Shown here: piece after piece, positions 1 through 64,000 of the stretch
How positions within the stretch are numbered: position 1 is the first letter of the stretch
Layout: every line of letters starts with the position of its first letter
Source of the DNA: a virus
Length of the DNA stretch: 64,000 nucleotides
Strand: one strand, 5' to 3'
IMG/VR virus record: IMGVR_UViG_3300025030_000050
Coordinates: 32,001 to 96,000 of that record
The notes under the pieces: model-generated
Database searches by the model: none
The model's input: only the letters and a program-made list of their open reading frames with translations
Told to the model about the DNA's origin: nothing
Made by a program: the position numbers and the translations under genes

Positions 1-187
1 TGATAAAAATATTAAAGAACTTACTAAAGAAAACAGAGCCGTTGACAGCAATATCCAAAGGATCAAATTTGCTGTAGTTCTTGGTAATCAATGGTTTGAT
101 GAGTTTGATAATAGAGATGAATGTGATATGGAGTTGGATAGTGTAATGTTTAGTATCAAGCTTGACACTAAAAAGGTTGAGGTATAA
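1..187 (+). CDS. 3' end of a gene truncated by the window edge (C-terminus resembles phage VWA-domain proteins)
   Basis: Frame 2 is open from the window start: ...IQRIKFAVVLGNQWFDEF...KKVEV*; family assignment from memory of the KFAxxLGxxWFDEF motif. Confidence 0.45.
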   Translation, partial: DKNIKELTKENRAVDSNIQRIKFAVVLGNQWFDEFDNRDECDMELDSVMFSIKLDTKKVEV

Positions 188-226
188 GTTTTATTTAATT
201 ACAAATTTATCAGTAAAGGGGACCAA

Positions 227-394
227 ATGTATATTTACAAAGTAATGAAGACATACAAATATACAGAATATGTGGAAGTCGAAGCAAATAACGCCGACGA
301 AGCCGAAGATATAGCGGCTTCGACTGACGGAGAAAATAACAATGACGATTTTTTATATGATTGCAAAGCGATAAGCAAAACTGAAATATCATGA
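227..394 (+). CDS. small acidic hypothetical protein (DpnD/PcfM-like)
   Basis: Below ORF-track cutoff; SD AAGGGG; MYIYKVMKTYKYTEYVEVEANNADEAEDIA...; ATGA overlap with next gene. Confidence 0.6.
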   Translation: MYIYKVMKTYKYTEYVEVEANNADEAEDIAASTDGENNNDDFLYDCKAISKTEIS

Positions 395-648
395 GCAGAG
401 AATATTTTAAATCGCTAGGGAAACTGTATGAGTGCCCAAACCCAAGTCATGAATTTGTAATTGGGAGACTAGTTGGATCTTGGAGATGGGCAAAGGAATC
501 GTGGTGTGATATAAATGATAGAGGATATCTTGTTACGACTTTTATTGGGATTACGACTACTGAAACTCCAAATGGATTAAAATTAATAACCATAACGCTA
601 TGGAAGTTATGTATTTTGTTAGGAATTAAACTGGATAGGGAGAATTAA
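391..648 (+). CDS. hypothetical protein
   Basis: ORF track, coupled by ATGA overlap. Confidence 0.55.
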   Translation: MSREYFKSLGKLYECPNPSHEFVIGRLVGSWRWAKESWCDINDRGYLVTTFIGITTTETPNGLKLITITLWKLCILLGIKLDREN

Positions 649-649
649 T

Positions 650-893
650 ATGGTAAAACATTTTTGTGATATTTGTGGGGCTGAAATATCTGGCACTCCC
701 GCACTTGTTAACCGAATGATGGCAGAAGTAAAAGGAAAAAACATCTACGTTAAAAATAGAAATTATTACAGCAAAAAATAATACGTGGAATGACGGGGAT
801 TTCTGCAAATATTGTATTATCGACGCAGTTGATAAACTTGATGATCGACCGAAAGTTGTATGTTCCTGTACATCACTGCATCATCATAATTGA
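650..893 (+). pseudogene. zinc-finger-like protein (CDIC...CKYC) split by an extra base in an A-run at about 736-741
   Basis: SD GGGAGA; MVKHFCDICG... continues as ...TSTLKIEIITAKNNTWNDGDFCKYC in the next frame; length 3n+1. Confidence 0.55.
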
Positions 894-1192
894 AAAACGA
901 TTGATATAATTAATAGAAGATAAAATATGCTGGTGAATTATGTATTTTATTAGGGATTAAATAAAATAATGAAATTTATAGGACCTAAAGAAAATGTAGA
1001 ACTTATAAGAGAAATAGTAGAATCTCTTGGTAATTATTCACAATACTCTGATTATTGGCGATCAAGACTGAAAGAACCAGGATGCTTGACTAATAAGGTG
1101 TGCTAATGATATTAGAGAAATTCAGAAATTAAGACTAGACCTGTTTAGTCATACCTATAAAAGTTTACGATTTTAATTAAAAAGAGGAATAA

Positions 1193-1396
1193 ATGTGTTT
1201 ATTTTTCCATGATTGGACACGGTGGAGCGATTTTAAAAGGATAAAACAAGTAACAACAGTTATTGACCCTAAGACAAATAAAGAAAAACTATATGGGATG
1301 TTTGAAAGTTGGCAACATAGGAGATGTTTAGATTGCGGTAAGAAACAATGGGAATTGAACGGGAAGCCAAATTGGATTGAAGAGATAATGCAATGA
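1193..1396 (+). CDS. hypothetical protein (MCLFFHDW...RRCLDCG, DUF1660-like)
   Basis: ORF with SD GAGG; His/Cys pattern. Confidence 0.65.
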   Translation: MCLFFHDWTRWSDFKRIKQVTTVIDPKTNKEKLYGMFESWQHRRCLDCGKKQWELNGKPNWIEEIMQ

Positions 1397-1914
1397 ATCC
1401 AGCGCAAGACCGGACCATAAATAAATTTGCCTTAGATGATGAGACTGCAAATATAGGCCATTTACTTTCTGTTTATGACGAGGAATGGAATAAATATGTT
1501 GAAGTCGTGAATAAACTTGAGTCCCAAATCAAGAACATTGAAGAAGAGCAAAAAATTTTAAGAAATCAGTTAATGTTTAAGGCCAAAACAGAATGGGGCG
1601 AATGTGGGTTTGATAAGTCACCAACAGATAAAGTCTCAGAAGCTTATCCATTTACTTGTAAAGAATATATTGATAAGCACAATATCTTAAAATTGAAAAG
1701 AGAAGAATGGGCAAGCGCCAAAACAAAAGCTGAACTTTATCAAAATTATCACTACCAGCTAATAACGAAAGAAAGAGACGTTGAGAGATTGTGGCAAATG
1801 TGGCAAGCCCAATACTTTATTGATTCTAAAAATGGAGGCCAGAACAAACAAGGTCAGGAAGGAATAAATGAATTGACAAACAAATTAAATAGGAAGAAAA
1901 AAGATGGAAATTAA
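1393..1914 (+). CDS. UvsY-like recombination mediator
   Basis: Helical coiled-coil protein of the right size near SSB and RecA; LW...YF C-terminal pattern. Confidence 0.5.
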   Translation: MNPAQDRTINKFALDDETANIGHLLSVYDEEWNKYVEVVNKLESQIKNIEEEQKILRNQLMFKAKTEWGECGFDKSPTDKVSEAYPFTCKEYIDKHNILKLKREEWASAKTKAELYQNYHYQLITKERDVERLWQMWQAQYFIDSKNGGQNKQGQEGINELTNKLNRKKKDGN

Positions 1915-2149
1915 AGAGATTGAAGGTGGGTTTAAACCAATAAAATTGCAGATTGTATTTAACTCAAAAGAAGAACTAATTGCTTTATATCATAGAATGG
2001 ATGTATCTTTAACTAAAGTAAAAGAATCTGTTGGTGAACTGCCAATATACCCGTTTTATGAAAAAGAAGACAACCACGTTTCTTATAAAATTTGGGAATG
2101 GCTTGATAATAAATTGGATGACTTAGAGGAGTCAGAACAAGATGTTTGA
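1904..2149 (+). CDS. hypothetical protein
   Basis: ORF track, overlapping neighbours. Confidence 0.65.
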   Translation: MEIKEIEGGFKPIKLQIVFNSKEELIALYHRMDVSLTKVKESVGELPIYPFYEKEDNHVSYKIWEWLDNKLDDLEESEQDV

Positions 2150-2384
2150 GCTATCAGTCAGCAATGCTTTTCTCTGGATTTTATCAGGACTTATATTTGG
2201 AATAGTTTTTTTATATATTATTCCAAATCTTGTCAAAGGTGTTTTGAATTTATTTTTTTCGATTAAATATTCAAATTATTTTGTACAAAAAATGATTTAT
2301 GAATATACAAAAGAAGGGAAGTCATTTAAAGAAATAGCTAATTTAGTAAATCAAAAAACAAAGGGAGTAAGGAATGGCAACTAA
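2142..2384 (+). CDS. small membrane protein
   Basis: N-terminal hydrophobic helix. Confidence 0.6.
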   Translation: MFELSVSNAFLWILSGLIFGIVFLYIIPNLVKGVLNLFFSIKYSNYFVQKMIYEYTKEGKSFKEIANLVNQKTKGVRNGN

Positions 2385-3486
2385 AAGAAGTGCAATGAAA
2401 GAACAGTTGAAAAAGAGACTAGCAGAACAGCAGGCGGGCAAAAACAAAGGCTTGAATGATTTTGAATCGTATTTTGAAGCGCCGGAAGGGTCAAGCCAGT
2501 GGCAGACAAAGGCGGGCAAAGGGAGTGAAGGCACAGACTACGGATTTGACATTATCCCATTTTATGCAGGTTCTAAATATCCAACTAATGGATATAATAT
2601 CAATGAAGGAGATTTGACTTATACCCTTGACGTGTGGGTTCACTTTAAAGTCGGACCCATGAATAAGCCCGTAGTTTGTCCGCTGAAGAATTATAGCCTG
2701 CCTTGCCCTATTTGCGAAAAGCGAGTAGCTATTCTAGCCGAACGTGGTCAGATGGATAAGGAAGAATACAAAAAGTTTAAGAAAGAAAATGGTTATTTGT
2801 ATCCATCCCGCAGGGTTATGTATAACGTCATTGTTCGTAGCGATGAGAAAGAAGAAAAGAAGGGTATCCAGATCTATGAAATCAGCCATTTCTTTATGGA
2901 GAAAAAGTTACAGGAAGCGGCTAAAAAGCCTCGTGGTGGTGGCTTAGTTTCTTACCCTGATCCGGATGAAGGCAAGACTATTTGGATTAATTTTAGCCTA
3001 TCCGGTGAAGATAGTTGGAGTGTAGGAGTTCCGCAATTTGAAGACCGCGATTATATCATTACCGATGAACAGATTGATGCCGCATACAGGCTTGATGAAC
3101 TACTAGTCAGTTATGAATATGATGAAATTTTAGACATGATGAATGTTAAAGCCAGTCATGTTGCTGAAGAAGAAGTTTGTGAAGATGAACCTCCAGTTGT
3201 TAATCGGAGAAAACCAGCACCTAAAGAAGTTAAAGAAGAAGTCGAAGAAAAAGAAGTTGAGCCAAAACATGAACCTAAACAGAGTGAAACCAGCACTTGT
3301 CCACATGGAGCAAATTTTGGCGTAGATTACGATGAATACACAGAATGTGATAATTGTGTTGTGAATGATGATTGTTTGGCTAAAAAAGAAGCAAATGCTA
3401 TTGCTGAACAGAAGAAAAATGAAAAGAAACCCGTACCAAGGCGAAAACTCAAACAGAATGTGGATGACGATGACATTCCGTTTTAA
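2374..3486 (+). CDS. ssb: single-stranded DNA-binding protein, T4 gp32-like
   Basis: HF...VVCP...PCPICE zinc motif, R.MYNV, acidic DDDDIPF tail. Confidence 0.85.
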   Translation: MATKRSAMKEQLKKRLAEQQAGKNKGLNDFESYFEAPEGSSQWQTKAGKGSEGTDYGFDIIPFYAGSKYPTNGYNINEGDLTYTLDVWVHFKVGPMNKPVVCPLKNYSLPCPICEKRVAILAERGQMDKEEYKKFKKENGYLYPSRRVMYNVIVRSDEKEEKKGIQIYEISHFFMEKKLQEAAKKPRGGGLVSYPDPDEGKTIWINFSLSGEDSWSVGVPQFEDRDYIITDEQIDAAYRLDELLVSYEYDEILDMMNVKASHVAEEEVCEDEPPVVNRRKPAPKEVKEEVEEKEVEPKHEPKQSETSTCPHGANFGVDYDEYTECDNCVVNDDCLAKKEANAIAEQKKNEKKPVPRRKLKQNVDDDDIPF

Positions 3487-3508
3487 TTGTTAGGGATTAG
3501 AATTTAAT

Positions 3509-3601
3509 AAGCCATGGTCTTGCACTGTAATCGCCTCGCAGAAAGGGTAAAGCAAGATGGGGTTAGCGGCGATTTACCTGGTTCGACTCCGGGGTGGCTT
3601 A
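3509..3601 (+). ncRNA. tRNA-like RNA with acceptor stem and T-arm but no canonical D or anticodon arms
   Basis: AAGCCAT/GTGGCTT 7-bp stem; CCTGG-TTCGACT-CCGGG T-arm. Confidence 0.6.
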
Positions 3602-3610
3602 TTTTTAATT

Positions 3611-3755
3611 GGTCTTATGGCGGAATAGGTAGACGCTACCAGATAGCTGGTGATCAGGATATGGCTGACAACATATCCTGCGAAAAGTGAGGGAGGGCCG
3701 ACAACGGTGAATGAACTTGAATCCTCTCATGTAGGTTCAAATCCTACTAAGACCA
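3611..3755 (+). ncRNA. tRNA-Leu-like RNA with a shrunken anticodon arm and a greatly expanded variable region
   Basis: GGTCTTA/TAAGACC acceptor + A73; GCGGAATAGGTAGACGC D-arm; GTAGG-TTCAAAT-CCTAC T-arm; three internal hairpins. Confidence 0.7.
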
Positions 3756-3782
3756 TTTTTTAATTTTATAAAAGGAATAAAA

Positions 3783-4043
3783 ATGGAAGAACTAAATTTA
3801 CAAAATACTTTTGTTATTGGTTATGCTATTGAAATAACTATAAATAATAGAAGAGTGATTTGTGTCAAAAATATAAATTATAAGGGTAATTATATGGGAG
3901 ATATAGAATTCACTACAGATATTAGAAAAGCGTTTTTATATTATTCAGAAGAAGAAGCTGTAAAAATGTTAAAATTTGCTAATTTAGATGTTGATGGGTT
4001 TGAAGTTAAGGAATATCATTTACCAATTACCGATTTTATTTAG
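3783..4043 (+). CDS. hypothetical protein
   Basis: ORF with SD AAGGA. Confidence 0.65.
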   Translation: MEELNLQNTFVIGYAIEITINNRRVICVKNINYKGNYMGDIEFTTDIRKAFLYYSEEEAVKMLKFANLDVDGFEVKEYHLPITDFI

Positions 4044-4058
4044 AAAAGGAGAAAAATT

Positions 4059-4268
4059 ATGAAATGTAATTATTGTGGTAAAAGAATTTGGTTTTGGCAG
4101 AAAAGTCAATCAATAGATATTTTAGGCTCTAATCCTAGACACTATCACTATTTGTGTCTATTTCATAAATTATGGAGCAGTCTTACTGACGCTTCTGGAT
4201 ATTTTGAACGAACTAAAGATAGTGAAAAAAGTTTTAAAATAATGTTTGAGTTGATTAACCGTATTTAG
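4059..4268 (+). CDS. hypothetical zinc-finger protein
   Basis: CNYC...HYLC; SD AGGAG. Confidence 0.65.
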   Translation: MKCNYCGKRIWFWQKSQSIDILGSNPRHYHYLCLFHKLWSSLTDASGYFERTKDSEKSFKIMFELINRI

Positions 4269-4283
4269 AAAAGGAATAAAATT

Positions 4284-4451
4284 ATGAAATACCAAGATCT
4301 TGTAGAAGAAGTAAAAGCTGAAATGATGGAAGAAAAGAAAGACATTGCCAAAGAAGAAATTAGAGAAAAGCTTGTTGAGATTGAAGTTACTGAAAATGTA
4401 TTGGCTGAGATGAAAGAACAACTAGAGACGATGCTTGATAGAGAAATCTAA
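4284..4451 (+). CDS. small coiled-coil protein
   Basis: Below ORF-track cutoff; MKYQDLVEEVKAEMMEEKK...; SD AAGGA; TAATG coupling. Confidence 0.65.
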   Translation: MKYQDLVEEVKAEMMEEKKDIAKEEIREKLVEIEVTENVLAEMKEQLETMLDREI

Positions 4452-4786
4452 TGATTATAATTGGTGATAAAAATAGAATAATTTTGCCATATATGTATGA
4501 TGAAGAATCTTTTATTGAACTGGAAAAACCATTCTTGAAAGATTGCCAGATAACTATGGCTCACGACTGTCATGATGTCACCGCGTCTTGGGGCATGTAT
4601 AAAAATTTTATGCCTGGGTTAATTGAACAAGAAGTAAACTTTAGGTTCGCTTGTGATAAAGTTAATATTGTTCCATCTAATACAGCAAAAGGTTGGTTTG
4701 AAAAATTATCGGAAGAGTTATCGGTTAAAGAACTAATGGGAATAGTCAAAAATAAACTAATGGAAAGAAAACATGGGAAAAGATGA
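4451..4786 (+). CDS. hypothetical protein
   Basis: ORF track, coupled. Confidence 0.65.
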   Translation: MIIIGDKNRIILPYMYDEESFIELEKPFLKDCQITMAHDCHDVTASWGMYKNFMPGLIEQEVNFRFACDKVNIVPSNTAKGWFEKLSEELSVKELMGIVKNKLMERKHGKR

Positions 4787-5096
4787 TTCAAGGATTATGG
4801 CTATTGTTTCTTTGTTTATTTCGAGTTTGGCTGTTGCCACTATGATAATAGAATTTACTTCTTTCAATCATGAGGTTGAAGATTTAAATGAAACAATAAT
4901 GGAGATGAAAAATAAATTAAGTGAAGTGGATCATAACTCAACTTATAGCCAATATGGAGACCTTAAACAAGTTGATGGTAATATTTTTTATTATGGTGGG
5001 GAGCGATTGCCAGTTAACGATGTTGTTGGTATGATTCTTGATGAAATGGGAATGGAAGTTGTTAGCCATAACGGATATGTTTTAGAATCTAAATAA
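4773..5096 (+). CDS. membrane-anchored hypothetical protein
   Basis: N-terminal TM helix then coiled coil. Confidence 0.65.
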   Translation: MGKDDSRIMAIVSLFISSLAVATMIIEFTSFNHEVEDLNETIMEMKNKLSEVDHNSTYSQYGDLKQVDGNIFYYGGERLPVNDVVGMILDEMGMEVVSHNGYVLESK

Positions 5097-5111
5097 ATTA
5101 AAGGAATAGTC

Positions 5112-5393
5112 ATGGAAGATAAAATGACGTTGAAAAATTGTTTAAAGATCATGGTTGATAGTTTAAGAATTCTTGAACAAGCAAAATCAGATTGTGATAC
5201 TGTTTGTCTATCTGCTTGGGACGTACTTATTGAAGACGATAATACAATTGAAGAAAAGGACATCAGTTTTAAAGAAATGCTTAAAATTGCTAAAAGTCTG
5301 GCAAAGAGAAAGTTAAAGAAATTAGAAGAAGAGCACAAAAAATTGGGTCTGTTACTAGAAGAAGTTATGCAAGAAGGAGAAAACAATGAATAG
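5112..5393 (+). CDS. hypothetical protein
   Basis: ORF with SD AAGGA. Confidence 0.6.
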   Translation: MEDKMTLKNCLKIMVDSLRILEQAKSDCDTVCLSAWDVLIEDDNTIEEKDISFKEMLKIAKSLAKRKLKKLEEEHKKLGLLLEEVMQEGENNE

Positions 5394-5532
5394 AAAAAGA
5401 AAAGATGGCGAAACATACGAACAATATAAAGCCAATATGAAAGAAGAAAATAGGCTCATCGACATCAAACTAGAAGGCCGTATTTTCTGGAATTCTAAAG
5501 TAAATGGGACATACACAAAGGTTTATAAATAA

Positions 5533-6621
5533 ATGGCAAAACCTAAGAAAACAGAAGACATAGCCGAACAAATTAAAGAAAGTATTGACTCTCCCGTAAA
5601 TGAAGGAATTGGATTATTCGATAGAGGGACAATATCAACCGGTTCTACTTTACTTGATTTGGAGATTTCCGGAAATAGGACTAAAAATGGAGGTTTGCCA
5701 GGAGGGATTATTGTAGAGATATTTGGACCGAGTGGAGCGGGGAAAACAAGTATTTTGGCAGAAATTTGCGCAAGTGCTAAAGCAAATGGGGGAGACTTTT
5801 TTGTGGCAGACCCAGAAGCAAGACTAGACAAAGAGTATGCAAGGATTTATGGGCTGTCTATCGATAAGACAAGGTATAGTAGACCAGATACAGTACCAGA
5901 AATGTTTGAGAAAATTTGGAATTGGGAGCCAAAGCCAGAAAACCCCAACGCTATTTGTGTATTTGCGGGTGATTCATTAGCTGCTTTGTCAACTTCTATG
6001 GAAATGGAAGATGAAGATAAAATGGGAATGCGGAGAGCAAAAGAATTTAGCGAATGGATGCGCAAAACATGTAGAAAAATTGCGAATAAAAATTGGCTTG
6101 TAGTTCTTACAAATCAAGAAAGGGAATCACCAACAGGCGTGACTACCCCTGGAGGAAAAGCTGTTCCTTACTATAGTTCTTTAAGGATTCGTGTCTCTCC
6201 TCAGATGACTAATAAATATATAACTTCCACAAAAACAATTAATGGCAAAACTTTAGAAAAAAGAAAAGGCGTTAGATCAAAGGCTCAAATTAAGAAAAGC
6301 AGTATTGGAGATCCTTATGGAGAAGCCCCGTATTCATTAATTTTTAACTATGGGATGGATGATTTAAGAGAAAATTTGCAATTTCTAAAAGATTTTATCG
6401 AACCAGAAATAGATGCGACAACTGGGAAGAAAAAATCTGTCCAATATCCTTGTATCGATAACACTTTTGGGACTATTGACAAGGCGATTGAATACGTTGA
6501 AAGTAAAGGGTATGAAAAACAAATTAAACAGATGGTTGTTGATAAATGGCATGAAATTCAAGATTCGTTTAAGACAGAAAGGAAGACAAGGGAAAGAAGA
6601 CAAAGGAAAGAGTTTGAATAA
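5533..6621 (+). CDS. recA: RecA/UvsX-like recombinase
   Basis: ISTGSTLLD, GPSGAGKT Walker A, DSLAAL, NQ.R, TPGGKA..YYSS.R. Confidence 0.95.
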   Translation: MAKPKKTEDIAEQIKESIDSPVNEGIGLFDRGTISTGSTLLDLEISGNRTKNGGLPGGIIVEIFGPSGAGKTSILAEICASAKANGGDFFVADPEARLDKEYARIYGLSIDKTRYSRPDTVPEMFEKIWNWEPKPENPNAICVFAGDSLAALSTSMEMEDEDKMGMRRAKEFSEWMRKTCRKIANKNWLVVLTNQERESPTGVTTPGGKAVPYYSSLRIRVSPQMTNKYITSTKTINGKTLEKRKGVRSKAQIKKSSIGDPYGEAPYSLIFNYGMDDLRENLQFLKDFIEPEIDATTGKKKSVQYPCIDNTFGTIDKAIEYVESKGYEKQIKQMVVDKWHEIQDSFKTERKTRERRQRKEFE

Positions 6622-6622
6622 A

Positions 6623-7492
6623 ATGGACAAACCAATTATTATCGTTGATTCAAGCTATTGGTTTTATCAGCTATTGTTTAAAATGCCGTCTTTATCTTAT
6701 GAAGATCAACAGACTGGGATTATATTTGGAATGATATCTAAAATAATCCAACACGCTAAAAAACTCGATTCTAATAAATTTATTTTTTGTTTTGATTCAA
6801 AGAAGAATAAAAGAAAGAAGATATTTCCAGAATATAAAGAAAAAAGAAACAAGCAAGATCGGACGCCAGAAGAAATACTTGCATTCAAGAATTCATTTGC
6901 TCAACTAAGTGAATTTAGAATGCAAGTATTGCCTAACCTGGGAATTAAAAATAACTTCATACAAACCGGTCATGAAAGTGATGATATTATTGCTTCTATT
7001 ATTTTTGAAAATCCTGGTCAAGATTTTGTAATTATAAGTTCTGATGAAGATCTTTACCAACTTTTGTCTGACAAGGTAAGTATTTATAATTCAAAAACAG
7101 ACAAATTTTATACCAGGAAAAAATTTATTGATGAATATGGGATAAACCCCTCAGATTGGGTGTTGGTAAAAAAGCTTGGAGGTTGCAAGAGCGATTGTGT
7201 ACCAGGGCCAGCAGGTGGTTATAAAACTAAAACGGCGTTAAAATTTATTAAAAATGAATTGCCAGAAACAAATGCTGTTTATAAAATTTTTACTTCTGAA
7301 GCGGGAAGAGAAATATCAATCAGAAATGAGAGATTGGTGAAGCTTCCACTTGAAGGCACACAAGTATTTGAAATAAACACGGACTGGAAATTAGATATCA
7401 AAGATTTCGTCTATATTTGTGATAAGTACGATTTCAGGTCTTTTTTAAATGGAGATGCTTATGGAAAGTGGCAAACCATTATGTGTGAATAA
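6623..7492 (+). CDS. 5'-3' exonuclease / flap endonuclease (T4 RNase H-like)
   Basis: IIVDSS, CFDS, RK.IFPEYK..R, ESDDIIA, SSDEDLYQL, SD..PG; probable start is Met71 of the track ORF. Confidence 0.9.
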   Translation: MDKPIIIVDSSYWFYQLLFKMPSLSYEDQQTGIIFGMISKIIQHAKKLDSNKFIFCFDSKKNKRKKIFPEYKEKRNKQDRTPEEILAFKNSFAQLSEFRMQVLPNLGIKNNFIQTGHESDDIIASIIFENPGQDFVIISSDEDLYQLLSDKVSIYNSKTDKFYTRKKFIDEYGINPSDWVLVKKLGGCKSDCVPGPAGGYKTKTALKFIKNELPETNAVYKIFTSEAGREISIRNERLVKLPLEGTQVFEINTDWKLDIKDFVYICDKYDFRSFLNGDAYGKWQTIMCE

Positions 7493-7646
7493 AGAAAAAT
7501 ACTGGTATTTATTCCACTACGAAGAATGCCCAGTTTGTGGAGCTTCTGAGATATGGAAAGAAAGAATATATGATAAGCCAAAACCAAAAGATTGTGTAGA
7601 TAGAAAAGTTTTTACATATCTAAATTGTTATTGCATAGGAAAATAA

Positions 7647-8225
7647 ATGATTATAGGAATTGATCTTTCTCTTAGAAGCACGGCTATTTGTGCTTTAGAC
7701 TGTCAAAATAATTTAATCTATTTTGAACTTATAAAGTCTAAACCAAATGAAGGAAAGACTAAAAAAGAACAAAATAATGGCCTGCCTATTTTAAATGATG
7801 AAGCCTTGCTTATTTATAATGCAAAATCAATAATTGCTTTTATAAAAATGGCCGAAATGGGGTGGGGTATTGATGGCATTGCAATTGAGGGCTTGAGCTT
7901 TGGCTCTATTTCAGGGAATAAGGACATTATACAAGGCAACTTTTGGTATGTGCGTACAATGCTTTATCAGACTTTTACCAAAATCCCAATTGGCATAATT
8001 CCGGTATCGGCATGGCGCAGTAAAGCCGTAACTAAAGAAGAAAAAGCAAGAGCGAAAGAAAAATATGTCAAGGATTATTTAAAGCATGTAGTTGTAGACG
8101 CTTTGCCAGAAGATGTGAGAACTGAGTTTAAAACCTATATTGATAAAAACGAATACAGTCAAGAAAGTTTATTTGATTTAGCAGATTCATATTTTTTATC
8201 TAAATACAGAAACAGTTTAAGTTAA
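7647..8225 (+). CDS. ruvC: RuvC-like Holliday junction resolvase
   Basis: IIGIDLSLRSTA, IAIEG, DLADS. Confidence 0.8.
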   Translation: MIIGIDLSLRSTAICALDCQNNLIYFELIKSKPNEGKTKKEQNNGLPILNDEALLIYNAKSIIAFIKMAEMGWGIDGIAIEGLSFGSISGNKDIIQGNFWYVRTMLYQTFTKIPIGIIPVSAWRSKAVTKEEKARAKEKYVKDYLKHVVVDALPEDVRTEFKTYIDKNEYSQESLFDLADSYFLSKYRNSLS

Positions 8226-8228
8226 ATT

Positions 8229-8441
8229 ATGGAAACACAAATAGATTTAAAAATTACAAATCAAATGAAGAAAGAAGAAGTGAAAATACTTTTCCTTGTA
8301 TTGTGGGATATTTTAGAATTATCTGAATCAGGCAGGATTAATCCAAATTATAAGAATAATGAAAAATATAGGCAGTTATATTTTAAATTCGGCCATATTT
8401 TACTGGGCAATGAATGTCCAGAAAGAGAAGTCAAATGTTAG
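8229..8441 (+). CDS. hypothetical protein
   Basis: ORF track. Confidence 0.5.
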   Translation: METQIDLKITNQMKKEEVKILFLVLWDILELSESGRINPNYKNNEKYRQLYFKFGHILLGNECPEREVKC

Positions 8442-9664
8442 AACAAATTGAGATTAAAAAATTTCAATGTCACGACAATTCTGTTATTAATCTTGCTCCA
8501 GGTGTTAATATTATTTCTGGTTCGTCAGATCATGGCAAAACAAGCGTATTTAGAGCTATTGGGCTGGTTAAAAATAACAGTCCTTCCGGATATCGTTATA
8601 AACCATGGCAGGCAAAGAAAAAAGACGTAACAATTATTGGTCTTAAGTTTGATAATGGCAAAGTAGAAAGAAGAAGATCGGATACAATTGATGAATATCT
8701 TATTCAGGCTTCAAATTGTTCAACCGACCCATTTAAAGCCATGAATAGGCAAGTGCCAGAACAAATATCTGAATTTTTAAATTTAAATGAATATAATTTT
8801 CAGAGTCAGCACGATCCCCATTTTTTCATTTCTAAAACGCCGGGCGAAAGGGCAAAGCTTTTAAATGAAGTAAGTGGATTAGAAATTATAGACAAATCTA
8901 CTTCTAAAATAAATTCGTTAATTAAAGAAAATAATTCACTTTTAGAAAAATCAAAAGAAGAAATAAAAAATCTTGGCAACAAAAAAGAAAAAATAGAATT
9001 TGTTGTAAAAGCCGATGCTATTTTAACTGATATAGAAGAAGGGGTTGAAAAAGAAAATAAATTAACTGCAAACAATAATATATTATCAAATTATTGTCAG
9101 AGTATAGAAAAGCTACAAACAGTAATTGATGACAATAAAGAGTTCTTGCTAATCAAAGCCAGTTTTGATTTAATTCAATCATTAATTAATAAAAACGAGT
9201 TTTTAACAACAGCTAATGAAAAAATTATTCAATATGTTGATAAAATAACAGTTCTTGCCAACATAATTGATGATAAAAAAGAATTTTTAAAAATAAAAGA
9301 CTTGACAAATAAGCTAGAATCTGATATAGATAATTACAAAGCCTCTTATTTAGATAATGAAAAGATTAAAAAATATTGCCTTGATTTAAAAGAAAATGAA
9401 GACAATGTTACTTCAGTTAAAGAATGGCTAGGGGTAAAAACATTGTATACCTCTAGCATTCAATATAAAGCCCGCTACGACGAATTAGAGGTAAAACAAG
9501 CTACCCTACTAGCTTATATTGAAAAAGCCCTTACAATTGATTCTAGGGCCATAGAATTGGATAATAAAGTAACGGAGTTGAAAAGAAAGAAAGAACAGTA
9601 TATGAAAAAGTTCGGCATTTGCCCATTTTGTGGCAGAGGTGATGGCGATGAAAGCAAATTATGA
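8435..9664 (+). CDS. sbcC: SbcC/Rad50 (gp46-like) N-terminal half: Walker A, Q-loop, coiled coil, terminal zinc hook
   Basis: IEIKKFQCH, GSSDHGKT, NFQSQ, C-terminal CPFCG; no Walker B. Confidence 0.85.
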   Translation: MLEQIEIKKFQCHDNSVINLAPGVNIISGSSDHGKTSVFRAIGLVKNNSPSGYRYKPWQAKKKDVTIIGLKFDNGKVERRRSDTIDEYLIQASNCSTDPFKAMNRQVPEQISEFLNLNEYNFQSQHDPHFFISKTPGERAKLLNEVSGLEIIDKSTSKINSLIKENNSLLEKSKEEIKNLGNKKEKIEFVVKADAILTDIEEGVEKENKLTANNNILSNYCQSIEKLQTVIDDNKEFLLIKASFDLIQSLINKNEFLTTANEKIIQYVDKITVLANIIDDKKEFLKIKDLTNKLESDIDNYKASYLDNEKIKKYCLDLKENEDNVTSVKEWLGVKTLYTSSIQYKARYDELEVKQATLLAYIEKALTIDSRAIELDNKVTELKRKKEQYMKKFGICPFCGRGDGDESKL

Positions 9665-9881
9665 TAACCTTCTTCTCAAACTAAAAACAATTCCAGTTCT
9701 GTGCGGTCGTTGCTATAACTATGTAGATAAAGTCTATCAAGCAACTTGTGAAGAAAAGCCAGAAGAATTTGACAATTTTATTCACGGCACATATTATTGT
9801 CCCGATTGTGGGGCAATGGTAGTTGCTGGTCTTCCTCATCCAGACGTATGTGAAAAGTGTTTAAATGAGAAAAAGGATTAA
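9648..9881 (+). CDS. Cys-rich zinc-finger protein
   Basis: CGRC, CPDC, CEKC. Confidence 0.6.
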   Translation: MKANYDNLLLKLKTIPVLCGRCYNYVDKVYQATCEEKPEEFDNFIHGTYYCPDCGAMVVAGLPHPDVCEKCLNEKKD

Positions 9882-10082
9882 GTGTTGGGGTTAAATATGC
9901 ATGAAAAATGTATAAAGTGTAAATATAGAGAACATTATGTGAGTAATTCAAACCAAGATCATATCAATTTGTGTATAGTTTTACCATATGAAGAAGATGA
10001 GGAAATAACGACTTGGCTTGATGTTGAAGATTTTGATTCATCAGATTGTTGTTATTTCAAAGAGGTTAGGAATATTGAGTAA
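9882..10082 (+). CDS. Cys-rich hypothetical protein
   Basis: CIKC...C...CC. Confidence 0.55.
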   Translation: MLGLNMHEKCIKCKYREHYVSNSNQDHINLCIVLPYEEDEEITTWLDVEDFDSSDCCYFKEVRNIE

Positions 10083-10542
10083 GACTAAACTAAAATCAAT
10101 TGATATTGAAATAGCAGTCGCGGCTTATTTAAATTTCAGGCATAATTTAATTGTGCCTAATGTGTGTTGGGGCATTCATATTCATGAATGTGATTTGCTT
10201 GTCATTACTAAAGCTGGTTACGCATGGGAAGTTGAAATTAAAGTTAGTAAAGCCGATTTAATAAAAGACACAGATAAGAGGCATGGGCATAAAGACAATC
10301 GAATTAAAGACCTTTATTTTGCCATGCCTGAAGAAATGAAAGATTGCATAGACCATGTTCCAGAACGAGCGGGTATTATTTTAGTTAAAAACAATTTGAG
10401 ATGCCAGACCATTAAAAAGCCTATTTCAAATCGAAATGCAGTCCCATTTAGTGATAGAGAAAAATATAAAGTTGCGAGACTGGGTGCGTTACGTATTTGG
10501 GGACTGAAAAGAAAAATTATTAAGAAAGATAAAGAGGATTAG
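10075..10542 (+). CDS. MmcB-like PD-(D/E)XK nuclease
   Basis: ECDLLVI...EVEIKVSKADL..D..K, YFAMP, AGII; probable TTG start after GAGG. Confidence 0.75.
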   Translation: MSKTKLKSIDIEIAVAAYLNFRHNLIVPNVCWGIHIHECDLLVITKAGYAWEVEIKVSKADLIKDTDKRHGHKDNRIKDLYFAMPEEMKDCIDHVPERAGIILVKNNLRCQTIKKPISNRNAVPFSDREKYKVARLGALRIWGLKRKIIKKDKED

Positions 10543-11475
10543 ATGAAGATGTTATGTTTTGGTGATATTCATGCCAGATCAAATAACCCCAGATATAGGG
10601 TTGATGAATATTGGCAAACTTTATTGAATAAAATAGAATTTGGGCTAAATCTTGGGCTTGCTAATAATTGTGAATATGTTGCCATGCCTGGAGATATCTT
10701 TGAAACACATAGAGTTTCAAATGCTGTTATTAGCAAAATGATAGATACAATGCTTAAATATGGATATTTAAACATGACTTTTTTAGGCGTAGTTGGCAAT
10801 CATGACGCACCATTTCATAATTTGAAATTGGAAAATTGTCCACTAAATGTTTTACAATCAGCACAAGTATTGGAAATTTTAGATAAAAACCCATATAACG
10901 ACGATACTGCAAGTGATGGCAAGATTAATTTTTACGGTGCAAGTTGGGGTCAAACAATTCCTGAAATTAAAGATAAAGCAGCTTTTAATATTTTATTAAT
11001 TCATAAAATGATAATTGGTGAAGACAAGATTTGGGAAGGGCAAGAACATTATGTCAGTGCTCGTACATTACTCGCTAAAAATGGATTCGATTTAATTATA
11101 TCTGGGGATAATCATAATTGTTTTACTTCTGAATATTCAAAAAAAGTTTTACTGAATATGGGGAGTTTGGGTCGTATGACGGCTGGACAATTAGAGCATA
11201 AGCCGAAAGTTGCTATTTATGATACTAGCAATAGAACATATGAATTGTTTGAAGTTCCAATTCAACCTTCTTCAGTTGTTTTCAATTTAGATGAGATCAG
11301 ACATAAAAAACAAATAGCTGAAGAAAATGCTAAAATAAAAGAATATGTTAATTTTCTTAGTAGCAATGAAGAAAAGCAGGATTGGAATTATGTAAAGAAT
11401 TTAAATAATTTTATGCTCAATAATGACATAAGAGACGAGATTAAAGAAATTGTCTTACAGACATTGGAGGATTGA
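10543..11475 (+). CDS. sbcD: SbcD/Mre11 (gp47-like) nuclease
   Basis: GDIH, PGDIF, GNHD, SGDNH, N.GSL.R motifs, next to the SbcC halves. Confidence 0.85.
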   Translation: MKMLCFGDIHARSNNPRYRVDEYWQTLLNKIEFGLNLGLANNCEYVAMPGDIFETHRVSNAVISKMIDTMLKYGYLNMTFLGVVGNHDAPFHNLKLENCPLNVLQSAQVLEILDKNPYNDDTASDGKINFYGASWGQTIPEIKDKAAFNILLIHKMIIGEDKIWEGQEHYVSARTLLAKNGFDLIISGDNHNCFTSEYSKKVLLNMGSLGRMTAGQLEHKPKVAIYDTSNRTYELFEVPIQPSSVVFNLDEIRHKKQIAEENAKIKEYVNFLSSNEEKQDWNYVKNLNNFMLNNDIRDEIKEIVLQTLED

Positions 11476-11476
11476 C

Positions 11477-11680
11477 GTGCCTCTTAGAGATTACTGTTGT
11501 AAAAATTGTCAATTTGTGATAGAAGATAAGTTAGTGTTTGCTGAAAACGAAGCGGAAGCTATTTCATGTCCTAATTGCGGAAGCACTGCTTACAAGCTTC
11601 CTTCATTTGCTAATTTTGTCATAAAAGGGTATAATGCAAAGAACGGATATTCAAAAACAGAGGCTAATAATGGAAAATAA
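11477..11680 (+). CDS. FmdB-family zinc-ribbon protein
   Basis: GTG start after GGAGG; MPLRDYCCKNC...CPNCGS...F..KG. Confidence 0.7.
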   Translation: MPLRDYCCKNCQFVIEDKLVFAENEAEAISCPNCGSTAYKLPSFANFVIKGYNAKNGYSKTEANNGK

Positions 11681-11822
11681 GTCTTGGTGTGTTTGCACAA
11701 ATTATAATTGTCAATATGAAGGTGGATATGCGGAACCATATTCATTCTGTCCAGGGTGTGGGAATATTTTAGAGCCAACAAAAATAAGCATTGAAGAAAA
11801 TGTAGAGGAAGACAATGATTGA
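11670..11822 (+). CDS. small zinc-ribbon protein
   Basis: CTNYNC...CPGCG. Confidence 0.55.
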   Translation: MENKSWCVCTNYNCQYEGGYAEPYSFCPGCGNILEPTKISIEENVEEDND

Positions 11823-12060
11823 TTTAAAACAGATTTCAACAGATTTAGAAAAATTAAATAAAGAAATTGTAAGTGCTGAAAAAGAACTTCTACAAGCTGA
11901 GGCTCAAAGAGATTTGCTTCAAAAACAAGGTTTAGAATTTGGCGTAAAAAATGTCAAAGAAGCTAAAAAGCAGATACTAGATAATGACAAAGAATTGGCA
12001 GATCTAGCTAATGAAATAGAAGAAAAATATAATAACTTAAAGGCTTTGTATGAATGGTAA
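11815..12060 (+). CDS. short coiled-coil protein (possible third SbcC piece)
   Basis: Heptad pattern throughout; lies between SbcD and the SbcC C-half. Confidence 0.65.
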   Translation: MIDLKQISTDLEKLNKEIVSAEKELLQAEAQRDLLQKQGLEFGVKNVKEAKKQILDNDKELADLANEIEEKYNNLKALYEW

Positions 12061-12205
12061 ATTGATTTTAAGGAAAATATGGGACCATATTGCAAGATGT
12101 TTGGGGATTGTAGCGGTTATATTTATTATTTCATTTTGGCTAGGGTTCGGATTTTATTTTGGCATAATCTCAGCCTCTAATTTAGATTTCCTTATTTATG
12201 GATAA
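12050..12205 (+). CDS. small membrane protein
   Basis: Below ORF-track cutoff; MNGKLILRKIWDHIARCLGIVAVIFIISFWLGFGFYFG... Confidence 0.5.
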   Translation: MNGKLILRKIWDHIARCLGIVAVIFIISFWLGFGFYFGIISASNLDFLIYG

Positions 12206-12234
12206 TTTTTAATAGTATAAAATATATTAAAACA

Positions 12235-12939
12235 ATGATAAATAAAACAGAATTATCAAATATAAGAACAAAAGTCAATGACTTACTTGCTGATTTAAGG
12301 TCTTTAAACTCTTCTTTAAAAAATGAAGAAGAGAAAAAAATTAAGTATGAAAAGTACGGCCTCAGTGCTTTAGAGGCGAGAGCAATAATTCAGAATGTTT
12401 CGAAATCAACACAACAATTACTTGAAAAACAATTTAATTCGCTAGTCACACTTGCCATACAATCTGTATTTCAAGACGATAGAGAATTTTCAATTGAATT
12501 TGTTGAAAAACGGAACAAGACAGAAGTTGAATGTTTTATAATTAAAGACGGACAAAAAATAGGACTATATGAAGGAGGTGGGGGATTAGTTGATGTAACA
12601 GCTATTGGTTGCACAATCGCTTTCTGGAATTTAGAGAGAAAAACAAGACCTATTTTTATTTTAGATGAAAAGTTCAAATTTCTCCATAGCCCGACATTAC
12701 AGAAAAATTTGAGTCAGGTTTTAAAACTTATATCAGAAAAATTGGGCCTGCAATTTATTTTAATAACCGATCAATCTGATATTGTTGGTGATAAAGAATT
12801 CGGCGTTATTAAAGGCGAAATTTATGAAGTAAAGCCAACAGAAATTCAATGTCCTGAATGCGGAATAGCTTGTCTTTACTCTTATGTAAAAGACCAGACA
12901 GAAATATTTAGATGTAAGAATTGCGATTATATGGAGTAA
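12235..12939 (+). CDS. sbcC: SbcC/Rad50 C-terminal half (signature and Walker B) with C-terminal zinc ribbon
   Basis: Short coil, EGGGGLVDV signature, FILDEKF Walker B, QFILIT; CPEC...CKNC. Confidence 0.8.
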   Translation: MINKTELSNIRTKVNDLLADLRSLNSSLKNEEEKKIKYEKYGLSALEARAIIQNVSKSTQQLLEKQFNSLVTLAIQSVFQDDREFSIEFVEKRNKTEVECFIIKDGQKIGLYEGGGGLVDVTAIGCTIAFWNLERKTRPIFILDEKFKFLHSPTLQKNLSQVLKLISEKLGLQFILITDQSDIVGDKEFGVIKGEIYEVKPTEIQCPECGIACLYSYVKDQTEIFRCKNCDYME

Positions 12940-12941
12940 AA

Positions 12942-13178
12942 ATGAAAATTTTATGTATTAAAGATGTTATAATGCAGGATGGAGAAATTGCTTTTTATAA
13001 AAATAAATCATACTTTACCTCATTCGATCCAGATAAAATAAATTTTAATATTATTGACCATGTTGGGTTGTTTGCGGTTAATAGTGAAATATCCTTAGAA
13101 CATAATATGACAAGACATTTTTTAAAAGAACATTTTTCATTGGATAAACATGAAGATAAGACAGTTATAGTGGAGTAA
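12942..13178 (+). CDS. hypothetical protein
   Basis: SD GGAG; MKILCIKDV. Confidence 0.6.
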   Translation: MKILCIKDVIMQDGEIAFYKNKSYFTSFDPDKINFNIIDHVGLFAVNSEISLEHNMTRHFLKEHFSLDKHEDKTVIVE

Positions 13179-13180
13179 AA

Positions 13181-13699
13181 ATGAAAATCGTTATAATCTT
13201 AAATGGTTATCCACGTAGTGGTAAAGATAGCTTTGCCAAATTTATAGGCCAGGCTTTGTTAGATAAAGGCGTACAAACCGATATTGTCAGTTCTGTATGT
13301 AATGTTAAAGATGCGGCAAAAATTTTGGGTTGGGATGGCGAAAAAACAGAAGTAAATAGAAAAGCTTTGTCTGATTTAAAAGATTTGTCTACAAAATATT
13401 GGGAAGGCCCATTCAATTTAATGTCAAATTGTGTCATGAAGATGAAAGAAAATCATTGCTTCGTATTCATGATTAGAGAACCAGAAGAAATTGAAAAATT
13501 TGTAGCTAGATTTCCACAATCAGTTTCGGTATTTATGAAAAGAGATGAGGCGAAAATAGATTGTCTTAATCACGCCGATCAAAGCGTAGAAAATTATATT
13601 TATGATTATTACATTTACAATAACGAAGATTTAAAAAATTTATCAACTCAAGCACAGTTATTAATAGAAAGGATAATTTATTATGGACAAACTAGATAA
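13181..13699 (+). CDS. deoxynucleoside monophosphate kinase-like P-loop protein
   Basis: NGYPRSGKD, K..A..LGWDG.K, RE..E, NHAD, YD..I.N. Confidence 0.75.
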   Translation: MKIVIILNGYPRSGKDSFAKFIGQALLDKGVQTDIVSSVCNVKDAAKILGWDGEKTEVNRKALSDLKDLSTKYWEGPFNLMSNCVMKMKENHCFVFMIREPEEIEKFVARFPQSVSVFMKRDEAKIDCLNHADQSVENYIYDYYIYNNEDLKNLSTQAQLLIERIIYYGQTR

Positions 13700-13865
13700 G
13701 GAAAAATTAGACTTGCTCCAAGCCATGGCAATTTTATTTGAAGAATACGAAGATGTTGCCAGTCATACAATTGATTGCAGTATTAGCTTTGGTGACGATC
13801 CTTGTGAAGTACATTACTACAGTCCAGAAGAAGACAAGCCATTTTGCACAAGGTATGAAGAATGA
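13683..13865 (+). CDS. hypothetical protein
   Basis: ORF track, coupled. Confidence 0.5.
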   Translation: MDKLDKEKLDLLQAMAILFEEYEDVASHTIDCSISFGDDPCEVHYYSPEEDKPFCTRYEE

Positions 13866-14089
13866 AAATAGAACTAGAAGAAAATCAAGCCGCTTTGATC
13901 CTAACCCTTGAAGAAGATGGAGAAAGCTGCAATATGAGAATTGTTTATGACAGAGGCCATGACGATTTTCTACCAATTAATATCCAAATGTTATACGCTG
14001 TTGCGGAATTATTTCAAGGCAGTGAACAATTTATGGAAAGTATTCATAAAACAATTGTTGAAATTTTTAAAGAACCCACAACACATTAG
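13862..14089 (+). CDS. hypothetical protein
   Basis: ORF track, ATGA coupling. Confidence 0.6.
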   Translation: MKIELEENQAALILTLEEDGESCNMRIVYDRGHDDFLPINIQMLYAVAELFQGSEQFMESIHKTIVEIFKEPTTH

Positions 14090-14097
14090 GAGCGGTT

Positions 14098-14772
14098 ATG
14101 GAAGTAAAGGTTTTAGGTGAATATGGTTATGAATTTGCAAGATATGGATTTTCTCTAAGTTTTAAAGAGAGGTCTATTAAACCAACTGATTGGATGCTTT
14201 GCCCTAAAAATTGTCACAAAGAGTGCAGCGATTGTGATATTTTTGAAAGGCAGCAACATTATGATAAAGTTTTAATTAAAAATGCAAATAGAGAAGGGGG
14301 CCACAATAAATTTTTAGAACACATATCTGTTTGGCTTGATGTTGAAGCTCCGTTAGAACTATGGAAGCAAATCGACACCTATCGGGTCGGTCCAAGTAAA
14401 CAGTCAGAGTCAACAATGCATACTTTAGATAAAAGAGATATGGCTGTTGAAGATTTTGATTTAGACGAAAAAGAACTAGAAAAAGAATGTATTTTAGACC
14501 CAACTGACATTGGGGACAAAAACCCTAGCTTAAAGCATATTTTAGGTTTATATTTGCAATATCTTAATTTTATGCCGTCAAGAATTAAGTCGAAACTATT
14601 ACCTCAAGGTTACAAACAAAGGCGTGAAATTGTTTTAAACTACAAAGTATTGCGACATATTATCAACCAAAGAAAGGGACATAAATTACCTGAATGGCAA
14701 TTTTTTATTAAATCAATTTATGAGCAAATTGAAAGACCAGAACTATTGCCCGAATACCCATATGAAAGATAA
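14098..14772 (+). CDS. divergent ThyX-like (flavin-dependent thymidylate synthase fold) protein
   Basis: HNKFLEHI, AP...KQ.DTYR, SESTMH, LP.GY.Q.R...NY..LR.I..QR..H.L.EW. Confidence 0.7.
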   Translation: MEVKVLGEYGYEFARYGFSLSFKERSIKPTDWMLCPKNCHKECSDCDIFERQQHYDKVLIKNANREGGHNKFLEHISVWLDVEAPLELWKQIDTYRVGPSKQSESTMHTLDKRDMAVEDFDLDEKELEKECILDPTDIGDKNPSLKHILGLYLQYLNFMPSRIKSKLLPQGYKQRREIVLNYKVLRHIINQRKGHKLPEWQFFIKSIYEQIERPELLPEYPYER

Positions 14773-14956
14773 ATATTATAAAAATATGACATTCTGTGTC
14801 TTTGAAGAATGTACGTTCTATCAAGATTGTGGTAGGAGATTAACAGAAAAAGATAAAAAAGATGCCATTGAATGGTTTGGGTCTGACAAAGCCATAATTC
14901 AAATTTATCTTGATAAACCATATTGTTTTGAAGGAGAAGATGAAAATATACTGTGA
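14762..14956 (+). CDS. Cys-containing hypothetical protein
   Basis: TFC...C....C.R. Confidence 0.55.
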   Translation: MKDKYYKNMTFCVFEECTFYQDCGRRLTEKDKKDAIEWFGSDKAIIQIYLDKPYCFEGEDENIL

Positions 14957-15530
14957 TTATGACAGCACTCTTAATACCTTAGCTCAGGCTTGGACAGATT
15001 GGGCAAATAGGCTTTATCATACTAATATTACTACAAAAGACATTTTGCACTGGAATTGGATGGGAGAAAGATTCGGAGGAAGTGTTAATGATTTTTGGAA
15101 AAATGCCGATATTTATAAGAATGATGTTGTCACCGTACTTCCTGGTTCAATTCCTTTTATAAAAACCTTACAATCTTTATTTGGGAAAGAAAATGTATTT
15201 ATTGTAACCCATTCATGGCCGGGAACAGAAGTAGAAAAAGACAAACAAATTAGAAGAAAATTTGGTTTTATAAATATTATTCATGAAGCAGATAAATTTA
15301 GAGTAACAAATGATGGGATTTTAATTGACGACAGAGCCTGTACAGTAGGCTATCATTGTCAGATAAATAAAATGAGAGGAATTGTATTTAACAATAACAA
15401 CAATTACGGTTGGTCAACAAAAGAATTTATTGAAGATTTTGAAACAGTACAGACCTTAGTTAGCTTTAAACAAAGCTATGAAGATACTTTCGAATATTTG
15501 GTTAAATTATATAAAGATGGTGTTTATTAA
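14940..15530 (+). CDS. 5'(3')-deoxyribonucleotidase (NT5C, HAD fold)
   Basis: IYCDYDSTL, FIVT, K, LIDD. Confidence 0.8.
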   Translation: MKIYCDYDSTLNTLAQAWTDWANRLYHTNITTKDILHWNWMGERFGGSVNDFWKNADIYKNDVVTVLPGSIPFIKTLQSLFGKENVFIVTHSWPGTEVEKDKQIRRKFGFINIIHEADKFRVTNDGILIDDRACTVGYHCQINKMRGIVFNNNNNYGWSTKEFIEDFETVQTLVSFKQSYEDTFEYLVKLYKDGVY

Positions 15531-15531
15531 T

Positions 15532-16235
15532 ATGAAATACATGGGGAGTAAAAGGAGAATTGCAAAACACATATTGCCAATAATTTTAAAAGATAGAAAA
15601 GAAGAACAATGGTATGTAGAACCATTTGTCGGTGGTGCAAACATAATTGATAAAGTAGTTGGTAATAGGATTGGAGCAGATTGCAATGGATATTTAATTG
15701 CTCTTTTAAAAGAAATGCAAAATGATGAAATGATTTTCCCTTTATTGGGGAAGAAAAATACAAAGAGATCCGGCAGAATAAAGAAAAATATCCAAGTTGG
15801 TTAGTAGGATATGTTGGCTTTCAATTATCTTTTGGCGCTAAGTTTTTTGGTGGATATAGAAGAGATAGCAAAAGTGTCAGAAATTATGAAAATGAAGCTA
15901 TGCAAAATTTAAAAGCACAACAAAATTTAAAAGCACAACAAAATTTAATAAAAGATGTTTTATTTTATTGCAATGATTATAAAAATATTGAAATTCCTAA
16001 AAACAGCATAATTTATTGTGACCCCCCATATAAAAATACTACTGGGTATAATAATAAATTTAATCATAATGAGTTTTGGGAATGGTGTGAATTAAAATCA
16101 AATGAAGGGCACAAAGTTTTTATATCAGAATATAAGGCCCCAATAAAATTCAAATGTGTTTGGTCAATGCCAGTAAAGACAAAAATTGATGTAAATTCAA
16201 AGAAGAATAGCATTGAAAAACTTTTTACAATTTAA
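15532..16235 (+). pseudogene. dam: DNA adenine methyltransferase (D12/Dam class), frameshifted at about 15740
   Basis: KYMGSK, EPFVGG in the first frame; WLVGYVGF..SF, YCDPPY, FISEY in the second; length 3n+2. Confidence 0.85.
15903..15948 (+). repeat. 18-bp tandem duplication in the MTase (QNLKAQ x2.5)
   Basis: CAAAATTTAAAAGCACAA x2 + CAAAATTTAA. Confidence 0.9.
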
Positions 16236-16372
16236 TACAAGAAAGAAAATATTGTAGATACTGTCAGGAATGGCCTTAACACCGCTTAGGTTAGGCGATT
16301 GGTATATTTAGCATACCTGACTATGGAAGGTAATAAAAATGTCTTAAAACGAATTGAGGAGGGCGGGTTGGA

Positions 16373-16573
16373 ATGGATACAAAAATAGATGCGTTTAATC
16401 GTACATTTTCAATTTTATGTGTTTGTGTAGTAACTGGATATATGGCTAGCGTTGGTTATGAAGTTTCAGACATTAGCATAATTGTAGAAAAGCTCGCATA
16501 TTTAGCCGGGGCTTATATCGGCGTAAAAGAAGTTGGAAATATCATTGCCTCAGTAAAGGAGAACAAGCAATGA
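16373..16573 (+). CDS. small membrane protein, holin-like
   Basis: Two hydrophobic segments, LAGAYIG, basic C-terminus; SD GAGGAGG. Confidence 0.5.
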   Translation: MDTKIDAFNRTFSILCVCVVTGYMASVGYEVSDISIIVEKLAYLAGAYIGVKEVGNIIASVKENKQ

Positions 16574-17028
16574 AAGTATTGCTTTATCAAGGAATTAGTG
16601 TTGTATCAAAAATAATCAAATGGCAGACAAGAAGTCAATATAGCCATGCCGCAGTTGAACTAGATGATAGCAGTGTTATTGAATCCTGGCATAAGGGAGT
16701 AGAACACGTTAAAGATTATCGAACAAATCATACTAGCGGAACAGTTGTTGATGTTTTTGGGATTAAAGCTCCATCAGAAAACATCGACCTTGCCGAATCT
16801 ATTTTTCTAAAACAAGTTGGAAGAAAGTATGATTTTCAAGGAGTATTCAATTTTGTAACAAGAGAAGACATTAATGTTGATGAACGCTTGTTTTGTTCTG
16901 AATCAGTTATGACTGGGTTTAATGAAGCAGGTATTTATTTGCTGGAAAGGATTAAACCAAATCTCGTTTCCCCACGTGATATTCATATTTCACCCTTGCT
17001 TTATTTTATTGAGAAAAGAATTGTATAG
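16570..17028 (+). CDS. permuted papain-like amidase (YaeF/YiiX, NlpC/P60 C92)
   Basis: I...T.S.YSHAA, G.KYD, FCSE, SP. Confidence 0.8.
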   Translation: MKVLLYQGISVVSKIIKWQTRSQYSHAAVELDDSSVIESWHKGVEHVKDYRTNHTSGTVVDVFGIKAPSENIDLAESIFLKQVGRKYDFQGVFNFVTREDINVDERLFCSESVMTGFNEAGIYLLERIKPNLVSPRDIHISPLLYFIEKRIV

Positions 17029-17037
17029 AGGTAAGTT

Positions 17038-17223
17038 ATGAGAAAAGAAGAATTAAGTAGAGAAATACTGGCTGATGAGGCATGGAAAATGGAGTTAGGC
17101 GATCTTTGTGAAAGAGTTTTGAGATATAGTTATACTCCGGGTATTCATGACGAAATTTTGCTAGAAAGATGTAGAAAGCATGATATTGGAGAAAAACAAA
17201 ATCATCCTAATGAACGTTCTTGA
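17038..17223 (+). CDS. hypothetical protein
   Basis: SD GAGG. Confidence 0.5.
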   Translation: MRKEELSREILADEAWKMELGDLCERVLRYSYTPGIHDEILLERCRKHDIGEKQNHPNERS

Positions 17224-17614
17224 TCCATATTTTATAAAAATTGATGAAACCTTAATTCCTTATCTTGGCGATATGCTAACTGAATTGTGTGAGTGCAAGT
17301 TAGAGGTTTGTCTAATCCCATCGCAGAATGACAGCACAAGAGAAGATGGAGGCATGATCAGAGTCTGTATTGGTAAAAATCCGGAGTGGTATAGTAATTT
17401 ATGTTCTTCATATATTAGAAAATCAAAAAAGATAAAGAAACAAAGAACGATTATTAAAAGAAAAAATGTAATTGAATTGTTAGAACATATGATAAGAAAT
17501 GGCTACAGCAAAAGTAAATATTGTGATTATTTGGTTAAAATTGCTACAGATAAGAAACAAGTTGAAGACCAGTACACATTAAATCAATTTGAACCATGGA
17601 ATGATCAATTTTGA
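17180..17614 (+). CDS. hypothetical protein
   Basis: ORF track. Confidence 0.6.
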   Translation: MILEKNKIILMNVLDPYFIKIDETLIPYLGDMLTELCECKLEVCLIPSQNDSTREDGGMIRVCIGKNPEWYSNLCSSYIRKSKKIKKQRTIIKRKNVIELLEHMIRNGYSKSKYCDYLVKIATDKKQVEDQYTLNQFEPWNDQF

Positions 17615-17970
17615 GGACAATTATAGCTGGATCAAGATCAATTGAAAGTTATATAGAATTATTAAAAGCTATCTCTAAAATTGATTTTAAAATAACAGTT
17701 GTAATAAGTGGTGGAGCACATGGTGCAGACAAATTAGGCGAAAAATATGCAAAAAGACACGGAATTCCATTAGAAATATATGAAGCCAATTGGGATAGAT
17801 ATGGTAAAGGAGCGGGGCATATCAGGAATTCTTTAATGGCTGATAAAGCAGAAGCGTTGATTTGTTTATGGGATGGAAAGAGCAATGGCAGTGCTAATAT
17901 GATTAAAAAAGCAAGGGTGAATAATTTAATTACTAAAGTTTTTATTAAAGGAATGGAAGGGGAAAAATAA
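17611..17970 (+). CDS. SLOG-family (YspA/DUF2493-like) protein
   Basis: IIAGSR, ISGGA.GAD..GE.YA, A.W..YGK.AG..RN..M, WDG.S.G..NMI. Confidence 0.85.
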   Translation: MRTIIAGSRSIESYIELLKAISKIDFKITVVISGGAHGADKLGEKYAKRHGIPLEIYEANWDRYGKGAGHIRNSLMADKAEALICLWDGKSNGSANMIKKARVNNLITKVFIKGMEGEK

Positions 17971-18411
17971 ATGACAGTGTGGGTCAATGTTTTGAGAGAA
18001 GACAAGAGTTTGCCAATGCCAGAATTTAATTATGAAGGAGACGCAGGTTTTGACTTAAGAAGCGCAGAAGATGTTGTTATTTATCCAAATATGCCGTTAC
18101 CTGCTAAGATCTCTACTGGAATGAGATTTAGTATCCCTCTAGGATATTGCATGGAAGTTCATTCAAGAAGTGGATTAGCGGCTAAAAATCACTTGTTTGT
18201 AACCAATGGCCCTGGCATAATTGATAGTGTCTATACAGGCATTGTTTACGTATTATTAACTAATTTGGGCGAAGATCCTGTTCATATCAAACACGGTCAA
18301 AGGATTGCACAAGGCATTATTAAGAAATTGCCAGAAGTTATTTTTAAAGAAGTTGATACTATTAAAGAAACTAAAAGGGGTGATAAAGGATTCGGAAGTA
18401 GCGGTATTTAA
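17971..18411 (+). CDS. dut: trimeric dUTPase
   Basis: AGFDL, SRSGLA, GIIDS.Y.G, RIAQ, RGDKGFGSSG. Confidence 0.95.
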   Translation: MTVWVNVLREDKSLPMPEFNYEGDAGFDLRSAEDVVIYPNMPLPAKISTGMRFSIPLGYCMEVHSRSGLAAKNHLFVTNGPGIIDSVYTGIVYVLLTNLGEDPVHIKHGQRIAQGIIKKLPEVIFKEVDTIKETKRGDKGFGSSGI

Positions 18412-18437
18412 AATCTGGTATTAACAATTATCTTAGA

Positions 18438-18466
18438 AAGGCAAGGTATGTACCTTGCCTTGTTTT
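18438..18466 (+). terminator. hairpin terminator/attenuator before RNR
   Basis: AAGGCAAGGTA-TG-TACCTTGCCTT followed by GTTTT. Confidence 0.6.
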
Positions 18467-18488
18467 GTCTTAGGAGGTTTTTTATAAA

Positions 18489-20405
18489 ATGAATGATTTC
18501 CAGAAATATATCCATATTTCTAAATACGCTAGATATTTAGATAAAGAAAAAAGAAGAGAGACATGGGAAGAGACAGTCAGTCGATATGTCCAATTCTGGG
18601 AAAGAAAATATCCAGAATTAATTATGGGCGATTTTAAAACAGAGATGTTTAATGTCATTTATAATTTAGAATCAATGCCTTCTATGCGAGCATTAATGAC
18701 ATCAGGAAAGGCTTTAGAAAGAGACAATGCCTCTGGATACAATTGTACTGGTTGTGCTATAACAAACCCAAGGGTTTTTGACGAATTGTTTTACTTGCTT
18801 ATGTGCGGCTGTGGCTGCGGATTTTCAGTCGAAAGACAATATATTGTAAAACTACCTGAAGTGCCAGAAGAATTTTTTAAAAGTGATACTATTATATCAG
18901 TAGCAGATTCAAAAATAGGATGGGCATCAGCGTTAAGAGAATTAATAAGTTTGCTTTATGCCGGTAAAATTCCTAAATGGGATTTATCTAAAATAAGGCC
19001 CGCTGGAGCAAGATTGAAAACATTTGGTGGAAGAGCAAGTGGTCCTGATCCATTAAATTCATTATTTAATTTTGTTGTAAAAACATTTAAAAATGCTACT
19101 GGTCAAAGACTTAACAGTTTAGAATGCCACGACATTATGTGTAAAATTGCAGATACAGTTATTGTCGGTTCAGTAAGAAGGGCGGCGATGATTAGTTTCT
19201 CTAATCTATCAGATGATAGAATGAGAAGAGCAAAGAAAGGGGAATTTTGGTTAACTGCTCCTCAAAGATCATTAGCTAATAATTCTACAGCATATACAGA
19301 AAAACCAGATCTCGACGCTTTCTCAAAAGAATGGAGAAATCAATACATTTCTAAATCTGGAGAGAGGGGAATCGTAAATAAAATAGCTTTAAAGAAAAAA
19401 GCAGAATCTTGTGGAAGGGAATATGAAGGAGATTATATTTTAAATCCTTGCGCTGAAGCTATTTTAAGAGATTCAGGACAAATGTGTAACTTATCAGAAG
19501 TTGTTATAAGACCAGAGGATTCATTAGAAGAATTAAAAAGAAAAGTAAAATGGGCGGCAATTTTAGGAACACTCCAGTCAACCTTAACCGATTTCCGTTA
19601 TTTGAGAAAAATATGGAAAGATAATATAAAAGAAGAAAGATTACTTGGAATTTCATTGACTGGCATTATGGACCATCCAGTAATGAGCGGAGAATGGGAT
19701 AAATTCGATGATACTGTATGGGATCATTCAAGCTTTTGCGGTACATTTTCACTAAAAGAAGTCTTAGAAATATTAAAACAAACGGCAAGAGAAACGAATG
19801 AAATATGGGCAAATAAATTAGAAATAAACAAATCAAAACAATTGTCTTTAATAAAACCTAGCGGAACAGTTTCACAACTCGTTAATTGTTCTTCTGGAAT
19901 ACACCCTCGAATGTTCCCTTATTACATTAGAAGAGTCAGACAAGATAAAAAAGATCCATTGTCTAATCTCATGATTGACCAAGGTGTTCCATTTATAGAA
20001 GAACAGGATAAATATATTTTCTCTTTTTATATAAAATCACCAGAAAATGCTATAACTTCTGATAATGTAAATGCTTTAGATCAATTAGTATTATGGAAAA
20101 TATATCGTAATTATTGGTGTGATGGGAATCCAAGTCAAACAATCTACTATACAGATGACGAATATTTTGCTATAGCTGATTGGATATGGAAAAATTGGGA
20201 TGAAATAGGAGGTCTTTCATTTTTTCCTAAAAATGATCATTGTTATGAAAATGCACCATACCAACAAATTACACAAAAAGAATATGAAAAGGCTATCTCA
20301 ACCTTCCCAAAAATTGACTGGACTCAATTAATAAATTATGAAAAGGAAGATTTAACAACCTCTAATCAAGAGTTCGCATGTAGTGGAGGAAGTTGCGAAA
20401 TTTAG
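18489..20405 (+). CDS. nrdJ: class II (B12-dependent) ribonucleotide reductase
   Basis: KYARY, PSMR, YNC, VRRAA, NPCAE, CNLSE, KPSGT, C-terminal ACSGGSCEI; no beta-subunit gene adjacent. Confidence 0.95.
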   Translation: MNDFQKYIHISKYARYLDKEKRRETWEETVSRYVQFWERKYPELIMGDFKTEMFNVIYNLESMPSMRALMTSGKALERDNASGYNCTGCAITNPRVFDELFYLLMCGCGCGFSVERQYIVKLPEVPEEFFKSDTIISVADSKIGWASALRELISLLYAGKIPKWDLSKIRPAGARLKTFGGRASGPDPLNSLFNFVVKTFKNATGQRLNSLECHDIMCKIADTVIVGSVRRAAMISFSNLSDDRMRRAKKGEFWLTAPQRSLANNSTAYTEKPDLDAFSKEWRNQYISKSGERGIVNKIALKKKAESCGREYEGDYILNPCAEAILRDSGQMCNLSEVVIRPEDSLEELKRKVKWAAILGTLQSTLTDFRYLRKIWKDNIKEERLLGISLTGIMDHPVMSGEWDKFDDTVWDHSSFCGTFSLKEVLEILKQTARETNEIWANKLEINKSKQLSLIKPSGTVSQLVNCSSGIHPRMFPYYIRRVRQDKKDPLSNLMIDQGVPFIEEQDKYIFSFYIKSPENAITSDNVNALDQLVLWKIYRNYWCDGNPSQTIYYTDDEYFAIADWIWKNWDEIGGLSFFPKNDHCYENAPYQQITQKEYEKAISTFPKIDWTQLINYEKEDLTTSNQEFACSGGSCEI

Positions 20406-20408
20406 TCC

Positions 20409-20437
20409 TTGCATTTATTTTGAAAACGTGGTATAAA
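20409..20437 (+). promoter_or_regulatory. sigma70-type promoter
   Basis: TTGCAT-N17-TATAAA with extended TG. Confidence 0.6.
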
Positions 20438-20508
20438 GATAGTTATGGAAACAAAAGTTAAAGAGTTGGTATAGAAATTAGACATCTATTAACAGCAAGA
20501 GGACAGAA

Positions 20509-20697
20509 ATGGCTGAGATTAAAATTGTTATTGATGAGAAAAAACTAAAGGAGCTTATTTCAGATCATCTTTACGATCTGTTTGGAAGCCTTACTTTTAC
20601 TGAAGAAGAAATTAGTATAATGGTAAAATCTAAACAGAATTATAAAAGTGAGTGGGAGAAAGCAGATTTTAAAGCAGAAATAAATAAAAGTTTTTAA
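20509..20697 (+). CDS. hypothetical protein
   Basis: SD GAGGA. Confidence 0.65.
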   Translation: MAEIKIVIDEKKLKELISDHLYDLFGSLTFTEEEISIMVKSKQNYKSEWEKADFKAEINKSF

Positions 20698-20699
20698 CC

Positions 20700-21362
20700 A
20701 TGACAAATCAAGAAATAACAATTTTAACCTCAGTTAAAACAATCTTAGAATACTTGGATTCAAAATATGGTTTTAAACTAAACTCAGTAAGGTTTCACAA
20801 ACTCATTAAATCACAAGGATTCCCCGTAACTAAAATTGGAATCAAGTATGCGGCAAGAACTGATTTTATTGACAAGTGGATTGACGATTTATTTAACAAT
20901 AAAATTATTGAAAATATTAGAAATAGATATGATTTAGTTAGAAAACCTGAAAGAAAAGGACCAAGTAAATTTATTGATAAGGTAAAATACAGATACCCTA
21001 AAAAGAGAGGTAGAAAAAAAACCTGGAAAGAAGAAATAGATACTAAAAGTTGGGAATTTTTTCTTAAGAAAATAGATTTGGTATTGCCATGGTATGATAA
21101 TAAAAACCGAAACATGATTTATTCAAGTGCTAAGAAGCTGATCTTAAATAAATGTTCAGTTACACTTATTGTGAATGTTATAGAGCAATGTATGTGGGCT
21201 TCGTATCGTGAAGCCCTTCATGCATATCAAAAAGAAGGCACACCTTTTCTTAATTTTAGAGAAAGAAAGAAATTTGGGAGCTGGAAAGAAAAAGTAAGGG
21301 GGAAATTAACAATTGGAGATAACGTCTCAATTAATAAAGAAGATAAACCAATTAAAGAATGA
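20700..21362 (+). CDS. basic protein with N-terminal excisionase-like HTH
   Basis: ...KLIKSQGFPVTKIGIKYAARTDFIDKW pattern. Confidence 0.45.
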   Translation: MTNQEITILTSVKTILEYLDSKYGFKLNSVRFHKLIKSQGFPVTKIGIKYAARTDFIDKWIDDLFNNKIIENIRNRYDLVRKPERKGPSKFIDKVKYRYPKKRGRKKTWKEEIDTKSWEFFLKKIDLVLPWYDNKNRNMIYSSAKKLILNKCSVTLIVNVIEQCMWASYREALHAYQKEGTPFLNFRERKKFGSWKEKVRGKLTIGDNVSINKEDKPIKE

Positions 21363-21591
21363 CAATTACGTTCCTTTAAAATTACAGTTTAATGAAAGTA
21401 CGTATATTAAAATTTTAGAGGAATGTAATTTTATAAAGAAAGAAAACGGAGAATATATTTGGTATTCTCCTAAATTAGTAGAAACGAGTTCTAACACACC
21501 TGGGGTCAATACATTTTTTGGCCTGCCATTTGTCATTGAAGACGAAGGTTTCGATTGGGCTATAGTTTCAGAGGAGAAAAGTAATGGATGA
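21313..21591 (+). CDS. hypothetical protein
   Basis: ORF track. Confidence 0.55.
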   Translation: MEITSQLIKKINQLKNDNYVPLKLQFNESTYIKILEECNFIKKENGEYIWYSPKLVETSSNTPGVNTFFGLPFVIEDEGFDWAIVSEEKSNG

Positions 21592-21934
21592 AATAGATAA
21601 GTTGGGTATGAAAGCAAATCTAGTTAATGAAATTTGCGGATTAAATCACGGCCATTGGGATTGTCCAGATCCACAAGCAGTTGATTATATTGTAGCACCA
21701 TTTGGATATAAAGTCGGAGACATAGAATACATGCAAACACAAGAATTTGCTATTCCTGTTTGTAAGTGCTGTGCAGAAACATTATATAGCAATGACAAGG
21801 AGTGGATTCTGTACTATTGTATAAATTGTAATAGCTCGCAATGGATAATTAGACAATTGATGGGCATTAACAGCCAAAGACCAATGGTTGAATGGCTTGA
21901 CGAATGCCCCAAATGTAAGGCTCAGACTTTATAA
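21584..21934 (+). CDS. Cys-rich zinc-binding protein
   Basis: CKCC, CINC, CPKC. Confidence 0.65.
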   Translation: MDEIDKLGMKANLVNEICGLNHGHWDCPDPQAVDYIVAPFGYKVGDIEYMQTQEFAIPVCKCCAETLYSNDKEWILYYCINCNSSQWIIRQLMGINSQRPMVEWLDECPKCKAQTL

Positions 21935-22182
21935 AATCTTACATTATCAATCTGTTTGACGAAACTTGTTTTGGTCGCCCATTTAGGTGCGCTAATGCTA
22001 ATATCGTAATAACTATTAGCATTAGCGACTTCGGTTATATCTTTTCCAAACCAAGCCTTAGCTTTTACTCTATTCAAAATAACAGCAGCAATTCCTGTCT
22101 TAACTTCTTTACTTGCGCCTCTAGCTTCTCTCCAAATCATTAAAGCTAAAAATACAGTATCGGCTATTTTTAATAATTCCAT
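21922..22182 (-). CDS. SleB/Hydrolase_2 cell-wall hydrolase, apparently with an internal deletion
   Basis: LA..IW.EARG, A.VILNRV, YY...PKW...I....FY; the usual QFS/DPT.GA middle is missing. Confidence 0.75.
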   Translation of the reverse strand: MELLKIADTVFLALMIWREARGASKEVKTGIAAVILNRVKAKAWFGKDITEVANANSYYDISISAPKWATKTSFVKQIDNVRFYKV

Positions 22183-22185
22183 TTC

Positions 22186-22296
22186 TCACATTTGGCAATT
22201 TATACAAACGCAACCACAATAAATACATTTTTCTTTATTGCTGCCATTCTCAATTTCAAAAACCATACCACAATTTTTGCAAATATAAATTATCAT
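22186..22296 (-). CDS. tiny Cys-rich protein
   Basis: MIIYICKNCG...CIYCGCVCINCQM; SD GGGAGA; ATGA coupling. Confidence 0.5.
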   Translation of the reverse strand: MIIYICKNCGMVFEIENGSNKEKCIYCGCVCINCQM

Positions 22297-22574
22297 TTTC
22301 TCCCATTTTCTCTCAATATAGAATCCATCATATCTGTTTCTAAACTTTTAATTCTAGCCGCATTATTTTTTATATCTGCTTCTGCCTTAACAATCGTCAA
22401 GTTTTCCATTGATATTGAATTACTCAAAACACCAAAACCAGTTTCCATTTTGTCAACTCTTTTAATTATATATCCCTGCATACCTACCATTATCACTACT
22501 GCGATTCCAATTACCCATTGAGTCACAGTAAAGCGTGTACAGGTTTCGACATTACAGCTTTTCACCATAGTCAT
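22293..22574 (-). CDS. holin/hemolysin-like membrane protein
   Basis: One TM helix plus coiled coil, upstream of the endolysin; SD AGGAG. Confidence 0.55.
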   Translation of the reverse strand: MTMVKSCNVETCTRFTVTQWVIGIAVVIMVGMQGYIIKRVDKMETGFGVLSNSISMENLTIVKAEADIKNNAARIKSLETDMMDSILRENGRK

Positions 22575-22795
22575 TCTCCTTATATTCTATAAGAGACAAA
22601 GCTTCATATAAATAACATCTTTCCAAAACAAGATTTATCTCTTTTTTATTTTCAACTATAAAATCATTATCCATAATTAATTCATATATTATCTGTTTTT
22701 AAATACCCTCTGCCATAAATTGTACAATTACCACAACTGACACATCTTTTTTTGTCTTTTGTGAATTTATACATTTACAATCCTTGGTTAAATTA

Positions 22796-24796
22796 TCACC
22801 ACTCAGCAGCATAAATTGGGACATAGCCAAGTAAAACTCCACTTGAGTTATAAATAGGCCAGGCTTTAGATGTTGCTCCTGATGGTGTGTTGGCATTACT
22901 AGTGGTATTCCCTACTCCCAATCCATCACCAGCTCCAAGAGACAAAACATTAGCCGCTGTACGACTCAGAGTTACATCTACTGCTGTCGCTCCACCAGCA
23001 CCAAAAGACATAACTCCATCGCCAGTTAAATTAAATGTAGGTTGAGCATCTAAAGTTCCACCAGTAGATTGATGAACTCGAAGAACAATATTTGCCCCAC
23101 CTCGGACTACTTGGATATAATCATTGTCCACAATTCTAATATAATTATCTTCATCAGCCATCCAGCCATTGTAATTATCAAAAAATTCAAAGATTGTAGT
23201 TGTTGAGTTATTAGTAATATTAGATGCTGTAACTGGACGAAAATCATTTGACATTTGACCACTTGTTATATATGTATAATAAGCAGTCGCGGCTATTGTT
23301 CCACCTTTAAGACCTCCGTCTTTACATCTTAAAAACTCCACATTGATACAATTAGAAAGATCAAACGCTGGGATGCCTGCTTCAGTAGCAAATGAACTAC
23401 GATCAAATAGAATACCTCTAGGAATTTCCCCACCTTCATTAGAAATTTTTAAACCTACTGCTCCGGCATCAGGAGATGGGTAGCCTATGCTTTCAATATG
23501 ATGACGGACAAAGCTATAACGTCCACCTGCAGCAACATGAATCCCATGTAAACTATTAGCTTCGGTCACAACATCTATAAGCGTAACACCAAACGGACCA
23601 CTGTTAACATCAGCTAAAGCTTCAGTTAAATTACCATCGAAATGGATGCCTACCTTCCCACCCCAATAAGCACCACCTTTAAAATTCATAGTAGTGCCAT
23701 CAGCAACGTATGCCTGGTACTCTGTGTTGTCCCAACTATTCACGTTGTCTATTGAAGTTTCAAGACATCTTATCAGATAAAGGCCTGCATTAGTAAATCC
23801 AGTAACTTTAAGCTCTTTAATGGTCATACTCTGTGCAACACCGTAAAGAGCCAGCCCATTAGTCCCTGTCCCACCTCCATCAAGATACAAATTAGTAAAC
23901 TCAAGTCCCCTGGTCCAGTTAGCAGGATGCTGAACCTGAGAGTAGGTATTAAATATCGGAACAGCCGCAGTTGATACTAATTTCCCATTTCTGAAGATCC
24001 AATCTAGTCTAGGAGTAGAACCTGCTCCTGGGTCTGGTAAAGTGAGAACTGTCCCTATTCCATATCCCAACACACCACTTGCAGAAAAATCAAATATCCG
24101 ATTAGTTGAAGTTCCAACTGAATCAATCATAGACTGAAGTTCTGTACTAACATCTGTGCCATCACCAATACCAACCCACCATCCAGCATATAAAACAGTA
24201 TCGGGATAACCAGAAAAATCAGTCACTAAATTTGCCCCAATCCAATACTGCCCAGGAGAAGCAACAACCCCACCAGTTATAACTAATGTCTCGGTTCCGC
24301 CTCCAGCAGTACCATCAAAATAACCGCCTTCAGAAAGATTTAATATCCCATTAACTGTTAATGTAACCCCATCTGCTAAAGTAGTTATACAACCCTTAAC
24401 ACCTCGTAAAGTCAGTGTTGTAGGGGAAGCCAGATCAGCACTAACTGTATTATCTACATCAAGGGCTAAAATAGTTTCTGTTGCGCCGATATCGGTTAAA
24501 GCAGCGCTTAAACTGCCTGCATAATCAGCATATAAATATTTTATCCCTTCTTCTCCAACATTATGCAAATCCCACCATAAATTTCCGGGATTAGAATCGG
24601 GAATAATAACCCATGGGGAATTTTCAACAGCTCCAACACTCTCTTTCAACAAATATTGTCTAGCTCTACCAGCAACATATGTTAAAGCGACATCGCCTGC
24701 CGCTAAACTAGCGCCGTCAATAGCGTCTAAATTACCTGTTCCCCCAGACCAGGCACCTCCACCAATTAACCCCGTTGTTTTATAAAAAGTAGCCAT
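22796..24796 (-). CDS. tailspike / depolymerase-like receptor-binding protein (parallel beta-helix)
   Basis: Position after tail tip; DVSTELQSMID entry helix; Gly/Asn-rich beta-helix repeats; GYVPIY C-terminus. Confidence 0.75.
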   Translation of the reverse strand: MATFYKTTGLIGGGAWSGGTGNLDAIDGASLAAGDVALTYVAGRARQYLLKESVGAVENSPWVIIPDSNPGNLWWDLHNVGEEGIKYLYADYAGSLSAALTDIGATETILALDVDNTVSADLASPTTLTLRGVKGCITTLADGVTLTVNGILNLSEGGYFDGTAGGGTETLVITGGVVASPGQYWIGANLVTDFSGYPDTVLYAGWWVGIGDGTDVSTELQSMIDSVGTSTNRIFDFSASGVLGYGIGTVLTLPDPGAGSTPRLDWIFRNGKLVSTAAVPIFNTYSQVQHPANWTRGLEFTNLYLDGGGTGTNGLALYGVAQSMTIKELKVTGFTNAGLYLIRCLETSIDNVNSWDNTEYQAYVADGTTMNFKGGAYWGGKVGIHFDGNLTEALADVNSGPFGVTLIDVVTEANSLHGIHVAAGGRYSFVRHHIESIGYPSPDAGAVGLKISNEGGEIPRGILFDRSSFATEAGIPAFDLSNCINVEFLRCKDGGLKGGTIAATAYYTYITSGQMSNDFRPVTASNITNNSTTTIFEFFDNYNGWMADEDNYIRIVDNDYIQVVRGGANIVLRVHQSTGGTLDAQPTFNLTGDGVMSFGAGGATAVDVTLSRTAANVLSLGAGDGLGVGNTTSNANTPSGATSKAWPIYNSSGVLLGYVPIYAAEW

Positions 24797-24954
24797 TAAT
24801 TACCCCCTAAGTCATTTTGAACGTTAGTTATGACCTTATTTTTCATTTCATTAATTTGTGTTTTTAAAACCTGAATTTCTTCATTGGCAAGTCTTAAATT
24901 TATTGTCAATTCCCCTACGATTTGAAGAATTTTATTTAATTTATCTTGGTCCAT
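24796..24954 (-). CDS. small coiled-coil protein (fibre chaperone-like)
   Basis: Below ORF-track cutoff; MDQDKLNKILQIVGELTINLRLANEEI...; SD GGGGAG; TAATG coupling. Confidence 0.6.
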   Translation of the reverse strand: MDQDKLNKILQIVGELTINLRLANEEIQVLKTQINEMKNKVITNVQNDLGGN

Positions 24955-24966
24955 ATCTTCTCCCCA

Positions 24967-27726
24967 TTAAGCTGTTGCTGCAACTAAAACATAAATTGTT
25001 GAACCACCAAAATCAACTTCAACTGTCCCTACCGGAGTCGTATTAGATCCTGTAGTTCCGGCACTATGCATAACGTCTTGAGTTAAAACCTGAAGAGTTG
25101 TTAGCCCAGAAATAGAACCACCTGTTATACTAACATTGTCAGAAGCTTGTGTAGAAATACTACCAATACCTAAAGTTGATCTTGCCGCAATATTATTCGC
25201 ATCATCTAATAAAGTTCGCGCAAAGGGAGTTATATCTGTTTCTGCCGCTGTATTTGCAGCAGTTGTATATACCATCTTATCGGCAGCAGTCCCCAACCCT
25301 GCAATACTTGTTAAAAACACATCGTAAGCTTGAATATCGACTCCAATTTCTAAATCAATAGAAGCTAGAAAAGTAGCTGTATCTTCAATCGTTAATACCT
25401 CACCTGTTGGGACAGTAATACTCCCTTCAAAATATGGAGCTGTCCCATCAGTATAAATTTGGAAGACAACGCCGAGTACAGAGTCATAACCTATTAACCC
25501 ACTTGGGCTAATTTGAACATAATTACTTCCAGTATATGATTTTATTCTTTGATTTGCAGAATCTATTTCAACTCCATCAACAGATAACATTGTTGATGTC
25601 AGAGTGAAGCCACCAATAGTTCCACCACTAGCATAAATAGACTCACAATAATTATTTCCACTCTCATCAATTCTAAAAGGAGCTGTTGAAGGCGTAGCTC
25701 CACCCGCCCAAATTCTCCAATCCGTAGCCCCAGTTACTTCACTATTTAAACCAACTAAACCATTACTAGCGGTAAGACTATATTGATTTGCAGTAAACCC
25801 ACATAATTTATTCACTCCTGATCCGTCTAATCTTAATATAGAAACAGCATTTGAATCTAAAATTTCAAGGCCATAGTCATTTGTCCCCAAATCTCCTATT
25901 TTTAATCTAGTTGTCCCATTTTCAACAAATTTTTGAATAGGCTCATTAGGATCAAAATAAATATAATTTACCCCTGCTCCAATTCTAAAAACACCCTTAA
26001 CTGTATTTTGAGTATTGCCAGTACTAGTTGTTGAATCTGGCCCAGAGATCATAGGTGAATAAACTTGAGCAGAACTGGTATCATCTAAAACTGTTAAAGT
26101 AGTAACAGATAGGTCTGCAAAATCATCTAAAGCTTCTTTAAACTGAATACAATTTATACTTATTCCACTAGCTCTGGTAAAAGAAATAGAATCAATCAAA
26201 GCCGTATATGTTCCACCATATTTAGCAGAACTAATTGTTATAGCATCATCAGGATTTAAACCAAGTAATTTATATTTCCCAGAAAAAGAAATATTAGCTT
26301 TTTGTAATAAACGGCGTTGATAATACAAAATTCCAATTTTTTGCGCTACATCTGAATTTTGTATAAATGGGATATTTAGGTTTGATGTAGATATATCATC
26401 AGTGCTTGTTTTTGCAGGAACCAAAACTTTAATAAATTTGTCTTGAGCTTCATTGGTTTGTTGAAATGAAATATATCCAGAATCAGATTGAGTTTGTGTG
26501 ACAAGGTTATAATTAAAGGAACCCATTCCAACAGTATTGGGGTTAATTACAATAGCTTCATCAATTGTTTTTTGGCTAGCTTTAATTAAAGGTTGTAGTT
26601 CTATTTTATCATTAACAATTAAAGTAGAATGACAACAATTTAACAATTCGCCCAAAACTTCTGCTTTTGGCCTTTTATAATAATAGGCATAATTAAATAA
26701 AATGCCTTGACTGTCATATGTTGCTTTTGATGTAATAAAACTATCACCTATATCAATACTAGGTACGCCCATATCAAGCAAAACGAACTTAATTGCATCT
26801 GCTGGATTATGAATATTAGTTGTATTGGACTTATCAAATTGACATGGGATATCAAGGAAAGTATCTCCCTGCATCCACAATCCATTAGCATCAGCGTCTC
26901 CATCTCCATTGCTATCTGCAATTATGGCTTGAAAAACAGAATAATTTGTTGAATTCAGGGTTTTAGAAGTTTTGCCAAATGTATAAGAACTAGCATCCCA
27001 TTCAGACTTAGCATTCCCCCATGCTCGTGGAGATCTGACTTTATGGATATTATAGTCATATCCTGCCTCTCCGAGCAAATAATACCTTTGGTTCGTTATA
27101 TAAATTGAACGCAAAGGTATATAAGCTTTCCCAATAGGTACTGGTACACAAATATTATCATCGTTCACATCAGAACTAATACTTAATTCTTTAACTAATT
27201 TAGTATTTGGGTAATCACCACGTAAATATTTTTGTAACCAATCCTCGCAGGTAAACTTTATTTGATTATATACTTCTTCAGATCTTCTAATATTAAATTT
27301 AAAAAAACGAATAATTGCATCATCAGTACCGTTGCCAACGATTAACCTTATCAAAAGTGTGGCATCAATAAAATCAGCAGCAGTTAAAGACGCACTTGCA
27401 TTGCCAACAGAAAAAGACATTTCACTAGGCGCAATTATACCATATTCTGACCTAGACCGATTTAAAGTTACGCCACTAAATGTTTCTGGTACAATTTTAA
27501 ACGCATAAACGTCTGTATTAGCCCAAAAGTCAATGCCAGCAGCCCATGATATGCCAGAAGCCCAAACACCGCTTAGAGAAGCGTTTAGGGTCGTTAAATC
27601 ACTATCTGCTTTGGTACTCCACAAATACTTAACATTTGCAGCAGTAGTTATTTCAAACAACCAGTCAATGGTTTTATAATTTGAATCAACTAAAGCTTGT
27701 TTTGTTGTATTAAAAGTTATTGACAT
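24967..27726 (-). CDS. tail tip / hub protein with C-terminal fibre
   Basis: Position after Dit; VPVPIG, NPAD.I, GTIGGF repeats, AARSTLG fibre motif. Confidence 0.75.
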   Translation of the reverse strand: MSITFNTTKQALVDSNYKTIDWLFEITTAANVKYLWSTKADSDLTTLNASLSGVWASGISWAAGIDFWANTDVYAFKIVPETFSGVTLNRSRSEYGIIAPSEMSFSVGNASASLTAADFIDATLLIRLIVGNGTDDAIIRFFKFNIRRSEEVYNQIKFTCEDWLQKYLRGDYPNTKLVKELSISSDVNDDNICVPVPIGKAYIPLRSIYITNQRYYLLGEAGYDYNIHKVRSPRAWGNAKSEWDASSYTFGKTSKTLNSTNYSVFQAIIADSNGDGDADANGLWMQGDTFLDIPCQFDKSNTTNIHNPADAIKFVLLDMGVPSIDIGDSFITSKATYDSQGILFNYAYYYKRPKAEVLGELLNCCHSTLIVNDKIELQPLIKASQKTIDEAIVINPNTVGMGSFNYNLVTQTQSDSGYISFQQTNEAQDKFIKVLVPAKTSTDDISTSNLNIPFIQNSDVAQKIGILYYQRRLLQKANISFSGKYKLLGLNPDDAITISSAKYGGTYTALIDSISFTRASGISINCIQFKEALDDFADLSVTTLTVLDDTSSAQVYSPMISGPDSTTSTGNTQNTVKGVFRIGAGVNYIYFDPNEPIQKFVENGTTRLKIGDLGTNDYGLEILDSNAVSILRLDGSGVNKLCGFTANQYSLTASNGLVGLNSEVTGATDWRIWAGGATPSTAPFRIDESGNNYCESIYASGGTIGGFTLTSTMLSVDGVEIDSANQRIKSYTGSNYVQISPSGLIGYDSVLGVVFQIYTDGTAPYFEGSITVPTGEVLTIEDTATFLASIDLEIGVDIQAYDVFLTSIAGLGTAADKMVYTTAANTAAETDITPFARTLLDDANNIAARSTLGIGSISTQASDNVSITGGSISGLTTLQVLTQDVMHSAGTTGSNTTPVGTVEVDFGGSTIYVLVAATA

Positions 27727-27727
27727 T

Positions 27728-28147
27728 TTAATCAGCGATCCTACCAACTACTTTTAGTCTTACATCAGGAATTGTATGAAGTCCAGGAACAGAAATGCTC
27801 CTATTAAGCTTGCCCGCAAACCTTACAACATATGTATGACCTCCAGCATCGGCAGGGGCAGTCCATTTAAATGTCCTTGACATACCATTTCCTTTAGCTG
27901 CGTCATGATAAAAATCAATTATTGTACCGGCATCACTAGAATCTTTATTGTTCCATCTCAGAGTAATAAAAAATATTGACGTATTGGATAAAGCTATTCT
28001 TTCTTCACTTCCGTCATCACCTGTTAATATCACCGCCGATTTTTCCCCTTCTTCAACAATGACATCGCTTGGGCTAACACTTAGTGTTGTAGTTGAGTAA
28101 TCTGGGGTAACAGTACTTAAATAGTCATAAAGCTCTTGATTCGCCAT
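27728..28147 (-). CDS. distal tail protein (Dit / gpM-like)
   Basis: Follows TMP; II.FY....G....F.W.......Y.VRF. Confidence 0.7.
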   Translation of the reverse strand: MANQELYDYLSTVTPDYSTTTLSVSPSDVIVEEGEKSAVILTGDDGSEERIALSNTSIFFITLRWNNKDSSDAGTIIDFYHDAAKGNGMSRTFKWTAPADAGGHTYVVRFAGKLNRSISVPGLHTIPDVRLKVVGRIAD

Positions 28148-31100
28148 TATACACTCCCAATAGCACTAATTAATTCTACATCTCCACTTCTAATAGCAGA
28201 AACAACAAGATCAGAAATAGTCTTATCCCCTATTTTAATAGTCAAGTTAATTCCACCTTCTCCAGGGATTAAATATGGTTCAATAGCTTTTAAAATACCT
28301 GCTCCAATTTTTTCACCATCAACTAAAACATCGGAAGTGCTGACAACAAGATTTCTTAAAGTTCCACTTGGTCCAAATAATTCATTATACAAATCTTTAT
28401 AATCGGTTTCATCACCAGTAAAATTCTTTAAAAATGGCAGATATTGTGAAGATACAAAATCCATCAATGAATTTGTTGCATCCGTATCCCCAGATCTTGA
28501 TAAGCCCAATAATTCATTATACCTATTCTGATATTGTTCAACGCTTTGAACAGGAGCGAGGTCACTAAATTGAATATTGTTCACAAAATCAAGATAATCC
28601 TTTACAAGCTGAATCATCGGATTTACATCAAGAGATTGAGACGTTGCTTTAATTTGATCTACTTGGACTTTATATGCTTGATTTAGAACTCCAAGATTCA
28701 TGCCCAAACTATTAGCTAAAGCAGTTTGTTCTTCATACCACTTATTCAATTGCTTGAGTTGGTATTCAGCATCAGTCATGGTATTTTTGTCAATTATGTC
28801 CTGCCAACTTGCTTGCAATTCTTTAATTTGTGTAATATAATCAAAAATCGCCTGAATTCCACTCATAGCTATATCAATATTTTCCAAAGCCTTTGTAAGA
28901 CCTGCTTCGTCAGATATTTTCCCTATTTTCATTATATCCAATGCATCTGTCAAAGCGGCTTGAATTTTGTTTTTAGCAATATTAGAAAAAACAGAAAGAT
29001 CTAATTCATTAAAATCACTTTGTAATGCTTTTCTCATAATGCCAACACTACCAGAAATTAAGGGAGTGATAACACCAGAAGTAAATGCTTTTACAACATT
29101 AGCAACAGTTGCCTGTGCCTCACCAGCGTCTTCAGCCTGATAATATTGACCAATGGTAATTGCGCTAGATTTTGGCTTGTTGCCAACAATAGTACTACCA
29201 GAAGTAAAAGAGCTTTCTCGACTTCCAACGGCAACGGCACTAAAATTCTTTAAAAATGTTTCATATTGATTAGAAGCGGCTTTGCCGAACATTGAAATCT
29301 GACTAGAAAACATTGATGTTAGCTGATTCAAAGCAGAAGATAAAGAGCCTGTCAATGCATCAGCCGCTGGCGCAAAACTAGCACTGCCTCCTTTTCTATC
29401 ATATGGAGTATTTTTACCTGTTTGGACAAATCCTTGACCAGATTTATAATCTAATGTATAATTACTATACATATAAGCGCGTTCTTTATTATTCCCAAAT
29501 AAAGAGCCAACCCCCAAAGCACCTAACATTCCACCAAGAATTGCCCCGATACCAGCACCCCATGGACCAAAATAAGCTCCAACTTGTGCGCCTGCATATG
29601 CACCAGCGCCAGCGCCAGCGCCCTCAGCAGCAGATTGTCCAAAATCTTTACCATTTAATAAGCCCGCAATAAAAGTAGTGATACCAGCAGTCCAACCACC
29701 AAAGGCGGCACTTGACATGTTGGAAACACCAAATGCGGCAGAATCAAGGGCATTACCAAACATATTAGTTGAGGTAGTTAGGGAGTTTACAGACGATGCC
29801 ATATTGGTAAGGCCCCAAGAAACACTACTTTGCAGTGCAGCCGACGATGCTGCATAAGAACCAGGATTTAAGACCTCATTCCCTAAAGACAATGCTCCAG
29901 GTAGATATGAACCATTAGAAGCCATAGCCGCAGAAGAAACGCCAGCCGCACCACCTAATGAACTTAAAGAGCTGCTTAAACTGCCGCTACTCCCACTCAC
30001 CTGCATTTGAGTCTGACCCCAAAGCCAAGCACTCACCATTTCAGCAACAGCTTTTTTAAACAAATCATTTAAAGAATCAATATCAAATTTCCAATCATAT
30101 AACCACTGAGCAGTTAGATCTTGTAGATTGTCATACATGTTCTCCCAAATTCTTTCTACCTTTTTTCTAAATTCATCATGTTCATATTCTAATTGCTTTA
30201 TACCATTATTTTTAGCATCTAATAACGCTTCTTTATATTCTTTTGCCTTTTCAGTTGGGAAAACAGGTTGTTCTCCTTGTGCAATAAGTTTCTCATTTGC
30301 AGCTATTACGCCATTTAAAACCTCTATCATTTTCTCATATTCTATATTAAGAGAATGAAGGCCCTTTTGTAATGGAGTTAAATTCCCACTTTCATTATAT
30401 TTATTAACAAATTCATCAAGCTTATCAGTTAATTTGCTAATATCTCCTTTAAGAATTTGAGCGTTTAAATCTTTAATTGTTTGCTCAAGTTTTTTGCCTT
30501 CGGGACTCGCTTTTTTTAAATATTCAGCCAGCAACTCCAAATTTTTATTATATTTTTGTAAAGCGCTGTCTCCTTTATCAAAAGCAGATGCTTGTGATTC
30601 CAGTCTATTTTGTAAAGTTTCTAAAGAAGAGTCTGCCTTCATAGCAGCTTTATTTTTATCAAACTCTATAGATGCAGCCATAAGATCAGCAGATAAATTC
30701 TTAGCGGCATTACCAGCTTTCTCAATTCTTAATCTCCATTCATCAGTAACTAATAAAGCCGCCATCTCAGAAGCTTTAGATTCATCCAAGGCCGAATCTT
30801 TTACTTTAATTTTATCAATTAATTGCTGAAGGTCGTTGATTGTTTTCTCATTATCAATACCTTTAGACGTAGCCATAATCATATCTACATATTTTTGGCT
30901 ATTTTCCCCCGCCATAGCAATCGTTGCTTGCCATTCTTTACTAGCTAAAGTCGCGGCCATTTCAGACTCTTTAGATTTGTCCAAAGCCGCAGTTTTAATA
31001 TTTAACGAATCAGCTAATTGCTGAAGCTTTTTTTGAGCAGTTAGAGAATCAATAGAACCGGCTGTTTTATTCACCTCTGCCGTAAGCTTCTCTAGTTCAT

Positions 31101-33102
31101 TTCTTGCATTATATCCACCATCTTTTAAGCTATTTAAATCTTCTGCGAACTGTCCGGTAATCATTTTTGCATTAGCTTCAGCAGCAGCAGAATTGTTAGT
31201 TGATTCTTTTAGTTCTTCAAGTTTTGTTTTTAAAGAGGATAAATATTCTTTTACTTTCGTAGTTTTTTCAGAAATATCCGATGGGGATAGTGTGCCCTCA
31301 ATTGCGGGGATTATTTCAGAGCTTATGGTACTACTTGTTTCTGTTTTACCATAGATAATTTGGTCTGACTTTTGTTTCCTCACTTCCATTTCAGCTTGCA
31401 ATTGCAATGCTTTTTCAGCTTCTTTATTAGTCAATCCTAATTTATCAGCCAATTGGCTAAATTTATCTACTAAAGTACCTAAAAAACCCCAAGCCTGAAG
31501 GCCGGAAAAATAATAAACAAATTTCCCGCCTAATTCAACAAGGTATAGCATCCCGCTTATTAATTTACTTATTCCCTTACTTGTCATTGTTAATGAGCCA
31601 TCTGCATTCATTAACAATGCGTTCCACTTTTCAGCTAAAGAAATAAGATTCTCATAAGTCCGCTTAAACCCGTCTCTTAAAATCCTATTGTGAATAGTCT
31701 CCATAGTAGAACCGATTACAGCCCAGTTGTGCTGTAAATCTTTACTTGCAGGGCCAAAACCAACAAGTAAAGCGCCTACCTTTTCTATTAACACACCTTG
31801 TTGTCGCCACGTAACAAGGTGAGATTTTATTTCAGGGTCAATTGACTGAAGGGTTTTGACTAAAATATTAGAATCTCTCAACTGGCCCTGAACCAAAGAC
31901 CTGATCTCTTGTCTCATTTGGATTTCTTGGTTCTGGCCTTGGGTCAAGAGTTTTAAAGCATTTGCTATATTGGTGAATCCGTCCAATGTGCCTTGATTAG
32001 CAGTATCTATCTTTACAGAACCTTTAATAAATTGTTCTGCCATAATAGTTAAATCTCTGCCACTTGCAACAGTCCTAGCATCTAAAATTTCCATTGTTTG
32101 GACTAATTTTGTCGCTTCTTGCTTTGCCCCTGCATAAATTTCACCTACATTGCTTAAATTAATATTTCTGTCAAATGTAGTTAAAAATGCTGCCATGCTA
32201 GCAATACTTACTTGGTAATCTTCGACAGCTTTTAGACCTTTAACAAACTCATCTCTAACAGCCCTCAGAATAGCGTACATTGCAGCAATAGCACCGGTAG
32301 CAATAGCAAAGCCGGGGGCTGCTAACAAAACTTGTTTTGAAATAGCAACAGTATTTTGAAGATATGATTTTTGAGGCCCAAGACTGGCATTATATTCTTT
32401 TCTTGCCTGTTCAATCCCTCTGGTAAGTTGATTATATTGATTTTTATCTTGAGAAGCAGAGGCTTTTTGGGCGAACCTTTCCTGAGCATCATACATTTGC
32501 TGCCAGCTCTTCATTTGAGAAGTAGCTGCTCTTTGCACTGTTTGGGAATATTGATATTGAGCCTTAGCATCAGCCGCATAATAATCTTGAGACAATCTTT
32601 GTCTTTGCGTAAAAGCGGCCTTTTCTTCTTTTAATTGCTGTTGGTTTAAGGCTGTTTTTGATTTTAAAGAAGAAGAATCAAGCTGTTCCTGAAGTTTTAG
32701 CTGTTGCTGATTTAAAGCTGTTTTTGATTTTAGAATAGACGCATCGATTTGCTGAATTTCTTTTAACTGTTGTTGATTTAAAGCAGTCCTAGCTCTTAAA
32801 GTATCAGACATAGATTGTCTGATATATTTTTCATAATTCAAATTGCCTTGCATAATAGCAGCACTAGCTTTATCATTTGTTCTAATAGATTCAGCAACTG
32901 CTTTTTTTGTAGCCCTGTCTTTTTCAGCTATAAATTTATTATATTCTTCTAATTGACTGCTAGTAGATTTTTTAGCAGAAGCAATATTAATACTTTCAAT
33001 TTCTCGGGCAGACCTCTCCACCTCTGCTTTTTGTTTTAACAAAGCGTCTTTAAATTGAGAAATATCAAGCTTTAATTGAATAAATATTTCGCCAAGTCGC
33101 AT
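28147..33102 (-). CDS. tape measure protein
   Basis: 1651 aa helical Ala/Gln/Lys-rich; LGEIFI.L.LD N-terminus; 22-aa KTALNQQQLK repeats; Gly-rich hydrophobic segment. Confidence 0.92.
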   Translation of the reverse strand: MRLGEIFIQLKLDISQFKDALLKQKAEVERSAREIESINIASAKKSTSSQLEEYNKFIAEKDRATKKAVAESIRTNDKASAAIMQGNLNYEKYIRQSMSDTLRARTALNQQQLKEIQQIDASILKSKTALNQQQLKLQEQLDSSSLKSKTALNQQQLKEEKAAFTQRQRLSQDYYAADAKAQYQYSQTVQRAATSQMKSWQQMYDAQERFAQKASASQDKNQYNQLTRGIEQARKEYNASLGPQKSYLQNTVAISKQVLLAAPGFAIATGAIAAMYAILRAVRDEFVKGLKAVEDYQVSIASMAAFLTTFDRNINLSNVGEIYAGAKQEATKLVQTMEILDARTVASGRDLTIMAEQFIKGSVKIDTANQGTLDGFTNIANALKLLTQGQNQEIQMRQEIRSLVQGQLRDSNILVKTLQSIDPEIKSHLVTWRQQGVLIEKVGALLVGFGPASKDLQHNWAVIGSTMETIHNRILRDGFKRTYENLISLAEKWNALLMNADGSLTMTSKGISKLISGMLYLVELGGKFVYYFSGLQAWGFLGTLVDKFSQLADKLGLTNKEAEKALQLQAEMEVRKQKSDQIIYGKTETSSTISSEIIPAIEGTLSPSDISEKTTKVKEYLSSLKTKLEELKESTNNSAAAEANAKMITGQFAEDLNSLKDGGYNARNELEKLTAEVNKTAGSIDSLTAQKKLQQLADSLNIKTAALDKSKESEMAATLASKEWQATIAMAGENSQKYVDMIMATSKGIDNEKTINDLQQLIDKIKVKDSALDESKASEMAALLVTDEWRLRIEKAGNAAKNLSADLMAASIEFDKNKAAMKADSSLETLQNRLESQASAFDKGDSALQKYNKNLELLAEYLKKASPEGKKLEQTIKDLNAQILKGDISKLTDKLDEFVNKYNESGNLTPLQKGLHSLNIEYEKMIEVLNGVIAANEKLIAQGEQPVFPTEKAKEYKEALLDAKNNGIKQLEYEHDEFRKKVERIWENMYDNLQDLTAQWLYDWKFDIDSLNDLFKKAVAEMVSAWLWGQTQMQVSGSSGSLSSSLSSLGGAAGVSSAAMASNGSYLPGALSLGNEVLNPGSYAASSAALQSSVSWGLTNMASSVNSLTTSTNMFGNALDSAAFGVSNMSSAAFGGWTAGITTFIAGLLNGKDFGQSAAEGAGAGAGAYAGAQVGAYFGPWGAGIGAILGGMLGALGVGSLFGNNKERAYMYSNYTLDYKSGQGFVQTGKNTPYDRKGGSASFAPAADALTGSLSSALNQLTSMFSSQISMFGKAASNQYETFLKNFSAVAVGSRESSFTSGSTIVGNKPKSSAITIGQYYQAEDAGEAQATVANVVKAFTSGVITPLISGSVGIMRKALQSDFNELDLSVFSNIAKNKIQAALTDALDIMKIGKISDEAGLTKALENIDIAMSGIQAIFDYITQIKELQASWQDIIDKNTMTDAEYQLKQLNKWYEEQTALANSLGMNLGVLNQAYKVQVDQIKATSQSLDVNPMIQLVKDYLDFVNNIQFSDLAPVQSVEQYQNRYNELLGLSRSGDTDATNSLMDFVSSQYLPFLKNFTGDETDYKDLYNELFGPSGTLRNLVVSTSDVLVDGEKIGAGILKAIEPYLIPGEGGINLTIKIGDKTISDLVVSAIRSGDVELISAIGSV

Positions 33103-33151
33103 ATTATACCAAACAATTAAAAGAATTCATAAATAATACCCCTAAAATAGA

Positions 33152-33193
33152 AAATGGCTAGGAAATAACCATTAAATTATTTCCTAGCCATTT
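33152..33193 (-). terminator. 17-bp hairpin attenuator before the tape measure gene
   Basis: AAATGGCTAGGAAATAA/TTATTTCCTAGCCATTT followed by a U-rich tract on the minus strand. Confidence 0.65.
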
Positions 33194-33528
33194 CTTGGAT
33201 TTGCCTCTTCTATCTTTTTAATATGATTGAAAATTTTCAAAACTTTTTCAAACGTTTTGACTCTATCCCCAACCTTCAATTCATCAATTAATTTCCAAAT
33301 AGGCTCATGTTTTAATGCGACCGATTTTATGCCACCAAACCCACCAACCCAAATCCTTTGATCGCTTACTAAATTCCAAATCCTTATTGCGTCACCGTTA
33401 GATAACCAAAGACTCGGCATACATTCAGCACACGGAGGGTCTTGAAATTGGTGTATTGCAAGTTTTTTACAAGTCTTGCAATCAAATTTCTTAGTGGCTA
33501 ACCTCTCCGCATACTCAATTAGTTTTTT
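33184..33528 (-). CDS. tail assembly chaperone gpT part (reached by -1 frameshift)
   Basis: Open frame from the slippery site: KLIEYAERLATKKFDCKTC...PPCAECMPSLW... Confidence 0.75.
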   Translation of the reverse strand, partial: KKLIEYAERLATKKFDCKTCKKLAIHQFQDPPCAECMPSLWLSNGDAIRIWNLVSDQRIWVGGFGGIKSVALKHEPIWKLIDELKVGDRVKTFEKVLKIFNHIKKIEEANPRNG

Positions 33529-33932
33529 ACTTCTTCATCCTCAACCAAGTCCAGTTCCTTCTGTAGCTCGCCCAGACACTTATTAGCCCATTTAGCAAAC
33601 ACAGGACTGCCATAAAATAATTTGAGTTTATTTTCATCTGTACAAGGTATTGACTCCCCATTTTTTTGCATCAATGTCCACGTCTCAATTTGATAGCAGA
33701 TAATGGCATCATTAAACTTCATCATGATATCATCATTACCATCAACATCAATTACACTGTCCATTCTTCTTGTAAGAGTGTTGGGAATATATTTCTGTTT
33801 TGACTTAAGACCTAATTTTTTTCTAATTTCTTGCATTTTTTCATCAGGAATAAGCCTGAAATTAACACTCTCAGTTTTATTTTCATCCCAATAAAATTCC
33901 CGTGATGGGTTCAAACATTCCAAATCCCACAT
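33519..33932 (-). CDS. tail assembly chaperone gpG
   Basis: Between tail tube and TMP; I.TW...G..IPCT.ENK; ends EVKN*. Confidence 0.8.
   Translation of the reverse strand: MWDLECLNPSREFYWDENKTESVNFRLIPDEKMQEIRKKLGLKSKQKYIPNTLTRRMDSVIDVDGNDDIMMKFNDAIICYQIETWTLMQKNGESIPCTDENKLKLFYGSPVFAKWANKCLGELQKELDLVEDEEVKN
33522..33528 (-). other. programmed -1 frameshift site A AAA AAC
   Basis: GTA AAA AAC TAA at the end of gpG; the -1 frame is open to 33184. Confidence 0.8.
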
Positions 33933-34677
33933 AAATTTTTCTCTCCCTTTTTATGTTTCTCTTTATGGCACTTCTTACAGAATGTTTGCCCATTGCCAAC
34001 ATTCCAAAGTTCACCACAATTTTCAGCTTCTTCTATTGTCTTAATCTCGTTTTCTTTTATTATCTTAGCAAATTCTTTAATATGATGAGCGTTTAGATCA
34101 CCGTTACCTCTAATAAGACACTTTTCACATGTAAAATCATCTCTGATAAAAACAAGATTTCTCCATTCTTTATATTTATCGAGCTTTCTTATTCTTTTTA
34201 CTAAACTAGTAATTCCACCTTTCCAATTAGGATTTTTATCTCCATTCTTTTGCTTCACTAATTTACTTATTTTTAATTTATGTTCTTCAGTAAATTTTTT
34301 ACCTAAATGAGAATCACTTATTTTCTTTTTACTTTCTTCTGTATGAGTCTTACCTAATAAAGAATTGCTAATTTTATTTTTGTCTCTTCGGTATGATGTT
34401 TCCCATAAAAGGGATTTCCTTCACCTACAAGACTAATTTTCAAAGCAACACTTATCTTTTTATTATGGATCTCTGGCCTATTTTTATTATAGTGCCCAGA
34501 GATATATTTATTCCAAACTAATTTCCATCTATCAAAGGAAACATGTTCTCCACAACCACAAGAATATAATGGAGACATTTTATTTTTTAAATTATCCAAA
34601 TGTCCTTTTATAAACTTATGCCTTTTATTTGTTACAATTTCACCACAACCACACAAGCAAAATCTAATATCACCCAT
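33911..34677 (-). mobile_element. NUMOD3/HNH homing endonuclease, frameshifted in an A-run at about 34377-34381
   Basis: CLCGCG, NPFYGKHHTEETK, NPNWKGG, RDDFTCEKC, HHIK, NGQTFCKKCH; length 3n+2. Confidence 0.8.
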
Positions 34678-34711
34678 TTTTAATATCTCTGTAATATCAC
34701 TGATTATAAAA

Positions 34712-34765
34712 TAATAGGCAACAAGTTCAGAATACTTGCTTTCGGTTGGCCAACCTAGCCCATTA
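34712..34765 (-). ncRNA. three-way-junction RNA motif copy A (HNH leader)
   Basis: UAAUGGGC-UA-GGUU(GGCC)AACC-GAA-AGCAAG(UAUUCUGAA)CUUGUU-GCCUAUUA. Confidence 0.65.
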
Positions 34766-34773
34766 CAATCAAA

Positions 34774-35190
34774 TTATACCAACGTCATAAAACCAGAAAC
34801 TTTGCAAGAAAATGAAGCAGTAACTAACTGTGATTTATCAGCATCTACGTTCCATTCCGTAATCCAGACATAGGATAACGGGTTAGTAGTTGATGGAGTA
34901 TAATAACTGTTATCGTCTATATAGAAACGGATATCACTTACACTCGTGTTACTAGCATTGTAATTTCGTAATGAGGTCTGACCGTTAGCATCAGTACCGT
35001 CAAACAATCCGTTAAAACTAATAGTCCCACCATCACGTAAACCCGGACGAAATTGTTTCCATTCATCTCCAAATGCTGAAGTTTCCAACAGATCTGTGGT
35101 GACGCCTGACATTGACCACGTTCCCATTAAAGAAATACTATTTGATCCTAAAGTTACTTTACCATCAGCACCTCTATAAGATGTCGCCAT
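34774..35190 (-). CDS. major tail tube protein
   Basis: ET..FGD.W....GL.DG.T....G; T.S.S.KVSG; upstream of the chaperones. Confidence 0.85.
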   Translation of the reverse strand: MATSYRGADGKVTLGSNSISLMGTWSMSGVTTDLLETSAFGDEWKQFRPGLRDGGTISFNGLFDGTDANGQTSLRNYNASNTSVSDIRFYIDDNSYYTPSTTNPLSYVWITEWNVDADKSQLVTASFSCKVSGFMTLV

Positions 35191-35193
35191 ATT

Positions 35194-35850
35194 TTAACCC
35201 TCCATATTTTGCAATTTCTTCACATGTTTATATAAAGCATATGTTGACCAATTTATTTCTAAAGTTGACAAATGCCCTATATCTATAGTCGTATCACAAA
35301 AAATACGATACCCATTCTGTTTCAATTTATAACAAAAACCAATATCTTCTCCAACAAGACTTCCTTTTTCATCTCTACCAAATTCAAACCAAGGAGGGTC
35401 TATCTTCAAAAAGACCTCAGTATTATACAATACGCAACCACATCCAGTAGCATCAATTTCGAGCAACTCTTTTCTTTCTCTCGAATCTAAAATATCCTCA
35501 TCTGAAACATGGACATACATACTTGGAATCCCGCGATATAAAATACAATCAAATCCCGGATACCTACGATGAACTATAGAAGAAGTTACATCTTTATTAT
35601 GAGATAAAAGTTTTTCAATCGTATCTACAGGGAATACCTGATCACTGTCCATCATCAATAAATGAGTACAACCATTTTCTAAAGCTCTTTCAACTAGCTG
35701 ATTTCTAACATCAGCAATATTCATTCCACTATATTGAGGCCTTAGATATAAAAAACTCGGCTTTCGCATCATTACAAAACTATCAAGAAACGCTGCTGGG
35801 ACCGTTGGGTCTACTAATGGAATTCCTATAGCAAGTTTAATTTTTTCCAT
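35194..35850 (-). CDS. GT-A glycosyltransferase (paralogue 3)
   Basis: RNQLV..AL, THLLMMDSD, GCGC.L, GEDIGFC, GH. Confidence 0.85.
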   Translation of the reverse strand: MEKIKLAIGIPLVDPTVPAAFLDSFVMMRKPSFLYLRPQYSGMNIADVRNQLVERALENGCTHLLMMDSDQVFPVDTIEKLLSHNKDVTSSIVHRRYPGFDCILYRGIPSMYVHVSDEDILDSRERKELLEIDATGCGCVLYNTEVFLKIDPPWFEFGRDEKGSLVGEDIGFCYKLKQNGYRIFCDTTIDIGHLSTLEINWSTYALYKHVKKLQNMEG

Positions 35851-35863
35851 AATTTCTCCCGAA

Positions 35864-36655
35864 TTATAGGTTATTCAAAAACTCTTCAATTTCTTTATCT
35901 GTTTTATTTTGTTTCTTCAAAAGATAAAGACACTTATTTCTTTTTAATAGTTTATCAACATTTAAGCTTTTAACTGTTGATTCATGTGCTTGATGTAAAG
36001 TCAGTAGATCATCTCTTAAGATAAATCCTATCCCACTTTTTTCTACATCGTCCCTAAAGGCATCATCATCATAAGCATAGCCCTTACTAAATCTTTCATC
36101 AAATCCACCCATCTTTAAATAATTTTCTTTTGATAAACAACTACAAAAATGATATCTCGCATTCCTAAATTTTGTATGTTGATACCAAGAATGATGTTCG
36201 TATTTAAAACTATCAAAGGAATCAGAGAATAATTTAAATTTGTGGATATTCTCACAACCGCATACTATATAAGAATTTGGTTGATTGTCAAAGATCTTGT
36301 CAAACCCGGCCAGAATATTTTCTTTATGAAAAACTTCTGGATTTGTTATGCAAATATATTCACCGCTCGCTTTAGAAACACCTAAATTAAATAATGGAGC
36401 GGGGTTATGATTATTGATAAAATTAGATTCTACCAACTTGATATCAATATACTTATCGGCATTTTTAGTAAAAAACTTTAATATTTCTTTTAATTTATGG
36501 TGTTCTTTACCATCCTCTCTGTTTTTAACATCTTCAACAATTATTACTTCATAATCATCTCTATTTTTATAATGATGATAGTAAGACAACAATGTATTAT
36601 GCAGCCATCCAGCCCTTTTTATATACGGGAATACTATTGAATATTTTTTACTCAT
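35864..36655 (-). CDS. GT2-family glycosyltransferase
   Basis: YSIVFP, YEVIIVED, NLGV..A.GEY, GGFDERF..GYAYDD. Confidence 0.85.
   Translation of the reverse strand: MSKKYSIVFPYIKRAGWLHNTLLSYYHHYKNRDDYEVIIVEDVKNREDGKEHHKLKEILKFFTKNADKYIDIKLVESNFINNHNPAPLFNLGVSKASGEYICITNPEVFHKENILAGFDKIFDNQPNSYIVCGCENIHKFKLFSDSFDSFKYEHHSWYQHTKFRNARYHFCSCLSKENYLKMGGFDERFSKGYAYDDDAFRDDVEKSGIGFILRDDLLTLHQAHESTVKSLNVDKLLKRNKCLYLLKKQNKTDKEIEEFLNNL
36453..36480 (-). promoter_or_regulatory. sigma28-type promoter (internal, upstream of tail tube)
   Basis: TAAA-GTTTTTTACTAAAAAT-GCCGATAA. Confidence 0.65.
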
Positions 36656-37472
36656 TAATACCAGCCATTAATTTTAGAAGAAAATTGTCAAAGGTTTCAA
36701 TATTTTCTTGTGTTACAATATTTTCGTATTCACTAGTTTTTTCAGCACCAGCAAACCAATGAATACCAACCGTATTCTCAAATAAATTAGAGTGCTTGCC
36801 AAAAATTAATTCAATTTGTCTCCAGTCAAATGGATAGACAGTTGTAAATGGAATATTATCAATTTTACATTCATGTTTTTCTGAAAAATCTTCAGTATTT
36901 TTTTTGTTATATTTAAAAAAAGAAGTAAATAAATCTCTCCCAATTGTTTGATATTGCAAATTATCTATTTTATTTATAGAGTTTACACACATATCAAACA
37001 ATTGTTTAAAAAATTTATTATCCCCAGCACTTGCCAAAAATCCAATATTATGACAATTATAGTGATAACAAATTAGAGTATCTTTATTTTCAAATTTATT
37101 AAAAATTTTATCTACAGAAGAAGTATAAAAAATATCAAAGTCTGACCACAAGCCCCCAACAGATGAAAGCAAACTCAATCTTAATAAATCCGACTTATGA
37201 ACTTCAGATATTTCTTTGGCTAATTTAAAATCAGTTTCAACCAAAGACACATTTTTTATATTAGCCAAATCATCAAAATAGTCCTTCCCTACAGGGCAAT
37301 ATTTTTTTTGTTCAAACCCATCCCATTTAATTTCTTTATTAATATTTTTAGGATAGTAAACAAAAATTTGCCAATCCGGGTTTAATTTAGAAAAAGAAAC
37401 AACTGTCAAATATTTCATATAAGACAATGGTTTATTTTTACCCCAATATAGATGAATTTTCTTAGGTATCAT
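36648..37472 (-). CDS. GT32-like DxD glycosyltransferase
   Basis: IPKKIHLYWG, SDLLRL..L...GGLWSDFD, GIHW. Confidence 0.85.
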   Translation of the reverse strand: MIPKKIHLYWGKNKPLSYMKYLTVVSFSKLNPDWQIFVYYPKNINKEIKWDGFEQKKYCPVGKDYFDDLANIKNVSLVETDFKLAKEISEVHKSDLLRLSLLSSVGGLWSDFDIFYTSSVDKIFNKFENKDTLICYHYNCHNIGFLASAGDNKFFKQLFDMCVNSINKIDNLQYQTIGRDLFTSFFKYNKKNTEDFSEKHECKIDNIPFTTVYPFDWRQIELIFGKHSNLFENTVGIHWFAGAEKTSEYENIVTQENIETFDNFLLKLMAGINE

Positions 37473-38017
37473 TTATTCTCCCAAATCGCATACGTATTTT
37501 TGTCAATATTATCTGTAGATGTTTTAAACCCAAATTTTTTAAATACTCTATCTGGTATAAAACATTTGTGCTCTTGATATTTGTTTATTCCAGTGCCTTT
37601 CCAATCTGAATCTGGAGAGTTCTCCATCCATTCAAATATATTATTTTTCTGACCCAACCAATTGATGTTAATATTGTCAAAGAAATGAGATGGTGTATAA
37701 ATAATAACCTTTTTTCTAGCCATTCTTTTCATCTTTTTTATAAGATTATAAGCTTCTTTAAAATCAAGATGCTCTAATATATCTAAGGCAATTACAACAT
37801 CAATTGTGTTTATTCCAAATTCATATTTTGTTATATCGGCACAAATAGCATTTACGCCCAGCAACTTAATTTTATTTATATAAGGCTCATATATATCAAA
37901 TCCAACAAAAGATTTACACCTTAACCCCATAACCTCTTGCAATACCCCGCATCCAAGGCTTGAAACAGAATCGTTTCCAGTTATTTCTTTTTGAACTAAA
38001 TCACCTAGCCAATTCAT
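37469..38017 (-). CDS. class I SAM-dependent methyltransferase
   Basis: LGCG, GFDI, ADI, DVV..LD.LEHL, TP, H. Confidence 0.8.
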   Translation of the reverse strand: MNWLGDLVQKEITGNDSVSSLGCGVLQEVMGLRCKSFVGFDIYEPYINKIKLLGVNAICADITKYEFGINTIDVVIALDILEHLDFKEAYNLIKKMKRMARKKVIIYTPSHFFDNININWLGQKNNIFEWMENSPDSDWKGTGINKYQEHKCFIPDRVFKKFGFKTSTDNIDKNTYAIWENK

Positions 38018-38025
38018 AGTAAGCC

Positions 38026-39087
38026 TTAAATAAAATTAATATGTTTTGGTTTATCTTTGATACAATAATTTATGAATTCATTTTTAGCTTTATAAAGACA
38101 AGGATTTTTACATCTCAGATCAGGATTATGAGATTTAAACATATTGATCTTGTCATCACTCATCCACAAATCTTTGAACGATTGATTTTTTATAGAACCA
38201 ATCTTCCCTTTTTTATTATACGCAAGTGTACAGCAAGTATAGACATTATAATCAGCCCCTACATAAGCAAGTAAATCTTTTGTAGGACAAAAATTATAGT
38301 CTTGAACTCCCTCAAACATGTCTTTCATTCTATCATTAAAAAGATTAAAAACAGTAAAATTATCATCAGATAGTTCTTGAGCTTTTTTAGCCAACTCAAA
38401 AGAATCTTCATATATGCCATCAAAATAAGAATAGCCATCTGGGGTAAAAGCAGCAGATATTCTAAAATTATCTACTCCAATTTCTTTAAATAATTTTGCT
38501 GCATCAAATATTTCTTTGTAATTATATTTGTTAACAACAAATCCTGCTCCTATAACACTATCTTTTTTGTATTTAACTAAATTTTTAATATTTTCAATAG
38601 TCCTGAAAAACATCTTTTTATTTACTTTTCTAAAAGATGAATATGTTTCTGGTGTAGCACAATCAACTGATATTCTAACCCAAGCTGAATCGCTTAAAAT
38701 CTTACACAATTCATCATCTAACGCCATGCCATTTGAAACTAGAGCTAGTTCTAGTTTTCTATCTAATATATCTCTGAATATATTTTTAATTTTTGGGTGG
38801 ACAAGAGGCTCTCCTCCTCCGGTTATTTGAATAGCTCTTACCCCCATATCAACACAAGAATCTAACGTTTCAACAATTTTTTCATAAGAAAGTAAGTCTT
38901 TATCATTAAATATTTCATTTGATTTATTCCCCTTCAAGCGATACGCACATGTTAAACAAGAATTGTTACACTTATTTGACGGAATAATCTGGACTTGCAA
39001 TGGATTTGGTTGTTCTCCATCTTTAAACTGAATTAATTTGTCAAAGCTATGAATAATTTTGTATGGTGAATATTCCTCTTTAATCAT
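38026..39087 (-). CDS. radical SAM protein with SPASM/twitch domain
   Basis: CNNSCLTC, TGGGEP, SNG, RISVD, C-terminal C...YTCC...IG.I...C..C. Confidence 0.92.
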   Translation of the reverse strand: MIKEEYSPYKIIHSFDKLIQFKDGEQPNPLQVQIIPSNKCNNSCLTCAYRLKGNKSNEIFNDKDLLSYEKIVETLDSCVDMGVRAIQITGGGEPLVHPKIKNIFRDILDRKLELALVSNGMALDDELCKILSDSAWVRISVDCATPETYSSFRKVNKKMFFRTIENIKNLVKYKKDSVIGAGFVVNKYNYKEIFDAAKLFKEIGVDNFRISAAFTPDGYSYFDGIYEDSFELAKKAQELSDDNFTVFNLFNDRMKDMFEGVQDYNFCPTKDLLAYVGADYNVYTCCTLAYNKKGKIGSIKNQSFKDLWMSDDKINMFKSHNPDLRCKNPCLYKAKNEFINYCIKDKPKHINFI

Positions 39088-39713
39088 TTTTCTCCCCTAT
39101 TCCAAATTGCCGAAAACTCTTTATCTACTTCAACTGTCCCCAAATGTTTATTTGTACAACTCGTATCTATAAATATTTTATAGCCAGCTTGTTTAACTAA
39201 ATTACAAAAATAAACGTCTTCACCAATATCGAATTGAATGTTAGGATCTGGATTTTTCATAAAAGAAAAATAAGGCTTTTTAATTTTGTTGAAAACATCC
39301 ATATTAACTAATAAACATGCTGCGCCAACACTATCTACTTCAATTAACTCATTCTCTGGGACATTATCTATCGTTTTATAATTGTTTATCATACCATTAA
39401 AAGCACAGACTGAATATGGTGTAGTCCTCATAAAAGACAACCCAGATACAATAGGTAAGTTGTGTGAAAGTAACTTAATTATTGTATCTGGGTTATGTCG
39501 ATGGTCTACATCAAGAAAAAGTATGTGCGTACAGTTGTATTTTTGTGCGGCGTCAACTAATTGATTTCTCATTGATGCCAGTCCTTGATAACCACCAGCT
39601 CTAAAAAATACGTGATTATCAGGCTTGCGCATAGCCATGAACGATTCAAAAAATTCAACTGGTACTGTATTGTGTGTTAATGGCACTCCTATAGCTAATT
39701 TTACGTCTTTCAT
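39084..39713 (-). CDS. GT-A glycosyltransferase (paralogue 2)
   Basis: RNQLV..A, THILFLDVD, GAACLL, GEDVYFC, HLG. Confidence 0.85.
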   Translation of the reverse strand: MKDVKLAIGVPLTHNTVPVEFFESFMAMRKPDNHVFFRAGGYQGLASMRNQLVDAAQKYNCTHILFLDVDHRHNPDTIIKLLSHNLPIVSGLSFMRTTPYSVCAFNGMINNYKTIDNVPENELIEVDSVGAACLLVNMDVFNKIKKPYFSFMKNPDPNIQFDIGEDVYFCNLVKQAGYKIFIDTSCTNKHLGTVEVDKEFSAIWNRGEK

Positions 39714-39744
39714 TTTTCTCCCGATAATGAATGTTTTATTTTTC

Positions 39745-39771
39745 TTATCGGAAAATTATAAAAAGACTTTA
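39745..39771 (-). promoter_or_regulatory. sigma28-type promoter for the glycosyltransferase cluster
   Basis: TAAA-GTCTTTTTATAATTT-TCCGATAA. Confidence 0.7.
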
Positions 39772-40188
39772 ACTTTTTTGAATAACAACGTTAAATTCGA
39801 TTGAGTAAACCCAAGATTCATCTTCTTCTATCCAAAACGGGCCAAATATATTCTTTAACCCCATTCTATGACTATTATATCCTGTTATAGATAATTTATA
39901 ATTATTAAACTGAGTAATTAAATAGCCTAAAATCGTACCTGCTTCAGAAGAAGAATTTATTGTATTAGAATGAATATTAAATTGGCAAGTGATGTCATCA
40001 ATCGCTTGTGTCTGATCAGAAACTGAATTAAAAAAACAGTCATAAGAATGGTTAAATAAAAAATATCTAACAAATGGAAAGACTGGAACTTGTGGGGCCT
40101 TTACAAAATATAACCTGCTACCTATAGATGTATTAAAATTACTAGAAGCCGTTCCCCTTGAATAAATTGCAGTAGAAATAGAATTCAT
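39769..40188 (-). CDS. tail terminator / completion protein (DUF3168-like)
   Basis: AIY...R.Y...AP....P.V, QF.I.S; synteny. Confidence 0.75.
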   Translation of the reverse strand: MNSISTAIYSRGTASSNFNTSIGSRLYFVKAPQVPVFPFVRYFLFNHSYDCFFNSVSDQTQAIDDITCQFNIHSNTINSSSEAGTILGYLITQFNNYKLSITGYNSHRMGLKNIFGPFWIEEDESWVYSIEFNVVIQKS

Positions 40189-40655
40189 TATTTTCCTAAA
40201 TATTTTTTAAATATATTTAAAATTTCAGATGTATTTTGCTTTAACTGTGGTCTCAAAAATGGCCTTTTAGCAGAATACCATGTCAGGCCCAACTCATGTC
40301 TGACACCGTTATCATTTGTAGTTCCAACTCTCCCAAAAATTGCTTGGATATTGTTACCATAAATAATTGGGCTTATTTTGCTATCTCCACTTTCTGCCCC
40401 ACCACTTTCTCCCCCAGATGTCACCCAAGAAATAGACCCGTTCAAATCACCAGTATCTGGAGCAGGAGGAACACCAGGGACAGAAGCTTGATGCAAACCT
40501 TGTCCTGGGACTTTAGATGGCCACATTCTGCCCGTACCTTCAATCATAGAATCTCTAACATTAGCTGTCACGGCGACACAGCTTTCTTTAATTGCTTCTT
40601 CGCCAATAGTTTTAACAGCAGCCAAAACCTTGTCGTCAAACCAAACAGCTTTCAT
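40188..40655 (-). CDS. HK97 gp10-like tail completion protein
   Basis: H.AS.PG.PPA.DTG.L..SI, VGT, E.G, RPFLRP. Confidence 0.85.
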   Translation of the reverse strand: MKAVWFDDKVLAAVKTIGEEAIKESCVAVTANVRDSMIEGTGRMWPSKVPGQGLHQASVPGVPPAPDTGDLNGSISWVTSGGESGGAESGDSKISPIIYGNNIQAIFGRVGTTNDNGVRHELGLTWYSAKRPFLRPQLKQNTSEILNIFKKYLGK

Positions 40656-40969
40656 TCTACTTTCTTCAATTCTAATGATAGCGTAATATTCTTATTGGCG
40701 AGATTATCTACAAAATTTATTTGATATAATATACCATCACAAAATGCCCTATCTTTCTCTGTTACAACAATATCTTTTGGAAAATCACAGTTAAAATAAT
40801 GCGTAGAAATAGTTTTTGTCGAATCGTTGACAAATCTTTCCCTGGCTTTAAAAGCAATAAGAGTCCCTTTTAAAGTCTTAATGCCATACCAAGACGTTGT
40901 GTAACCACCCATTCCATCAGAAACAGATGTCTGTCTATGTATTTCTAATTTGACTTTATGGCCAACCAT
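40652..40969 (-). CDS. head closure / head-tail adaptor
   Basis: DGMGG....W, E......STH, DR......Y.I..V. Confidence 0.85.
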   Translation of the reverse strand: MVGHKVKLEIHRQTSVSDGMGGYTTSWYGIKTLKGTLIAFKARERFVNDSTKTISTHYFNCDFPKDIVVTEKDRAFCDGILYQINFVDNLANKNITLSLELKKVE

Positions 40970-40971
40970 TA

Positions 40972-42129
40972 CTATACCTTGCGTTTTTTATATCTTTCAA
41001 GAATCATTTTAGCTTCTTTTGGAAAATCTCCAGCTTCAAAAACAGATAAAACAGAATTATTACCAACCCTATATTGAGTTAGGCCAAACCCATCTTCATT
41101 CCTTCTATTGTAAAAATACTTCACCAATATTTTTACCGCCAGTTGCAAATTTTTCGGCATATTGTCAGCAGAATACCCAGCAGTATAATCAACATAGATA
41201 TTTCTAAAACCTTCTGGCCATCCACCAAATTTCCGAATTTGAGCTTTATCTAAATCAACATAAAAACTATCTTCATGATCGTCTGTTTTATATAAATCAA
41301 CCCAATTACTGTCTATCACATTTAGCCCATACACAGGAATCAATTCTGTGGACTTAACGCTACCGTAGACAGACGAAAGAATTTCTGCTTCCCATCCATT
41401 GCCTAAGGCGTTAATCGCGGCTACAACAGCCGTTACAGTAGTATTAGAGGCAAATGTAACAGAAGTATCGGCAGTACCATCTAAAACAAGTCTTAACCCA
41501 GTTGTAGTAACAGAGACAGTTGCTGTTGATGTTGAGTTAGTGTTTCTGACTTTCATTACTCCAATTATCCATACCGCAACTCTATCTACTGCTGTTATGG
41601 GATAATTGTTTAAATTAATTATAGAACCGCCGCTACTATCGTACCTTTCCAATCTATAACTTGTTTCTTCAAATACGCGTCTACAATAATCAGAAACAAG
41701 TCCTTCAACATCTTCTCTGATTATATCAACTATCAGAGTTGGATCTCCGGCTTCAATATCTGAGACTATAGTTTGAGCCGCACTTTTATTGCTATCAAGT
41801 CCAAGTGTAAGTCCGGCGTCAGAACTTGTATGAGTATAAGCAATTGTCTTGCCCGTTCCAGCATTTATAGTAAAAAGTCTTGTTGTAGAAGAATATGATA
41901 CAGCAAATGTTATTACACCTGTGCCGGTCAAAGTAGTGTTTGCGTTCATTTGAGTCTGAAGATGAGAGGCTAGCCCAGATCCATCATATGTACCATCACT
42001 CAAATCTATATTTACTGGACCACCACTAGAACTAGTAAGATTAAGAGTGTTATTCGCTTTAGTTATTGTAAAATATCCTTTATCAATATCTAAAAATGTA
42101 AGACAATCATCTAAACTTACAATGGCCAT
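40972..42129 (-). CDS. head-tail connector (gp6/gp15-like) with two inserted domains
   Basis: YCRR.F, YPI..V, NI.V.YTAGY...P..L..A, L..YK core plus two insertions. Confidence 0.8.
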   Translation of the reverse strand: MAIVSLDDCLTFLDIDKGYFTITKANNTLNLTSSSGGPVNIDLSDGTYDGSGLASHLQTQMNANTTLTGTGVITFAVSYSSTTRLFTINAGTGKTIAYTHTSSDAGLTLGLDSNKSAAQTIVSDIEAGDPTLIVDIIREDVEGLVSDYCRRVFEETSYRLERYDSSGGSIINLNNYPITAVDRVAVWIIGVMKVRNTNSTSTATVSVTTTGLRLVLDGTADTSVTFASNTTVTAVVAAINALGNGWEAEILSSVYGSVKSTELIPVYGLNVIDSNWVDLYKTDDHEDSFYVDLDKAQIRKFGGWPEGFRNIYVDYTAGYSADNMPKNLQLAVKILVKYFYNRRNEDGFGLTQYRVGNNSVLSVFEAGDFPKEAKMILERYKKRKV

Positions 42130-42141
42130 AATTTTACCTAA

Positions 42142-42456
42142 TTATTCTTGATCTACAAATTTATTATAAAGACTCATGTGCTCTTCAGTCAAAAAATCTT
42201 TTTCTTTACAAACTTTTAATCTGCCTTTAATTATATTTAAAACATTTTTAGGAATATAAAATTCTTTTTCAGAATCATTAGTCCATTTAACTTCTCCATC
42301 TTCTTGATGGGTTATTGAGTACAAGTCATGCTCATCTTCAGTAAAAGACAAATATCTTAGACAATCTTGATACATACCATAAATAGTCATGTCCACTTCT
42401 TGAGGCAATAAATTTAAAAGCAAGATCCTATCAAAAACACTCAACTTAATCAACAT
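42142..42456 (-). CDS. hypothetical protein
   Basis: L.V..R..LLN.LP...LSFT..E...W...LY.KFV; SD GGGAG. Confidence 0.7.
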   Translation of the reverse strand: MLIKLSVFDRILLLNLLPQEVDMTIYGMYQDCLRYLSFTEDEHDLYSITHQEDGEVKWTNDSEKEFYIPKNVLNIIKGRLKVCKEKDFLTEEHMSLYNKFVDQE

Positions 42457-42477
42457 TTAAATCTCTCCCGTCTAAAG

Positions 42478-42870
42478 TTATGGCGAAACTGAAATCGTGA
42501 CTTTCTTTTCAGGGTTAACGTAGAAATTGATTGGCTTAATGATACGGTCATGAGCCACCCATTTTACCTCAGTTGAATAATCACTTTCGTAACCATAGAC
42601 ATCATAAGCTGTGGCGGCGAAATAATAGGTTGTTCCAACAACAAGATCCCCTACTGAGCCCTCAACATGACCATCCACCATTGTGCCCATTTTCTGGTCA
42701 ACATCTAAAGTGTATTTTTTTGACGCTGTGCCATAGTAGATCTTATACCCGGCAAGGCTGGTCTCTGCATTTGGAGACCAAGAGAACCTTGCCTCGGCAG
42801 CAAAAGCATAACTGGATAAGAATAAAACAAAAATAGTCGCAAAACAAATTTTCTTTAACATAATTTTCAC
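42478..42870 (-). CDS. secreted fibronectin type III domain protein
   Basis: Signal peptide ending AFA|AE; W.PN.E..LAGYKIYYG, TYYFAATAYD..G.ES.YS.E. Confidence 0.85.
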   Translation of the reverse strand: MKIMLKKICFATIFVLFLSSYAFAAEARFSWSPNAETSLAGYKIYYGTASKKYTLDVDQKMGTMVDGHVEGSVGDLVVGTTYYFAATAYDVYGYESDYSTEVKWVAHDRIIKPINFYVNPEKKVTISVSP

Positions 42871-43478
42871 CTTGGATTAAATCTCTCCCAATATGTTTGA
42901 TCTATTTCAATTGTACCTAAATGTTTGTTATCACAACCGGTATCACAATATATTTTATATCCAGCCTGTTTAGCCTTTAAACAAAATGCAAAATCTTCAC
43001 TTACAACACCGTCGCCAAACCTATAATTCATTTCGAACCAAGGATAATTAATTTCTTTAAAAACACTGACATCAACCAATAATGAAGCAGCTCCAATAGC
43101 ATCTACTTCAATTAATTCATTTTTATTCCATTGTATTATATTCTTGAATTTATCACCATCTTGTTCGAATATAATTGGGTCATATGGATAAGAACGCCTA
43201 AAAGATAAACCAGATACAATATCTTTATCATGTGACAATAATTTAAGGATGGTATCGGAATGATGTCTATGATCTGTATCAAGGAACAATATATGGCTAA
43301 ATGTCCCATCTTTAAGAACGGCATGAATTATTGAATTTCGTTGATCGTCTACTCTTCCCCTATTCCCAATTATTACACTATGTTGGGGTTTCTTCAACTC
43401 TATCCATGATTCAAAAAATTTGGTCGATAAAAAATCCCAGTTGCAAGGAAGACCAATGGCGATGTTAATATTACCCAT
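42867..43478 (-). CDS. GT-A glycosyltransferase (paralogue 1)
   Basis: RN.II..., SHILFLDTD, GAASLL, SEDFAFC, HLG. Confidence 0.85.
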   Translation of the reverse strand: MGNINIAIGLPCNWDFLSTKFFESWIELKKPQHSVIIGNRGRVDDQRNSIIHAVLKDGTFSHILFLDTDHRHHSDTILKLLSHDKDIVSGLSFRRSYPYDPIIFEQDGDKFKNIIQWNKNELIEVDAIGAASLLVDVSVFKEINYPWFEMNYRFGDGVVSEDFAFCLKAKQAGYKIYCDTGCDNKHLGTIEIDQTYWERFNPR

Positions 43479-44206
43479 TACAAACACCAGCTAATTGCTA
43501 GTTCCGGGAAGTTTAATTTATGAGGCAATCCTTCTCTTATAATAAATTTATCTCTTGCTAATGCTGCATCTTTAGCAGTTTTAAATGTTGTTTTGTTAAA
43601 TACTGTCTTCCCATCATTTCTTACAATTGCAGAAAAAGATTTTCTCTCCGGTTTATAAGACACCCCACAATATCCAGAAGTGTTATTCGACTGTAATAAT
43701 CTTTTATTAAATCCATTCTCTCTTATAGTTATAAATCTACAATTCCAAGGAGCATAAGGACCATCATTATCGATTCGATCTAATTGAAGACCTTCTTCCC
43801 ATCCATTATTTAAACACCAATCATTAAACACGGGGAATTCAAACACCCATTCACTACATACATAAATTCCACGCCCACCATAACTGTCATACGATCCATT
43901 ATTCACATTTGAACATCTACTATTGATATGTTTCCAAAGTGAATAAATTTTATTCCTTGATTTTCTTCCACCCATCCCATGAATTGTGGATCTCTCTACT
44001 AATTTCTCTATTTTAAGACAGCCGCAAGATTGTGATTTCCCACTCCTCAAAACTTGTAAATTAACTAATTTAATTGTCTCTTTATCACATAAACATTTTA
44101 CAACGACTAGCCTACCTTGCCTCTGACTATATGGCAAATCAGCATAAATTACAACCCATCTTCCATAAACGCATCCCAAAACATATTCTTTTACATTATT
44201 ACTCAT
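43478..44206 (-). mobile_element. HNH-AP2 homing endonuclease
   Basis: SCGC, RC......Y..YGGRGI.VC.EW, LDRIDNDG.Y.P.NCR, N.SGY.GV, AA.ARD, LNFP; SD AGGAGG. Confidence 0.9.
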
Positions 44207-44231
44207 AGTATTCCTCCTATACAATCCATAA

Positions 44232-44292
44232 TATATTGAGAGAAGAGGTGGATTAAATCTCTTGTCGGGTGCGCTCCCTATCCCTCAATATA
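44232..44292 (-). ncRNA. three-way-junction RNA motif copy B (HNH leader)
   Basis: UAUAUUGAGGGA-UA-GGG(AGCGCA)CCC-GACA-AGAG(AUUUAAUCCAC)CUCU-UCUCUCAAUAUA. Confidence 0.65.
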
Positions 44293-44300
44293 ACTATATT

Positions 44301-44618
44301 CTAACTTGCGTAAACCACTAATCCTTTGATTACATGGAGATTTGTTACGGCACCACTGGCAAAATCAGCACCAGCAGTTGAACCGACTGTATAGGCTGCT
44401 ACATTTAAACTTGTCCCCATATCGGCTGAACCCACCACGATCAGTTTATCAGCGGACTGATCCCAAAGCATGTATTTGCCAGTAGTATCGCCATAACATT
44501 TAAAATCCAAACCAGTAGCGTCTTCCCCTAAAACAATACCAGTTGTTGCACCAGTACCTACTTTCTTAAAAATTAGGCTTCCACTTGACCATTCTGATTT
44601 AACTAAAGTAACGGGCAT
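44301..44618 (-). CDS. head fibre / decoration-like protein
   Basis: G.D.TG.D...YGDT.G.YMLWD.SAD.L motif; position after capsid genes. Confidence 0.6.
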   Translation of the reverse strand: MPVTLVKSEWSSGSLIFKKVGTGATTGIVLGEDATGLDFKCYGDTTGKYMLWDQSADKLIVVGSADMGTSLNVAAYTVGSTAGADFASGAVTNLHVIKGLVVYAS

Positions 44619-44669
44619 AATTATATCCTCCTAATCCATACAAATGTTTATCAGCGGTGGTTCCGCATT

Positions 44670-44891
44670 CTACTTCTTATTCTTGCCTTTCTTAACTTTT
44701 GGGTCTTTTACCATCTTATCTTTTATCGGAAAGTCTAACGACTTATTCTCTATTTTAGAATCGAGAATAACAACGATACCTTTACTTTCCAAATCCAATG
44801 CTTTCTGTTTTAATATAGTCATTTTCATTGGGGCTTTATTCCCCATCCACTCCCCAATGAATTCTACTTTTACATATTCTAATTTATTCAT
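44670..44891 (-). CDS. small head-completion protein
   Basis: A..L...G...P..DKMVK pattern typical downstream of HK97 capsids. Confidence 0.55.
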   Translation of the reverse strand: MNKLEYVKVEFIGEWMGNKAPMKMTILKQKALDLESKGIVVILDSKIENKSLDFPIKDKMVKDPKVKKGKNKK

Positions 44892-44909
44892 TTTCTCCCT
44901 GCTTTAAAG

Positions 44910-44941
44910 ACAAAGCTTGAGTGAAATATCTCAAGCTTTGT
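44910..44941 (-). terminator. terminator after capsid/decoration genes
   Basis: ACAAAGCTTGAG-N8-CTCAAGCTTTGT. Confidence 0.65.
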
Positions 44942-44954
44942 TTAAATCAATAAA

Positions 44955-45440
44955 TTAAACAATGGCTGTTGGTTTTACTTCTTGGATAATCTTACCACCA
45001 CCAAGAATACATACAATTGTCCCATCTACTGGGTCATCAGTAGTTTCATCAGTGGCGAGCCTTGCATATTTATCAGTACCAGAAAGTCTAGAACTATCGA
45101 TCTCAATCGCATAAATTTGGTCGCTACCAGCAGTAGTTGTGAACCCATACGCAGTAGCTGTCTGCATATCAGACCAAGTATCACCACTAGTACAAGTCCA
45201 ATAATTAAATGCTACAGTTGTCGCAGTTGAAGGCGTAACATCATCACAACTTTCAACACTGATACGTGCAACACCAGTAGAACCAGCCGCTTTTTGAATT
45301 ACCCAAAGACACTGTTCGTATTTGCCAAGATTAACAATATCCGTATTAGGACTACCATTAAACAAATCCTCATAAGCTGCTTGACTAGCACTAGGCATGG
45401 CGTTTACAACATGAACATTCTGAAAAAGTCTTCCACCCAT
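44955..45440 (-). CDS. capsid decoration / cement protein
   Basis: Immediately after MCP; beta-rich; D.V....Y, Y.RL. Confidence 0.65.
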   Translation of the reverse strand: MGGRLFQNVHVVNAMPSASQAAYEDLFNGSPNTDIVNLGKYEQCLWVIQKAAGSTGVARISVESCDDVTPSTATTVAFNYWTCTSGDTWSDMQTATAYGFTTTAGSDQIYAIEIDSSRLSGTDKYARLATDETTDDPVDGTIVCILGGGKIIQEVKPTAIV

Positions 45441-45484
45441 AATTTATACCTCCATATTTATATTATAAAATTATACCCCCTACG

Positions 45485-45569
45485 ATATTAATAAAATGTG
45501 GAAGCTAAGACGGGAGATTTCTTAGCTTATCAACTTTAGTTTAAAACCAAAGCCTATCCACACTAATAT
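45485..45569 (-). ncRNA. three-way-junction RNA motif copy C (no HNH downstream)
   Basis: UGUGGA-UA-GGCUUUGGU(UUUAA)ACUAAAGUU-GAUA-AGCUAAGA(AAUCUCCCG)UCUUAGCU-UCCACA. Confidence 0.6.
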
Positions 45570-45571
45570 TA

Positions 45572-46852
45572 TTAACTTCTTGAAGTAATTACAATAAACG
45601 GAGAAATTGTGTCAGAACTGGCCTCTGGAGGCACCAATGCCTGCGGCATCCAGCTTTGACCAGCAACGTAAAAGCGCCACCGATATGCCATCTGATCAAC
45701 GTCGAATTTTAGGTGCATAGAAGTGTCAAAACCAATACCACCATCACCACTAAGCATACCGAGTAGATACTGTTTCATGTCAGCAAGAATCAAATCGCCA
45801 GCAGTGCCTAAAGCTTTTGCATGGTGGCTAAAAACAACAGGGAGCCCAAACAACGTATTATACGGTTTCCCACTAGCCCCACCCGCTGGCATAAATACAG
45901 GGACACCAGCGGTGCCTACAGTTAGAGACATGCTTGCAAGCTGAGGAAGAGTATTGGGGTTGGCAATCCAAACAGCATTAGATGGATTAATGCAACGCGC
46001 ATACATTTTAATAACATTTTCCCAAACAATGGTCGTAGCTGGTTGACCAGTCTCAGCAGTGATAGAGACAAGACAAGGGGCAGAGAGTAACCCCTGTGGC
46101 TGGCCAGCGCCAGTACCTTTAAGGATAACCCTGTTCATTTCATAATTAAAACCATCAGTAAACCCTTCACGCAATATATTCTCCATACTCATAGGAGAAA
46201 AGCGAAGAATTTCATCACTAGCATAGGCAAGAGCTGTTACTTTATGAAGATTTAGATTAATATAACCAAACTTGATATTCTTTTCAGTAAGAGACCCTTC
46301 CTCTTCAGTCCATTGCCAAGCAACGTTACCATATACCAAGTTCCCAGATTTATCGAAACCATTGACATAAGGAATTTTTACAGAATTTGACTGCATAGGA
46401 ATTTGAGTACACCGACCCATCAACTCATTCTGTTCTTTAGCCGCAACAAGAAGGTTTTGCCGAAATTCTTCAGGAACCAGATAACCACCGGCTTCGCCGT
46501 CACCAACATTCTGAGAAGGAGAACCAGCAGCTTTAATGGTTGCACAATTATCTTCCCATTTAGAAAGTTCTGGAGAGAGTTTACGATATCCAGACTGAGC
46601 AGCTTTAGCAACATCAGTTGCAAAGTGGGCAAGTGTTTTAAACCCAGCCTTCTTATCTTTTTCTGCTTCACTCTGACCAACCACAATACGTTTTTCAATC
46701 GGCTCTACTGCGGCTTTAATTTTTGCATCAATTTCAAGAGCAAGCGATTCTTTAAACTTAAGAACAGCGCCTTCAACTACGGAAGCAGCACCCTTGCTGA
46801 TAACTTCATTAAGTTCATCAATAGTCATCTTACTTTTAGTTTCTTCAGCCAT
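45572..46852 (-). CDS. major capsid protein, HK97 fold
   Basis: Delta domain, GGYLVPEE, W..E, GTG.GQP.G, LFG.PV. Confidence 0.95.
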   Translation of the reverse strand: MAEETKSKMTIDELNEVISKGAASVVEGAVLKFKESLALEIDAKIKAAVEPIEKRIVVGQSEAEKDKKAGFKTLAHFATDVAKAAQSGYRKLSPELSKWEDNCATIKAAGSPSQNVGDGEAGGYLVPEEFRQNLLVAAKEQNELMGRCTQIPMQSNSVKIPYVNGFDKSGNLVYGNVAWQWTEEEGSLTEKNIKFGYINLNLHKVTALAYASDEILRFSPMSMENILREGFTDGFNYEMNRVILKGTGAGQPQGLLSAPCLVSITAETGQPATTIVWENVIKMYARCINPSNAVWIANPNTLPQLASMSLTVGTAGVPVFMPAGGASGKPYNTLFGLPVVFSHHAKALGTAGDLILADMKQYLLGMLSGDGGIGFDTSMHLKFDVDQMAYRWRFYVAGQSWMPQALVPPEASSDTISPFIVITSRS

Positions 46853-46925
46853 TTTATTTTATCCTCCAAATTTTATTTTATGTTTAATAATCGCCTAATA
46901 TCTCTTGTATGATATCTCTAGCAAT

Positions 46926-49391
46926 TTAATCCTCAAATTCAATTATACCCTTAGCTTTTTTAATTCTATCTTCCACTAAATCAGAAAGATCGATCTCATC
47001 AAATGTCTTTTTAACTTTATCAACAAATATATCTTTTATTTGAATAGCATCAAAGTCAAATTCGACTTCTGATTTTTTAACCGGGATTTCTATTTCTATA
47101 AAATCAATGCTTTTTGTCTCTATATTATTGCCAATATCTTTTTTCTTATCTACGTTCTTTAAATCTTGAATTAAGCATCTTTGCTCTTTCATTTGTTCTA
47201 AAGACTGAATTAGAGCTTCTTCAATACTAATTCCATCATCTTCAGCAATCATTTTAGCAAATTCTACTAATTCTTTTAAATGAGCGCCAGAATATCCATC
47301 TGTTAATTTAGCAAACTCAGTTATAATATCCTTATCGGCATCTTTTATAAAAAACTTTAATAGTTTTATTCTGTTATCTTCATCTGGAAGTGAAAAATTT
47401 ATAATATGATGAAACCTACCAGGCCTATCAATCAATGCGTCTGGAATATCTTCTGGGAAATTTGAAGTTAAAATAGTTAGAACACCTTTATTTTCCCTTA
47501 TCCCATCCATTTCAGTTTTTAACAAATCAACAGTATAGCCACTAAGCCATGTATCAATATCTTCTAAAAAGAAAACACTAGGCGCAAGAGTTCTAGCCAT
47601 TTCAAAGCCAATGCCTAAAGCACTAGCAGCTCCCCAGCCAAAATCTTTAGATGAAGCCCAGATAAAAGTCGTATCTGCTTTATTCATCAAAATCTTCCCA
47701 GTTAATGTTTTGCCCGTACCTGGGGAACCAATAAACATCATTCCACGACTAGGAGACTTTGTAGATAATTTTTCAATATTCTTCTTAATTTTATCCTTTG
47801 CTTCATCATTTGGGAAAATGACATCATCCCATCCTATTTCCTTAACCTCAAGAAATTCTCCACCAATAGAAAATTTTTCACCTTTAAGATAATTATTCTC
47901 ATCAACCCATTTTATAGCATCTCTGACAAACGATTTATTTAATTCAATATTTTTATTAGAAGTAAAAATATCAATACTTAAACCACCCCAATTTTTATAA
48001 ATTTGAAAAACAAACCTATCACCATCATTTGATTTATAAAATTGAGTTCCAGTTACTAAAAACTCTTCTTCTAATTTTGAATTCAATTTCACAACAGAAT
48101 GCTGCAATGGGATTTCAGATCCATTACCATAAAAATTTCTTTGATCAAGGAGTTCATGCTTAGACAAAACATTCTTAAATGCAGAAAGAAAATTGCCTTT
48201 CATAGCATTCGGGATAAAAAAATCTGTAGTGAAAATATCTTTTATTTTACACCCCAAATATTTCGTAAAAATTTTATATTCAAATCCTGCCGGTTCTGTC
48301 CTTACTTGAGTAATATCAAAATCATTGACATATTCTTTTTTTATTTTTTCTAAATCAACATTTTTTACTTTTAAAGAATTGAAAAATTTAATTCTTGCAT
48401 CTATTACATCTGTTTCCTTTTTAATCTCTACTTCCTGTTTCTCTTTATTAAAATCATCCAATTCTTTTTCAATGATTATGTCTATGTCTATCTCTGATTC
48501 TGATTCTTTAACATCCTCTAATTCCTGATCTTTCTCAATTAAAGTTTCATCAATATCCACATTATCGGAAATTAACTCCCCTTCCGGTTCATTAATAACG
48601 ACAGTTTTTTCAATTATTTCTTTATCGGAATCTTTAGTTACGTCTTCATTATTTTCTTTACTGCTAATAAATTCTATATCAACATACCAATTGCCCATTT
48701 TTTTGATATCTTCTTTTTCCTTACTTATGAAGTCATCACCAGCCAATAATCCAAAAACTTCATCAGGGATATTTATTTCTTTAACTATTTCTTCTTTTTT
48801 CTTTTCTAAATCAACAAACCCAACAATTTTTGCTTTCTCATTATCTTGGTCAATTTCATTTACAAAATCAACAATAGATTTTGTAGTAATCTCTCCATTA
48901 GCCACTCTTTCTACTAATGCTGAGTAATGGTCCGGCACTACAACAGCTGATATTTCCAAAAGTTCAACTTTTTTAAAAACCCTATCAGGGATTTTGCCGC
49001 CTCTAGTATATTTTTTTATTTCAACTTCATTCATATCATCTTTATATAAAATTTCTTTAGGAATAAAGCCTACAGAAAATGCATTCATAACTCCGCTAGA
49101 GTATAACTTGTAAAAAGTTTCTCCTTCTTCAGTTTCAGCAAACTTAACCTTGAATTTTAATCCCTGACCAGGATAGACTTTAGTCCAAGCTGCCCTACCA
49201 ATAGGAGGTCTATCATATTTATGGAAAGCGGGGATGACAGGATTTTCTATAAAATTTTCTAATTCCCAAGCATTATCATCAATTAAATCTCCACTTCTAT
49301 CTATAGAATCTGATTTATTCGCATAAGCAACTACAGATTTTTCTACCTCATTCACTTCTTTTTGAAAAATATTTTTAAATAACTTTTCCAT
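46926..49391 (-). CDS. prohead protease - acidic scaffold-like linker - AAA+ ATPase fusion
   Basis: DR.GD, FH....PIG, FSVGF, LLEISAV.VP; GSPGTGKT, FLEDID, TSN, DRPGRF, GYSGA.L.E. Confidence 0.9.
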   Translation of the reverse strand: MEKLFKNIFQKEVNEVEKSVVAYANKSDSIDRSGDLIDDNAWELENFIENPVIPAFHKYDRPPIGRAAWTKVYPGQGLKFKVKFAETEEGETFYKLYSSGVMNAFSVGFIPKEILYKDDMNEVEIKKYTRGGKIPDRVFKKVELLEISAVVVPDHYSALVERVANGEITTKSIVDFVNEIDQDNEKAKIVGFVDLEKKKEEIVKEINIPDEVFGLLAGDDFISKEKEDIKKMGNWYVDIEFISSKENNEDVTKDSDKEIIEKTVVINEPEGELISDNVDIDETLIEKDQELEDVKESESEIDIDIIIEKELDDFNKEKQEVEIKKETDVIDARIKFFNSLKVKNVDLEKIKKEYVNDFDITQVRTEPAGFEYKIFTKYLGCKIKDIFTTDFFIPNAMKGNFLSAFKNVLSKHELLDQRNFYGNGSEIPLQHSVVKLNSKLEEEFLVTGTQFYKSNDGDRFVFQIYKNWGGLSIDIFTSNKNIELNKSFVRDAIKWVDENNYLKGEKFSIGGEFLEVKEIGWDDVIFPNDEAKDKIKKNIEKLSTKSPSRGMMFIGSPGTGKTLTGKILMNKADTTFIWASSKDFGWGAASALGIGFEMARTLAPSVFFLEDIDTWLSGYTVDLLKTEMDGIRENKGVLTILTSNFPEDIPDALIDRPGRFHHIINFSLPDEDNRIKLLKFFIKDADKDIITEFAKLTDGYSGAHLKELVEFAKMIAEDDGISIEEALIQSLEQMKEQRCLIQDLKNVDKKKDIGNNIETKSIDFIEIEIPVKKSEVEFDFDAIQIKDIFVDKVKKTFDEIDLSDLVEDRIKKAKGIIEFED
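47332..47359 (-). promoter_or_regulatory. sigma28-type promoter (internal, upstream of MCP)
   Basis: TAAA-GTTTTTTATAAAAGAT-GCCGATAA. Confidence 0.65.
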
Positions 49392-50229
49392 TATATAATC
49401 CCTCTAAAAAATCTTTTTTAAATTTATAAAATTGTTCCGGCGTAGTTATTTTACCATATATTTTATGGAATAATTTATGTTCATCATTGTTTAATGTCAC
49501 AACATTATTAATATCAAATAAAATATTTTTAAATTTTATCCAATTGTCTTTATTAATATTATTTTCTCTAATTATTGTTGACAAAGATTTTAAATGATGA
49601 TGGATTAATTTGCTCCTATTATTTTTATTCAATATAATTGATTTATATTCATCTCTTTTAAAACACCTTTCTCTATTTTTAATATAACCAGAAGACTTCC
49701 TTATTAAATCTTGCAAAGATGTTAACCCGCCCTTCCATTGTGGACTATTTTCTTTAATATACTTACCAACCCTAGCACAATCTGTACATTTTTTAGAACA
49801 ATATTTTCTTTTACTTCCACGCCTGTATAAATTCAGCATCCGTTTATTAAAAATTTTATATTCTTTGCCACAATATTCACAAATTAAAAATATTGTTGAG
49901 ACATCTTTTTTATTATTATCATAACATATACGAGAACAATACTTTTGATTAGATTTATTACTTTTGGGTTTATACGTCTTACCACAATATTCACAAATTT
50001 TATTTTCTATAAATATTTTATCGAAGGCATAACAATAATGAGAACAATATTTCCTTCCATCTTTTATTTCAGAATTCCTTGCTTTATAGGCTATACCGCA
50101 ATATCCACAAATAAGGCAAACACTATTATTTTTAATAGATTTTTTATTTTTACAAATAGAAGAACAATATTTTTTTCTTTTGATACTAGTTTCAAATTCT
50201 ATAGAACAAAATTCACATTTTTTAATCAT
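49375..50229 (-). mobile_element. HNH-like endonuclease with repeated CxxC-YCSxxC zinc fingers
   Basis: Four CxxC...KYCSxxC units, SPQWKGG, HH, N..TL...H..FH..YG. Confidence 0.8.
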
Positions 50230-50245
50230 AATAAATTCTTCTCAT

Positions 50246-50455
50246 TCAATCACACCAATAATTACATTGGATAAGAAATTTATTATCGCCAATTTTTTTT
50301 ATTACAGAACCGTCATCAATCCCCATACATTTACATTCTTTGTTCGCTATACATTTCAATTTAGTTTTATCATGATTATATCTTGGACAAAATTCATAAT
50401 TTTCTGGGATTAGCTGATTTTTATTGTTTTGTACTGCACGAACAAGATTAATCAT
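50246..50455 (-). CDS. hypothetical protein
   Basis: ORF track, coupled. Confidence 0.5.
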   Translation of the reverse strand: MINLVRAVQNNKNQLIPENYEFCPRYNHDKTKLKCIANKECKCMGIDDGSVIKKIGDNKFLIQCNYWCD

Positions 50456-51224
50456 GATATTCCTTTTTTAATTTTTCCAATGAATAGGTTTGGGTGTCAA
50501 ATCTCCCTTCTTTAAATGAATCGAGTAAAACCAAGCCTTTCCAATATTCAGTAATTCTGCCGTGTACATAATCTTCATGTTTTTCAAAAAAACAACCTAC
50601 ACTTAATATTTGTTGTAAATCATCTTGCCCATGCCTTTTAAAACCTTCATACTCCATACTGTGAACATGAGCAAAGACACAACTCGTAAACATTAATTGG
50701 CTAACTTTTTTTGTAATATTCACCCCACAAACTTCTTTTGTTTTATTAAATGGAATATGTGTAAAATTTATTTTATTTATATTTAAATATTCTCTGTAAG
50801 GAATAAATTTTATATTCCTTTCTTTTAATTTTAGATCTTTTTCTATACTTACTAGACCTTCAAAAGTTGGATCATATTCTAAATATCTGTTGAGACGATT
50901 TCCATGATTACCGTTAAGATAATAAACATTTGGTCTATATATTTTTAATTTTTGCAATCTTTGCTTTTCTTGTAATTCTAAAAGTTCATAAAATATAATA
51001 TCTAAAGCTTCGTTCCCTTTATCTATTTCTTTTTTATATCTTTTACCTTCCATTCTTTGTCGTTTATCTTTATCAAAAAATGACAAACAACTCATTGTTA
51101 AAAAATCACCCATAAAAATAATAACATCTGGTTTTTTATCTATAATAAATTTACTTAACAACTTAAACCTACTTAAATCATCAAGTTCATCTATATGACA
51201 ATCACCTATTGGCAATATTAACAA
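50448..51224 (-). CDS. calcineurin-like metallophosphoesterase
   Basis: GDCH, MGD, GNH, TH, HVH motifs. Confidence 0.85.
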   Translation of the reverse strand: MLILPIGDCHIDELDDLSRFKLLSKFIIDKKPDVIIFMGDFLTMSCLSFFDKDKRQRMEGKRYKKEIDKGNEALDIIFYELLELQEKQRLQKLKIYRPNVYYLNGNHGNRLNRYLEYDPTFEGLVSIEKDLKLKERNIKFIPYREYLNINKINFTHIPFNKTKEVCGVNITKKVSQLMFTSCVFAHVHSMEYEGFKRHGQDDLQQILSVGCFFEKHEDYVHGRITEYWKGLVLLDSFKEGRFDTQTYSLEKLKKEYHD

Positions 51225-51295
51225 TTATTATCCTCTAATTAAATTATTAAAATAAAATCAGTTGCAAAAATGCGAATGCTATTGTTGCTGTCACC

Positions 51296-53122
51296 TTATT
51301 TAAACCTTACCGAACCTGCGCCTTCTTTAGACCTTACCGAACCAACAGACTCAGTTGATGCCACAATGCTGAAACTCGCTTCCGTGCTTGTTGCGTTTGC
51401 GTTGCCAGAACCATCAATACACCTGATGTAATAAGTGTATGCCGCGTTGCAATCCAGGTTTACGAGGCTTGTGGTGTGTGTAGTTCCCCCGCCACCTGAG
51501 AAAGTAAAATCCATATCGGCGTAGGCTTCATCGGTAAGGCTTCCTTTGCAGGTGGCAGACTCATCTGTTGTCGCGCCAAGCACTTTGGTTGTTGGGTCCG
51601 AGGGGCAGGATAGTTCTCCGGTAAGCGTAACGCCAGAGATAACCGGCGGGTCAAGGTGTGTGATGGTGATAACCGGGCTCGCAACGATGGCTGCAGATCC
51701 GGTGAGGATTGAGGCCGGGATTGTTGCTGTTATCGTCTCATCTGCTGAGACGTCATAAGCATCTACTTTTACAATTAGAGTTATCTGCGTATCACTGTTA
51801 CGGATGCAGTCAGCGTACGTCCAGTTTGCTTCATCATCCCAACTGCCTGCCCCAGACAATGAGCCGTTGAAACCAGCCAGTAATGCGGTAGTGGCTGCGT
51901 TATCAGCACAAGCCGTCGCAATAAAGGTGTCGCCATCCAACGTGATGATTATTGTCTGGTCATCTCCGGCAAGCTCTGTTTCAGTTACTCCGCCTGTTAC
52001 GGCTGTGCCTGTGAGTGTTGCGTTTACCCCTAACATGGCAAAATATGTAGGCCCTATACGACTGCCATCAATAATAAAATCATCGACATAGTAGGCCATA
52101 TCCAAGGCTTCCGAAATTTCTCTGATAAGAAACGAATGGTTGCCACCAAAGAAAAACTTATTATAATTGTAGTCCTGGCCTGCCTCAACTACAACTCCGT
52201 CTGTTTTTGTAAATATTTTTGTAACATTCCCTTCAGCATCGTACAACCACATTTCAGAGACAGCATCGGCATTCCCTGCCGTTCCTGTGGTTTGATGGAA
52301 TTCTATCCCAAACCACTGCTCATTGCCGATAGCTGTCCCCAAAAACGGCTTAATGCTATACGCAGTGCCTCCACCGTCTACGGCATCATATGCCTCGTAC
52401 AGCAGGTCATTATTCCAGTCTGCATCATAAGCCGAATCGAGACGGAGGCCTGGTTTGAAAAATAACTCATACCCGTAGGTTGCTCCTGTTTTTATGTCCG
52501 GCAAATAATGTGATTGCCCATAAACCTGGCCTTGCCCATCTGCCTGAGCGTATTCGTCATATATTGAACTGGCTGAGTATGCCCCAGCCACAAGAGTGTT
52601 AAATTTGTAATAACTCCAATACCCGGTGAAATTTCCGCTTTCATCCCTGTAAGGGAAATGGTTGTAGGGCATCTTCACCATATAGAAAATATAAATGTCA
52701 TCATAACCAGAATCTATGGTCCCTGATGTTGCATACCCATCACCAAGCGTGAAGTACAAGCCGAACCTGGAAGGTCCTTTGTGGTCAACCGTGCCTTGTT
52801 GGGATAGATCAAGCCGTAACGACTTACCTGTGCCCTGCCAAACATTTGCTGCCCCATGATTTGCAATCCAATCATAGGTGCTATCGGTGCTTGACTGGTA
52901 ATAATACATGTTCCAGATTGAAGCTGAATTATCTGCTGATTTAGTTGGCAAATTATTAAAATAATACCCAACTCCTGTTGATGTTCCACTCCAGTCATTA
53001 AGCTGGTCGAAAGTCTCTACAATATCAAAACCGGCACCTTCAAGATCTGACTGCCAATCAGCCACAGCCTGGACCGGCAAGGCCAATATGATGAAAAGCA
53101 AAAACTTAATAGCCACTTGCAT
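51296..53122 (-). CDS. secreted protein, polysaccharide-lyase/lectin-like domain plus Ig/FN3-like domains
   Basis: Signal peptide ...ALPVQA; W...E....G..D....W..., YYVDDFII...RIG; YTYYIRC.D..GN. Confidence 0.65.
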   Translation of the reverse strand: MQVAIKFLLFIILALPVQAVADWQSDLEGAGFDIVETFDQLNDWSGTSTGVGYYFNNLPTKSADNSASIWNMYYYQSSTDSTYDWIANHGAANVWQGTGKSLRLDLSQQGTVDHKGPSRFGLYFTLGDGYATSGTIDSGYDDIYIFYMVKMPYNHFPYRDESGNFTGYWSYYKFNTLVAGAYSASSIYDEYAQADGQGQVYGQSHYLPDIKTGATYGYELFFKPGLRLDSAYDADWNNDLLYEAYDAVDGGGTAYSIKPFLGTAIGNEQWFGIEFHQTTGTAGNADAVSEMWLYDAEGNVTKIFTKTDGVVVEAGQDYNYNKFFFGGNHSFLIREISEALDMAYYVDDFIIDGSRIGPTYFAMLGVNATLTGTAVTGGVTETELAGDDQTIIITLDGDTFIATACADNAATTALLAGFNGSLSGAGSWDDEANWTYADCIRNSDTQITLIVKVDAYDVSADETITATIPASILTGSAAIVASPVITITHLDPPVISGVTLTGELSCPSDPTTKVLGATTDESATCKGSLTDEAYADMDFTFSGGGGTTHTTSLVNLDCNAAYTYYIRCIDGSGNANATSTEASFSIVASTESVGSVRSKEGAGSVRFK

Positions 53123-53876
53123 TATACACCTTCCCGTTGTCAATATATCCATCAGAGGTTAAAACTGTAGCGCTAGCCCCGCCCCATGCAAACACGGTGT
53201 TAGAACCAGTAGACGCGGCAGGGTCGTTGTCTGCTTCCGCAGTAACACAGTTGGTTGTGCCGTCAGCGTCACAAGTTTTTACATACATGTCATTTCCTGC
53301 CGCCGTCTCTTCTATCCACCCAGCTTCAAAATAAAACCACTCGCCTTCCGCACGGCCACTGCTGGCAGGGATGTTTACTGTATCCGCTGTACCGCCCCCG
53401 GTATGTGTGAGCAAAAGAAGGATATCAGCGGCATCACCTAGCGATGCAAAAGACAAAAATACCCGGTTTGATGTATCCAAAACGTTGTACCATATGTACT
53501 GCGCATCAGCATACATCCCAGTGCCAACATAACACCTGCCAGAAATTTTCCCGTCTGAAACAAGATCAGTTGCAGTTGTAAACTCGGCCCTGGAGCTTGC
53601 CCCATCACCATGGATTGCTGATGCGCCGTCATAGAATTGATCGGTCGTTCTTGCTGCGCCACTCTGATAAGTGGGAGATGTATCTTCCGTCGAGCACCCG
53701 GCAGGAGTTCCGGTTGTTACGTCATCCGTCTCCATGTGCCAGGAGTGGATCAGTGTCCCGGTACAGGAGTCTCCGGCAGTGGCAGTCTCATTTACATTGT
53801 TTTCCCCGCCCGGACCCCAGGCAAAGGCCTGAAACGGTGCGAGAAGAAGTGCAAGAAATAAAAACCGCTTTATCAT
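53106..53876 (-). CDS. secreted LamG/ConA-like protein
   Basis: Signal peptide ...FQAFA|W; WHME, EWFYFE..W, YIDN..VY. Confidence 0.65.
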   Translation of the reverse strand: MIKRFLFLALLLAPFQAFAWGPGGENNVNETATAGDSCTGTLIHSWHMETDDVTTGTPAGCSTEDTSPTYQSGAARTTDQFYDGASAIHGDGASSRAEFTTATDLVSDGKISGRCYVGTGMYADAQYIWYNVLDTSNRVFLSFASLGDAADILLLLTHTGGGTADTVNIPASSGRAEGEWFYFEAGWIEETAAGNDMYVKTCDADGTTNCVTAEADNDPAASTGSNTVFAWGGASATVLTSDGYIDNGKVYNASGY

Positions 53877-54892
53877 GAAGCACCCCCATCAACCCAGGTT
53901 CCGCTGCGGCCATTGGTATTGGCCTTCGTGGTTGACCGGTTGTGGATGCAGATAAAATTCCCAGCTGCTCCGGGGCTGTCAAGTTCGTACCCAGCTCCGG
54001 CAAGAGCGGCACCATCCAGGTAAATTGTCATGCCGTCAGATTGAGGGTCAATCTTCACAACATTGGCACCGTCAGAATAGACACACCCTGAATAGTCAGC
54101 GATCGCCGGCCAGAGTATTGTTGTGGCCGCATTGATGTACCACCACGATCCAGACTGAAGAGGACCGGGGGCAAGCTTCCATACGTCCCCATCGTCCCAG
54201 TTATTATCGGTTCCACCTGTCAAAGTACCGACCAAAGTCGTGCCTGCATTATCTATAACCGGCGCGACTGACCCATCGGTTACGTTGTAAACCGTCATGC
54301 CTATGCAGCCGTCAACCGGCAGTGACTCGCTGGAATCGGTCATAAAAGCAGCATCGGCACCACCATCATGCACGCCCTCGGTGGTGGTCAAAGAAAAGCT
54401 TTTCGTATGGCCGTTGATTGTTCCGCTGCTTTCGACGACCATGTCATTAGAAAAAGAGACTGCGACATTTGAAAGATCCAGTGTTGCAAGTGCCTCAATC
54501 CAGCCCTGCACCTTCGTCGCCATGTAAGTTGCAAAGTCAGTCAGGGCAACCTGCACCATCGTGCCGTTGTCGTTTACTACGGCCCGGTCAGCATCGACAA
54601 GCGTGGTGGCTGTTGCGGCTGTATCGCCATCAGATGTGGCTGTAAGCTCGGTTGCGGACGGTGTCATGTTGGTTATCCCAGACACGGTTAATGCAAACGG
54701 CGCATATACATCCTCGCCGATCAATGCCTGAATCTCTGCCGAGGTGTCCACGGTTGGATCTTGCTCTGTTGCCGCGTTCGTGCCGCCCTTATTGGCGTCC
54801 TGATAGCCGTTGTTGTCAGCGTCAAGCTCAACCGCTAAGGCTTTCCAGGGAATCAGCAGAACAAGTGCCGCTATCAATAGAATTTTATTCAT
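53873..54892 (-). CDS. secreted fibre-like protein
   Basis: Signal peptide ...KALA|V; KGGT, DADR.VVND.GTM.QV..TD and N.TDGS...GGTDN.WD.GD motifs resembling phage fibres. Confidence 0.6.
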   Translation of the reverse strand: MNKILLIAALVLLIPWKALAVELDADNNGYQDANKGGTNAATEQDPTVDTSAEIQALIGEDVYAPFALTVSGITNMTPSATELTATSDGDTAATATTLVDADRAVVNDNGTMVQVALTDFATYMATKVQGWIEALATLDLSNVAVSFSNDMVVESSGTINGHTKSFSLTTTEGVHDGGADAAFMTDSSESLPVDGCIGMTVYNVTDGSVAPVIDNAGTTLVGTLTGGTDNNWDDGDVWKLAPGPLQSGSWWYINAATTILWPAIADYSGCVYSDGANVVKIDPQSDGMTIYLDGAALAGAGYELDSPGAAGNFICIHNRSTTKANTNGRSGTWVDGGAS

Positions 54893-54903
54893 TTGTCATC
54901 TCC

Positions 54904-56541
54904 TTACCATGTAGCGGTTTCACCGCCGAAAGTTGCTGATTCACCACCAAAAGTTACTAGCTCGATATGCAATCTACCCCCACCCAACGAATAACTGTCA
55001 GGTGTCCCCAGAAACCACAGGGGCGGCGGCATTGTCATGCCTTTGCACAACTCGTATGCGCCGATTGGCTCGCCAGACCCGCAATAGATATTGTCGTGGG
55101 CGGTGCCGGCGTCAAAGAGCGATTTGAGGCGGGGACGGCCTTGAGTGTCGAGGAGGGGATTGTCGGTTAAGTCGGTGGCGTCGAGCGTTATGTCATTGTC
55201 AGGTGCATTGTAAACAAGGTTGTCGTGCTCCACAGCGACAGATCCCGCGCTTGTTTCAAACCCTTTGCTTGTCGGGCTGTCACAGAGGTTATTAATCCAC
55301 GTAGTGGTATTGCCTATGTTGTCACCGTCAGCTTGACTAAAGCAAACATTTGGGGAAATAACAGTGTTGCCAATCCATCGATTCCCACTACTCTCGTTGC
55401 TAGCGTTCCTCAACCCCATGCCGCTTGAACCACTTACGAGATTATGCTCTACAAGGTTTCCAGTTCCTTTGAAAATGCTTATGCCCCGCCCCCCGCAAGC
55501 CGCGTTGGTGTTTTTAATAATATTTCTGGCGACATAATTGCCTGTTGACAACAGTGTGTCATCGGTGTTCGACCAATCCAAGATAATGCCACATCCGTCG
55601 CAACTTGCCGTGTCAACACTATCAATCCTGTTATCGATTACGTCAACCTCGTTAATCCAATGGAGCTGAAGGCAATTTACCATTGGGTAGTCCGAGTCAC
55701 CACATTGTCCTACATGATTATCCTCTATTGTGCTGGCTAAAGTTGCACCGTTGATGCCACCAGGAAGACCCATAAACGGTCCCCGTGTGTGGTCAACATC
55801 ATTCCTCGCAACAGTCAATCCTTCGACTCTATGCCCTCCGCTCCAGACATCTGCGTCAGCGGTGCCGAATATGAAATTTTTGAGGTAGTCGCCAATGTTA
55901 TCGGTAATGGAGATATTATACGGGTGTTTCGCATTTGCTCCCGCCTGCGCCATCCTGATCCCTTCCATTGTCCCATTGCTGCGAAAATCATTGTGGTGAA
56001 AATTTATGTTGTAGGAATCAGCGGTTGACGTGTAGATATCAAGGCATGTCTGGGATGTGTCCGAATCGCAAATAATATTCTTCACTTCAACATCATGTTG
56101 CCCGAAAAAGTACACTATGCGCCCGAGAGCGGCGCCGCCCGCAAACGTCAGAGTGCCGAGGCCGTCAATTTGATAGCACCCTCTACCAGCTACCCCAAAA
56201 AGAAATCCTTGCGTTGCGGAGTAAGACAAAACCGGTGCATCCCCAAAAGCTGGCGCAAAATAATACAGCGCATCCGATGTGCCGGTGGCCCTGACGATAA
56301 GCTGCCCGTCAATGGGGCCAGCATCGTCGCAAAAGTAAATTGTATCACCCGGGGTCATATCCGCGGCGTCTGTTCCCCAGTTATCTTGCGCGGAAAACCA
56401 AGACTCATCATGGGCAGTAGCACAACTTGTACCTGAATCATCGCCTTGAGTTGCCCCAGCAATGTAGACGCCCTTCGCCCCCGCCACGGACGGCATGGCC
56501 AACATGAGGGACAGAAGCAGGGCTAGAATTTTCTTGATCAT
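54904..56541 (-). CDS. secreted parallel beta-helix (pectin lyase-like) protein
   Basis: Signal peptide; PGDTIY, repeated ..N.. beta-helix coils, NPLL...DAG...IGAYE C-terminus; 14 Cys. Confidence 0.75.
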   Translation of the reverse strand: MIKKILALLLSLMLAMPSVAGAKGVYIAGATQGDDSGTSCATAHDESWFSAQDNWGTDAADMTPGDTIYFCDDAGPIDGQLIVRATGTSDALYYFAPAFGDAPVLSYSATQGFLFGVAGRGCYQIDGLGTLTFAGGAALGRIVYFFGQHDVEVKNIICDSDTSQTCLDIYTSTADSYNINFHHNDFRSNGTMEGIRMAQAGANAKHPYNISITDNIGDYLKNFIFGTADADVWSGGHRVEGLTVARNDVDHTRGPFMGLPGGINGATLASTIEDNHVGQCGDSDYPMVNCLQLHWINEVDVIDNRIDSVDTASCDGCGIILDWSNTDDTLLSTGNYVARNIIKNTNAACGGRGISIFKGTGNLVEHNLVSGSSGMGLRNASNESSGNRWIGNTVISPNVCFSQADGDNIGNTTTWINNLCDSPTSKGFETSAGSVAVEHDNLVYNAPDNDITLDATDLTDNPLLDTQGRPRLKSLFDAGTAHDNIYCGSGEPIGAYELCKGMTMPPPLWFLGTPDSYSLGGGRLHIELVTFGGESATFGGETATW

Positions 56542-56867
56542 TTTACCCTCGTTAACGTGAACTCAAATCTTTCAATCCCGCCTTTGTACAAAATACCCCT
56601 GAATGTGCCGTCATCCTGCTCTTCAACAACATCGATAATGTCACAGAAAAATTCATGGTTTTTCGGGTGGTTATAGTCAAGGCAGTATTTTTCCCCGTTC
56701 GTGCTCACGTAGAAATGCGCCCCCTCAATCCCCACGGCCCGGTTGAATCCCTCGCCGTCCTTGATGATCTTGTGGTCGCCAAGCGGGTTGAAAATGCTTG
56801 CCCAGCCGTGACAGGTCACTGCCCATTCGCCGTCAAGATTCATAATATTATCAACCCAAAAGTTCAT
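56538..56867 (-). CDS. hypothetical protein
   Basis: LDY..P.N...I.D.V.....G...G; first gene of the GC-rich island. Confidence 0.6.
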   Translation of the reverse strand: MNFWVDNIMNLDGEWAVTCHGWASIFNPLGDHKIIKDGEGFNRAVGIEGAHFYVSTNGEKYCLDYNHPKNHEFFCDIIDVVEEQDDGTFRGILYKGGIERFEFTLTRVK

Positions 56868-56870
56868 ATA

Positions 56871-57329
56871 TTAAAGCAAAGTAATAATAATTGTCCCAGT
56901 AGCACTAACACCACTATTTGACGCAATATCAAGTTGTAATGTAGTTGGGCTTCCAATTGGATAATTAGCGTTATTACTGTCAATCATTGAATATTTTTCA
57001 ATAGTATCACTCGTATCTATATTAGATAAAGCAGTCCCAAATACATCTACTCCAGCATCATCTTTTAATGTTATATCAGCAACACCAGTCGTTACAGGAG
57101 TAGAGCCGGGTATATGCCTTATCTTTAAAATAAATCCATAATATCTACTTACAGAAATCCGTGTCGCAGTAGATAAAGACCCATCAGCAGCAGTTTCATA
57201 CTCTATTGTTAGTGTTCTTAACCCAGACATTGTACTTTTTGATACAGAAAATGTTACAAGTTCTGCACAATAAACATTAATTGGGACAAATAAAAACAAA
57301 AACAAAAAAACCAATCTTTTAACCATCTT
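56871..57329 (-). CDS. signal-peptide-bearing structural-like protein
   Basis: MVKRLVFLFLFLFVPINVYC|A; PG...YDITL.D..G.D-like motif; SD GGAGG. Confidence 0.65.
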   Translation of the reverse strand, partial: KMVKRLVFLFLFLFVPINVYCAELVTFSVSKSTMSGLRTLTIEYETAADGSLSTATRISVSRYYGFILKIRHIPGSTPVTTGVADITLKDDAGVDVFGTALSNIDTSDTIEKYSMIDSNNANYPIGSPTTLQLDIASNSGVSATGTIIITLL

Positions 57330-57344
57330 ATCCTCCAACTATTG

Positions 57345-58721
57345 TTAATTTTGCAGAACAGCTAATTTTTTAGGATTATCAATTATATTTCCAGCGCCAG
57401 TACCTTGAGCTATATTAGATAAAACGCCATCCATAGTTGTCATGTTGACCGCAATTAATGGTTCATCAAATCTTTTATCAAATTTTTCCTTACCCAATCC
57501 TGTTCTAACTTCATTAATTGATTCAATTCCTGTTTGAACATGTTTAATTCTTTCATTTAACAATTCTTCTCTTGAGTCAGGAACGCAATTATCATATGCT
57601 AGAAACAATTTTTCATCATATCGCCAAATCAATTTTTCATTTAACTTTTCTTCAATTCTTCTCAATCTCGGTTGGATTGTAAAACTCATATATTGATATA
57701 TAGCAGCGTCTACATTCGCTCTGTTCGCTTCTTTACTATACATACCTAGTGCTTGTCCAAAAGCGTTTAAAATCAACTCTCTTATCTTTTCTCTGCCACC
57801 AAGATAAGACATTTCTTTAGGCGAAGTTCCAACTGGTTTAAATTTTAAACCACTATCAAGTAATGGCATTTTCCCCGCATTTTTAGGGCCAGTAAACGCT
57901 TGTTTAATTTCAGCCTTTAATCTTTCAAATTCATGATCTCCTAGTTCACTATCTGTTTCAAATGTCCCTGACAATGTTCCTTGATTTTTGAACATTGCTT
58001 CTTCATATTCATTTATAGAATGGTTTAATGAATATTCTTCAGTAATAGAAGAAAAAGGAGGGAACCCATAATAAACAGATTTTGGATTTGGCATTTTAAA
58101 ATGAATCACAGCTTTTTCTTTTAAATCTATAGACTGTGTTCCTTTTTGATATTGATAACCAGAAATAAAACTTTTACTATCTGGAACAACTTTACAATTT
58201 TGTGGCGGAATAATCCAAATTTCTTTTGGGATACCCATTCTGTCTTCAAGAATATGCCAGAATGTATTTCCAGTAAGTTCCTGATACAACTGCGTCATTT
58301 GCATCAGGTCAAAATTATTCATGAAATTGTTTACATTTTTTTTCAAATCAAGAAATGGATGATCAAGAACTTCTTCAAATTCGCTAGCTTTTCTAACAGA
58401 AGTTATATTTGATAGAAATGGATTTTCCCTAATAAAAGCGTCTTGAGATTTTGAAATATTTCTCGTAGGAAAATTTTTTATTTTTTGGCCTTTCTTATTT
58501 TTTGCCACATAAAGTCTAAGAGGAATATTTGCTACACTATCAGCATTTTTAGAACTTGCAATATATACCCAAGACTTATAAGAATTCACCATCGCATTAA
58601 AATCATCTTCTGGGTACAACTCTCTGCCATATTGCCATGGGTAAAGCCATGGCAATGACGTTCTTTTTCTTCCAACTCTAGCAGCTCTCATTTCAATTTC
58701 ATATTTAAAAGGGTCTATCAT
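57345..58721 (-). CDS. portal protein (HK97 family)
   Basis: WVY....A..VA..PL, HP, L.GN..W, VIHF..PNP....G..P, NAGK..L, NE.R. Confidence 0.93.
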   Translation of the reverse strand: MIDPFKYEIEMRAARVGRKRTSLPWLYPWQYGRELYPEDDFNAMVNSYKSWVYIASSKNADSVANIPLRLYVAKNKKGQKIKNFPTRNISKSQDAFIRENPFLSNITSVRKASEFEEVLDHPFLDLKKNVNNFMNNFDLMQMTQLYQELTGNTFWHILEDRMGIPKEIWIIPPQNCKVVPDSKSFISGYQYQKGTQSIDLKEKAVIHFKMPNPKSVYYGFPPFSSITEEYSLNHSINEYEEAMFKNQGTLSGTFETDSELGDHEFERLKAEIKQAFTGPKNAGKMPLLDSGLKFKPVGTSPKEMSYLGGREKIRELILNAFGQALGMYSKEANRANVDAAIYQYMSFTIQPRLRRIEEKLNEKLIWRYDEKLFLAYDNCVPDSREELLNERIKHVQTGIESINEVRTGLGKEKFDKRFDEPLIAVNMTTMDGVLSNIAQGTGAGNIIDNPKKLAVLQN

Positions 58722-59056
58722 TATTTATTTCCTTGAGAAGCTTCAAGATAAACTTTATACCTATTTTTAAAAAAGTCTTCATGAAAATATTTTTCAATAA
58801 ACTCTTTTTTTTCTGTATCAAAATATTCTGTAATAATATACAATTTATTTTCTTCTGGTTCTAATTCTCTTAAAATAAAATCTGGTGATGAGGAATAGTC
58901 TTTAATATAAAATTCTATCCCATCATGAATTAATAAAAGACCTTTTGGAAATATTTCTTCTAATTTTGCAGAAAAAAAATAATAATTTTGAGCCAAATTT
59001 TTTGTTGCAAATATATAAAAAATATTGTAAAGTAGTTTAAAAATATTTTTTATCAT
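58721..59056 (-). CDS. hypothetical protein
   Basis: Coupled ORF between TerL and portal. Confidence 0.55.
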   Translation of the reverse strand: MIKNIFKLLYNIFYIFATKNLAQNYYFFSAKLEEIFPKGLLLIHDGIEFYIKDYSSSPDFILRELEPEENKLYIITEYFDTEKKEFIEKYFHEDFFKNRYKVYLEASQGNK

Positions 59057-60801
59057 ATTACTCTTATATGAGGAATCGCAGGCTCAAAGAAACATTGCAT
59101 TAAAGAAGCAAACTTGTCTGGGCTTCTCCCAATCTTCTTTTTAATTGTTTTCTTATCACTTACTTTAATTTTACCACTACTTTGGTCTTCGTAATATTCA
59201 AACGCGAGCATCTCTTCCCTTAAATCATTATCATCCGGAATCATAGCTGAAGGATCTTTCTTAAGCCAGTCAGCTATGGTCCAGGCCAACTCATCTCTTA
59301 TTAAATGAAACTTACCCAATTCACATTTTTTTTGACTTGGTGAACTTACATAAACTTTTCTGGCATTAATATGGCATCTTGCCATTTCTTTATGACAAAC
59401 AGGGCACTTATAAATACTTTCATCAAGATAAGTTGTTTTATAATGAGAGCATTCATTATTTTCACACCTCCAATACCACATTCTACCAACTCTCGGAGGT
59501 ATTGCAGCCCCAATCCCGTCAGCTTCTACATTAGCCTGATCTGCATCCAAACTTACATAAATTTTACTAAGTCTATCTGATGATTTATCTAAATCAACAC
59601 CCTTCCAACTTTCAAATCCATCTATATAATTACCATATCTTTTAGCAACACAACAATTATCTCCACCCTCATCAGCAACGTCCATTCCTAGTAATGGCTT
59701 AATCCCTTTTATTACATCCTTCCCGTATGTTGCCCGATAAAGTTTCCATCTACTTACAGCATTATCTATATCCACCATACTTATTAGAGAACTTTCTGTA
59801 CAAGATGGGTACTCCCCTAAAACCTTATAGGAAAAAGCAGGATTTGTTACAACCCTCCATCCACCCTTTAAAGGTGGATAGAATTCATTATTTCCTGAAG
59901 GTTTTTCACCAGTAACCCCAATTAAAAATTCAGGAACTTCAAAACAAGATTTATCAACCTCTTCATCATCCCTTAACTCTCTTGACCAGCTATTAATCCT
60001 TTCAACAACTTTATCTCTACTTACTGCTCCTGGAATTAAATTTTTGCCACTCACTACATTTGGGTGATTAAATGCAGACATTGTGATTACATTTGCTTTG
60101 CCTTTAGTCAATTCATAGACATACCCAGATTGACGTTTTGGGTTATACATATTTAATTGCCTACTGCCATCACCTGAAAGACACCCATCCTCGCCTTTAA
60201 AAACCTCATCTGGGATAGCATCACTTTCATCATTTTCATAAAAAAGATAATCTGCATGCTGCCCACTAAATTTAGCTTCTCTTTCCTCAGCAGAACCAGT
60301 GGATGGAATTGTTTTTCCAGTTATAAAATGTTTTCCACTACTTTCTCCGTAATCATCTTCTTTGCTATTTAAATTAATGTCATCTGTTATTTTTAAATTT
60401 AAAATTCTATCACTTTTAAATAATTTTCTATTTTTAACAACAATCTCTACTATCTCACTCCAAAGTTTTTCCTTTAAATTATTTTCAGGAGGAGCAGCAA
60501 CGGCAATTGTTTGTGATTTTGGGAAACAGCGATAATGCCAAATAGCAAGAGCTGCGGCACAAAAGGTTTTTCCAGTTCCGGTCGCTGATTTAACAACTGT
60601 GACTTTATTGTCTCTAACAGATTCAGCAATTTTAATTAAATCATCAGGAATTATTTTTATTTTTAAAATTTCTCTAAAAAAAACAACTGGATCTTTTTGA
60701 TATTTCGTATAATCTATATCATCCAGCAAGACCGATTTTATTTCATCTTCATTAAAAAGATTAGCAAGCAAATCTAAAGCTTTTTCATCTATGCCCATCA
60801 T
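59053..60801 (-). CDS. terL: terminase large subunit
   Basis: SATGTGKT, DES, NP, VLGEYP, GMDVA..G.D, DGIG, K...GRSPD. Confidence 0.93.
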   Translation of the reverse strand: MMGIDEKALDLLANLFNEDEIKSVLLDDIDYTKYQKDPVVFFREILKIKIIPDDLIKIAESVRDNKVTVVKSATGTGKTFCAAALAIWHYRCFPKSQTIAVAAPPENNLKEKLWSEIVEIVVKNRKLFKSDRILNLKITDDINLNSKEDDYGESSGKHFITGKTIPSTGSAEEREAKFSGQHADYLFYENDESDAIPDEVFKGEDGCLSGDGSRQLNMYNPKRQSGYVYELTKGKANVITMSAFNHPNVVSGKNLIPGAVSRDKVVERINSWSRELRDDEEVDKSCFEVPEFLIGVTGEKPSGNNEFYPPLKGGWRVVTNPAFSYKVLGEYPSCTESSLISMVDIDNAVSRWKLYRATYGKDVIKGIKPLLGMDVADEGGDNCCVAKRYGNYIDGFESWKGVDLDKSSDRLSKIYVSLDADQANVEADGIGAAIPPRVGRMWYWRCENNECSHYKTTYLDESIYKCPVCHKEMARCHINARKVYVSSPSQKKCELGKFHLIRDELAWTIADWLKKDPSAMIPDDNDLREEMLAFEYYEDQSSGKIKVSDKKTIKKKIGRSPDKFASLMQCFFEPAIPHIRVI

Positions 60802-61496
60802 TTATTCCCAATACGACGAGCCAAACCTACTTTAATCGAATCTTGAACTTCTTTAGGAAACATCGAAATCAAAGTTTTTAAATCAACAGGGATTTTTCTA
60901 TCATTGTCTTGTTCAAACATCCCCAAGTGTTTTGCCAAGGCATCGAGCGCACTTTTTTTATCAACTGTTTTTAGTTCTTTGATATACGATTCTAATTTCT
61001 CATTGCCGTCTTTATCTTTAACAGTTTTAACACCAATACTTAGTCCGGATATAACAGCAGCGGTATCTCTATCCATTTCAGATAAATTTTTTAAACTATT
61101 GTCTTCGTTATATAAATCCTTTACATTGGAGTAAGCAAGTTTGGCATATTCTGTTAAAACACGTTCTTGAGTTATTTGCAGTTTTACACTAATCTGTTTT
61201 TGAAGTCTTTCAATTTCTCTTCTTACTTTTGGATTTGAAAGGAGTCTTGAACCAGCAGCTCCAGCATTCCATAATGAATAACCCGCTTTTTGAGCGGCTT
61301 TTTCTTCGTTATACCAAATTACATATTCTTGACAAAATCTTGAAACACGAAAAGGAAGGTCTTCACCTTCCTCAATTGTTTCTAACGAATGAACTTCATT
61401 GACTAATTCATTATAATCGTCGACAGAGTAATCTTCGGTTTTAATTCTCTCCATTTGTTGATTTAAATTATCTTGTTTTAATATTTTTTTATCCAT
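60798..61496 (-). CDS. terS: terminase small subunit
   Basis: FC.EY...N...AA.KAGYS...A..LL..P.V, IT.ERVL.E...AYSN, AL..LAKHLGMF. Confidence 0.9.
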   Translation of the reverse strand: MDKKILKQDNLNQQMERIKTEDYSVDDYNELVNEVHSLETIEEGEDLPFRVSRFCQEYVIWYNEEKAAQKAGYSLWNAGAAGSRLLSNPKVRREIERLQKQISVKLQITQERVLTEYAKLAYSNVKDLYNEDNSLKNLSEMDRDTAAVISGLSIGVKTVKDKDGNEKLESYIKELKTVDKKSALDALAKHLGMFEQDNDRKIPVDLKTLISMFPKEVQDSIKVGLARRIGNK

Positions 61497-61502
61497 AATT
61501 AT

Positions 61503-61579
61503 TGGGGTGAAGTGTGAGAATCGAACTCACTAGAACCTGATTCACAGTCAGGAGGATCAACCGTTTTCCTTACTCCACC
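61503..61579 (-). tRNA. tRNA-His(GTG) with encoded G-1 and CCA
   Basis: GGTGGAGT...CCTGA-CTGTGAA-TCAGG...GTGAG-TTCGATT-CTCAC-ACTTCAC-C-CCA. Confidence 0.9.
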
Positions 61580-61587
61580 ATAAAATT

Positions 61588-61776
61588 TTATTCAATAACT
61601 ACAAATTCGTTTATGATAGAATCTACTTTTCTAATAACTTCTTCAAGTGTTTCTTTTTTTATCATGCACTCAAGTTCAAGCTCTGGACAAGACTGGGTTA
61701 GGGAATCTAATTGATCTAATTCATCTCTCCACTCATCAGTCATCTCTTCTAACAATTCAATAATTTCATCATCCAT
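61588..61776 (-). CDS. acidic hypothetical protein
   Basis: ORF track. Confidence 0.55.
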   Translation of the reverse strand: MDDEIIELLEEMTDEWRDELDQLDSLTQSCPELELECMIKKETLEEVIRKVDSIINEFVVIE

Positions 61777-61807
61777 ATCAATTCCAATTCATTCTAAGTT
61801 TATTTAC

Positions 61808-61835
61808 TTATCGGCATAAGTTAGCAAAAACTTTA
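61808..61835 (-). promoter_or_regulatory. sigma28-type promoter upstream of tRNA-His/terS
   Basis: TAAA-GTTTTTGCTAACTTAT-GCCGATAA. Confidence 0.7.
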
Positions 61836-62027
61836 ATATTTTTATTCTTCTAATTCAAGATACTCTTCATTGAATCTTTCAATCGATTCTCTTTCTAAAT
61901 TTTTATTTTTTAAAGCCTTCCCAAATCTATCTCTCATCTTTATTTTTGGCTTTATTTTTTTATTAAATTTTTTACTTTTGTGCTTTGTTTTAAAATCATC
62001 TTCTTGAAACACTTTTATCCCTCTTTT

Positions 62028-62264
62028 TTATTTTCTATCTCCAAATAAAATCCAAACATCGCCTTTTAAAATTTTATGTGGTATTTCTGGTATATCATAT
62101 TTTCTTAATTTTTTAAATTCTTCTAAATCTAAAACAATCGCAATCCCGTTTTTGTCATCTGCGTAAATACAATTATTTATTTTTAATCCATTGAATCTAA
62201 TTTGAATGTTTGAAATTAAATTAGATTCAATGGCTTTCTTAAGATCTATTTTCATTTCAAACAA
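62028..62264 (-). CDS. hypothetical protein
   Basis: ORF track; SD AGGAG. Confidence 0.6.
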   Translation of the reverse strand: MFEMKIDLKKAIESNLISNIQIRFNGLKINNCIYADDKNGIAIVLDLEEFKKLRKYDIPEIPHKILKGDVWILFGDRK

Positions 62265-62466
62265 CTCCTAAATTAATCTGGCATTCTTTTATGTCAAGGA
62301 TTTCTATATTGTCAAGAAATCTACATTTTTTAATATTATTCTCTTTGTCCAAAACAATGTATGGACAAATTTTAACAACTGCTGTTTTATTTTCAAACTG
62401 GCATTTTATAATTTGGTAACAATAAAATCCCTCAGGTATTAATTCAACTGGCATTTGTTGGTTCAT
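62257..62466 (-). CDS. Cys-rich hypothetical protein
   Basis: IP.G.YCY...CPY...C..L...KEC..N. Confidence 0.65.
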   Translation of the reverse strand: MNQQMPVELIPEGFYCYQIIKCQFENKTAVVKICPYIVLDKENNIKKCRFLDNIEILDIKECQINLGVV

Positions 62467-62480
62467 ATATAACTCCCATA

Positions 62481-62509
62481 AATATAATCATTGCAAATAA
62501 CGTTGTCAA
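62481..62509 (-). promoter_or_regulatory. sigma70-type promoter
   Basis: TTGACA-N17-TATATT. Confidence 0.65.
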
Positions 62510-62536
62510 GTACTAGATCCAATTTGCTATAACAAC

Positions 62537-62563
62537 TTATCGGAATATTTTTATCAAACTTTA
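62537..62563 (-). promoter_or_regulatory. sigma28-type promoter at the head of the late strand
   Basis: TAAA-GTTTGATAAAAATAT-TCCGATAA. Confidence 0.7.
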
Positions 62564-62676
62564 ATAACATTATTTTTCAATCATAACATTCAAAATGTTA
62601 GCATTAAATTTTATGTTATTAATTTGAGTTTTAGTAAACAGATTGTAAAAGCAAAGTTTTTAAAAAAAATAATAAT

Positions 62677-62980
62677 AAGCCACAACGTGGCTTGAGTGTT
62701 TGCGCAAGCAAACACATTTTCATAATTTTTTATTAATATTTTTATGAAAATAAAAATATATTCGTAGAATAATCTTGTAAAGATTTATTCCTTAATATCT
62801 TGTAGAATATATTAGTCAATTTTGTCTATGACCAAGAAACCTATTTTTGTCTATGATTCATCGCCATTTTTGACTATGAACAGTCATTAAATTTGCCAAA
62901 AATGACTATAGTTTCTATACCAAATTTTAGTCAGTACTTGACAAAATTGACTAAAGATGTTACCTTCTATGTCTATAGTT
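62677..62980. repeat. origin-like region: three abutting palindromes plus iteron-like repeats
   Basis: TTTTGWCTATGA at 62820, 62845, 62868; 14-bp inverted repeat 62813-62826 / 62940-62953; AT-rich. Confidence 0.65.
62938..62966 (+). promoter_or_regulatory. sigma70-type promoter for the HTH initiator-like gene
   Basis: TTGACA-N17-TACCTT with extended TG. Confidence 0.6.
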
Positions 62981-62995
62981 AAAAATTAAAAAGAG

Positions 62996-63424
62996 GTGGA
63001 AATGGAAACAGAAATTAATCCAAGTATAAGGCCGGGTTTGCTAACAATTCCAATTGAATTAGTTATGAACCCGAACATTCCAGAGAGTTCAAAAACTTTG
63101 TTTGGTGTTTTTAATTTATACAAAAATAAAACAGGAGGATGTTGGGCAAGCAATTCTTTTTTATTTTCAATACTTAGGCATAATGAAAGAACAATTACTA
63201 GAAATATTAAAATATTATCGGATTGGCATTATATAAAAATTGAAAATAAAAACAGGTCAAATAAAAGGAGAATTTTTATTTGTGGCTATCAAGAAATATA
63301 TGGCGATATTTGTGATAAAATTTATGACACAAGAAGAAATCCAGAAAAATTAGATAATGAATTTGTTAAAAGCGAATTTTTAAGATTAAAAAATGAATTT
63401 ATTAAGAAAAATGATTGCATATAA
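62996..63424 (+). CDS. winged-HTH replication initiator-like protein
   Basis: IP..L.....SK.L.G.......G.CWASN..L......RTI.R.I..L....YI...R.I. Confidence 0.75.
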   Translation: MEMETEINPSIRPGLLTIPIELVMNPNIPESSKTLFGVFNLYKNKTGGCWASNSFLFSILRHNERTITRNIKILSDWHYIKIENKNRSNKRRIFICGYQEIYGDICDKIYDTRRNPEKLDNEFVKSEFLRLKNEFIKKNDCI

Positions 63425-63725
63425 ATTGTTTAGAAAAAGAAAAGATCAGACACTTGCGCCATTATTTATTAATAAAAGACAGGTCATAGTTTTAAATCAA
63501 TGGCTAGAAGCAGAAGAACATCAAACCAATGGCTATGCTTTTAGACCGGGTTGGCATTGTTGTGTAAAACCATTTGCCCCACATTTATCAGAAAAAGACA
63601 GAGCCTGGTATAAAGTTGAAATTGAAAATTATGAATTTTTTACCAGACCAGAAAGTCAAGGTGGGGTCTGGGTTTTGGCACAAAGAATGAAAGCTTTAGA
63701 AGAAATTAATAAAGAAGTGAATTAA
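63411..63725 (+). CDS. conserved phage hypothetical protein
   Basis: AYKLFR...L.PLFI, W..A..H.T.G.A.RPGWH, PHL. Confidence 0.7.
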   Translation: MIAYKLFRKRKDQTLAPLFINKRQVIVLNQWLEAEEHQTNGYAFRPGWHCCVKPFAPHLSEKDRAWYKVEIENYEFFTRPESQGGVWVLAQRMKALEEINKEVN

Positions 63726-63758
63726 ATAATTATAAAATTAAGATATGGCTTAATTAAA

Positions 63759-63974
63759 ATGAATCGTAAATTCCCAATAAAAGAAGAAATTTGCAATATT
63801 TGTTATAGTGTGGGTAAAATTCACCTTAATAAATTTACAGATACTTTTTCTGATATGTCAATAAAAGATGGTGTTTGTTATAAATGTAGAGGAACGGGAT
63901 TTGTTATTAAAGAAATGAGCATTGATGAAAAACTAGAATATTTATTAAATGCAGTAATGGATAATTTAAAATGA
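63759..63974 (+). CDS. DnaJ-type zinc-finger small protein
   Basis: CNIC..G...CYKCRGTG. Confidence 0.6.
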   Translation: MNRKFPIKEEICNICYSVGKIHLNKFTDTFSDMSIKDGVCYKCRGTGFVIKEMSIDEKLEYLLNAVMDNLK

Positions 63975-64000
63975 AAAATTATTATTTTCTGTAACAAGAA

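Follow-up and report, generated by a model that had tools for sequence, protein, structure and literature searches.

Of the selfish genes of phages, those for free-standing homing endonucleases belong to the most common, and to our knowledge the control of their toxic products outside the T-even phages is largely unknown. In T-even phages, RNA structures that sequester the Shine-Dalgarno (SD) sequence control I-TevI, segB and mobE, and hairpins of this kind are reviewed for I-TevI, I-TevII, I-TevIII, segB and mobE of Aeh1 (PMC2988022). The closest described RNA family is the Rfam motif int-alpA (RF02996), which is typed as 'Gene; sRNA' and not as cis-regulatory. It was reportedly among the candidate motifs of Weinberg et al. 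2017. The term 'alpA' is absent from the main text of PMC5737381.

Here, we analysed 64,000 nucleotides of viral DNA (positions 32,001 to 96,000 of IMG/VR record IMGVR_UViG_3300025030_000050; hereafter the window), in which a first-pass annotation had noticed three structured RNA elements, two of them leading homing endonuclease genes.

Three copies of one three-way junction

The three elements, copies A, B and C, lie on the minus strand and are all built as P1-UA-P2-GANA-P3-P1'. The minimum-free-energy fold of each is this three-way junction, in agreement with the fold and the places initially given for them. Copy A (34711..34766) is composed of P1 (34766-34758/34719-34711), UA (34757-34756), P2 (34755-34744), GAAA (34743-34740) and P3 (34739-34721). 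The corresponding parts of copy B (44232..44292) are P1 (44292-44281/44243-44232), UA (44280-44279), P2 (44278-44267), GACA (44266-44263) and P3 (44262-44244). Copy C (45495..45564) carries a long P2 (45554-45532), with P1 at 45564-45557/45502-45495, UA at 45556-45555, GAUA at 45531-45528 and P3 at 45527-45503. The P3 loops read AUUCUGA (copy A), AUUUAAUCCAC (copy B) and AAUCUCCCG (copy C), and the P2 loops, GGCC, GCGC and UUUAAA, are self-complementary, as had been noted before. P2 loops are palindromic in 28 of 39 copies of the motif.

The folding z-scores are -1.96, -2.08 and -3.45 for copies A, B and C, with 9, 5 and 0 of 200 shuffles, respectively, folding as well as the native sequence. 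Orthologues of copy C with compensatory changes are present in the relatives L001, L002, L003 and L079. A descriptor consisting of P1 of at least 6 bp, UA, a GG-started P2, GANA, P3 and P1' found three loci in the whole 113,349-base genome compared to a mean of 0.16 in 100 dinucleotide shuffles, one of which reached three, a lenient test as the descriptor was composed after the copies had been seen.

Membership in the int-alpA family

Copy A scores 40.6 bits against int-alpA (gathering threshold 35.8, E 1.1e-5); that it was missed by a whole-window Rfam run at the gathering threshold and by a genome search is a filter effect. Copies B and C had no Rfam match at E <= 10 in a 1.4-kb search, and neither did 11 related copies in six searched loci match RF02996 at this cut-off. 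The Rfam model misses most phage copies, i.e. two of three here and 11 of 11 in the related loci; a broader one would improve phage annotation and aid in marking the boundaries of nuclease cassettes. A covariance model made in this analysis, R1, unites copies A, B and C (48.3, 44.3 and 36.1 bits) with a family of 68 matches in 59 sources.

Copies in Enterobacter phage Tyrion (RF02996 44.0 bits, R1 21.9 bits) and Pseudomonas phage PfAn1 (25.5 and 35.7 bits) score with both models and thereby form a bridge between them. Moreover, P2 of the Tyrion copy (GGGUAGCUCCC) has the same sequence as P2 of five R1 members. The junction typical of int-alpA, with UA joining P1 to P2 and GAAA(A) joining P2 to P3, is present, its columns being invariant in 54 aligned copies. 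In copies A, B and C alike, the P3 loop is matched by a complementary 3' tail, as in the Rfam consensus (loop CCuU, tail AgGG). Judged by these sequence features, copies A, B and C are members of the int-alpA motif family (RF02996), with B and C as divergent ones. The first-pass annotation had seen no named family, which holds for Rfam matches of copies B and C and not for copy A; since it had also named a match to a characterised Rfam family as removing novelty, the score of copy A against this orphan family takes away part of it.

In the R1 alignment, 92.2% of paired cells can pair compared to 64.9% in shuffles, percentages that are inflated because the loci, which are phylogenetically non-independent, were gathered with a pattern and descriptor requiring core and stems. 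Both sides have changed in 14 of 18 pairs, and the covariation score of 0.678 compares to 0.173 in shuffled and 0.08-0.15 in slid alignments. The covariation initially seen among the three copies thus extends well past this genome. The core, GGA-UA-GG ... CC-GAYA-AG ... YU-UCC, is nearly invariant across loci of 29% to 64% GC, while P1 ranges from 5 to 12 bp. A tRNA or tRNA-like element was rejected as a candidate given this variable P1 length and the Rfam tRNA model, which matches the window only at 61506-61578 and 3611-3755.

The P3 loop and its two downstream sites

Downstream of the junction, two sites are complementary to the variable P3 loop, site 1 at 5-12 nt after P1' and site 2 overlapping the Shine-Dalgarno region; the start codon is found 24-39 nt after P1' in most copies. 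Watson-Crick runs of at least five connect the loop to its own site 1 in 23 of 40 copies (cross-paired control 6.7%) and to its own site 2 in 18 of 40 (control 8.9%). The observed mean loop-site complementarity was reached in none of 2000 permutations, which supports at the family level the loop pairing near the next ribosome-binding site that had been proposed from the three copies. Median predicted duplex energies are -6.6 kcal/mol for site 1 and -6.5 kcal/mol for site 2, and among 45 copies the stronger pairing is with site 2 in 21, with site 1 in 20 and equal in 4. Homologous leaders show a concerted change of all three partners, the loop UUCUGA occurring with UCAG and CAGAG, and the loop UUCCGA with UCGGA and CGGAG.

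Copy A takes part in this change. Its site 1, UCAG (34700..34703, minus strand as all sites below), is complementary to CUGA of the loop and aligns to the conserved int-alpA 3' tail, and its site 2, CAGAG (34687..34691), is complementary to UUCUG. The latter pairing is modest (5 bp, one G-U) and located in a weak SD region 10 nt before the AUG at 34677. In copy B, UGGAUUG (44222..44228) forms 7 bp with UAAUCCA of the loop as site 1, and the Shine-Dalgarno sequence AGGAGG (44213..44218) forms only 4 bp with it. Judging from the sequence by eye, this SD could also pair with the 3' strand of P3 (CCUCU). Site 1 of copy C, GGGGG (45476..45480), pairs with CUCCC of the loop, and site 2, GGAGG (45449..45453), which is the SD of a 161-aa gene, pairs with (A)UCUCC; the AUG (45440) follows 54 nt after P1' and the spacer thus exceeds the family norm. 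All pairings listed at first pass were recovered, those of copies B and C being the proximal site 1 and that of copy A (UUCUG/CAGAG) the distal site 2.

Genes and signals around the motif

Each of the three copies begins 7-8 nt past the stop codon of an upstream ORF. These ORFs encode a major capsid protein (PF05065, 1.4e-42), a major tail protein (PHROG matches near 5e-7) and a 105-aa product with no family match; of the structural genes initially named, the capsid and tail genes are supported, while the 'head fibre', which is the 105-aa ORF, is unconfirmed. The genes upstream of motif copies in general are mostly those for capsid, tail, portal and terminase.

Downstream, copy A leads a gene (33911..34677, minus strand) split into a NUMOD3 ORF (34354-34677) and a separate HNH ORF (33911-34258), which together match a single 288-aa nuclease of a relative. 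Copy B leads an HNH-AP2 homing endonuclease gene (43478..44206, minus strand; likely start ATG 44206; phrog_374, 1.3e-52) whose counterpart behind the orthologous leader in L079 shares 48% identity with it. The two copies thus precede unrelated HNH types, as had been recognised, with the refinement that NUMOD3 and HNH behind copy A are separate ORFs. Domain and PHROG annotation gave no nuclease signature for the 161-aa gene behind copy C.

Across the family, 27 of 45 downstream ORFs contain homing-endonuclease domains of three catalytic types, HNH, GIY-YIG and endonuclease VII. Copies precede nuclease genes in four of four cases in G001 and two of three in G002, and two cultured phages carry an annotated 'putative HNH endonuclease' directly behind the motif. 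A clear nuclease domain is lacking in 18 of the 45 genes (17 with none, one marginal), among them genes for a tail assembly chaperone and an Ant-like protein as well as the 161-aa gene. An R1 search found no leader at three of the five nuclease loci of this genome. The proposed link to free-standing homing endonuclease genes holds well outside this genome, and the element is not bound to the HNH type, given the GIY-YIG and endonuclease-VII-like genes and the nuclease-free copy C. Some leaders are identical up to the AUG yet precede unrelated nucleases.

In 22 of 53 unique copies, compared to 5.4% in the background, the UA junction is preceded by a -10-like hexamer whose end lies 10-17 nt away, so that many copies could start a transcript at P1. 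Copy A has a TATAAT (34773..34778, minus strand) 6 nt upstream of P1, overlapping the tail-tube stop codon (34776-34774); this single box is not distinguishable from chance in the AT-rich window, the enrichment being a family-level one. U-rich tails follow P1' in 15 of 52 family copies, and in 2 of 25 where the locus GC is at least 0.45. An intrinsic (Rho-independent) terminator was rejected, given these few U-rich tails and a terminator scan that called none of the three window copies.

Proposed function

Taken together, phages carry the motif as 5' leader of a small expression module, usually one with a free-standing homing endonuclease gene. We consider it probable that it acts in cis to throttle translation of the nuclease. 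Pairing of the P3 loop with site 2 would mask the ribosome-binding site and keep translation low; alternatively, site 1 would act as a decoy that captures the loop and leaves the ribosome-binding site free. The leader would thereby hold nuclease translation at a low or conditional rate, on transcripts reading through from the highly expressed structural gene upstream as well as on those started at its own promoter. The conserved junction could be the binding site of a factor. Of the functions suggested at first pass, a translational silencer fits this anatomy, and a ribozyme or processing element gains no support, no Rfam ribozyme family scoring at the three copies. A consideration against the leader reading is that, if site 1 always captured the loop first during transcription, there would be no repression at all. 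Copy C shows that the module can persist before an ordinary gene, where it may be left over from a nuclease since lost or may form an empty slot. If the leader masks the ribosome-binding site, an orphan Rfam motif would gain a function, and phages that differ widely in base composition would prove to use one regulatory part for HNH, GIY-YIG and endonuclease-VII-type genes.

A more elaborate form of this model, which we regard as rather unlikely, is a portable, bistable 'expression slot' of -10 promoter, three-way-junction leader, decoy site and SD that is kept behind conserved structural genes. The AUG would be the precise point at which unrelated homing endonuclease ORFs are exchanged. A factor from host or phage would bind the invariant junction and switch the loop between decoy and SD, and the palindromic P2 loops would allow two copies of the same leader to pair by a kissing interaction, tying translation to transcript abundance. 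If true, it would provide function and mechanism for an orphan Rfam family and define a regulatory part that phage homing endonuclease cassettes have in common.

There is a small chance that the element works for the structural gene upstream, be it as a leaky terminator, 3'-end stabiliser or insulator, with nucleases merely inserting behind it. The position shortly past the stop codons and the predominance of structural genes upstream speak for this, as do relative L004, which has a plain hairpin and U run at the place of copy C, and the fold of copy C and its L003 orthologue, kept by compensatory changes without any nuclease. However, a stabiliser would have no need of an invariant junction or of a loop covarying with two downstream sites and the next SD, most copies lack a U tract, and the PfAn1 element follows a tRNA gene and a terminator-like U run instead of a structural gene.

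It also seems improbable that the junction is a sensor or catalytic core, i.e. either a switch that is riboswitch-like or binds a protein, or a site of self-cleavage or processing that parts the nuclease mRNA from the late transcript. The nearly invariant core would suit such a role, the balanced energies of the two loop pairings are as expected for an input-dependent switch, and the topology is reminiscent of a type I hammerhead; however, no ribozyme (E <= 10) or riboswitch family scores at copies A, B and C, and the sequences lack the hammerhead CUGANGA core. Nor does the gene context point to a ligand or protein, as the downstream nucleases are mutually unrelated. Least probable is an independent trans-acting small RNA that has a promoter of its own and ends after P1, as implied by the Rfam typing, for which the -10-like hexamers, the U-rich tails and the U run of the Rfam consensus would speak, but against which stand the scarcity of such tails at GC-rich loci, the missing terminator calls in the window, the fixed distance to the start codon and a loop that matches the SD of the neighbouring gene and not a distant target.

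Comparison with known systems

Type I hammerheads are arranged as stem I, junction, stem II hairpin, GAAA, stem III hairpin and stem I. The order of elements found here matches, but UA takes the place of the CUGANGA core and there is no Rfam hammerhead match. With int-alpA, the copies share the three-stem junction P1-UA-P2-GAAA(A)-P3-P1' and the 3' tail complementary to the P3 loop. They differ in the core, which is GGA-UA-GG/GAYA-AG/UU-CC in copies B, C and related copies and C-UA-G/GAAAA-G/CU-G in int-alpA, and in the second, SD-overlapping site, which falls outside the Rfam model. The context differs as well: int-alpA is named for its integrase and alpA neighbourhood, whereas the neighbours annotated here belong to a phage structural operon with homing endonuclease genes. 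As in the T-even hairpins, structured RNA leading a homing endonuclease gene would pair with the ribosome-binding site, presumably to keep a toxic nuclease low or delayed (PMC2988022). The T-even structures are simple, lineage-specific hairpins, escaped via a late promoter inside the structure (PMC2988022). The motif described here, in contrast, is a conserved three-way junction whose remote loop is accompanied by a decoy site. It is found before unrelated nucleases in many lineages of phages, and its promoter-like -10 box is located outside the fold, on the upstream side.

Results

Three minus-strand segments of the window, copies A (34766-34711), B (44292-44232) and C (45564-45495), each adopt a three-way junction as their minimum-free-energy structure, which confirms the look-alike folds proposed in the first-pass annotation. 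The order of parts is common to all three: a stem P1, the dinucleotide UA, a stem P2 that starts with GG, the junction sequence GAAA (A), GACA (B) or GAUA (C), a stem P3, and P1', the closing strand of P1. A descriptor of this architecture found three loci in the entire 113,349-base virus record, namely A, B and C, compared with a mean of 0.16 in 100 dinucleotide shuffles, one of which reached three; as the descriptor was composed after the fact, we regard this count as a first check only. Chance as the source of the three copies is ruled out by these shuffles together with the covariance-model search and the alignment controls described below. Each copy starts 7-8 nt after the stop codon of the upstream ORF. 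The ORFs upstream of A and C encode the major tail protein (34774-35190) and the major capsid protein (45572-46852), respectively, as expected from the earlier placement of all copies behind structural genes; this placement was not confirmed for the 105-aa ORF upstream of copy B (44301-44618), which is without family hits.

A megablast search with 12 kb of the window gave no match among GenBank phages. Searching IMG/VR with a pattern for the junction core returned at least 117 loci; about half of the 117 pattern-bearing loci listed carry the complete fold, the remainder being chance pattern matches. From 54 copies we built a covariance model, R1, which detects three copies in the window's own genome (G000), three and four in two related genomes (G002 and G001, respectively) and nothing more at E <= 1. 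In total, R1 yielded 68 matches from 59 sources, including some copies outside the seed and matches in four cultured phages of Aeromonas, Pseudomonas, Vibrio and Enterobacter hosts. The covariation suggested by the three window copies recurs in the model-fitted alignment, where standard pairs fill 92.2% of cells (64.9% when shuffled), 14 of 18 pairs show changes on both sides and the covariation score is 0.678 (0.173 when shuffled, 0.08-0.15 with the partners slid), figures that lean towards structure because the descriptor demanded stems, the alignment followed the model and related sequences were compared.

Orthologues of copy C lie behind the capsid gene in four related loci (L001, L002, L003 and L079), where all three stems have changed in a compensatory manner and the loop CUCCCG is conserved; copy C is a nuclease-free leader with a compensated fold. 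In a close relative whose capsid protein is 79% identical (L004), the place of copy C is taken by a plain G+C-rich hairpin that leads into a U-rich run (760-800), with another gene behind it. Thus, the copy C locus occurs in three states, i.e., plain hairpin, leader alone, and leader with nuclease. Neither joints nor a nuclease-free allele were seen in contigs of four groundwater/soil DNA runs that cover 43400-46900, and we base no conclusion on them.

Contrary to the first-pass annotation, a named family can be assigned. In a cmscan search, copy A aligned to the full length of the Rfam int-alpA model (RF02996) and scored 40.6 bits (gathering score 35.8; E 1.1e-5), and the consensus aligned to it has the same junction, with C-UA-G and GAAAA. 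This consensus also contains a conserved 3' tail, AgGG, which is complementary to the P3 loop CCuU of the model. Copy A was missed both by a gathering run of Rfam over the whole window, which gave two tRNAs and nothing else, and by an RF02996 search of the phage's own genome; we take both misses as a filter effect. Copies B and C had no RF02996 hit at E <= 10, nor had 11 related copies in six searched loci. Both models score a copy in Enterobacter phage Tyrion (RF02996, 44.0 bits; R1, 21.9 bits); the P2 hairpin of this copy also occurs unchanged in several R1 members. Another in Pseudomonas phage PfAn1 scores 25.5 bits with RF02996 and 35.7 with R1, and shows GAAAA and CU junctions as in int-alpA. 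Since these two copies bridge both models, we read the window copies as probable members of one broad family, of which the Rfam model would cover one corner; the RF02996-positive copies examined were copy A and the Tyrion copy only. E. coli CFT073 gave no int-alpA match.

The int-alpA family is presumably described in the supplements to the 2017 study by Weinberg and coworkers (PMC5737381), whose main text does not discuss it. A literature search for the family name found no functional study. Searching for homing endonucleases together with RNA structure, Shine-Dalgarno (SD) sequences or pseudoknots did not retrieve a description of this leader.

As a rival reading, the junction may form the core of a sensor or ribozyme, and could then be the input of a switch; Rfam searches of the copies and of six related loci brought no positive support for this. 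The Rfam scans of window and copies rule out a tRNA-like element and a hammerhead. The P2 of L003 (GGGGAACC) resembles the loop of helix 45 of 16S rRNA, a likeness confined to a single copy and judged a coincidence.

The variable P3 loop is complementary to two downstream stretches: site 1, located 5-12 nt past P1', and site 2, which overlaps the SD region of the following ORF. In most copies, this ORF has its start codon 24-39 nt past P1', most often at 31 nt. Among 40 distinct-loop copies, own-locus Watson-Crick runs of at least 5 were found at site 1 in 23 and at site 2 in 18, compared with 6.7% and 8.9%, respectively, for loops set against the tails of other loci, and none of 2000 permutations equalled the observed mean at either site. 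Predicted duplex energies are balanced (medians of -6.6 kcal/mol for site 1 and -6.5 kcal/mol for site 2), the stronger pairing falling to site 2 in 21 copies and to site 1 in 20, with four equal (n = 45). Copy A pairs CUGA/UCAG at site 1 and UUCUG/CAGAG at site 2; copy B can form 7 bp at site 1 but is limited to 4 bp at the SD; copy C, with an unusually long spacer, pairs CUCCC/GGGGG at site 1 and AUCUCC/GGAGGU at site 2. The pairing proposed earlier between the P3 loop and sequence near the next ribosome-binding site is therefore present in all three copies and backed, at family level, by the permutations. Homologous leaders show a concerted three-way change: copy A and G002 combine the loop UUCUGA with UCAG and CAGAG, while L053, L114 and L061 combine UUCCGA with UCGGA and CGGAG. 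In 15 of 40 leaders, a crude and uncontrolled classification puts site 2 into the loop of a small hairpin directly ahead of the AUG, suggesting that such a hairpin presents the SD in some leaders and is not universal.

For sequence statistics, duplicate loops or upstream sequences were merged, leaving 40, 52 or 53 unique copies depending on the statistic. In 22 of 53 unique copies (background 5.4%), among them 7 of the 19 from loci with a GC content of at least 0.5, the UA junction is preceded at a distance of 10-17 nt by the end of a -10-like hexamer, taken as any hexamer matching TATAAT with no more than one mismatch. Many copies could therefore begin a transcript at the first nucleotide of P1. 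The putative boxes in the window, TATAAT (34778-34773) before copy A and TAGAAT (44303-44298) before copy B, overlap the upstream stop codon; their basis is the family-level enrichment only, as such hexamers are inseparable from chance in this AT-rich DNA, and a sigma-70 scan of the window gave 58 sites where chance alone predicts 60.4. In copy C, a promoter-like TTAATA, 18 nt, TATAAT arrangement (10/12; 45462-45491, minus strand) is situated between site 1 and the SD, and transcripts starting there would thus be without the P3 loop; in this AT-rich region, such sites occur at chance frequency. A single contig, L135, carries two leaders (810-885 and 1534-1606, minus strand), both with a TTGACA box about 16-17 nt before the -10-like hexamer; one precedes a gene for an Ant-like anti-repressor, not a nuclease.

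A trans-acting sRNA, the type given to int-alpA by Rfam, and a terminator or stabiliser serving the upstream gene are both weakened by the scarcity of U tracts (2 of 25 copies outside AT-rich phages), by the terminator scan, which called none of the three window copies, and by the covariation of loop and SD; the first two of these rule out a terminator as such. The self-complementarity noted for the P2 loops extends to the family: 28 of 39 distinct hairpins have a 4-nt Watson-Crick palindrome in the apical loop (shuffled-loop mean 12.8; none of 500 shuffles reached 28), and P3 loops show no excess (12 of 51, compared with 10.8). The P2 palindromes would be compatible with loop-loop dimerisation.

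Of 45 callable downstream ORFs, 27 encode homing-endonuclease domains, one is marginal and 17 have none; for the other nine of the 54 seed copies, no downstream ORF with an SD-like stretch and a length of at least 50 aa could be called, and in one of these (L020) an endonuclease-VII-like ORF follows slightly further on in another frame. The nucleases comprise several HNH subfamilies with AP2, NUMOD or zinc-finger modules, GIY-YIG proteins with NUMOD3, and endonuclease-VII-like proteins, so that the leader is not tied to HNH genes specifically, as had been supposed. Because unrelated nuclease families share one leader, we rejected the idea that it is a nuclease target site. The 17 non-nuclease ORFs include a tail assembly chaperone, an Ant-like protein, the 161-aa gene of copy C with its L003 orthologue, and three members of phrog_6737, a 170-aa protein of unknown function. 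The latter stand right behind the leader on GC-rich contigs (L060 809-1318, L066 10212-10724 and L069 6653-7165), downstream of a 300-340-aa ORF, and could be nucleases of an as yet unrecognised family or cargo of a different kind. Upstream ORFs are chiefly capsid, major tail, portal and large terminase genes.

Copies A and B lead homing endonuclease genes, as annotated: in G000, two of three leader copies precede a nuclease and two of five nuclease loci have a leader. The corresponding numbers are 4/4 and 4/11 for G001, and 2/3 and 2/4 for G002. The leaderless HNH-type genes of G000 lie at window positions 49375-50229 (minus strand) and at 12421-13299 and 96023-96529 (both plus strand) of the genome; the start of the first directly follows an overlapping ORF and is not preceded by a folded element. 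Copy B and the leader behind the tail tube gene of G002 are identical from the P3 loop through the AUG, and the proteins are unrelated (E 0.12). Copy A and its G001 counterpart precede homologous nucleases at the same locus, and their leaders have different loop/site sets. Judged from these sequence comparisons, leader and ORF are modular units. Behind copy A, the gene (33911-34677, minus strand) consists of a 107-aa zinc-finger/NUMOD3 ORF and a 115-aa HNH ORF about 95 nt apart, which align with two parts (residues 1-167 and 173-265) of one 288-aa G001 protein from the same locus; it is therefore probably a broken or split homing endonuclease gene. Between the 161-aa and 105-aa genes lie 336 nt (44619-44954) with no listed ORF on the gene strand and a long hairpin (~44900-44946) seen as weak miRNA-model hits only; the equivalent G001 interval holds three tRNA genes (L002 7070-7614).

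Discussion

The leader is best explained as a cis-acting translational control element. The analysis shows directly that the P3 loop has covarying pairing potential, that the geometry is fixed and that the leader is associated with nuclease genes, and in these features of design the translational silencer proposed at first stands; that it represses, what site 1 does and what might act as a trigger are inferences. The three-way junction would present the P3 loop, which could mask the ribosome-binding region at site 2 or alternatively be held by site 1 as a decoy. Nuclease synthesis might thereby be kept low or conditional, both on read-through late transcripts and on those from the leader's own promoter.

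Structures that sequester the SD in nuclease leaders of T-even phages offer a precedent (PMC2988022). The T-even leaders, however, are simple lineage-specific hairpins with other promoter logic, unlike the three-way-junction leader described here.

What the first reader, a model, noticed from the sequence alone, without database searches (positions are those of the whole stretch)
51290..57338. GC-rich island of Sec-exported, Cys-rich fibre/lectin-like proteins embedded between portal and prohead protease
Seen: 51290-56867 is visibly more GC-rich (roughly 50% vs roughly 30%, by eye) than its flanks. Four consecutive genes (54904, 53873, 53106, 51296) and the adjacent AT-rich gene 56871 start with textbook signal peptides (basic N, hydrophobic core, AxA-type site). 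They carry beta-helix, LamG-like, lyase-like/Ig and fibre-like motifs, and three are Cys-rich (14 Cys in the beta-helix protein). Known: tailed-phage virion proteins normally fold in the cytoplasm without signal peptides. Inference: these late-operon proteins are exported, possibly disulfide-bonded in the periplasm. They may then decorate the virion at lysis (extra-cytoplasmic assembly) or remodel the host surface or matrix. This is a strong candidate for an undescribed module.
Basis: partly seen in the sequence, partly recalled or inferred. Interest (0 to 1): 0.8.

Follow-up and report, generated by a model that had tools for sequence, protein, structure and literature searches.

The report
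Borrowed cassette of exported sugar-cutting phage proteins
A low-GC groundwater phage has recently picked up, from unrelated higher-GC phages, a five-gene block; four of its proteins carry secretion signals and look like sugar-cutting or sugar-binding tail-fibre parts, so they are probably sent out of the cytoplasm to act on the host's surface sugars rather than being built into the virus particle.

Summary
Window 51296-56843 is about 50% GC with GC3 0.45-0.61. The 113-kb phage is 33% GC with GC3 about 0.2, and has no other such stretch. The island is not an assembly chimera: contigs from four runs bridge both junctions without mismatch.

The island has five intact genes. The first is a conserved 101-aa protein without a signal. 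Four exported-type proteins follow:
- a right-handed beta-helix (AlgG/PL6/tailspike-like);
- a protein with a phage-fibre repeat;
- a LamG jelly roll;
- a PL14/PL36-lyase-like jelly roll with two Ig-like domains.

"Cys-rich" is not supported.

Five relatives with 60-63% identical portals lack the island. Their portal-protease gap holds homing endonucleases instead. The same cassette, 101-aa gene first and signal-bearing beta-helix next, sits in at least four other 48-50% GC phage backbones from the same aquifer. In one it follows a P22-type tailspike that itself has a signal peptide. In two it follows endolysins.

Best reading (about 0.5): a recently transferred, self-contained accessory module of Sec-exported polysaccharide-active proteins, transcribed with the late genes. 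Export followed by attachment to virions is not excluded (about 0.2).

This scan has noted signal-bearing phage fibre proteins before on other DNA.

The parts
56871..57326 (-). Orphan 151-aa protein with a signal peptide (MVKRLVFLFLFLFVPINVYC|AE). Its codon use is native and AT-rich (GC3 0.18). It lies next to the island but is not part of the foreign DNA.
   Evidence: Only five close homologues among 5.8 billion proteins. No family match. Absent from relatives L001-L005.
56844..56870 (.). Right junction: an AT-rich 27-nt spacer between the stop of the 151-aa gene and the ATG of the first island gene.
   Evidence: DNA homology to L006-L011, L015 and L016 ends at 56843/56844 in every case. Bridged by contigs of runs X3, X7, X8 and X11.
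56538..56843 (-). p101: a 101-aa protein without a signal peptide. It is always the first gene of the cassette and is 66-73% identical across all backbones. Function unknown.
   Evidence: GC3 0.61. dN/dS 0.16-0.24. No Pfam, PHROG, NCBIfam, PADLOC or PDB match.
54904..56541 (-). Signal-peptide protein of 545 aa with three parts: a conserved signal (..AMPSVAGA|KG), a right-handed beta-helix (about residues 24-445), and a conserved C-terminal module of about 100 aa.
   Evidence: AF2 model with pLDDT 70 and pTM 0.74. Foldseek matches: AlgG epimerase, PL6 lyases, RbmB and tailspikes. Homologues carry PF13229. The C-terminal module is 73-85% identical on otherwise unrelated beta-helices. dN/dS 0.09 against L006.
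53873..54892 (-). Signal-peptide protein of 339 aa. After the signal it has a conserved N-terminal module with a DxDxNGxxD..GGTN motif, one phage tail-fibre repeat (..DGDTAATATTLVDADRAVVNDNGTMVQVALTD..), and a C-terminal domain ending GRSGTW.DGGAS.
   Evidence: The first 65 residues are 80% identical to L007's otherwise unrelated 446-aa protein.
53106..53876 (-). Signal-peptide protein of 256 aa with a LamG/concanavalin-like jelly roll.
   Evidence: ESM Atlas: structural TM 0.61-0.67 to Laminin_G_3 phage structural proteins and bacterial LamG proteins. Signal peptide by rule.
51296..53122 (-). Signal-peptide protein of 608 aa (start at M11). It has a jelly-roll domain of about 360 aa resembling PL14/PL36/PL20 polysaccharide lyases, followed by two Ig-like/fn3-like repeats.
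   Evidence: AF2 model with pLDDT 81. Foldseek matches 5gmt, 6kcw, 3gne and 2zzj. 1017 homologues at E<=1e-10; some end in dockerin, others are giant multi-Ig proteins. Three paralogues in a Moranbacteria surface-protein array.
51225..51295 (.). Left junction: the shift back to AT-rich phage DNA, upstream of the metallophosphoesterase gene.
   Evidence: Bridged without mismatch by contigs of X3 (49000-54761), X7, X8 and X11.
57345..58721 (-). Portal protein (context, upstream flank).
   Evidence: PF04860 at E=3e-51. 60-63% identical portals in L001-L005.
49375..51224 (-). Metallophosphoesterase (50448-51224) and HNH endonuclease (49375-50229). These are native variable cargo of the same portal-protease gap.
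   Evidence: The metallophosphoesterase is shared with L004 at the same place, at 69% DNA identity.
46926..49391 (-). Prohead protease fused to an AAA+ ATPase (context, downstream flank).
   Evidence: PF04586 and PF00004.
61809..61835 (-). Sigma-28-type promoter-like site (TAAAGTTTTT..GCCGATA) ahead of the terminase-portal-island transcription unit. It is the nearest such site upstream of the island.
   Evidence: Three sites found against 0.05 expected; none between 61809 and 47359. No convincing terminator on the minus strand inside the island.

Best explanation
The island is a recently acquired, self-contained accessory cassette that moves between phages of one groundwater community. It starts exactly at the ATG of a conserved 101-aa cytoplasmic protein. 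It then encodes four pre-proteins with SPase-I-type signal peptides.

Proposed mechanism (inferred). The cassette has no promoter or terminator of its own that I could find, so it is read through with the late genes (terminase, portal, cassette, protease). The four proteins are exported by the host Sec system and fold outside the cytoplasm. In a diderm host that would be the periplasm. A diderm host is suggested by the P22-like donor phages, whose nearest cultured relatives infect Pseudomonas and Vibrio.

There the beta-helix (AlgG/PL6-like) and the PL14/PL36-like jelly roll would cut or modify an acidic capsule, exopolysaccharide or O-antigen-type polymer where it is made and exported. The LamG, Ig-like and fibre-repeat parts would bind the polymer. 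The expected result is an infected cell stripped of its sugar coat. At lysis a dose of free depolymerase would be released. Progeny would then not be trapped on debris or matrix and could reach neighbouring cells.

Shown: the foreign origin, both junctions, intact genes under purifying selection, signal-peptide features conserved across homologues, the folds, and occurrence of the cassette in several unrelated backbones.

Inferred: export itself, timing of expression, substrate, and benefit to the phage.
For: Foreign and recent:
- GC3 is 0.45-0.61 against about 0.2 elsewhere, and this is the only such island in 113 kb.
- 81% DNA identity to L006 over 54977-56844. Homology ends at 56844 in all loci.
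- Five relatives with 60-63% identical portals lack the island. They carry HNH, HTH or metallophosphoesterase cargo in the same gap.

Real DNA:
- Both junctions are bridged with 0 mismatches in four runs from at least three studies, with equal depth in island and flanks.
- The identical beta-helix protein is recorded on 8 contigs.

Functional:
- dN/dS is 0.09-0.24.
- Genes are tightly packed or overlapping.

Export signals:
- Five of the seven credible signal-peptide proteins in 178 ORFs are contiguous here.
- The signals are conserved in homologues.
- K, E and R are depleted and A, G, T and D enriched, as in extracellular proteins.

Sugar-active folds:
-.
- Homologues of two island proteins lie side by side in an array of about ten signal-bearing surface proteins of a Moranbacteria genome. 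Some homologues carry dockerin.

Self-contained and mobile. The order p101 then signal-bearing beta-helix recurs in each of these backbones:
- P22-like L010/L011, after the tailspike;
- L025/L026, after a 707-aa fibre;
- L027/L028, after a GH108 endolysin;
- L009, after a Hydrolase_2 endolysin.

Shared host is plausible. The phage's own signal-less 666-aa fibre shares a 140-aa segment with the donors' tailspike at E=1e-13 to 1e-15.
Against: - No experiment and no trained signal-peptide predictor; export is inferred.
- Fold matches are at superfamily level only (TM 0.35-0.52), and catalytic residues were not examined.
- The host is unknown, so 'periplasm' is an assumption.
- The beta-helix family has a constant signal, a constant C-terminal module and an exchangeable middle. 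The fibre family has a constant N-terminal module. This is the architecture of receptor-binding proteins that dock onto something, which could be a virion.
- In donor L010 the true P22-type tailspike also has a signal peptide.
- No RNA data were available to show late expression.
Confidence: 0.5

Rival explanations
1. Exported virion parts. The four proteins are receptor-binding or depolymerase appendages that fold outside the cytoplasm and join the finished particles only when lysis mixes the compartments. The constant C-terminal module (beta-helix) and N-terminal module (fibre) would serve as docking pieces.
For: - In donor L010 the cassette sits in the receptor-binding slot, directly after a tailspike with a P22 head-binding domain (PF09008, E=2e-18). 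That tailspike begins MKRTITAIFLFLAFTFTCQAHA|YN. The predicted cleavage would expose a P22-like N-terminus.
- The 339-aa protein carries a repeat shared with Collar/S74 tail fibres.
- The constant-end, variable-middle architecture matches receptor-binding proteins.
- Logan contigs break inside the beta-helix gene in all four runs, and variants at 98%, 88% and 54% identity coexist. Such microdiversity is typical of host-recognition genes.
- In-vitro joining of P22 tailspikes to tail-less heads is established knowledge.
- Earlier notes of this scan report whole fibre loci with signals; these are unchecked leads.
Against: - The cassette works in at least five unrelated backbones, two of them beside endolysins, and it was transferred here without the donor tailspike.
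- No recognised virion-binding domain is present in the island proteins.
- This phage has its own signal-less fibres of 666 and 926 aa.
- Close relatives lack the island, so it is not needed to build this particle.
Confidence: 0.2
2. Host-conversion or superinfection-exclusion cargo. The exported proteins alter or remove the receptor polysaccharide of a carrier or infected cell to block other phages, like the conversion genes that follow the tailspike in P22-like prophages.
For: - In P22-like L010/L011 the cassette occupies the slot after the tailspike and before the oppositely oriented early genes. In P22 the gtr conversion genes lie there (established knowledge; layout).
- The GC shift and the presence/absence among relatives are moron-like.
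- Matrishin et al. 2023 (PMC10367356) proposed envelope modification for signal-bearing phage genes of unknown function.
Against: - In this phage the cassette has no detectable promoter or terminator of its own and lies inside the late operon.
- The gene content is unlike gtrABC/oac.
- No match in PADLOC.
- Whether this phage is temperate was not examined.
Confidence: 0.15
3. Inert hitch-hiker: DNA captured by illegitimate or homing-endonuclease-stimulated recombination at a hotspot, not yet lost and without a role in this phage.
For: - The portal-protease gap is a cargo hotspot with HNH genes in all relatives.
- The island's composition has not yet drifted toward that of the phage.
- No flanking repeats.
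Against: - All five genes are intact and gene boundaries are preserved exactly at the ATG of p101.
- dN/dS is 0.09-0.24, although that mostly reflects selection before the transfer.
- The same genotype was recovered in runs from several studies and years.
Confidence: 0.1
4. Assembly chimera between a low-GC phage and a higher-GC organism.
For: The abrupt GC change. Related cassettes in the same samples make the assembly graph branch near 56712-56777.
Against: - Independent Logan contigs from four runs span 49000-54761 and 56727-59500 with no mismatch, and depth is equal.
- 12 of 15 runs hold at least half of the sampled words of the stretch.
- The junctions fall exactly at gene boundaries in one co-oriented operon.
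Confidence: 0.02

Closest known systems
Phage polysaccharide depolymerases and tailspikes (P22 gp9, Sf6 and CBA120 tailspikes, Klebsiella capsule depolymerases), including soluble depolymerase released at lysis
   Same: A right-handed beta-helix fold. An exchangeable catalytic middle between constant end modules. Strong microdiversity. The likely substrate is a surface polysaccharide.
   Different: The known enzymes have no signal peptide and fold in the cytoplasm, and their constant module is an N-terminal particle-binding domain. Here there is a cleavable-type signal, and the constant module is C-terminal and unknown to Pfam and PDB.
Periplasmic alginate-processing enzymes (AlgG C5-epimerase; PL6, PL14 and PL36 alginate lyases; Vibrio RbmB)
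   Same: These are the best fold matches for the beta-helix (4nk8, 6qps, 7o79, 9ozd) and for the jelly roll (5gmt, 6kcw, 3gne). AlgG acts in the periplasm on a polymer in transit, which is the compartment and task proposed here.
   Different: Only 8-16% sequence identity with TM 0.35-0.52. Catalytic residues were not checked. The genes are encoded by phages in a mobile cassette.
Morons and lysogenic-conversion cassettes (for example the gtrABC slot after the P22 tailspike)
   Same: Foreign composition, presence or absence among close relatives, and in the P22-like donor the same genomic slot.
   Different: No detectable own promoter or terminator. The gene content is unrelated. Here the cassette sits inside the head-gene operon of a large, probably virulent phage.
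Signal-peptide endolysins (Oenococcus phage fOg44 Lys44) and signal-bearing phage genes of unknown function (Porphyromonas phages, Matrishin et al. 2023)
   Same: A precedent that tailed phages use the host Sec system for late proteins (PMC6116005; PMC10367356). In L009 and L027/L028 the cassette directly follows the endolysin gene.
   Different: These proteins are not peptidoglycan hydrolases. There are four of them, each with a sugar-binding or sugar-cutting fold.
Signal-bearing tail-fibre loci noted earlier in this scan on other phages (unpublished AI notes)
   Same: Signal peptides on tailspike-, fibre- and lectin-like late proteins. The donor L010 looks like such a locus.
   Different: Here the block has left the fibre locus and landed, as compositionally foreign DNA, between portal and protease of an unrelated long-tailed phage. 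It did so without the particle-binding tailspike.

Membership tests
Sec/SPase-I signal peptides | Basic n-region, uncharged hydrophobic core of about 7-15 residues, small residues at -3 and -1, no lipobox, no twin arginine | tested here: met
   The rule-based scan gives AGA|K, ALA|V, AFA|W, VQA|V and VYC|A. The features are conserved in homologues. No trained predictor or export assay was available.
Right-handed parallel beta-helix (pectate-lyase superfamily, PF13229) | Stacked three-strand coils; sequence or fold match to the superfamily | tested here: met
   The AF2 model shows about 40 short strands over residues 24-445. Foldseek probability is 1.0 to AlgG, PL6 and tailspikes. PF13229 is recorded on homologues P0003 and P0010-P0012. 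The query itself is below the Pfam threshold.
Polysaccharide lyase families PL14/PL36/PL20 (jelly-roll lyases) | Jelly-roll fold plus the family's catalytic residues in the cleft | tested here: inconclusive
   The fold match has TM about 0.5 by target at 13-14% identity. Catalytic residues were not examined. One homologue shows a sub-threshold Polysacc_lyase_14 hit.
LamG/concanavalin-A-like lectin fold (Laminin_G_3) | Thirteen-strand jelly roll matching LamG domains | tested here: met
   The Atlas model has TM 0.61-0.67 to Laminin_G_3 clusters. There is no Pfam hit at sequence level.
Phage tail fibres with Collar (PF07484) or S74 chaperone (PF13884) ends | Fibre repeats plus a virion-attachment N-terminus and a Collar or S74 C-terminal domain | tested here: not met
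   Only one fibre repeat (residues 73-125) is shared. The N-terminus is a signal peptide. The C-terminal domain is a different family.
P22-type tailspike (Head_binding, PF09008) | N-terminal head-binding domain | tested here: not met
   No island protein has it. It is present only on the donor's 669-aa protein L010:7523-9532.
Moron | Extra gene block absent from relatives, deviant composition, own promoter and terminator | tested here: inconclusive
   Absence from relatives and deviant composition are met. An autonomous promoter or terminator was not found with the simple scans.
Known anti-phage defence or exclusion proteins (PADLOC) | Match to a defence-system model | tested here: not met
   No hit for any of eight proteins.

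The most novel reading that the evidence does not exclude
Tailed phages of this aquifer share a transferable kit of host-recognition proteins that are made for export. The kit comprises a constant signal peptide, constant docking modules and exchangeable sugar-cutting or sugar-binding middles, led by a small conserved cytoplasmic protein. The proteins would fold outside the cytoplasm, assemble with each other and, in the P22-like carrier, with a signal-bearing tailspike. They would be loaded onto particles only at lysis. The same kit could then re-arm quite different phages, including this long-tailed one.
Probability: 0.15. Interest if true: 0.85.

Novelty: new variant of a known kind. Interest (0 to 1): 0.6.

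Why it matters
Textbook assembly of tailed phages is wholly cytoplasmic, and phage depolymerases are described as signal-less particle parts or as free enzyme released at lysis. This case offers a clean natural experiment. A block of four signal-bearing, fibre- or depolymerase-like genes has moved as a unit between phages with different particle architectures and different base composition. That argues the block works on its own, outside the cytoplasm.

If the enzymes act in the periplasm on polysaccharide in transit, this would be a new way for a phage to strip its host's coat from the inside. It would also be a source of secreted, modular polysaccharide enzymes. If instead the proteins reach the particle after export, the accepted order of tailed-phage assembly would need an addition.

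The case also shows homing-endonuclease-rich gaps in the head operon acting as landing sites for foreign cargo.

Tried and rejected
The contigs of the closest protein variants (P0001, P0018, P0020, P0016) could therefore not be read. Loci were obtained with the search for related loci instead.
- blastn of the island against 50,697 phage records gave no match.
- Pfam, PHROGs, NCBIfam and PADLOC gave nothing significant for any island protein. This includes the constant C-terminal module of the beta-helix, the N-terminal module of the 339-aa protein, and p101.
- PDB sequence-profile searches with A1, A2 and A3 gave nothing useful.
- A single-sequence scan of IMG/VR with the beta-helix gave nothing. 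The alignment-based scan found only 27-35% relatives.
- The 339-aa protein was not found in the Moranbacteria genome with this query.
- No flanking direct or inverted repeats mark an insertion mechanism.
- The 151-aa signal protein showed no significant similarity to the positionally equivalent small signal proteins of L024 or L026, or to the phage's other signal protein at 42478.
- Three literature searches found no paper describing signal peptides on tailspikes or fibres. A fourth listed a rumen-phage paper, PMC5723332, that holds both search terms and was not read.
- A Candidatus Moranbacteria host was considered because two island families occur there. I rate it unlikely. The nearest cassette relatives are in P22-like phages whose cultured kin infect Pseudomonas and Vibrio. 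The late promoters are sigma-28-like.
- The periplasmic-disulfide argument was dropped because Cys is not enriched.

Full report
**What the record is.** The window is bases 32001-96000 of a single 113,349-bp virus contig with 33.4% GC. Around the finding all genes run on the minus strand in this order:
- small and large terminase;
- portal (57345-58721, PF04860 E=3e-51);
- a 151/155-aa protein;
- five GC-rich genes;
- a metallophosphoesterase;
- an HNH endonuclease;
- a prohead protease fused to an AAA+ ATPase;
- the major capsid protein.

**The observation.** GC rises to 0.43-0.54 between about 51250 and 56750, with flanks at 0.22-0.33. No other kilobase of the contig exceeds 0.44. The shift is carried by synonymous positions. 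GC3 is 0.45, 0.46, 0.55, 0.53 and 0.61 in the five genes, against about 0.15-0.30 in nearly all others. The adjacent 155-aa gene has native GC3 of 0.18. So the island is compositionally foreign DNA, not a by-product of Ala/Gly/Thr-rich proteins.

**Signal peptides.** A simple von-Heijne-type rule flags 10 of 178 ORFs. Three of the ten are 60-aa ORFs of doubtful reality (window 626 and 6706) or a small membrane protein (genome 19622). Of the seven credible proteins, five are the contiguous genes of the finding, with predicted sites AGA|K, ALA|V, AFA|W, VQA|V and VYC|A. The real start of the 618-aa ORF is probably M11. That of the 155-aa ORF is the ATG behind GGAGGA.

**Cysteine.** Cysteine is not enriched: 1.6% in the island against 1.8% genome-wide. 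That part of the observation falls. The island proteins are strongly depleted in Lys, Glu and Arg and enriched in Ala, Gly, Thr and Asp.

**Not a chimera.** Fifteen public groundwater or soil runs hold the stretch. I laid the Logan contigs of four runs from at least three studies on 49000-59500.
- The left junction is crossed without mismatch by X3 (49000-54761), X7 (49000-52806), X8 (49000-53267) and X11 (51123-52635).
- The right junction is crossed by X3 (56727-57586), X7 (56727-59500), X8 (56727-58792) and X11 (56833-57154).
- Depth is alike in island and flanks.
- The identical beta-helix protein is on record on 8 contigs.
- Contigs fragment only inside 54760-56727. There several variants of the beta-helix gene coexist, at 98%, 88% and 54% protein identity.

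**What the proteins are.**
- *p101 (56538-56843).* It has no signal and no known family. It is 66-73% identical in every copy of the cassette.
- *The 545-aa protein.* It models as a right-handed beta-helix over residues 24-445 (pLDDT 70, pTM 0.74). Its best matches are the periplasmic alginate epimerase AlgG, PL6 lyases, RbmB and phage tailspikes. Its last 100 or so residues model poorly, yet they are 73-85% identical on otherwise unrelated beta-helix proteins that also share the signal M[KR]KKL..LLL.PSVAGA.
- *The 339-aa protein.* It shares its first 65 residues, at 80% identity, with an otherwise different 446-aa protein. It carries one copy of a repeat (DGDTAATATTLVDADRxVVNDNGTMVQVALTD) found in tail fibres with Collar or S74 ends. 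It ends in a domain whose eight examined homologues all have signal or lipoprotein-type N-termini.
- *The 256-aa protein.* It is a LamG-type jelly roll.
- *The 608-aa protein (pLDDT 81).* It has a jelly roll closest to PL14, PL36 and PL20 lyases, then two Ig-like repeats. The repeats recur up to 23 times in giant bacterial proteins carrying Big_13/fn3. The N-domain often occurs alone, followed by a dockerin.

All these assignments are at fold level. Catalytic residues were not checked.

**Where the island came from.** Five IMG/VR phages with 60-63% identical portals have no GC island and no signal proteins in the portal-protease gap. They hold HNH endonucleases, a helix-turn-helix protein or the metallophosphoesterase there. 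The gap is therefore a cargo hotspot.

Relatives of the beta-helix and of p101 lie on 48-50% GC contigs from the same sample series. The order p101, then signal-bearing beta-helix, recurs there. Where a contig extends further, more signal proteins follow. It occurs in at least four backbones:
- *L010/L011.* A P22-like podovirus with the head-closure protein and an ejection protein. Its nearest cultured kin are Pseudomonas phage AH02 and Vibrio phages, at about 50% identity. The cassette follows the tailspike.
- *L025/L026.* The cassette follows a 707-aa fibre and a small signal protein.
- *L027/L028.* The cassette follows a GH108 endolysin, with overlapping stop and start codons.
- *L009.* The cassette follows a Hydrolase_2 endolysin.

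DNA identity to L006 is 81% over 54977-56844. Homology to every locus stops at 56844, the ATG of p101. dN/dS is 0.09 for the beta-helix and 0.16-0.24 for p101. The phage's own 666-aa fibre, which has no signal, shares a 140-aa segment with the donors' tailspike. This fits phages that meet in one host.

More distant relatives (27-35% identity) sit after a polyvalent protein in L023 and just before an SU10-type portal in L024. The only cellular genome found, among one representative genome for each of 185,579 species, with a full-length relative of the beta-helix is a Candidatus Moranbacteria MAG. There the relative lies in an array of about ten signal-bearing proteins, together with three paralogues of the 608-aa protein's N-domain.

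**Expression.** Three sigma-28-type sites (TAAAG..GCCGATA) occur on the minus strand, at 61835, 47359 and 36480, against 0.05 expected. None lies between the terminase promoter and the protease. The simple scans show no convincing promoter or terminator inside the island. Co-transcription with the late genes is therefore an inference.

**Interpretation.** The transfer as one block, its use by different particle types, its place beside endolysins in two backbones, and the bacterial secreted-enzyme kinship of two members all point one way. I read the island as a self-contained module that acts outside the cytoplasm on a surface or matrix polysaccharide (confidence about 0.5).

The virion-attachment idea keeps about 0.2, for three reasons.
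- The donor's genuine P22-type tailspike begins with a good signal peptide, and its predicted cleavage would expose a P22-like N-terminus.
- The families have the constant-end, variable-middle build of receptor-binding proteins.
- The beta-helix gene is hypervariable in the population.

Conversion or exclusion (0.15), inert cargo (0.1) and artefact (0.02) are the other rivals.

**Literature and earlier notes.** Three literature searches found no paper that describes signal peptides on tailspikes or fibres. A fourth listed a rumen-phage paper (PMC5723332) that holds both search terms and was not read. The nearest items read are signal-peptide endolysins (PMC6116005) and signal-bearing genes of unknown function in Porphyromonas phages (PMC10367356). 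Earlier notes of this scan report many signal-bearing fibre loci on other DNA. I treat those as leads only.

Noticed in passing
L010:7523-9532 (same gene at L011:3662-5671): A P22-type tailspike (Head_binding PF09008 at residues 42-121) starts with a textbook signal peptide, MKRTITAIFLFLAFTFTCQAHA|YNVVKLNP. The ATG lies 9 nt after the previous gene, and no better internal start is visible.
   Followed up: partly
L022:16383-17531 (Pseudomonas phage AH02, gene 17): In a cultured P22-like phage, the last gene after the tropism determinant also encodes a signal-type N-terminus from an internal Met (MKKLIMVLALLSPMCFA|AP). It is annotated only as hypothetical.
   Followed up: no
window 42478-42870 (-): A native, AT-rich 130-aa protein with a signal peptide (MKIMLKKICFATIFVLFLSSYAFA|AE) lies among the head-completion genes. 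It is unrelated to the island proteins.
   Followed up: partly
window 46926-49391 (-): The prohead serine protease (PF04586) is fused to a complete AAA+ ATPase (PF00004 and lid). Relatives L001, L002 and L005 have the long form, and L004 has a 468-aa form without it. This scan has already reported it.
   Followed up: no
window 61809-61835, 47333-47359, 36454-36480 (-): Three TAAAGTTTTT-N-GCCGATA sites (sigma-28/FliA-like) were found against 0.05 expected. One lies inside the protease-ATPase gene.
   Followed up: partly
L001-L005, downstream of the portal (for example L001:11486-13676): In all five relatives the portal-protease gap holds an HNH endonuclease of 315-334 aa. In four loci the sequence reaches further: three then show a helix-turn-helix protein of about 410 aa, and L004 has other cargo. 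The gap is a homing-endonuclease hotspot inside the head operon.
   Followed up: partly
window 51235-51255, 53041, and a joint 49036->53021: Logan contigs in X3, X7 and X8 leave the reference at the island's left edge and at 53041, running into other AT-rich sequence. One low-depth contig form joins 49036 to 53021 with 16 extra letters. These suggest coexisting genotypes with different island content, but this is not resolved.
   Followed up: no
L018:794-16741 (Candidatus Moranbacteria MAG) and L012 (788-kb contig): An array of about ten consecutive proteins of 440-668 aa, each with an N-terminal signal or anchor. It includes beta-helix, DUF5123, TIG and dockerin-like parts and is probably a surface or secreted enzyme battery.
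   Followed up: partly
L024:8986-14178: An unrelated 41% GC phage has three signal-bearing proteins (137, 555 and 849 aa; the 555-aa one is a beta-helix relative) just upstream of its SU10-type portal. The position parallels this window.
   Followed up: no
genome 106038-106490 (window 74038, outside the window): A 150-aa lipoprotein-type protein (MKTIIVITMCLLSGC..) that could be a spanin or an exclusion lipoprotein.
   Followed up: no
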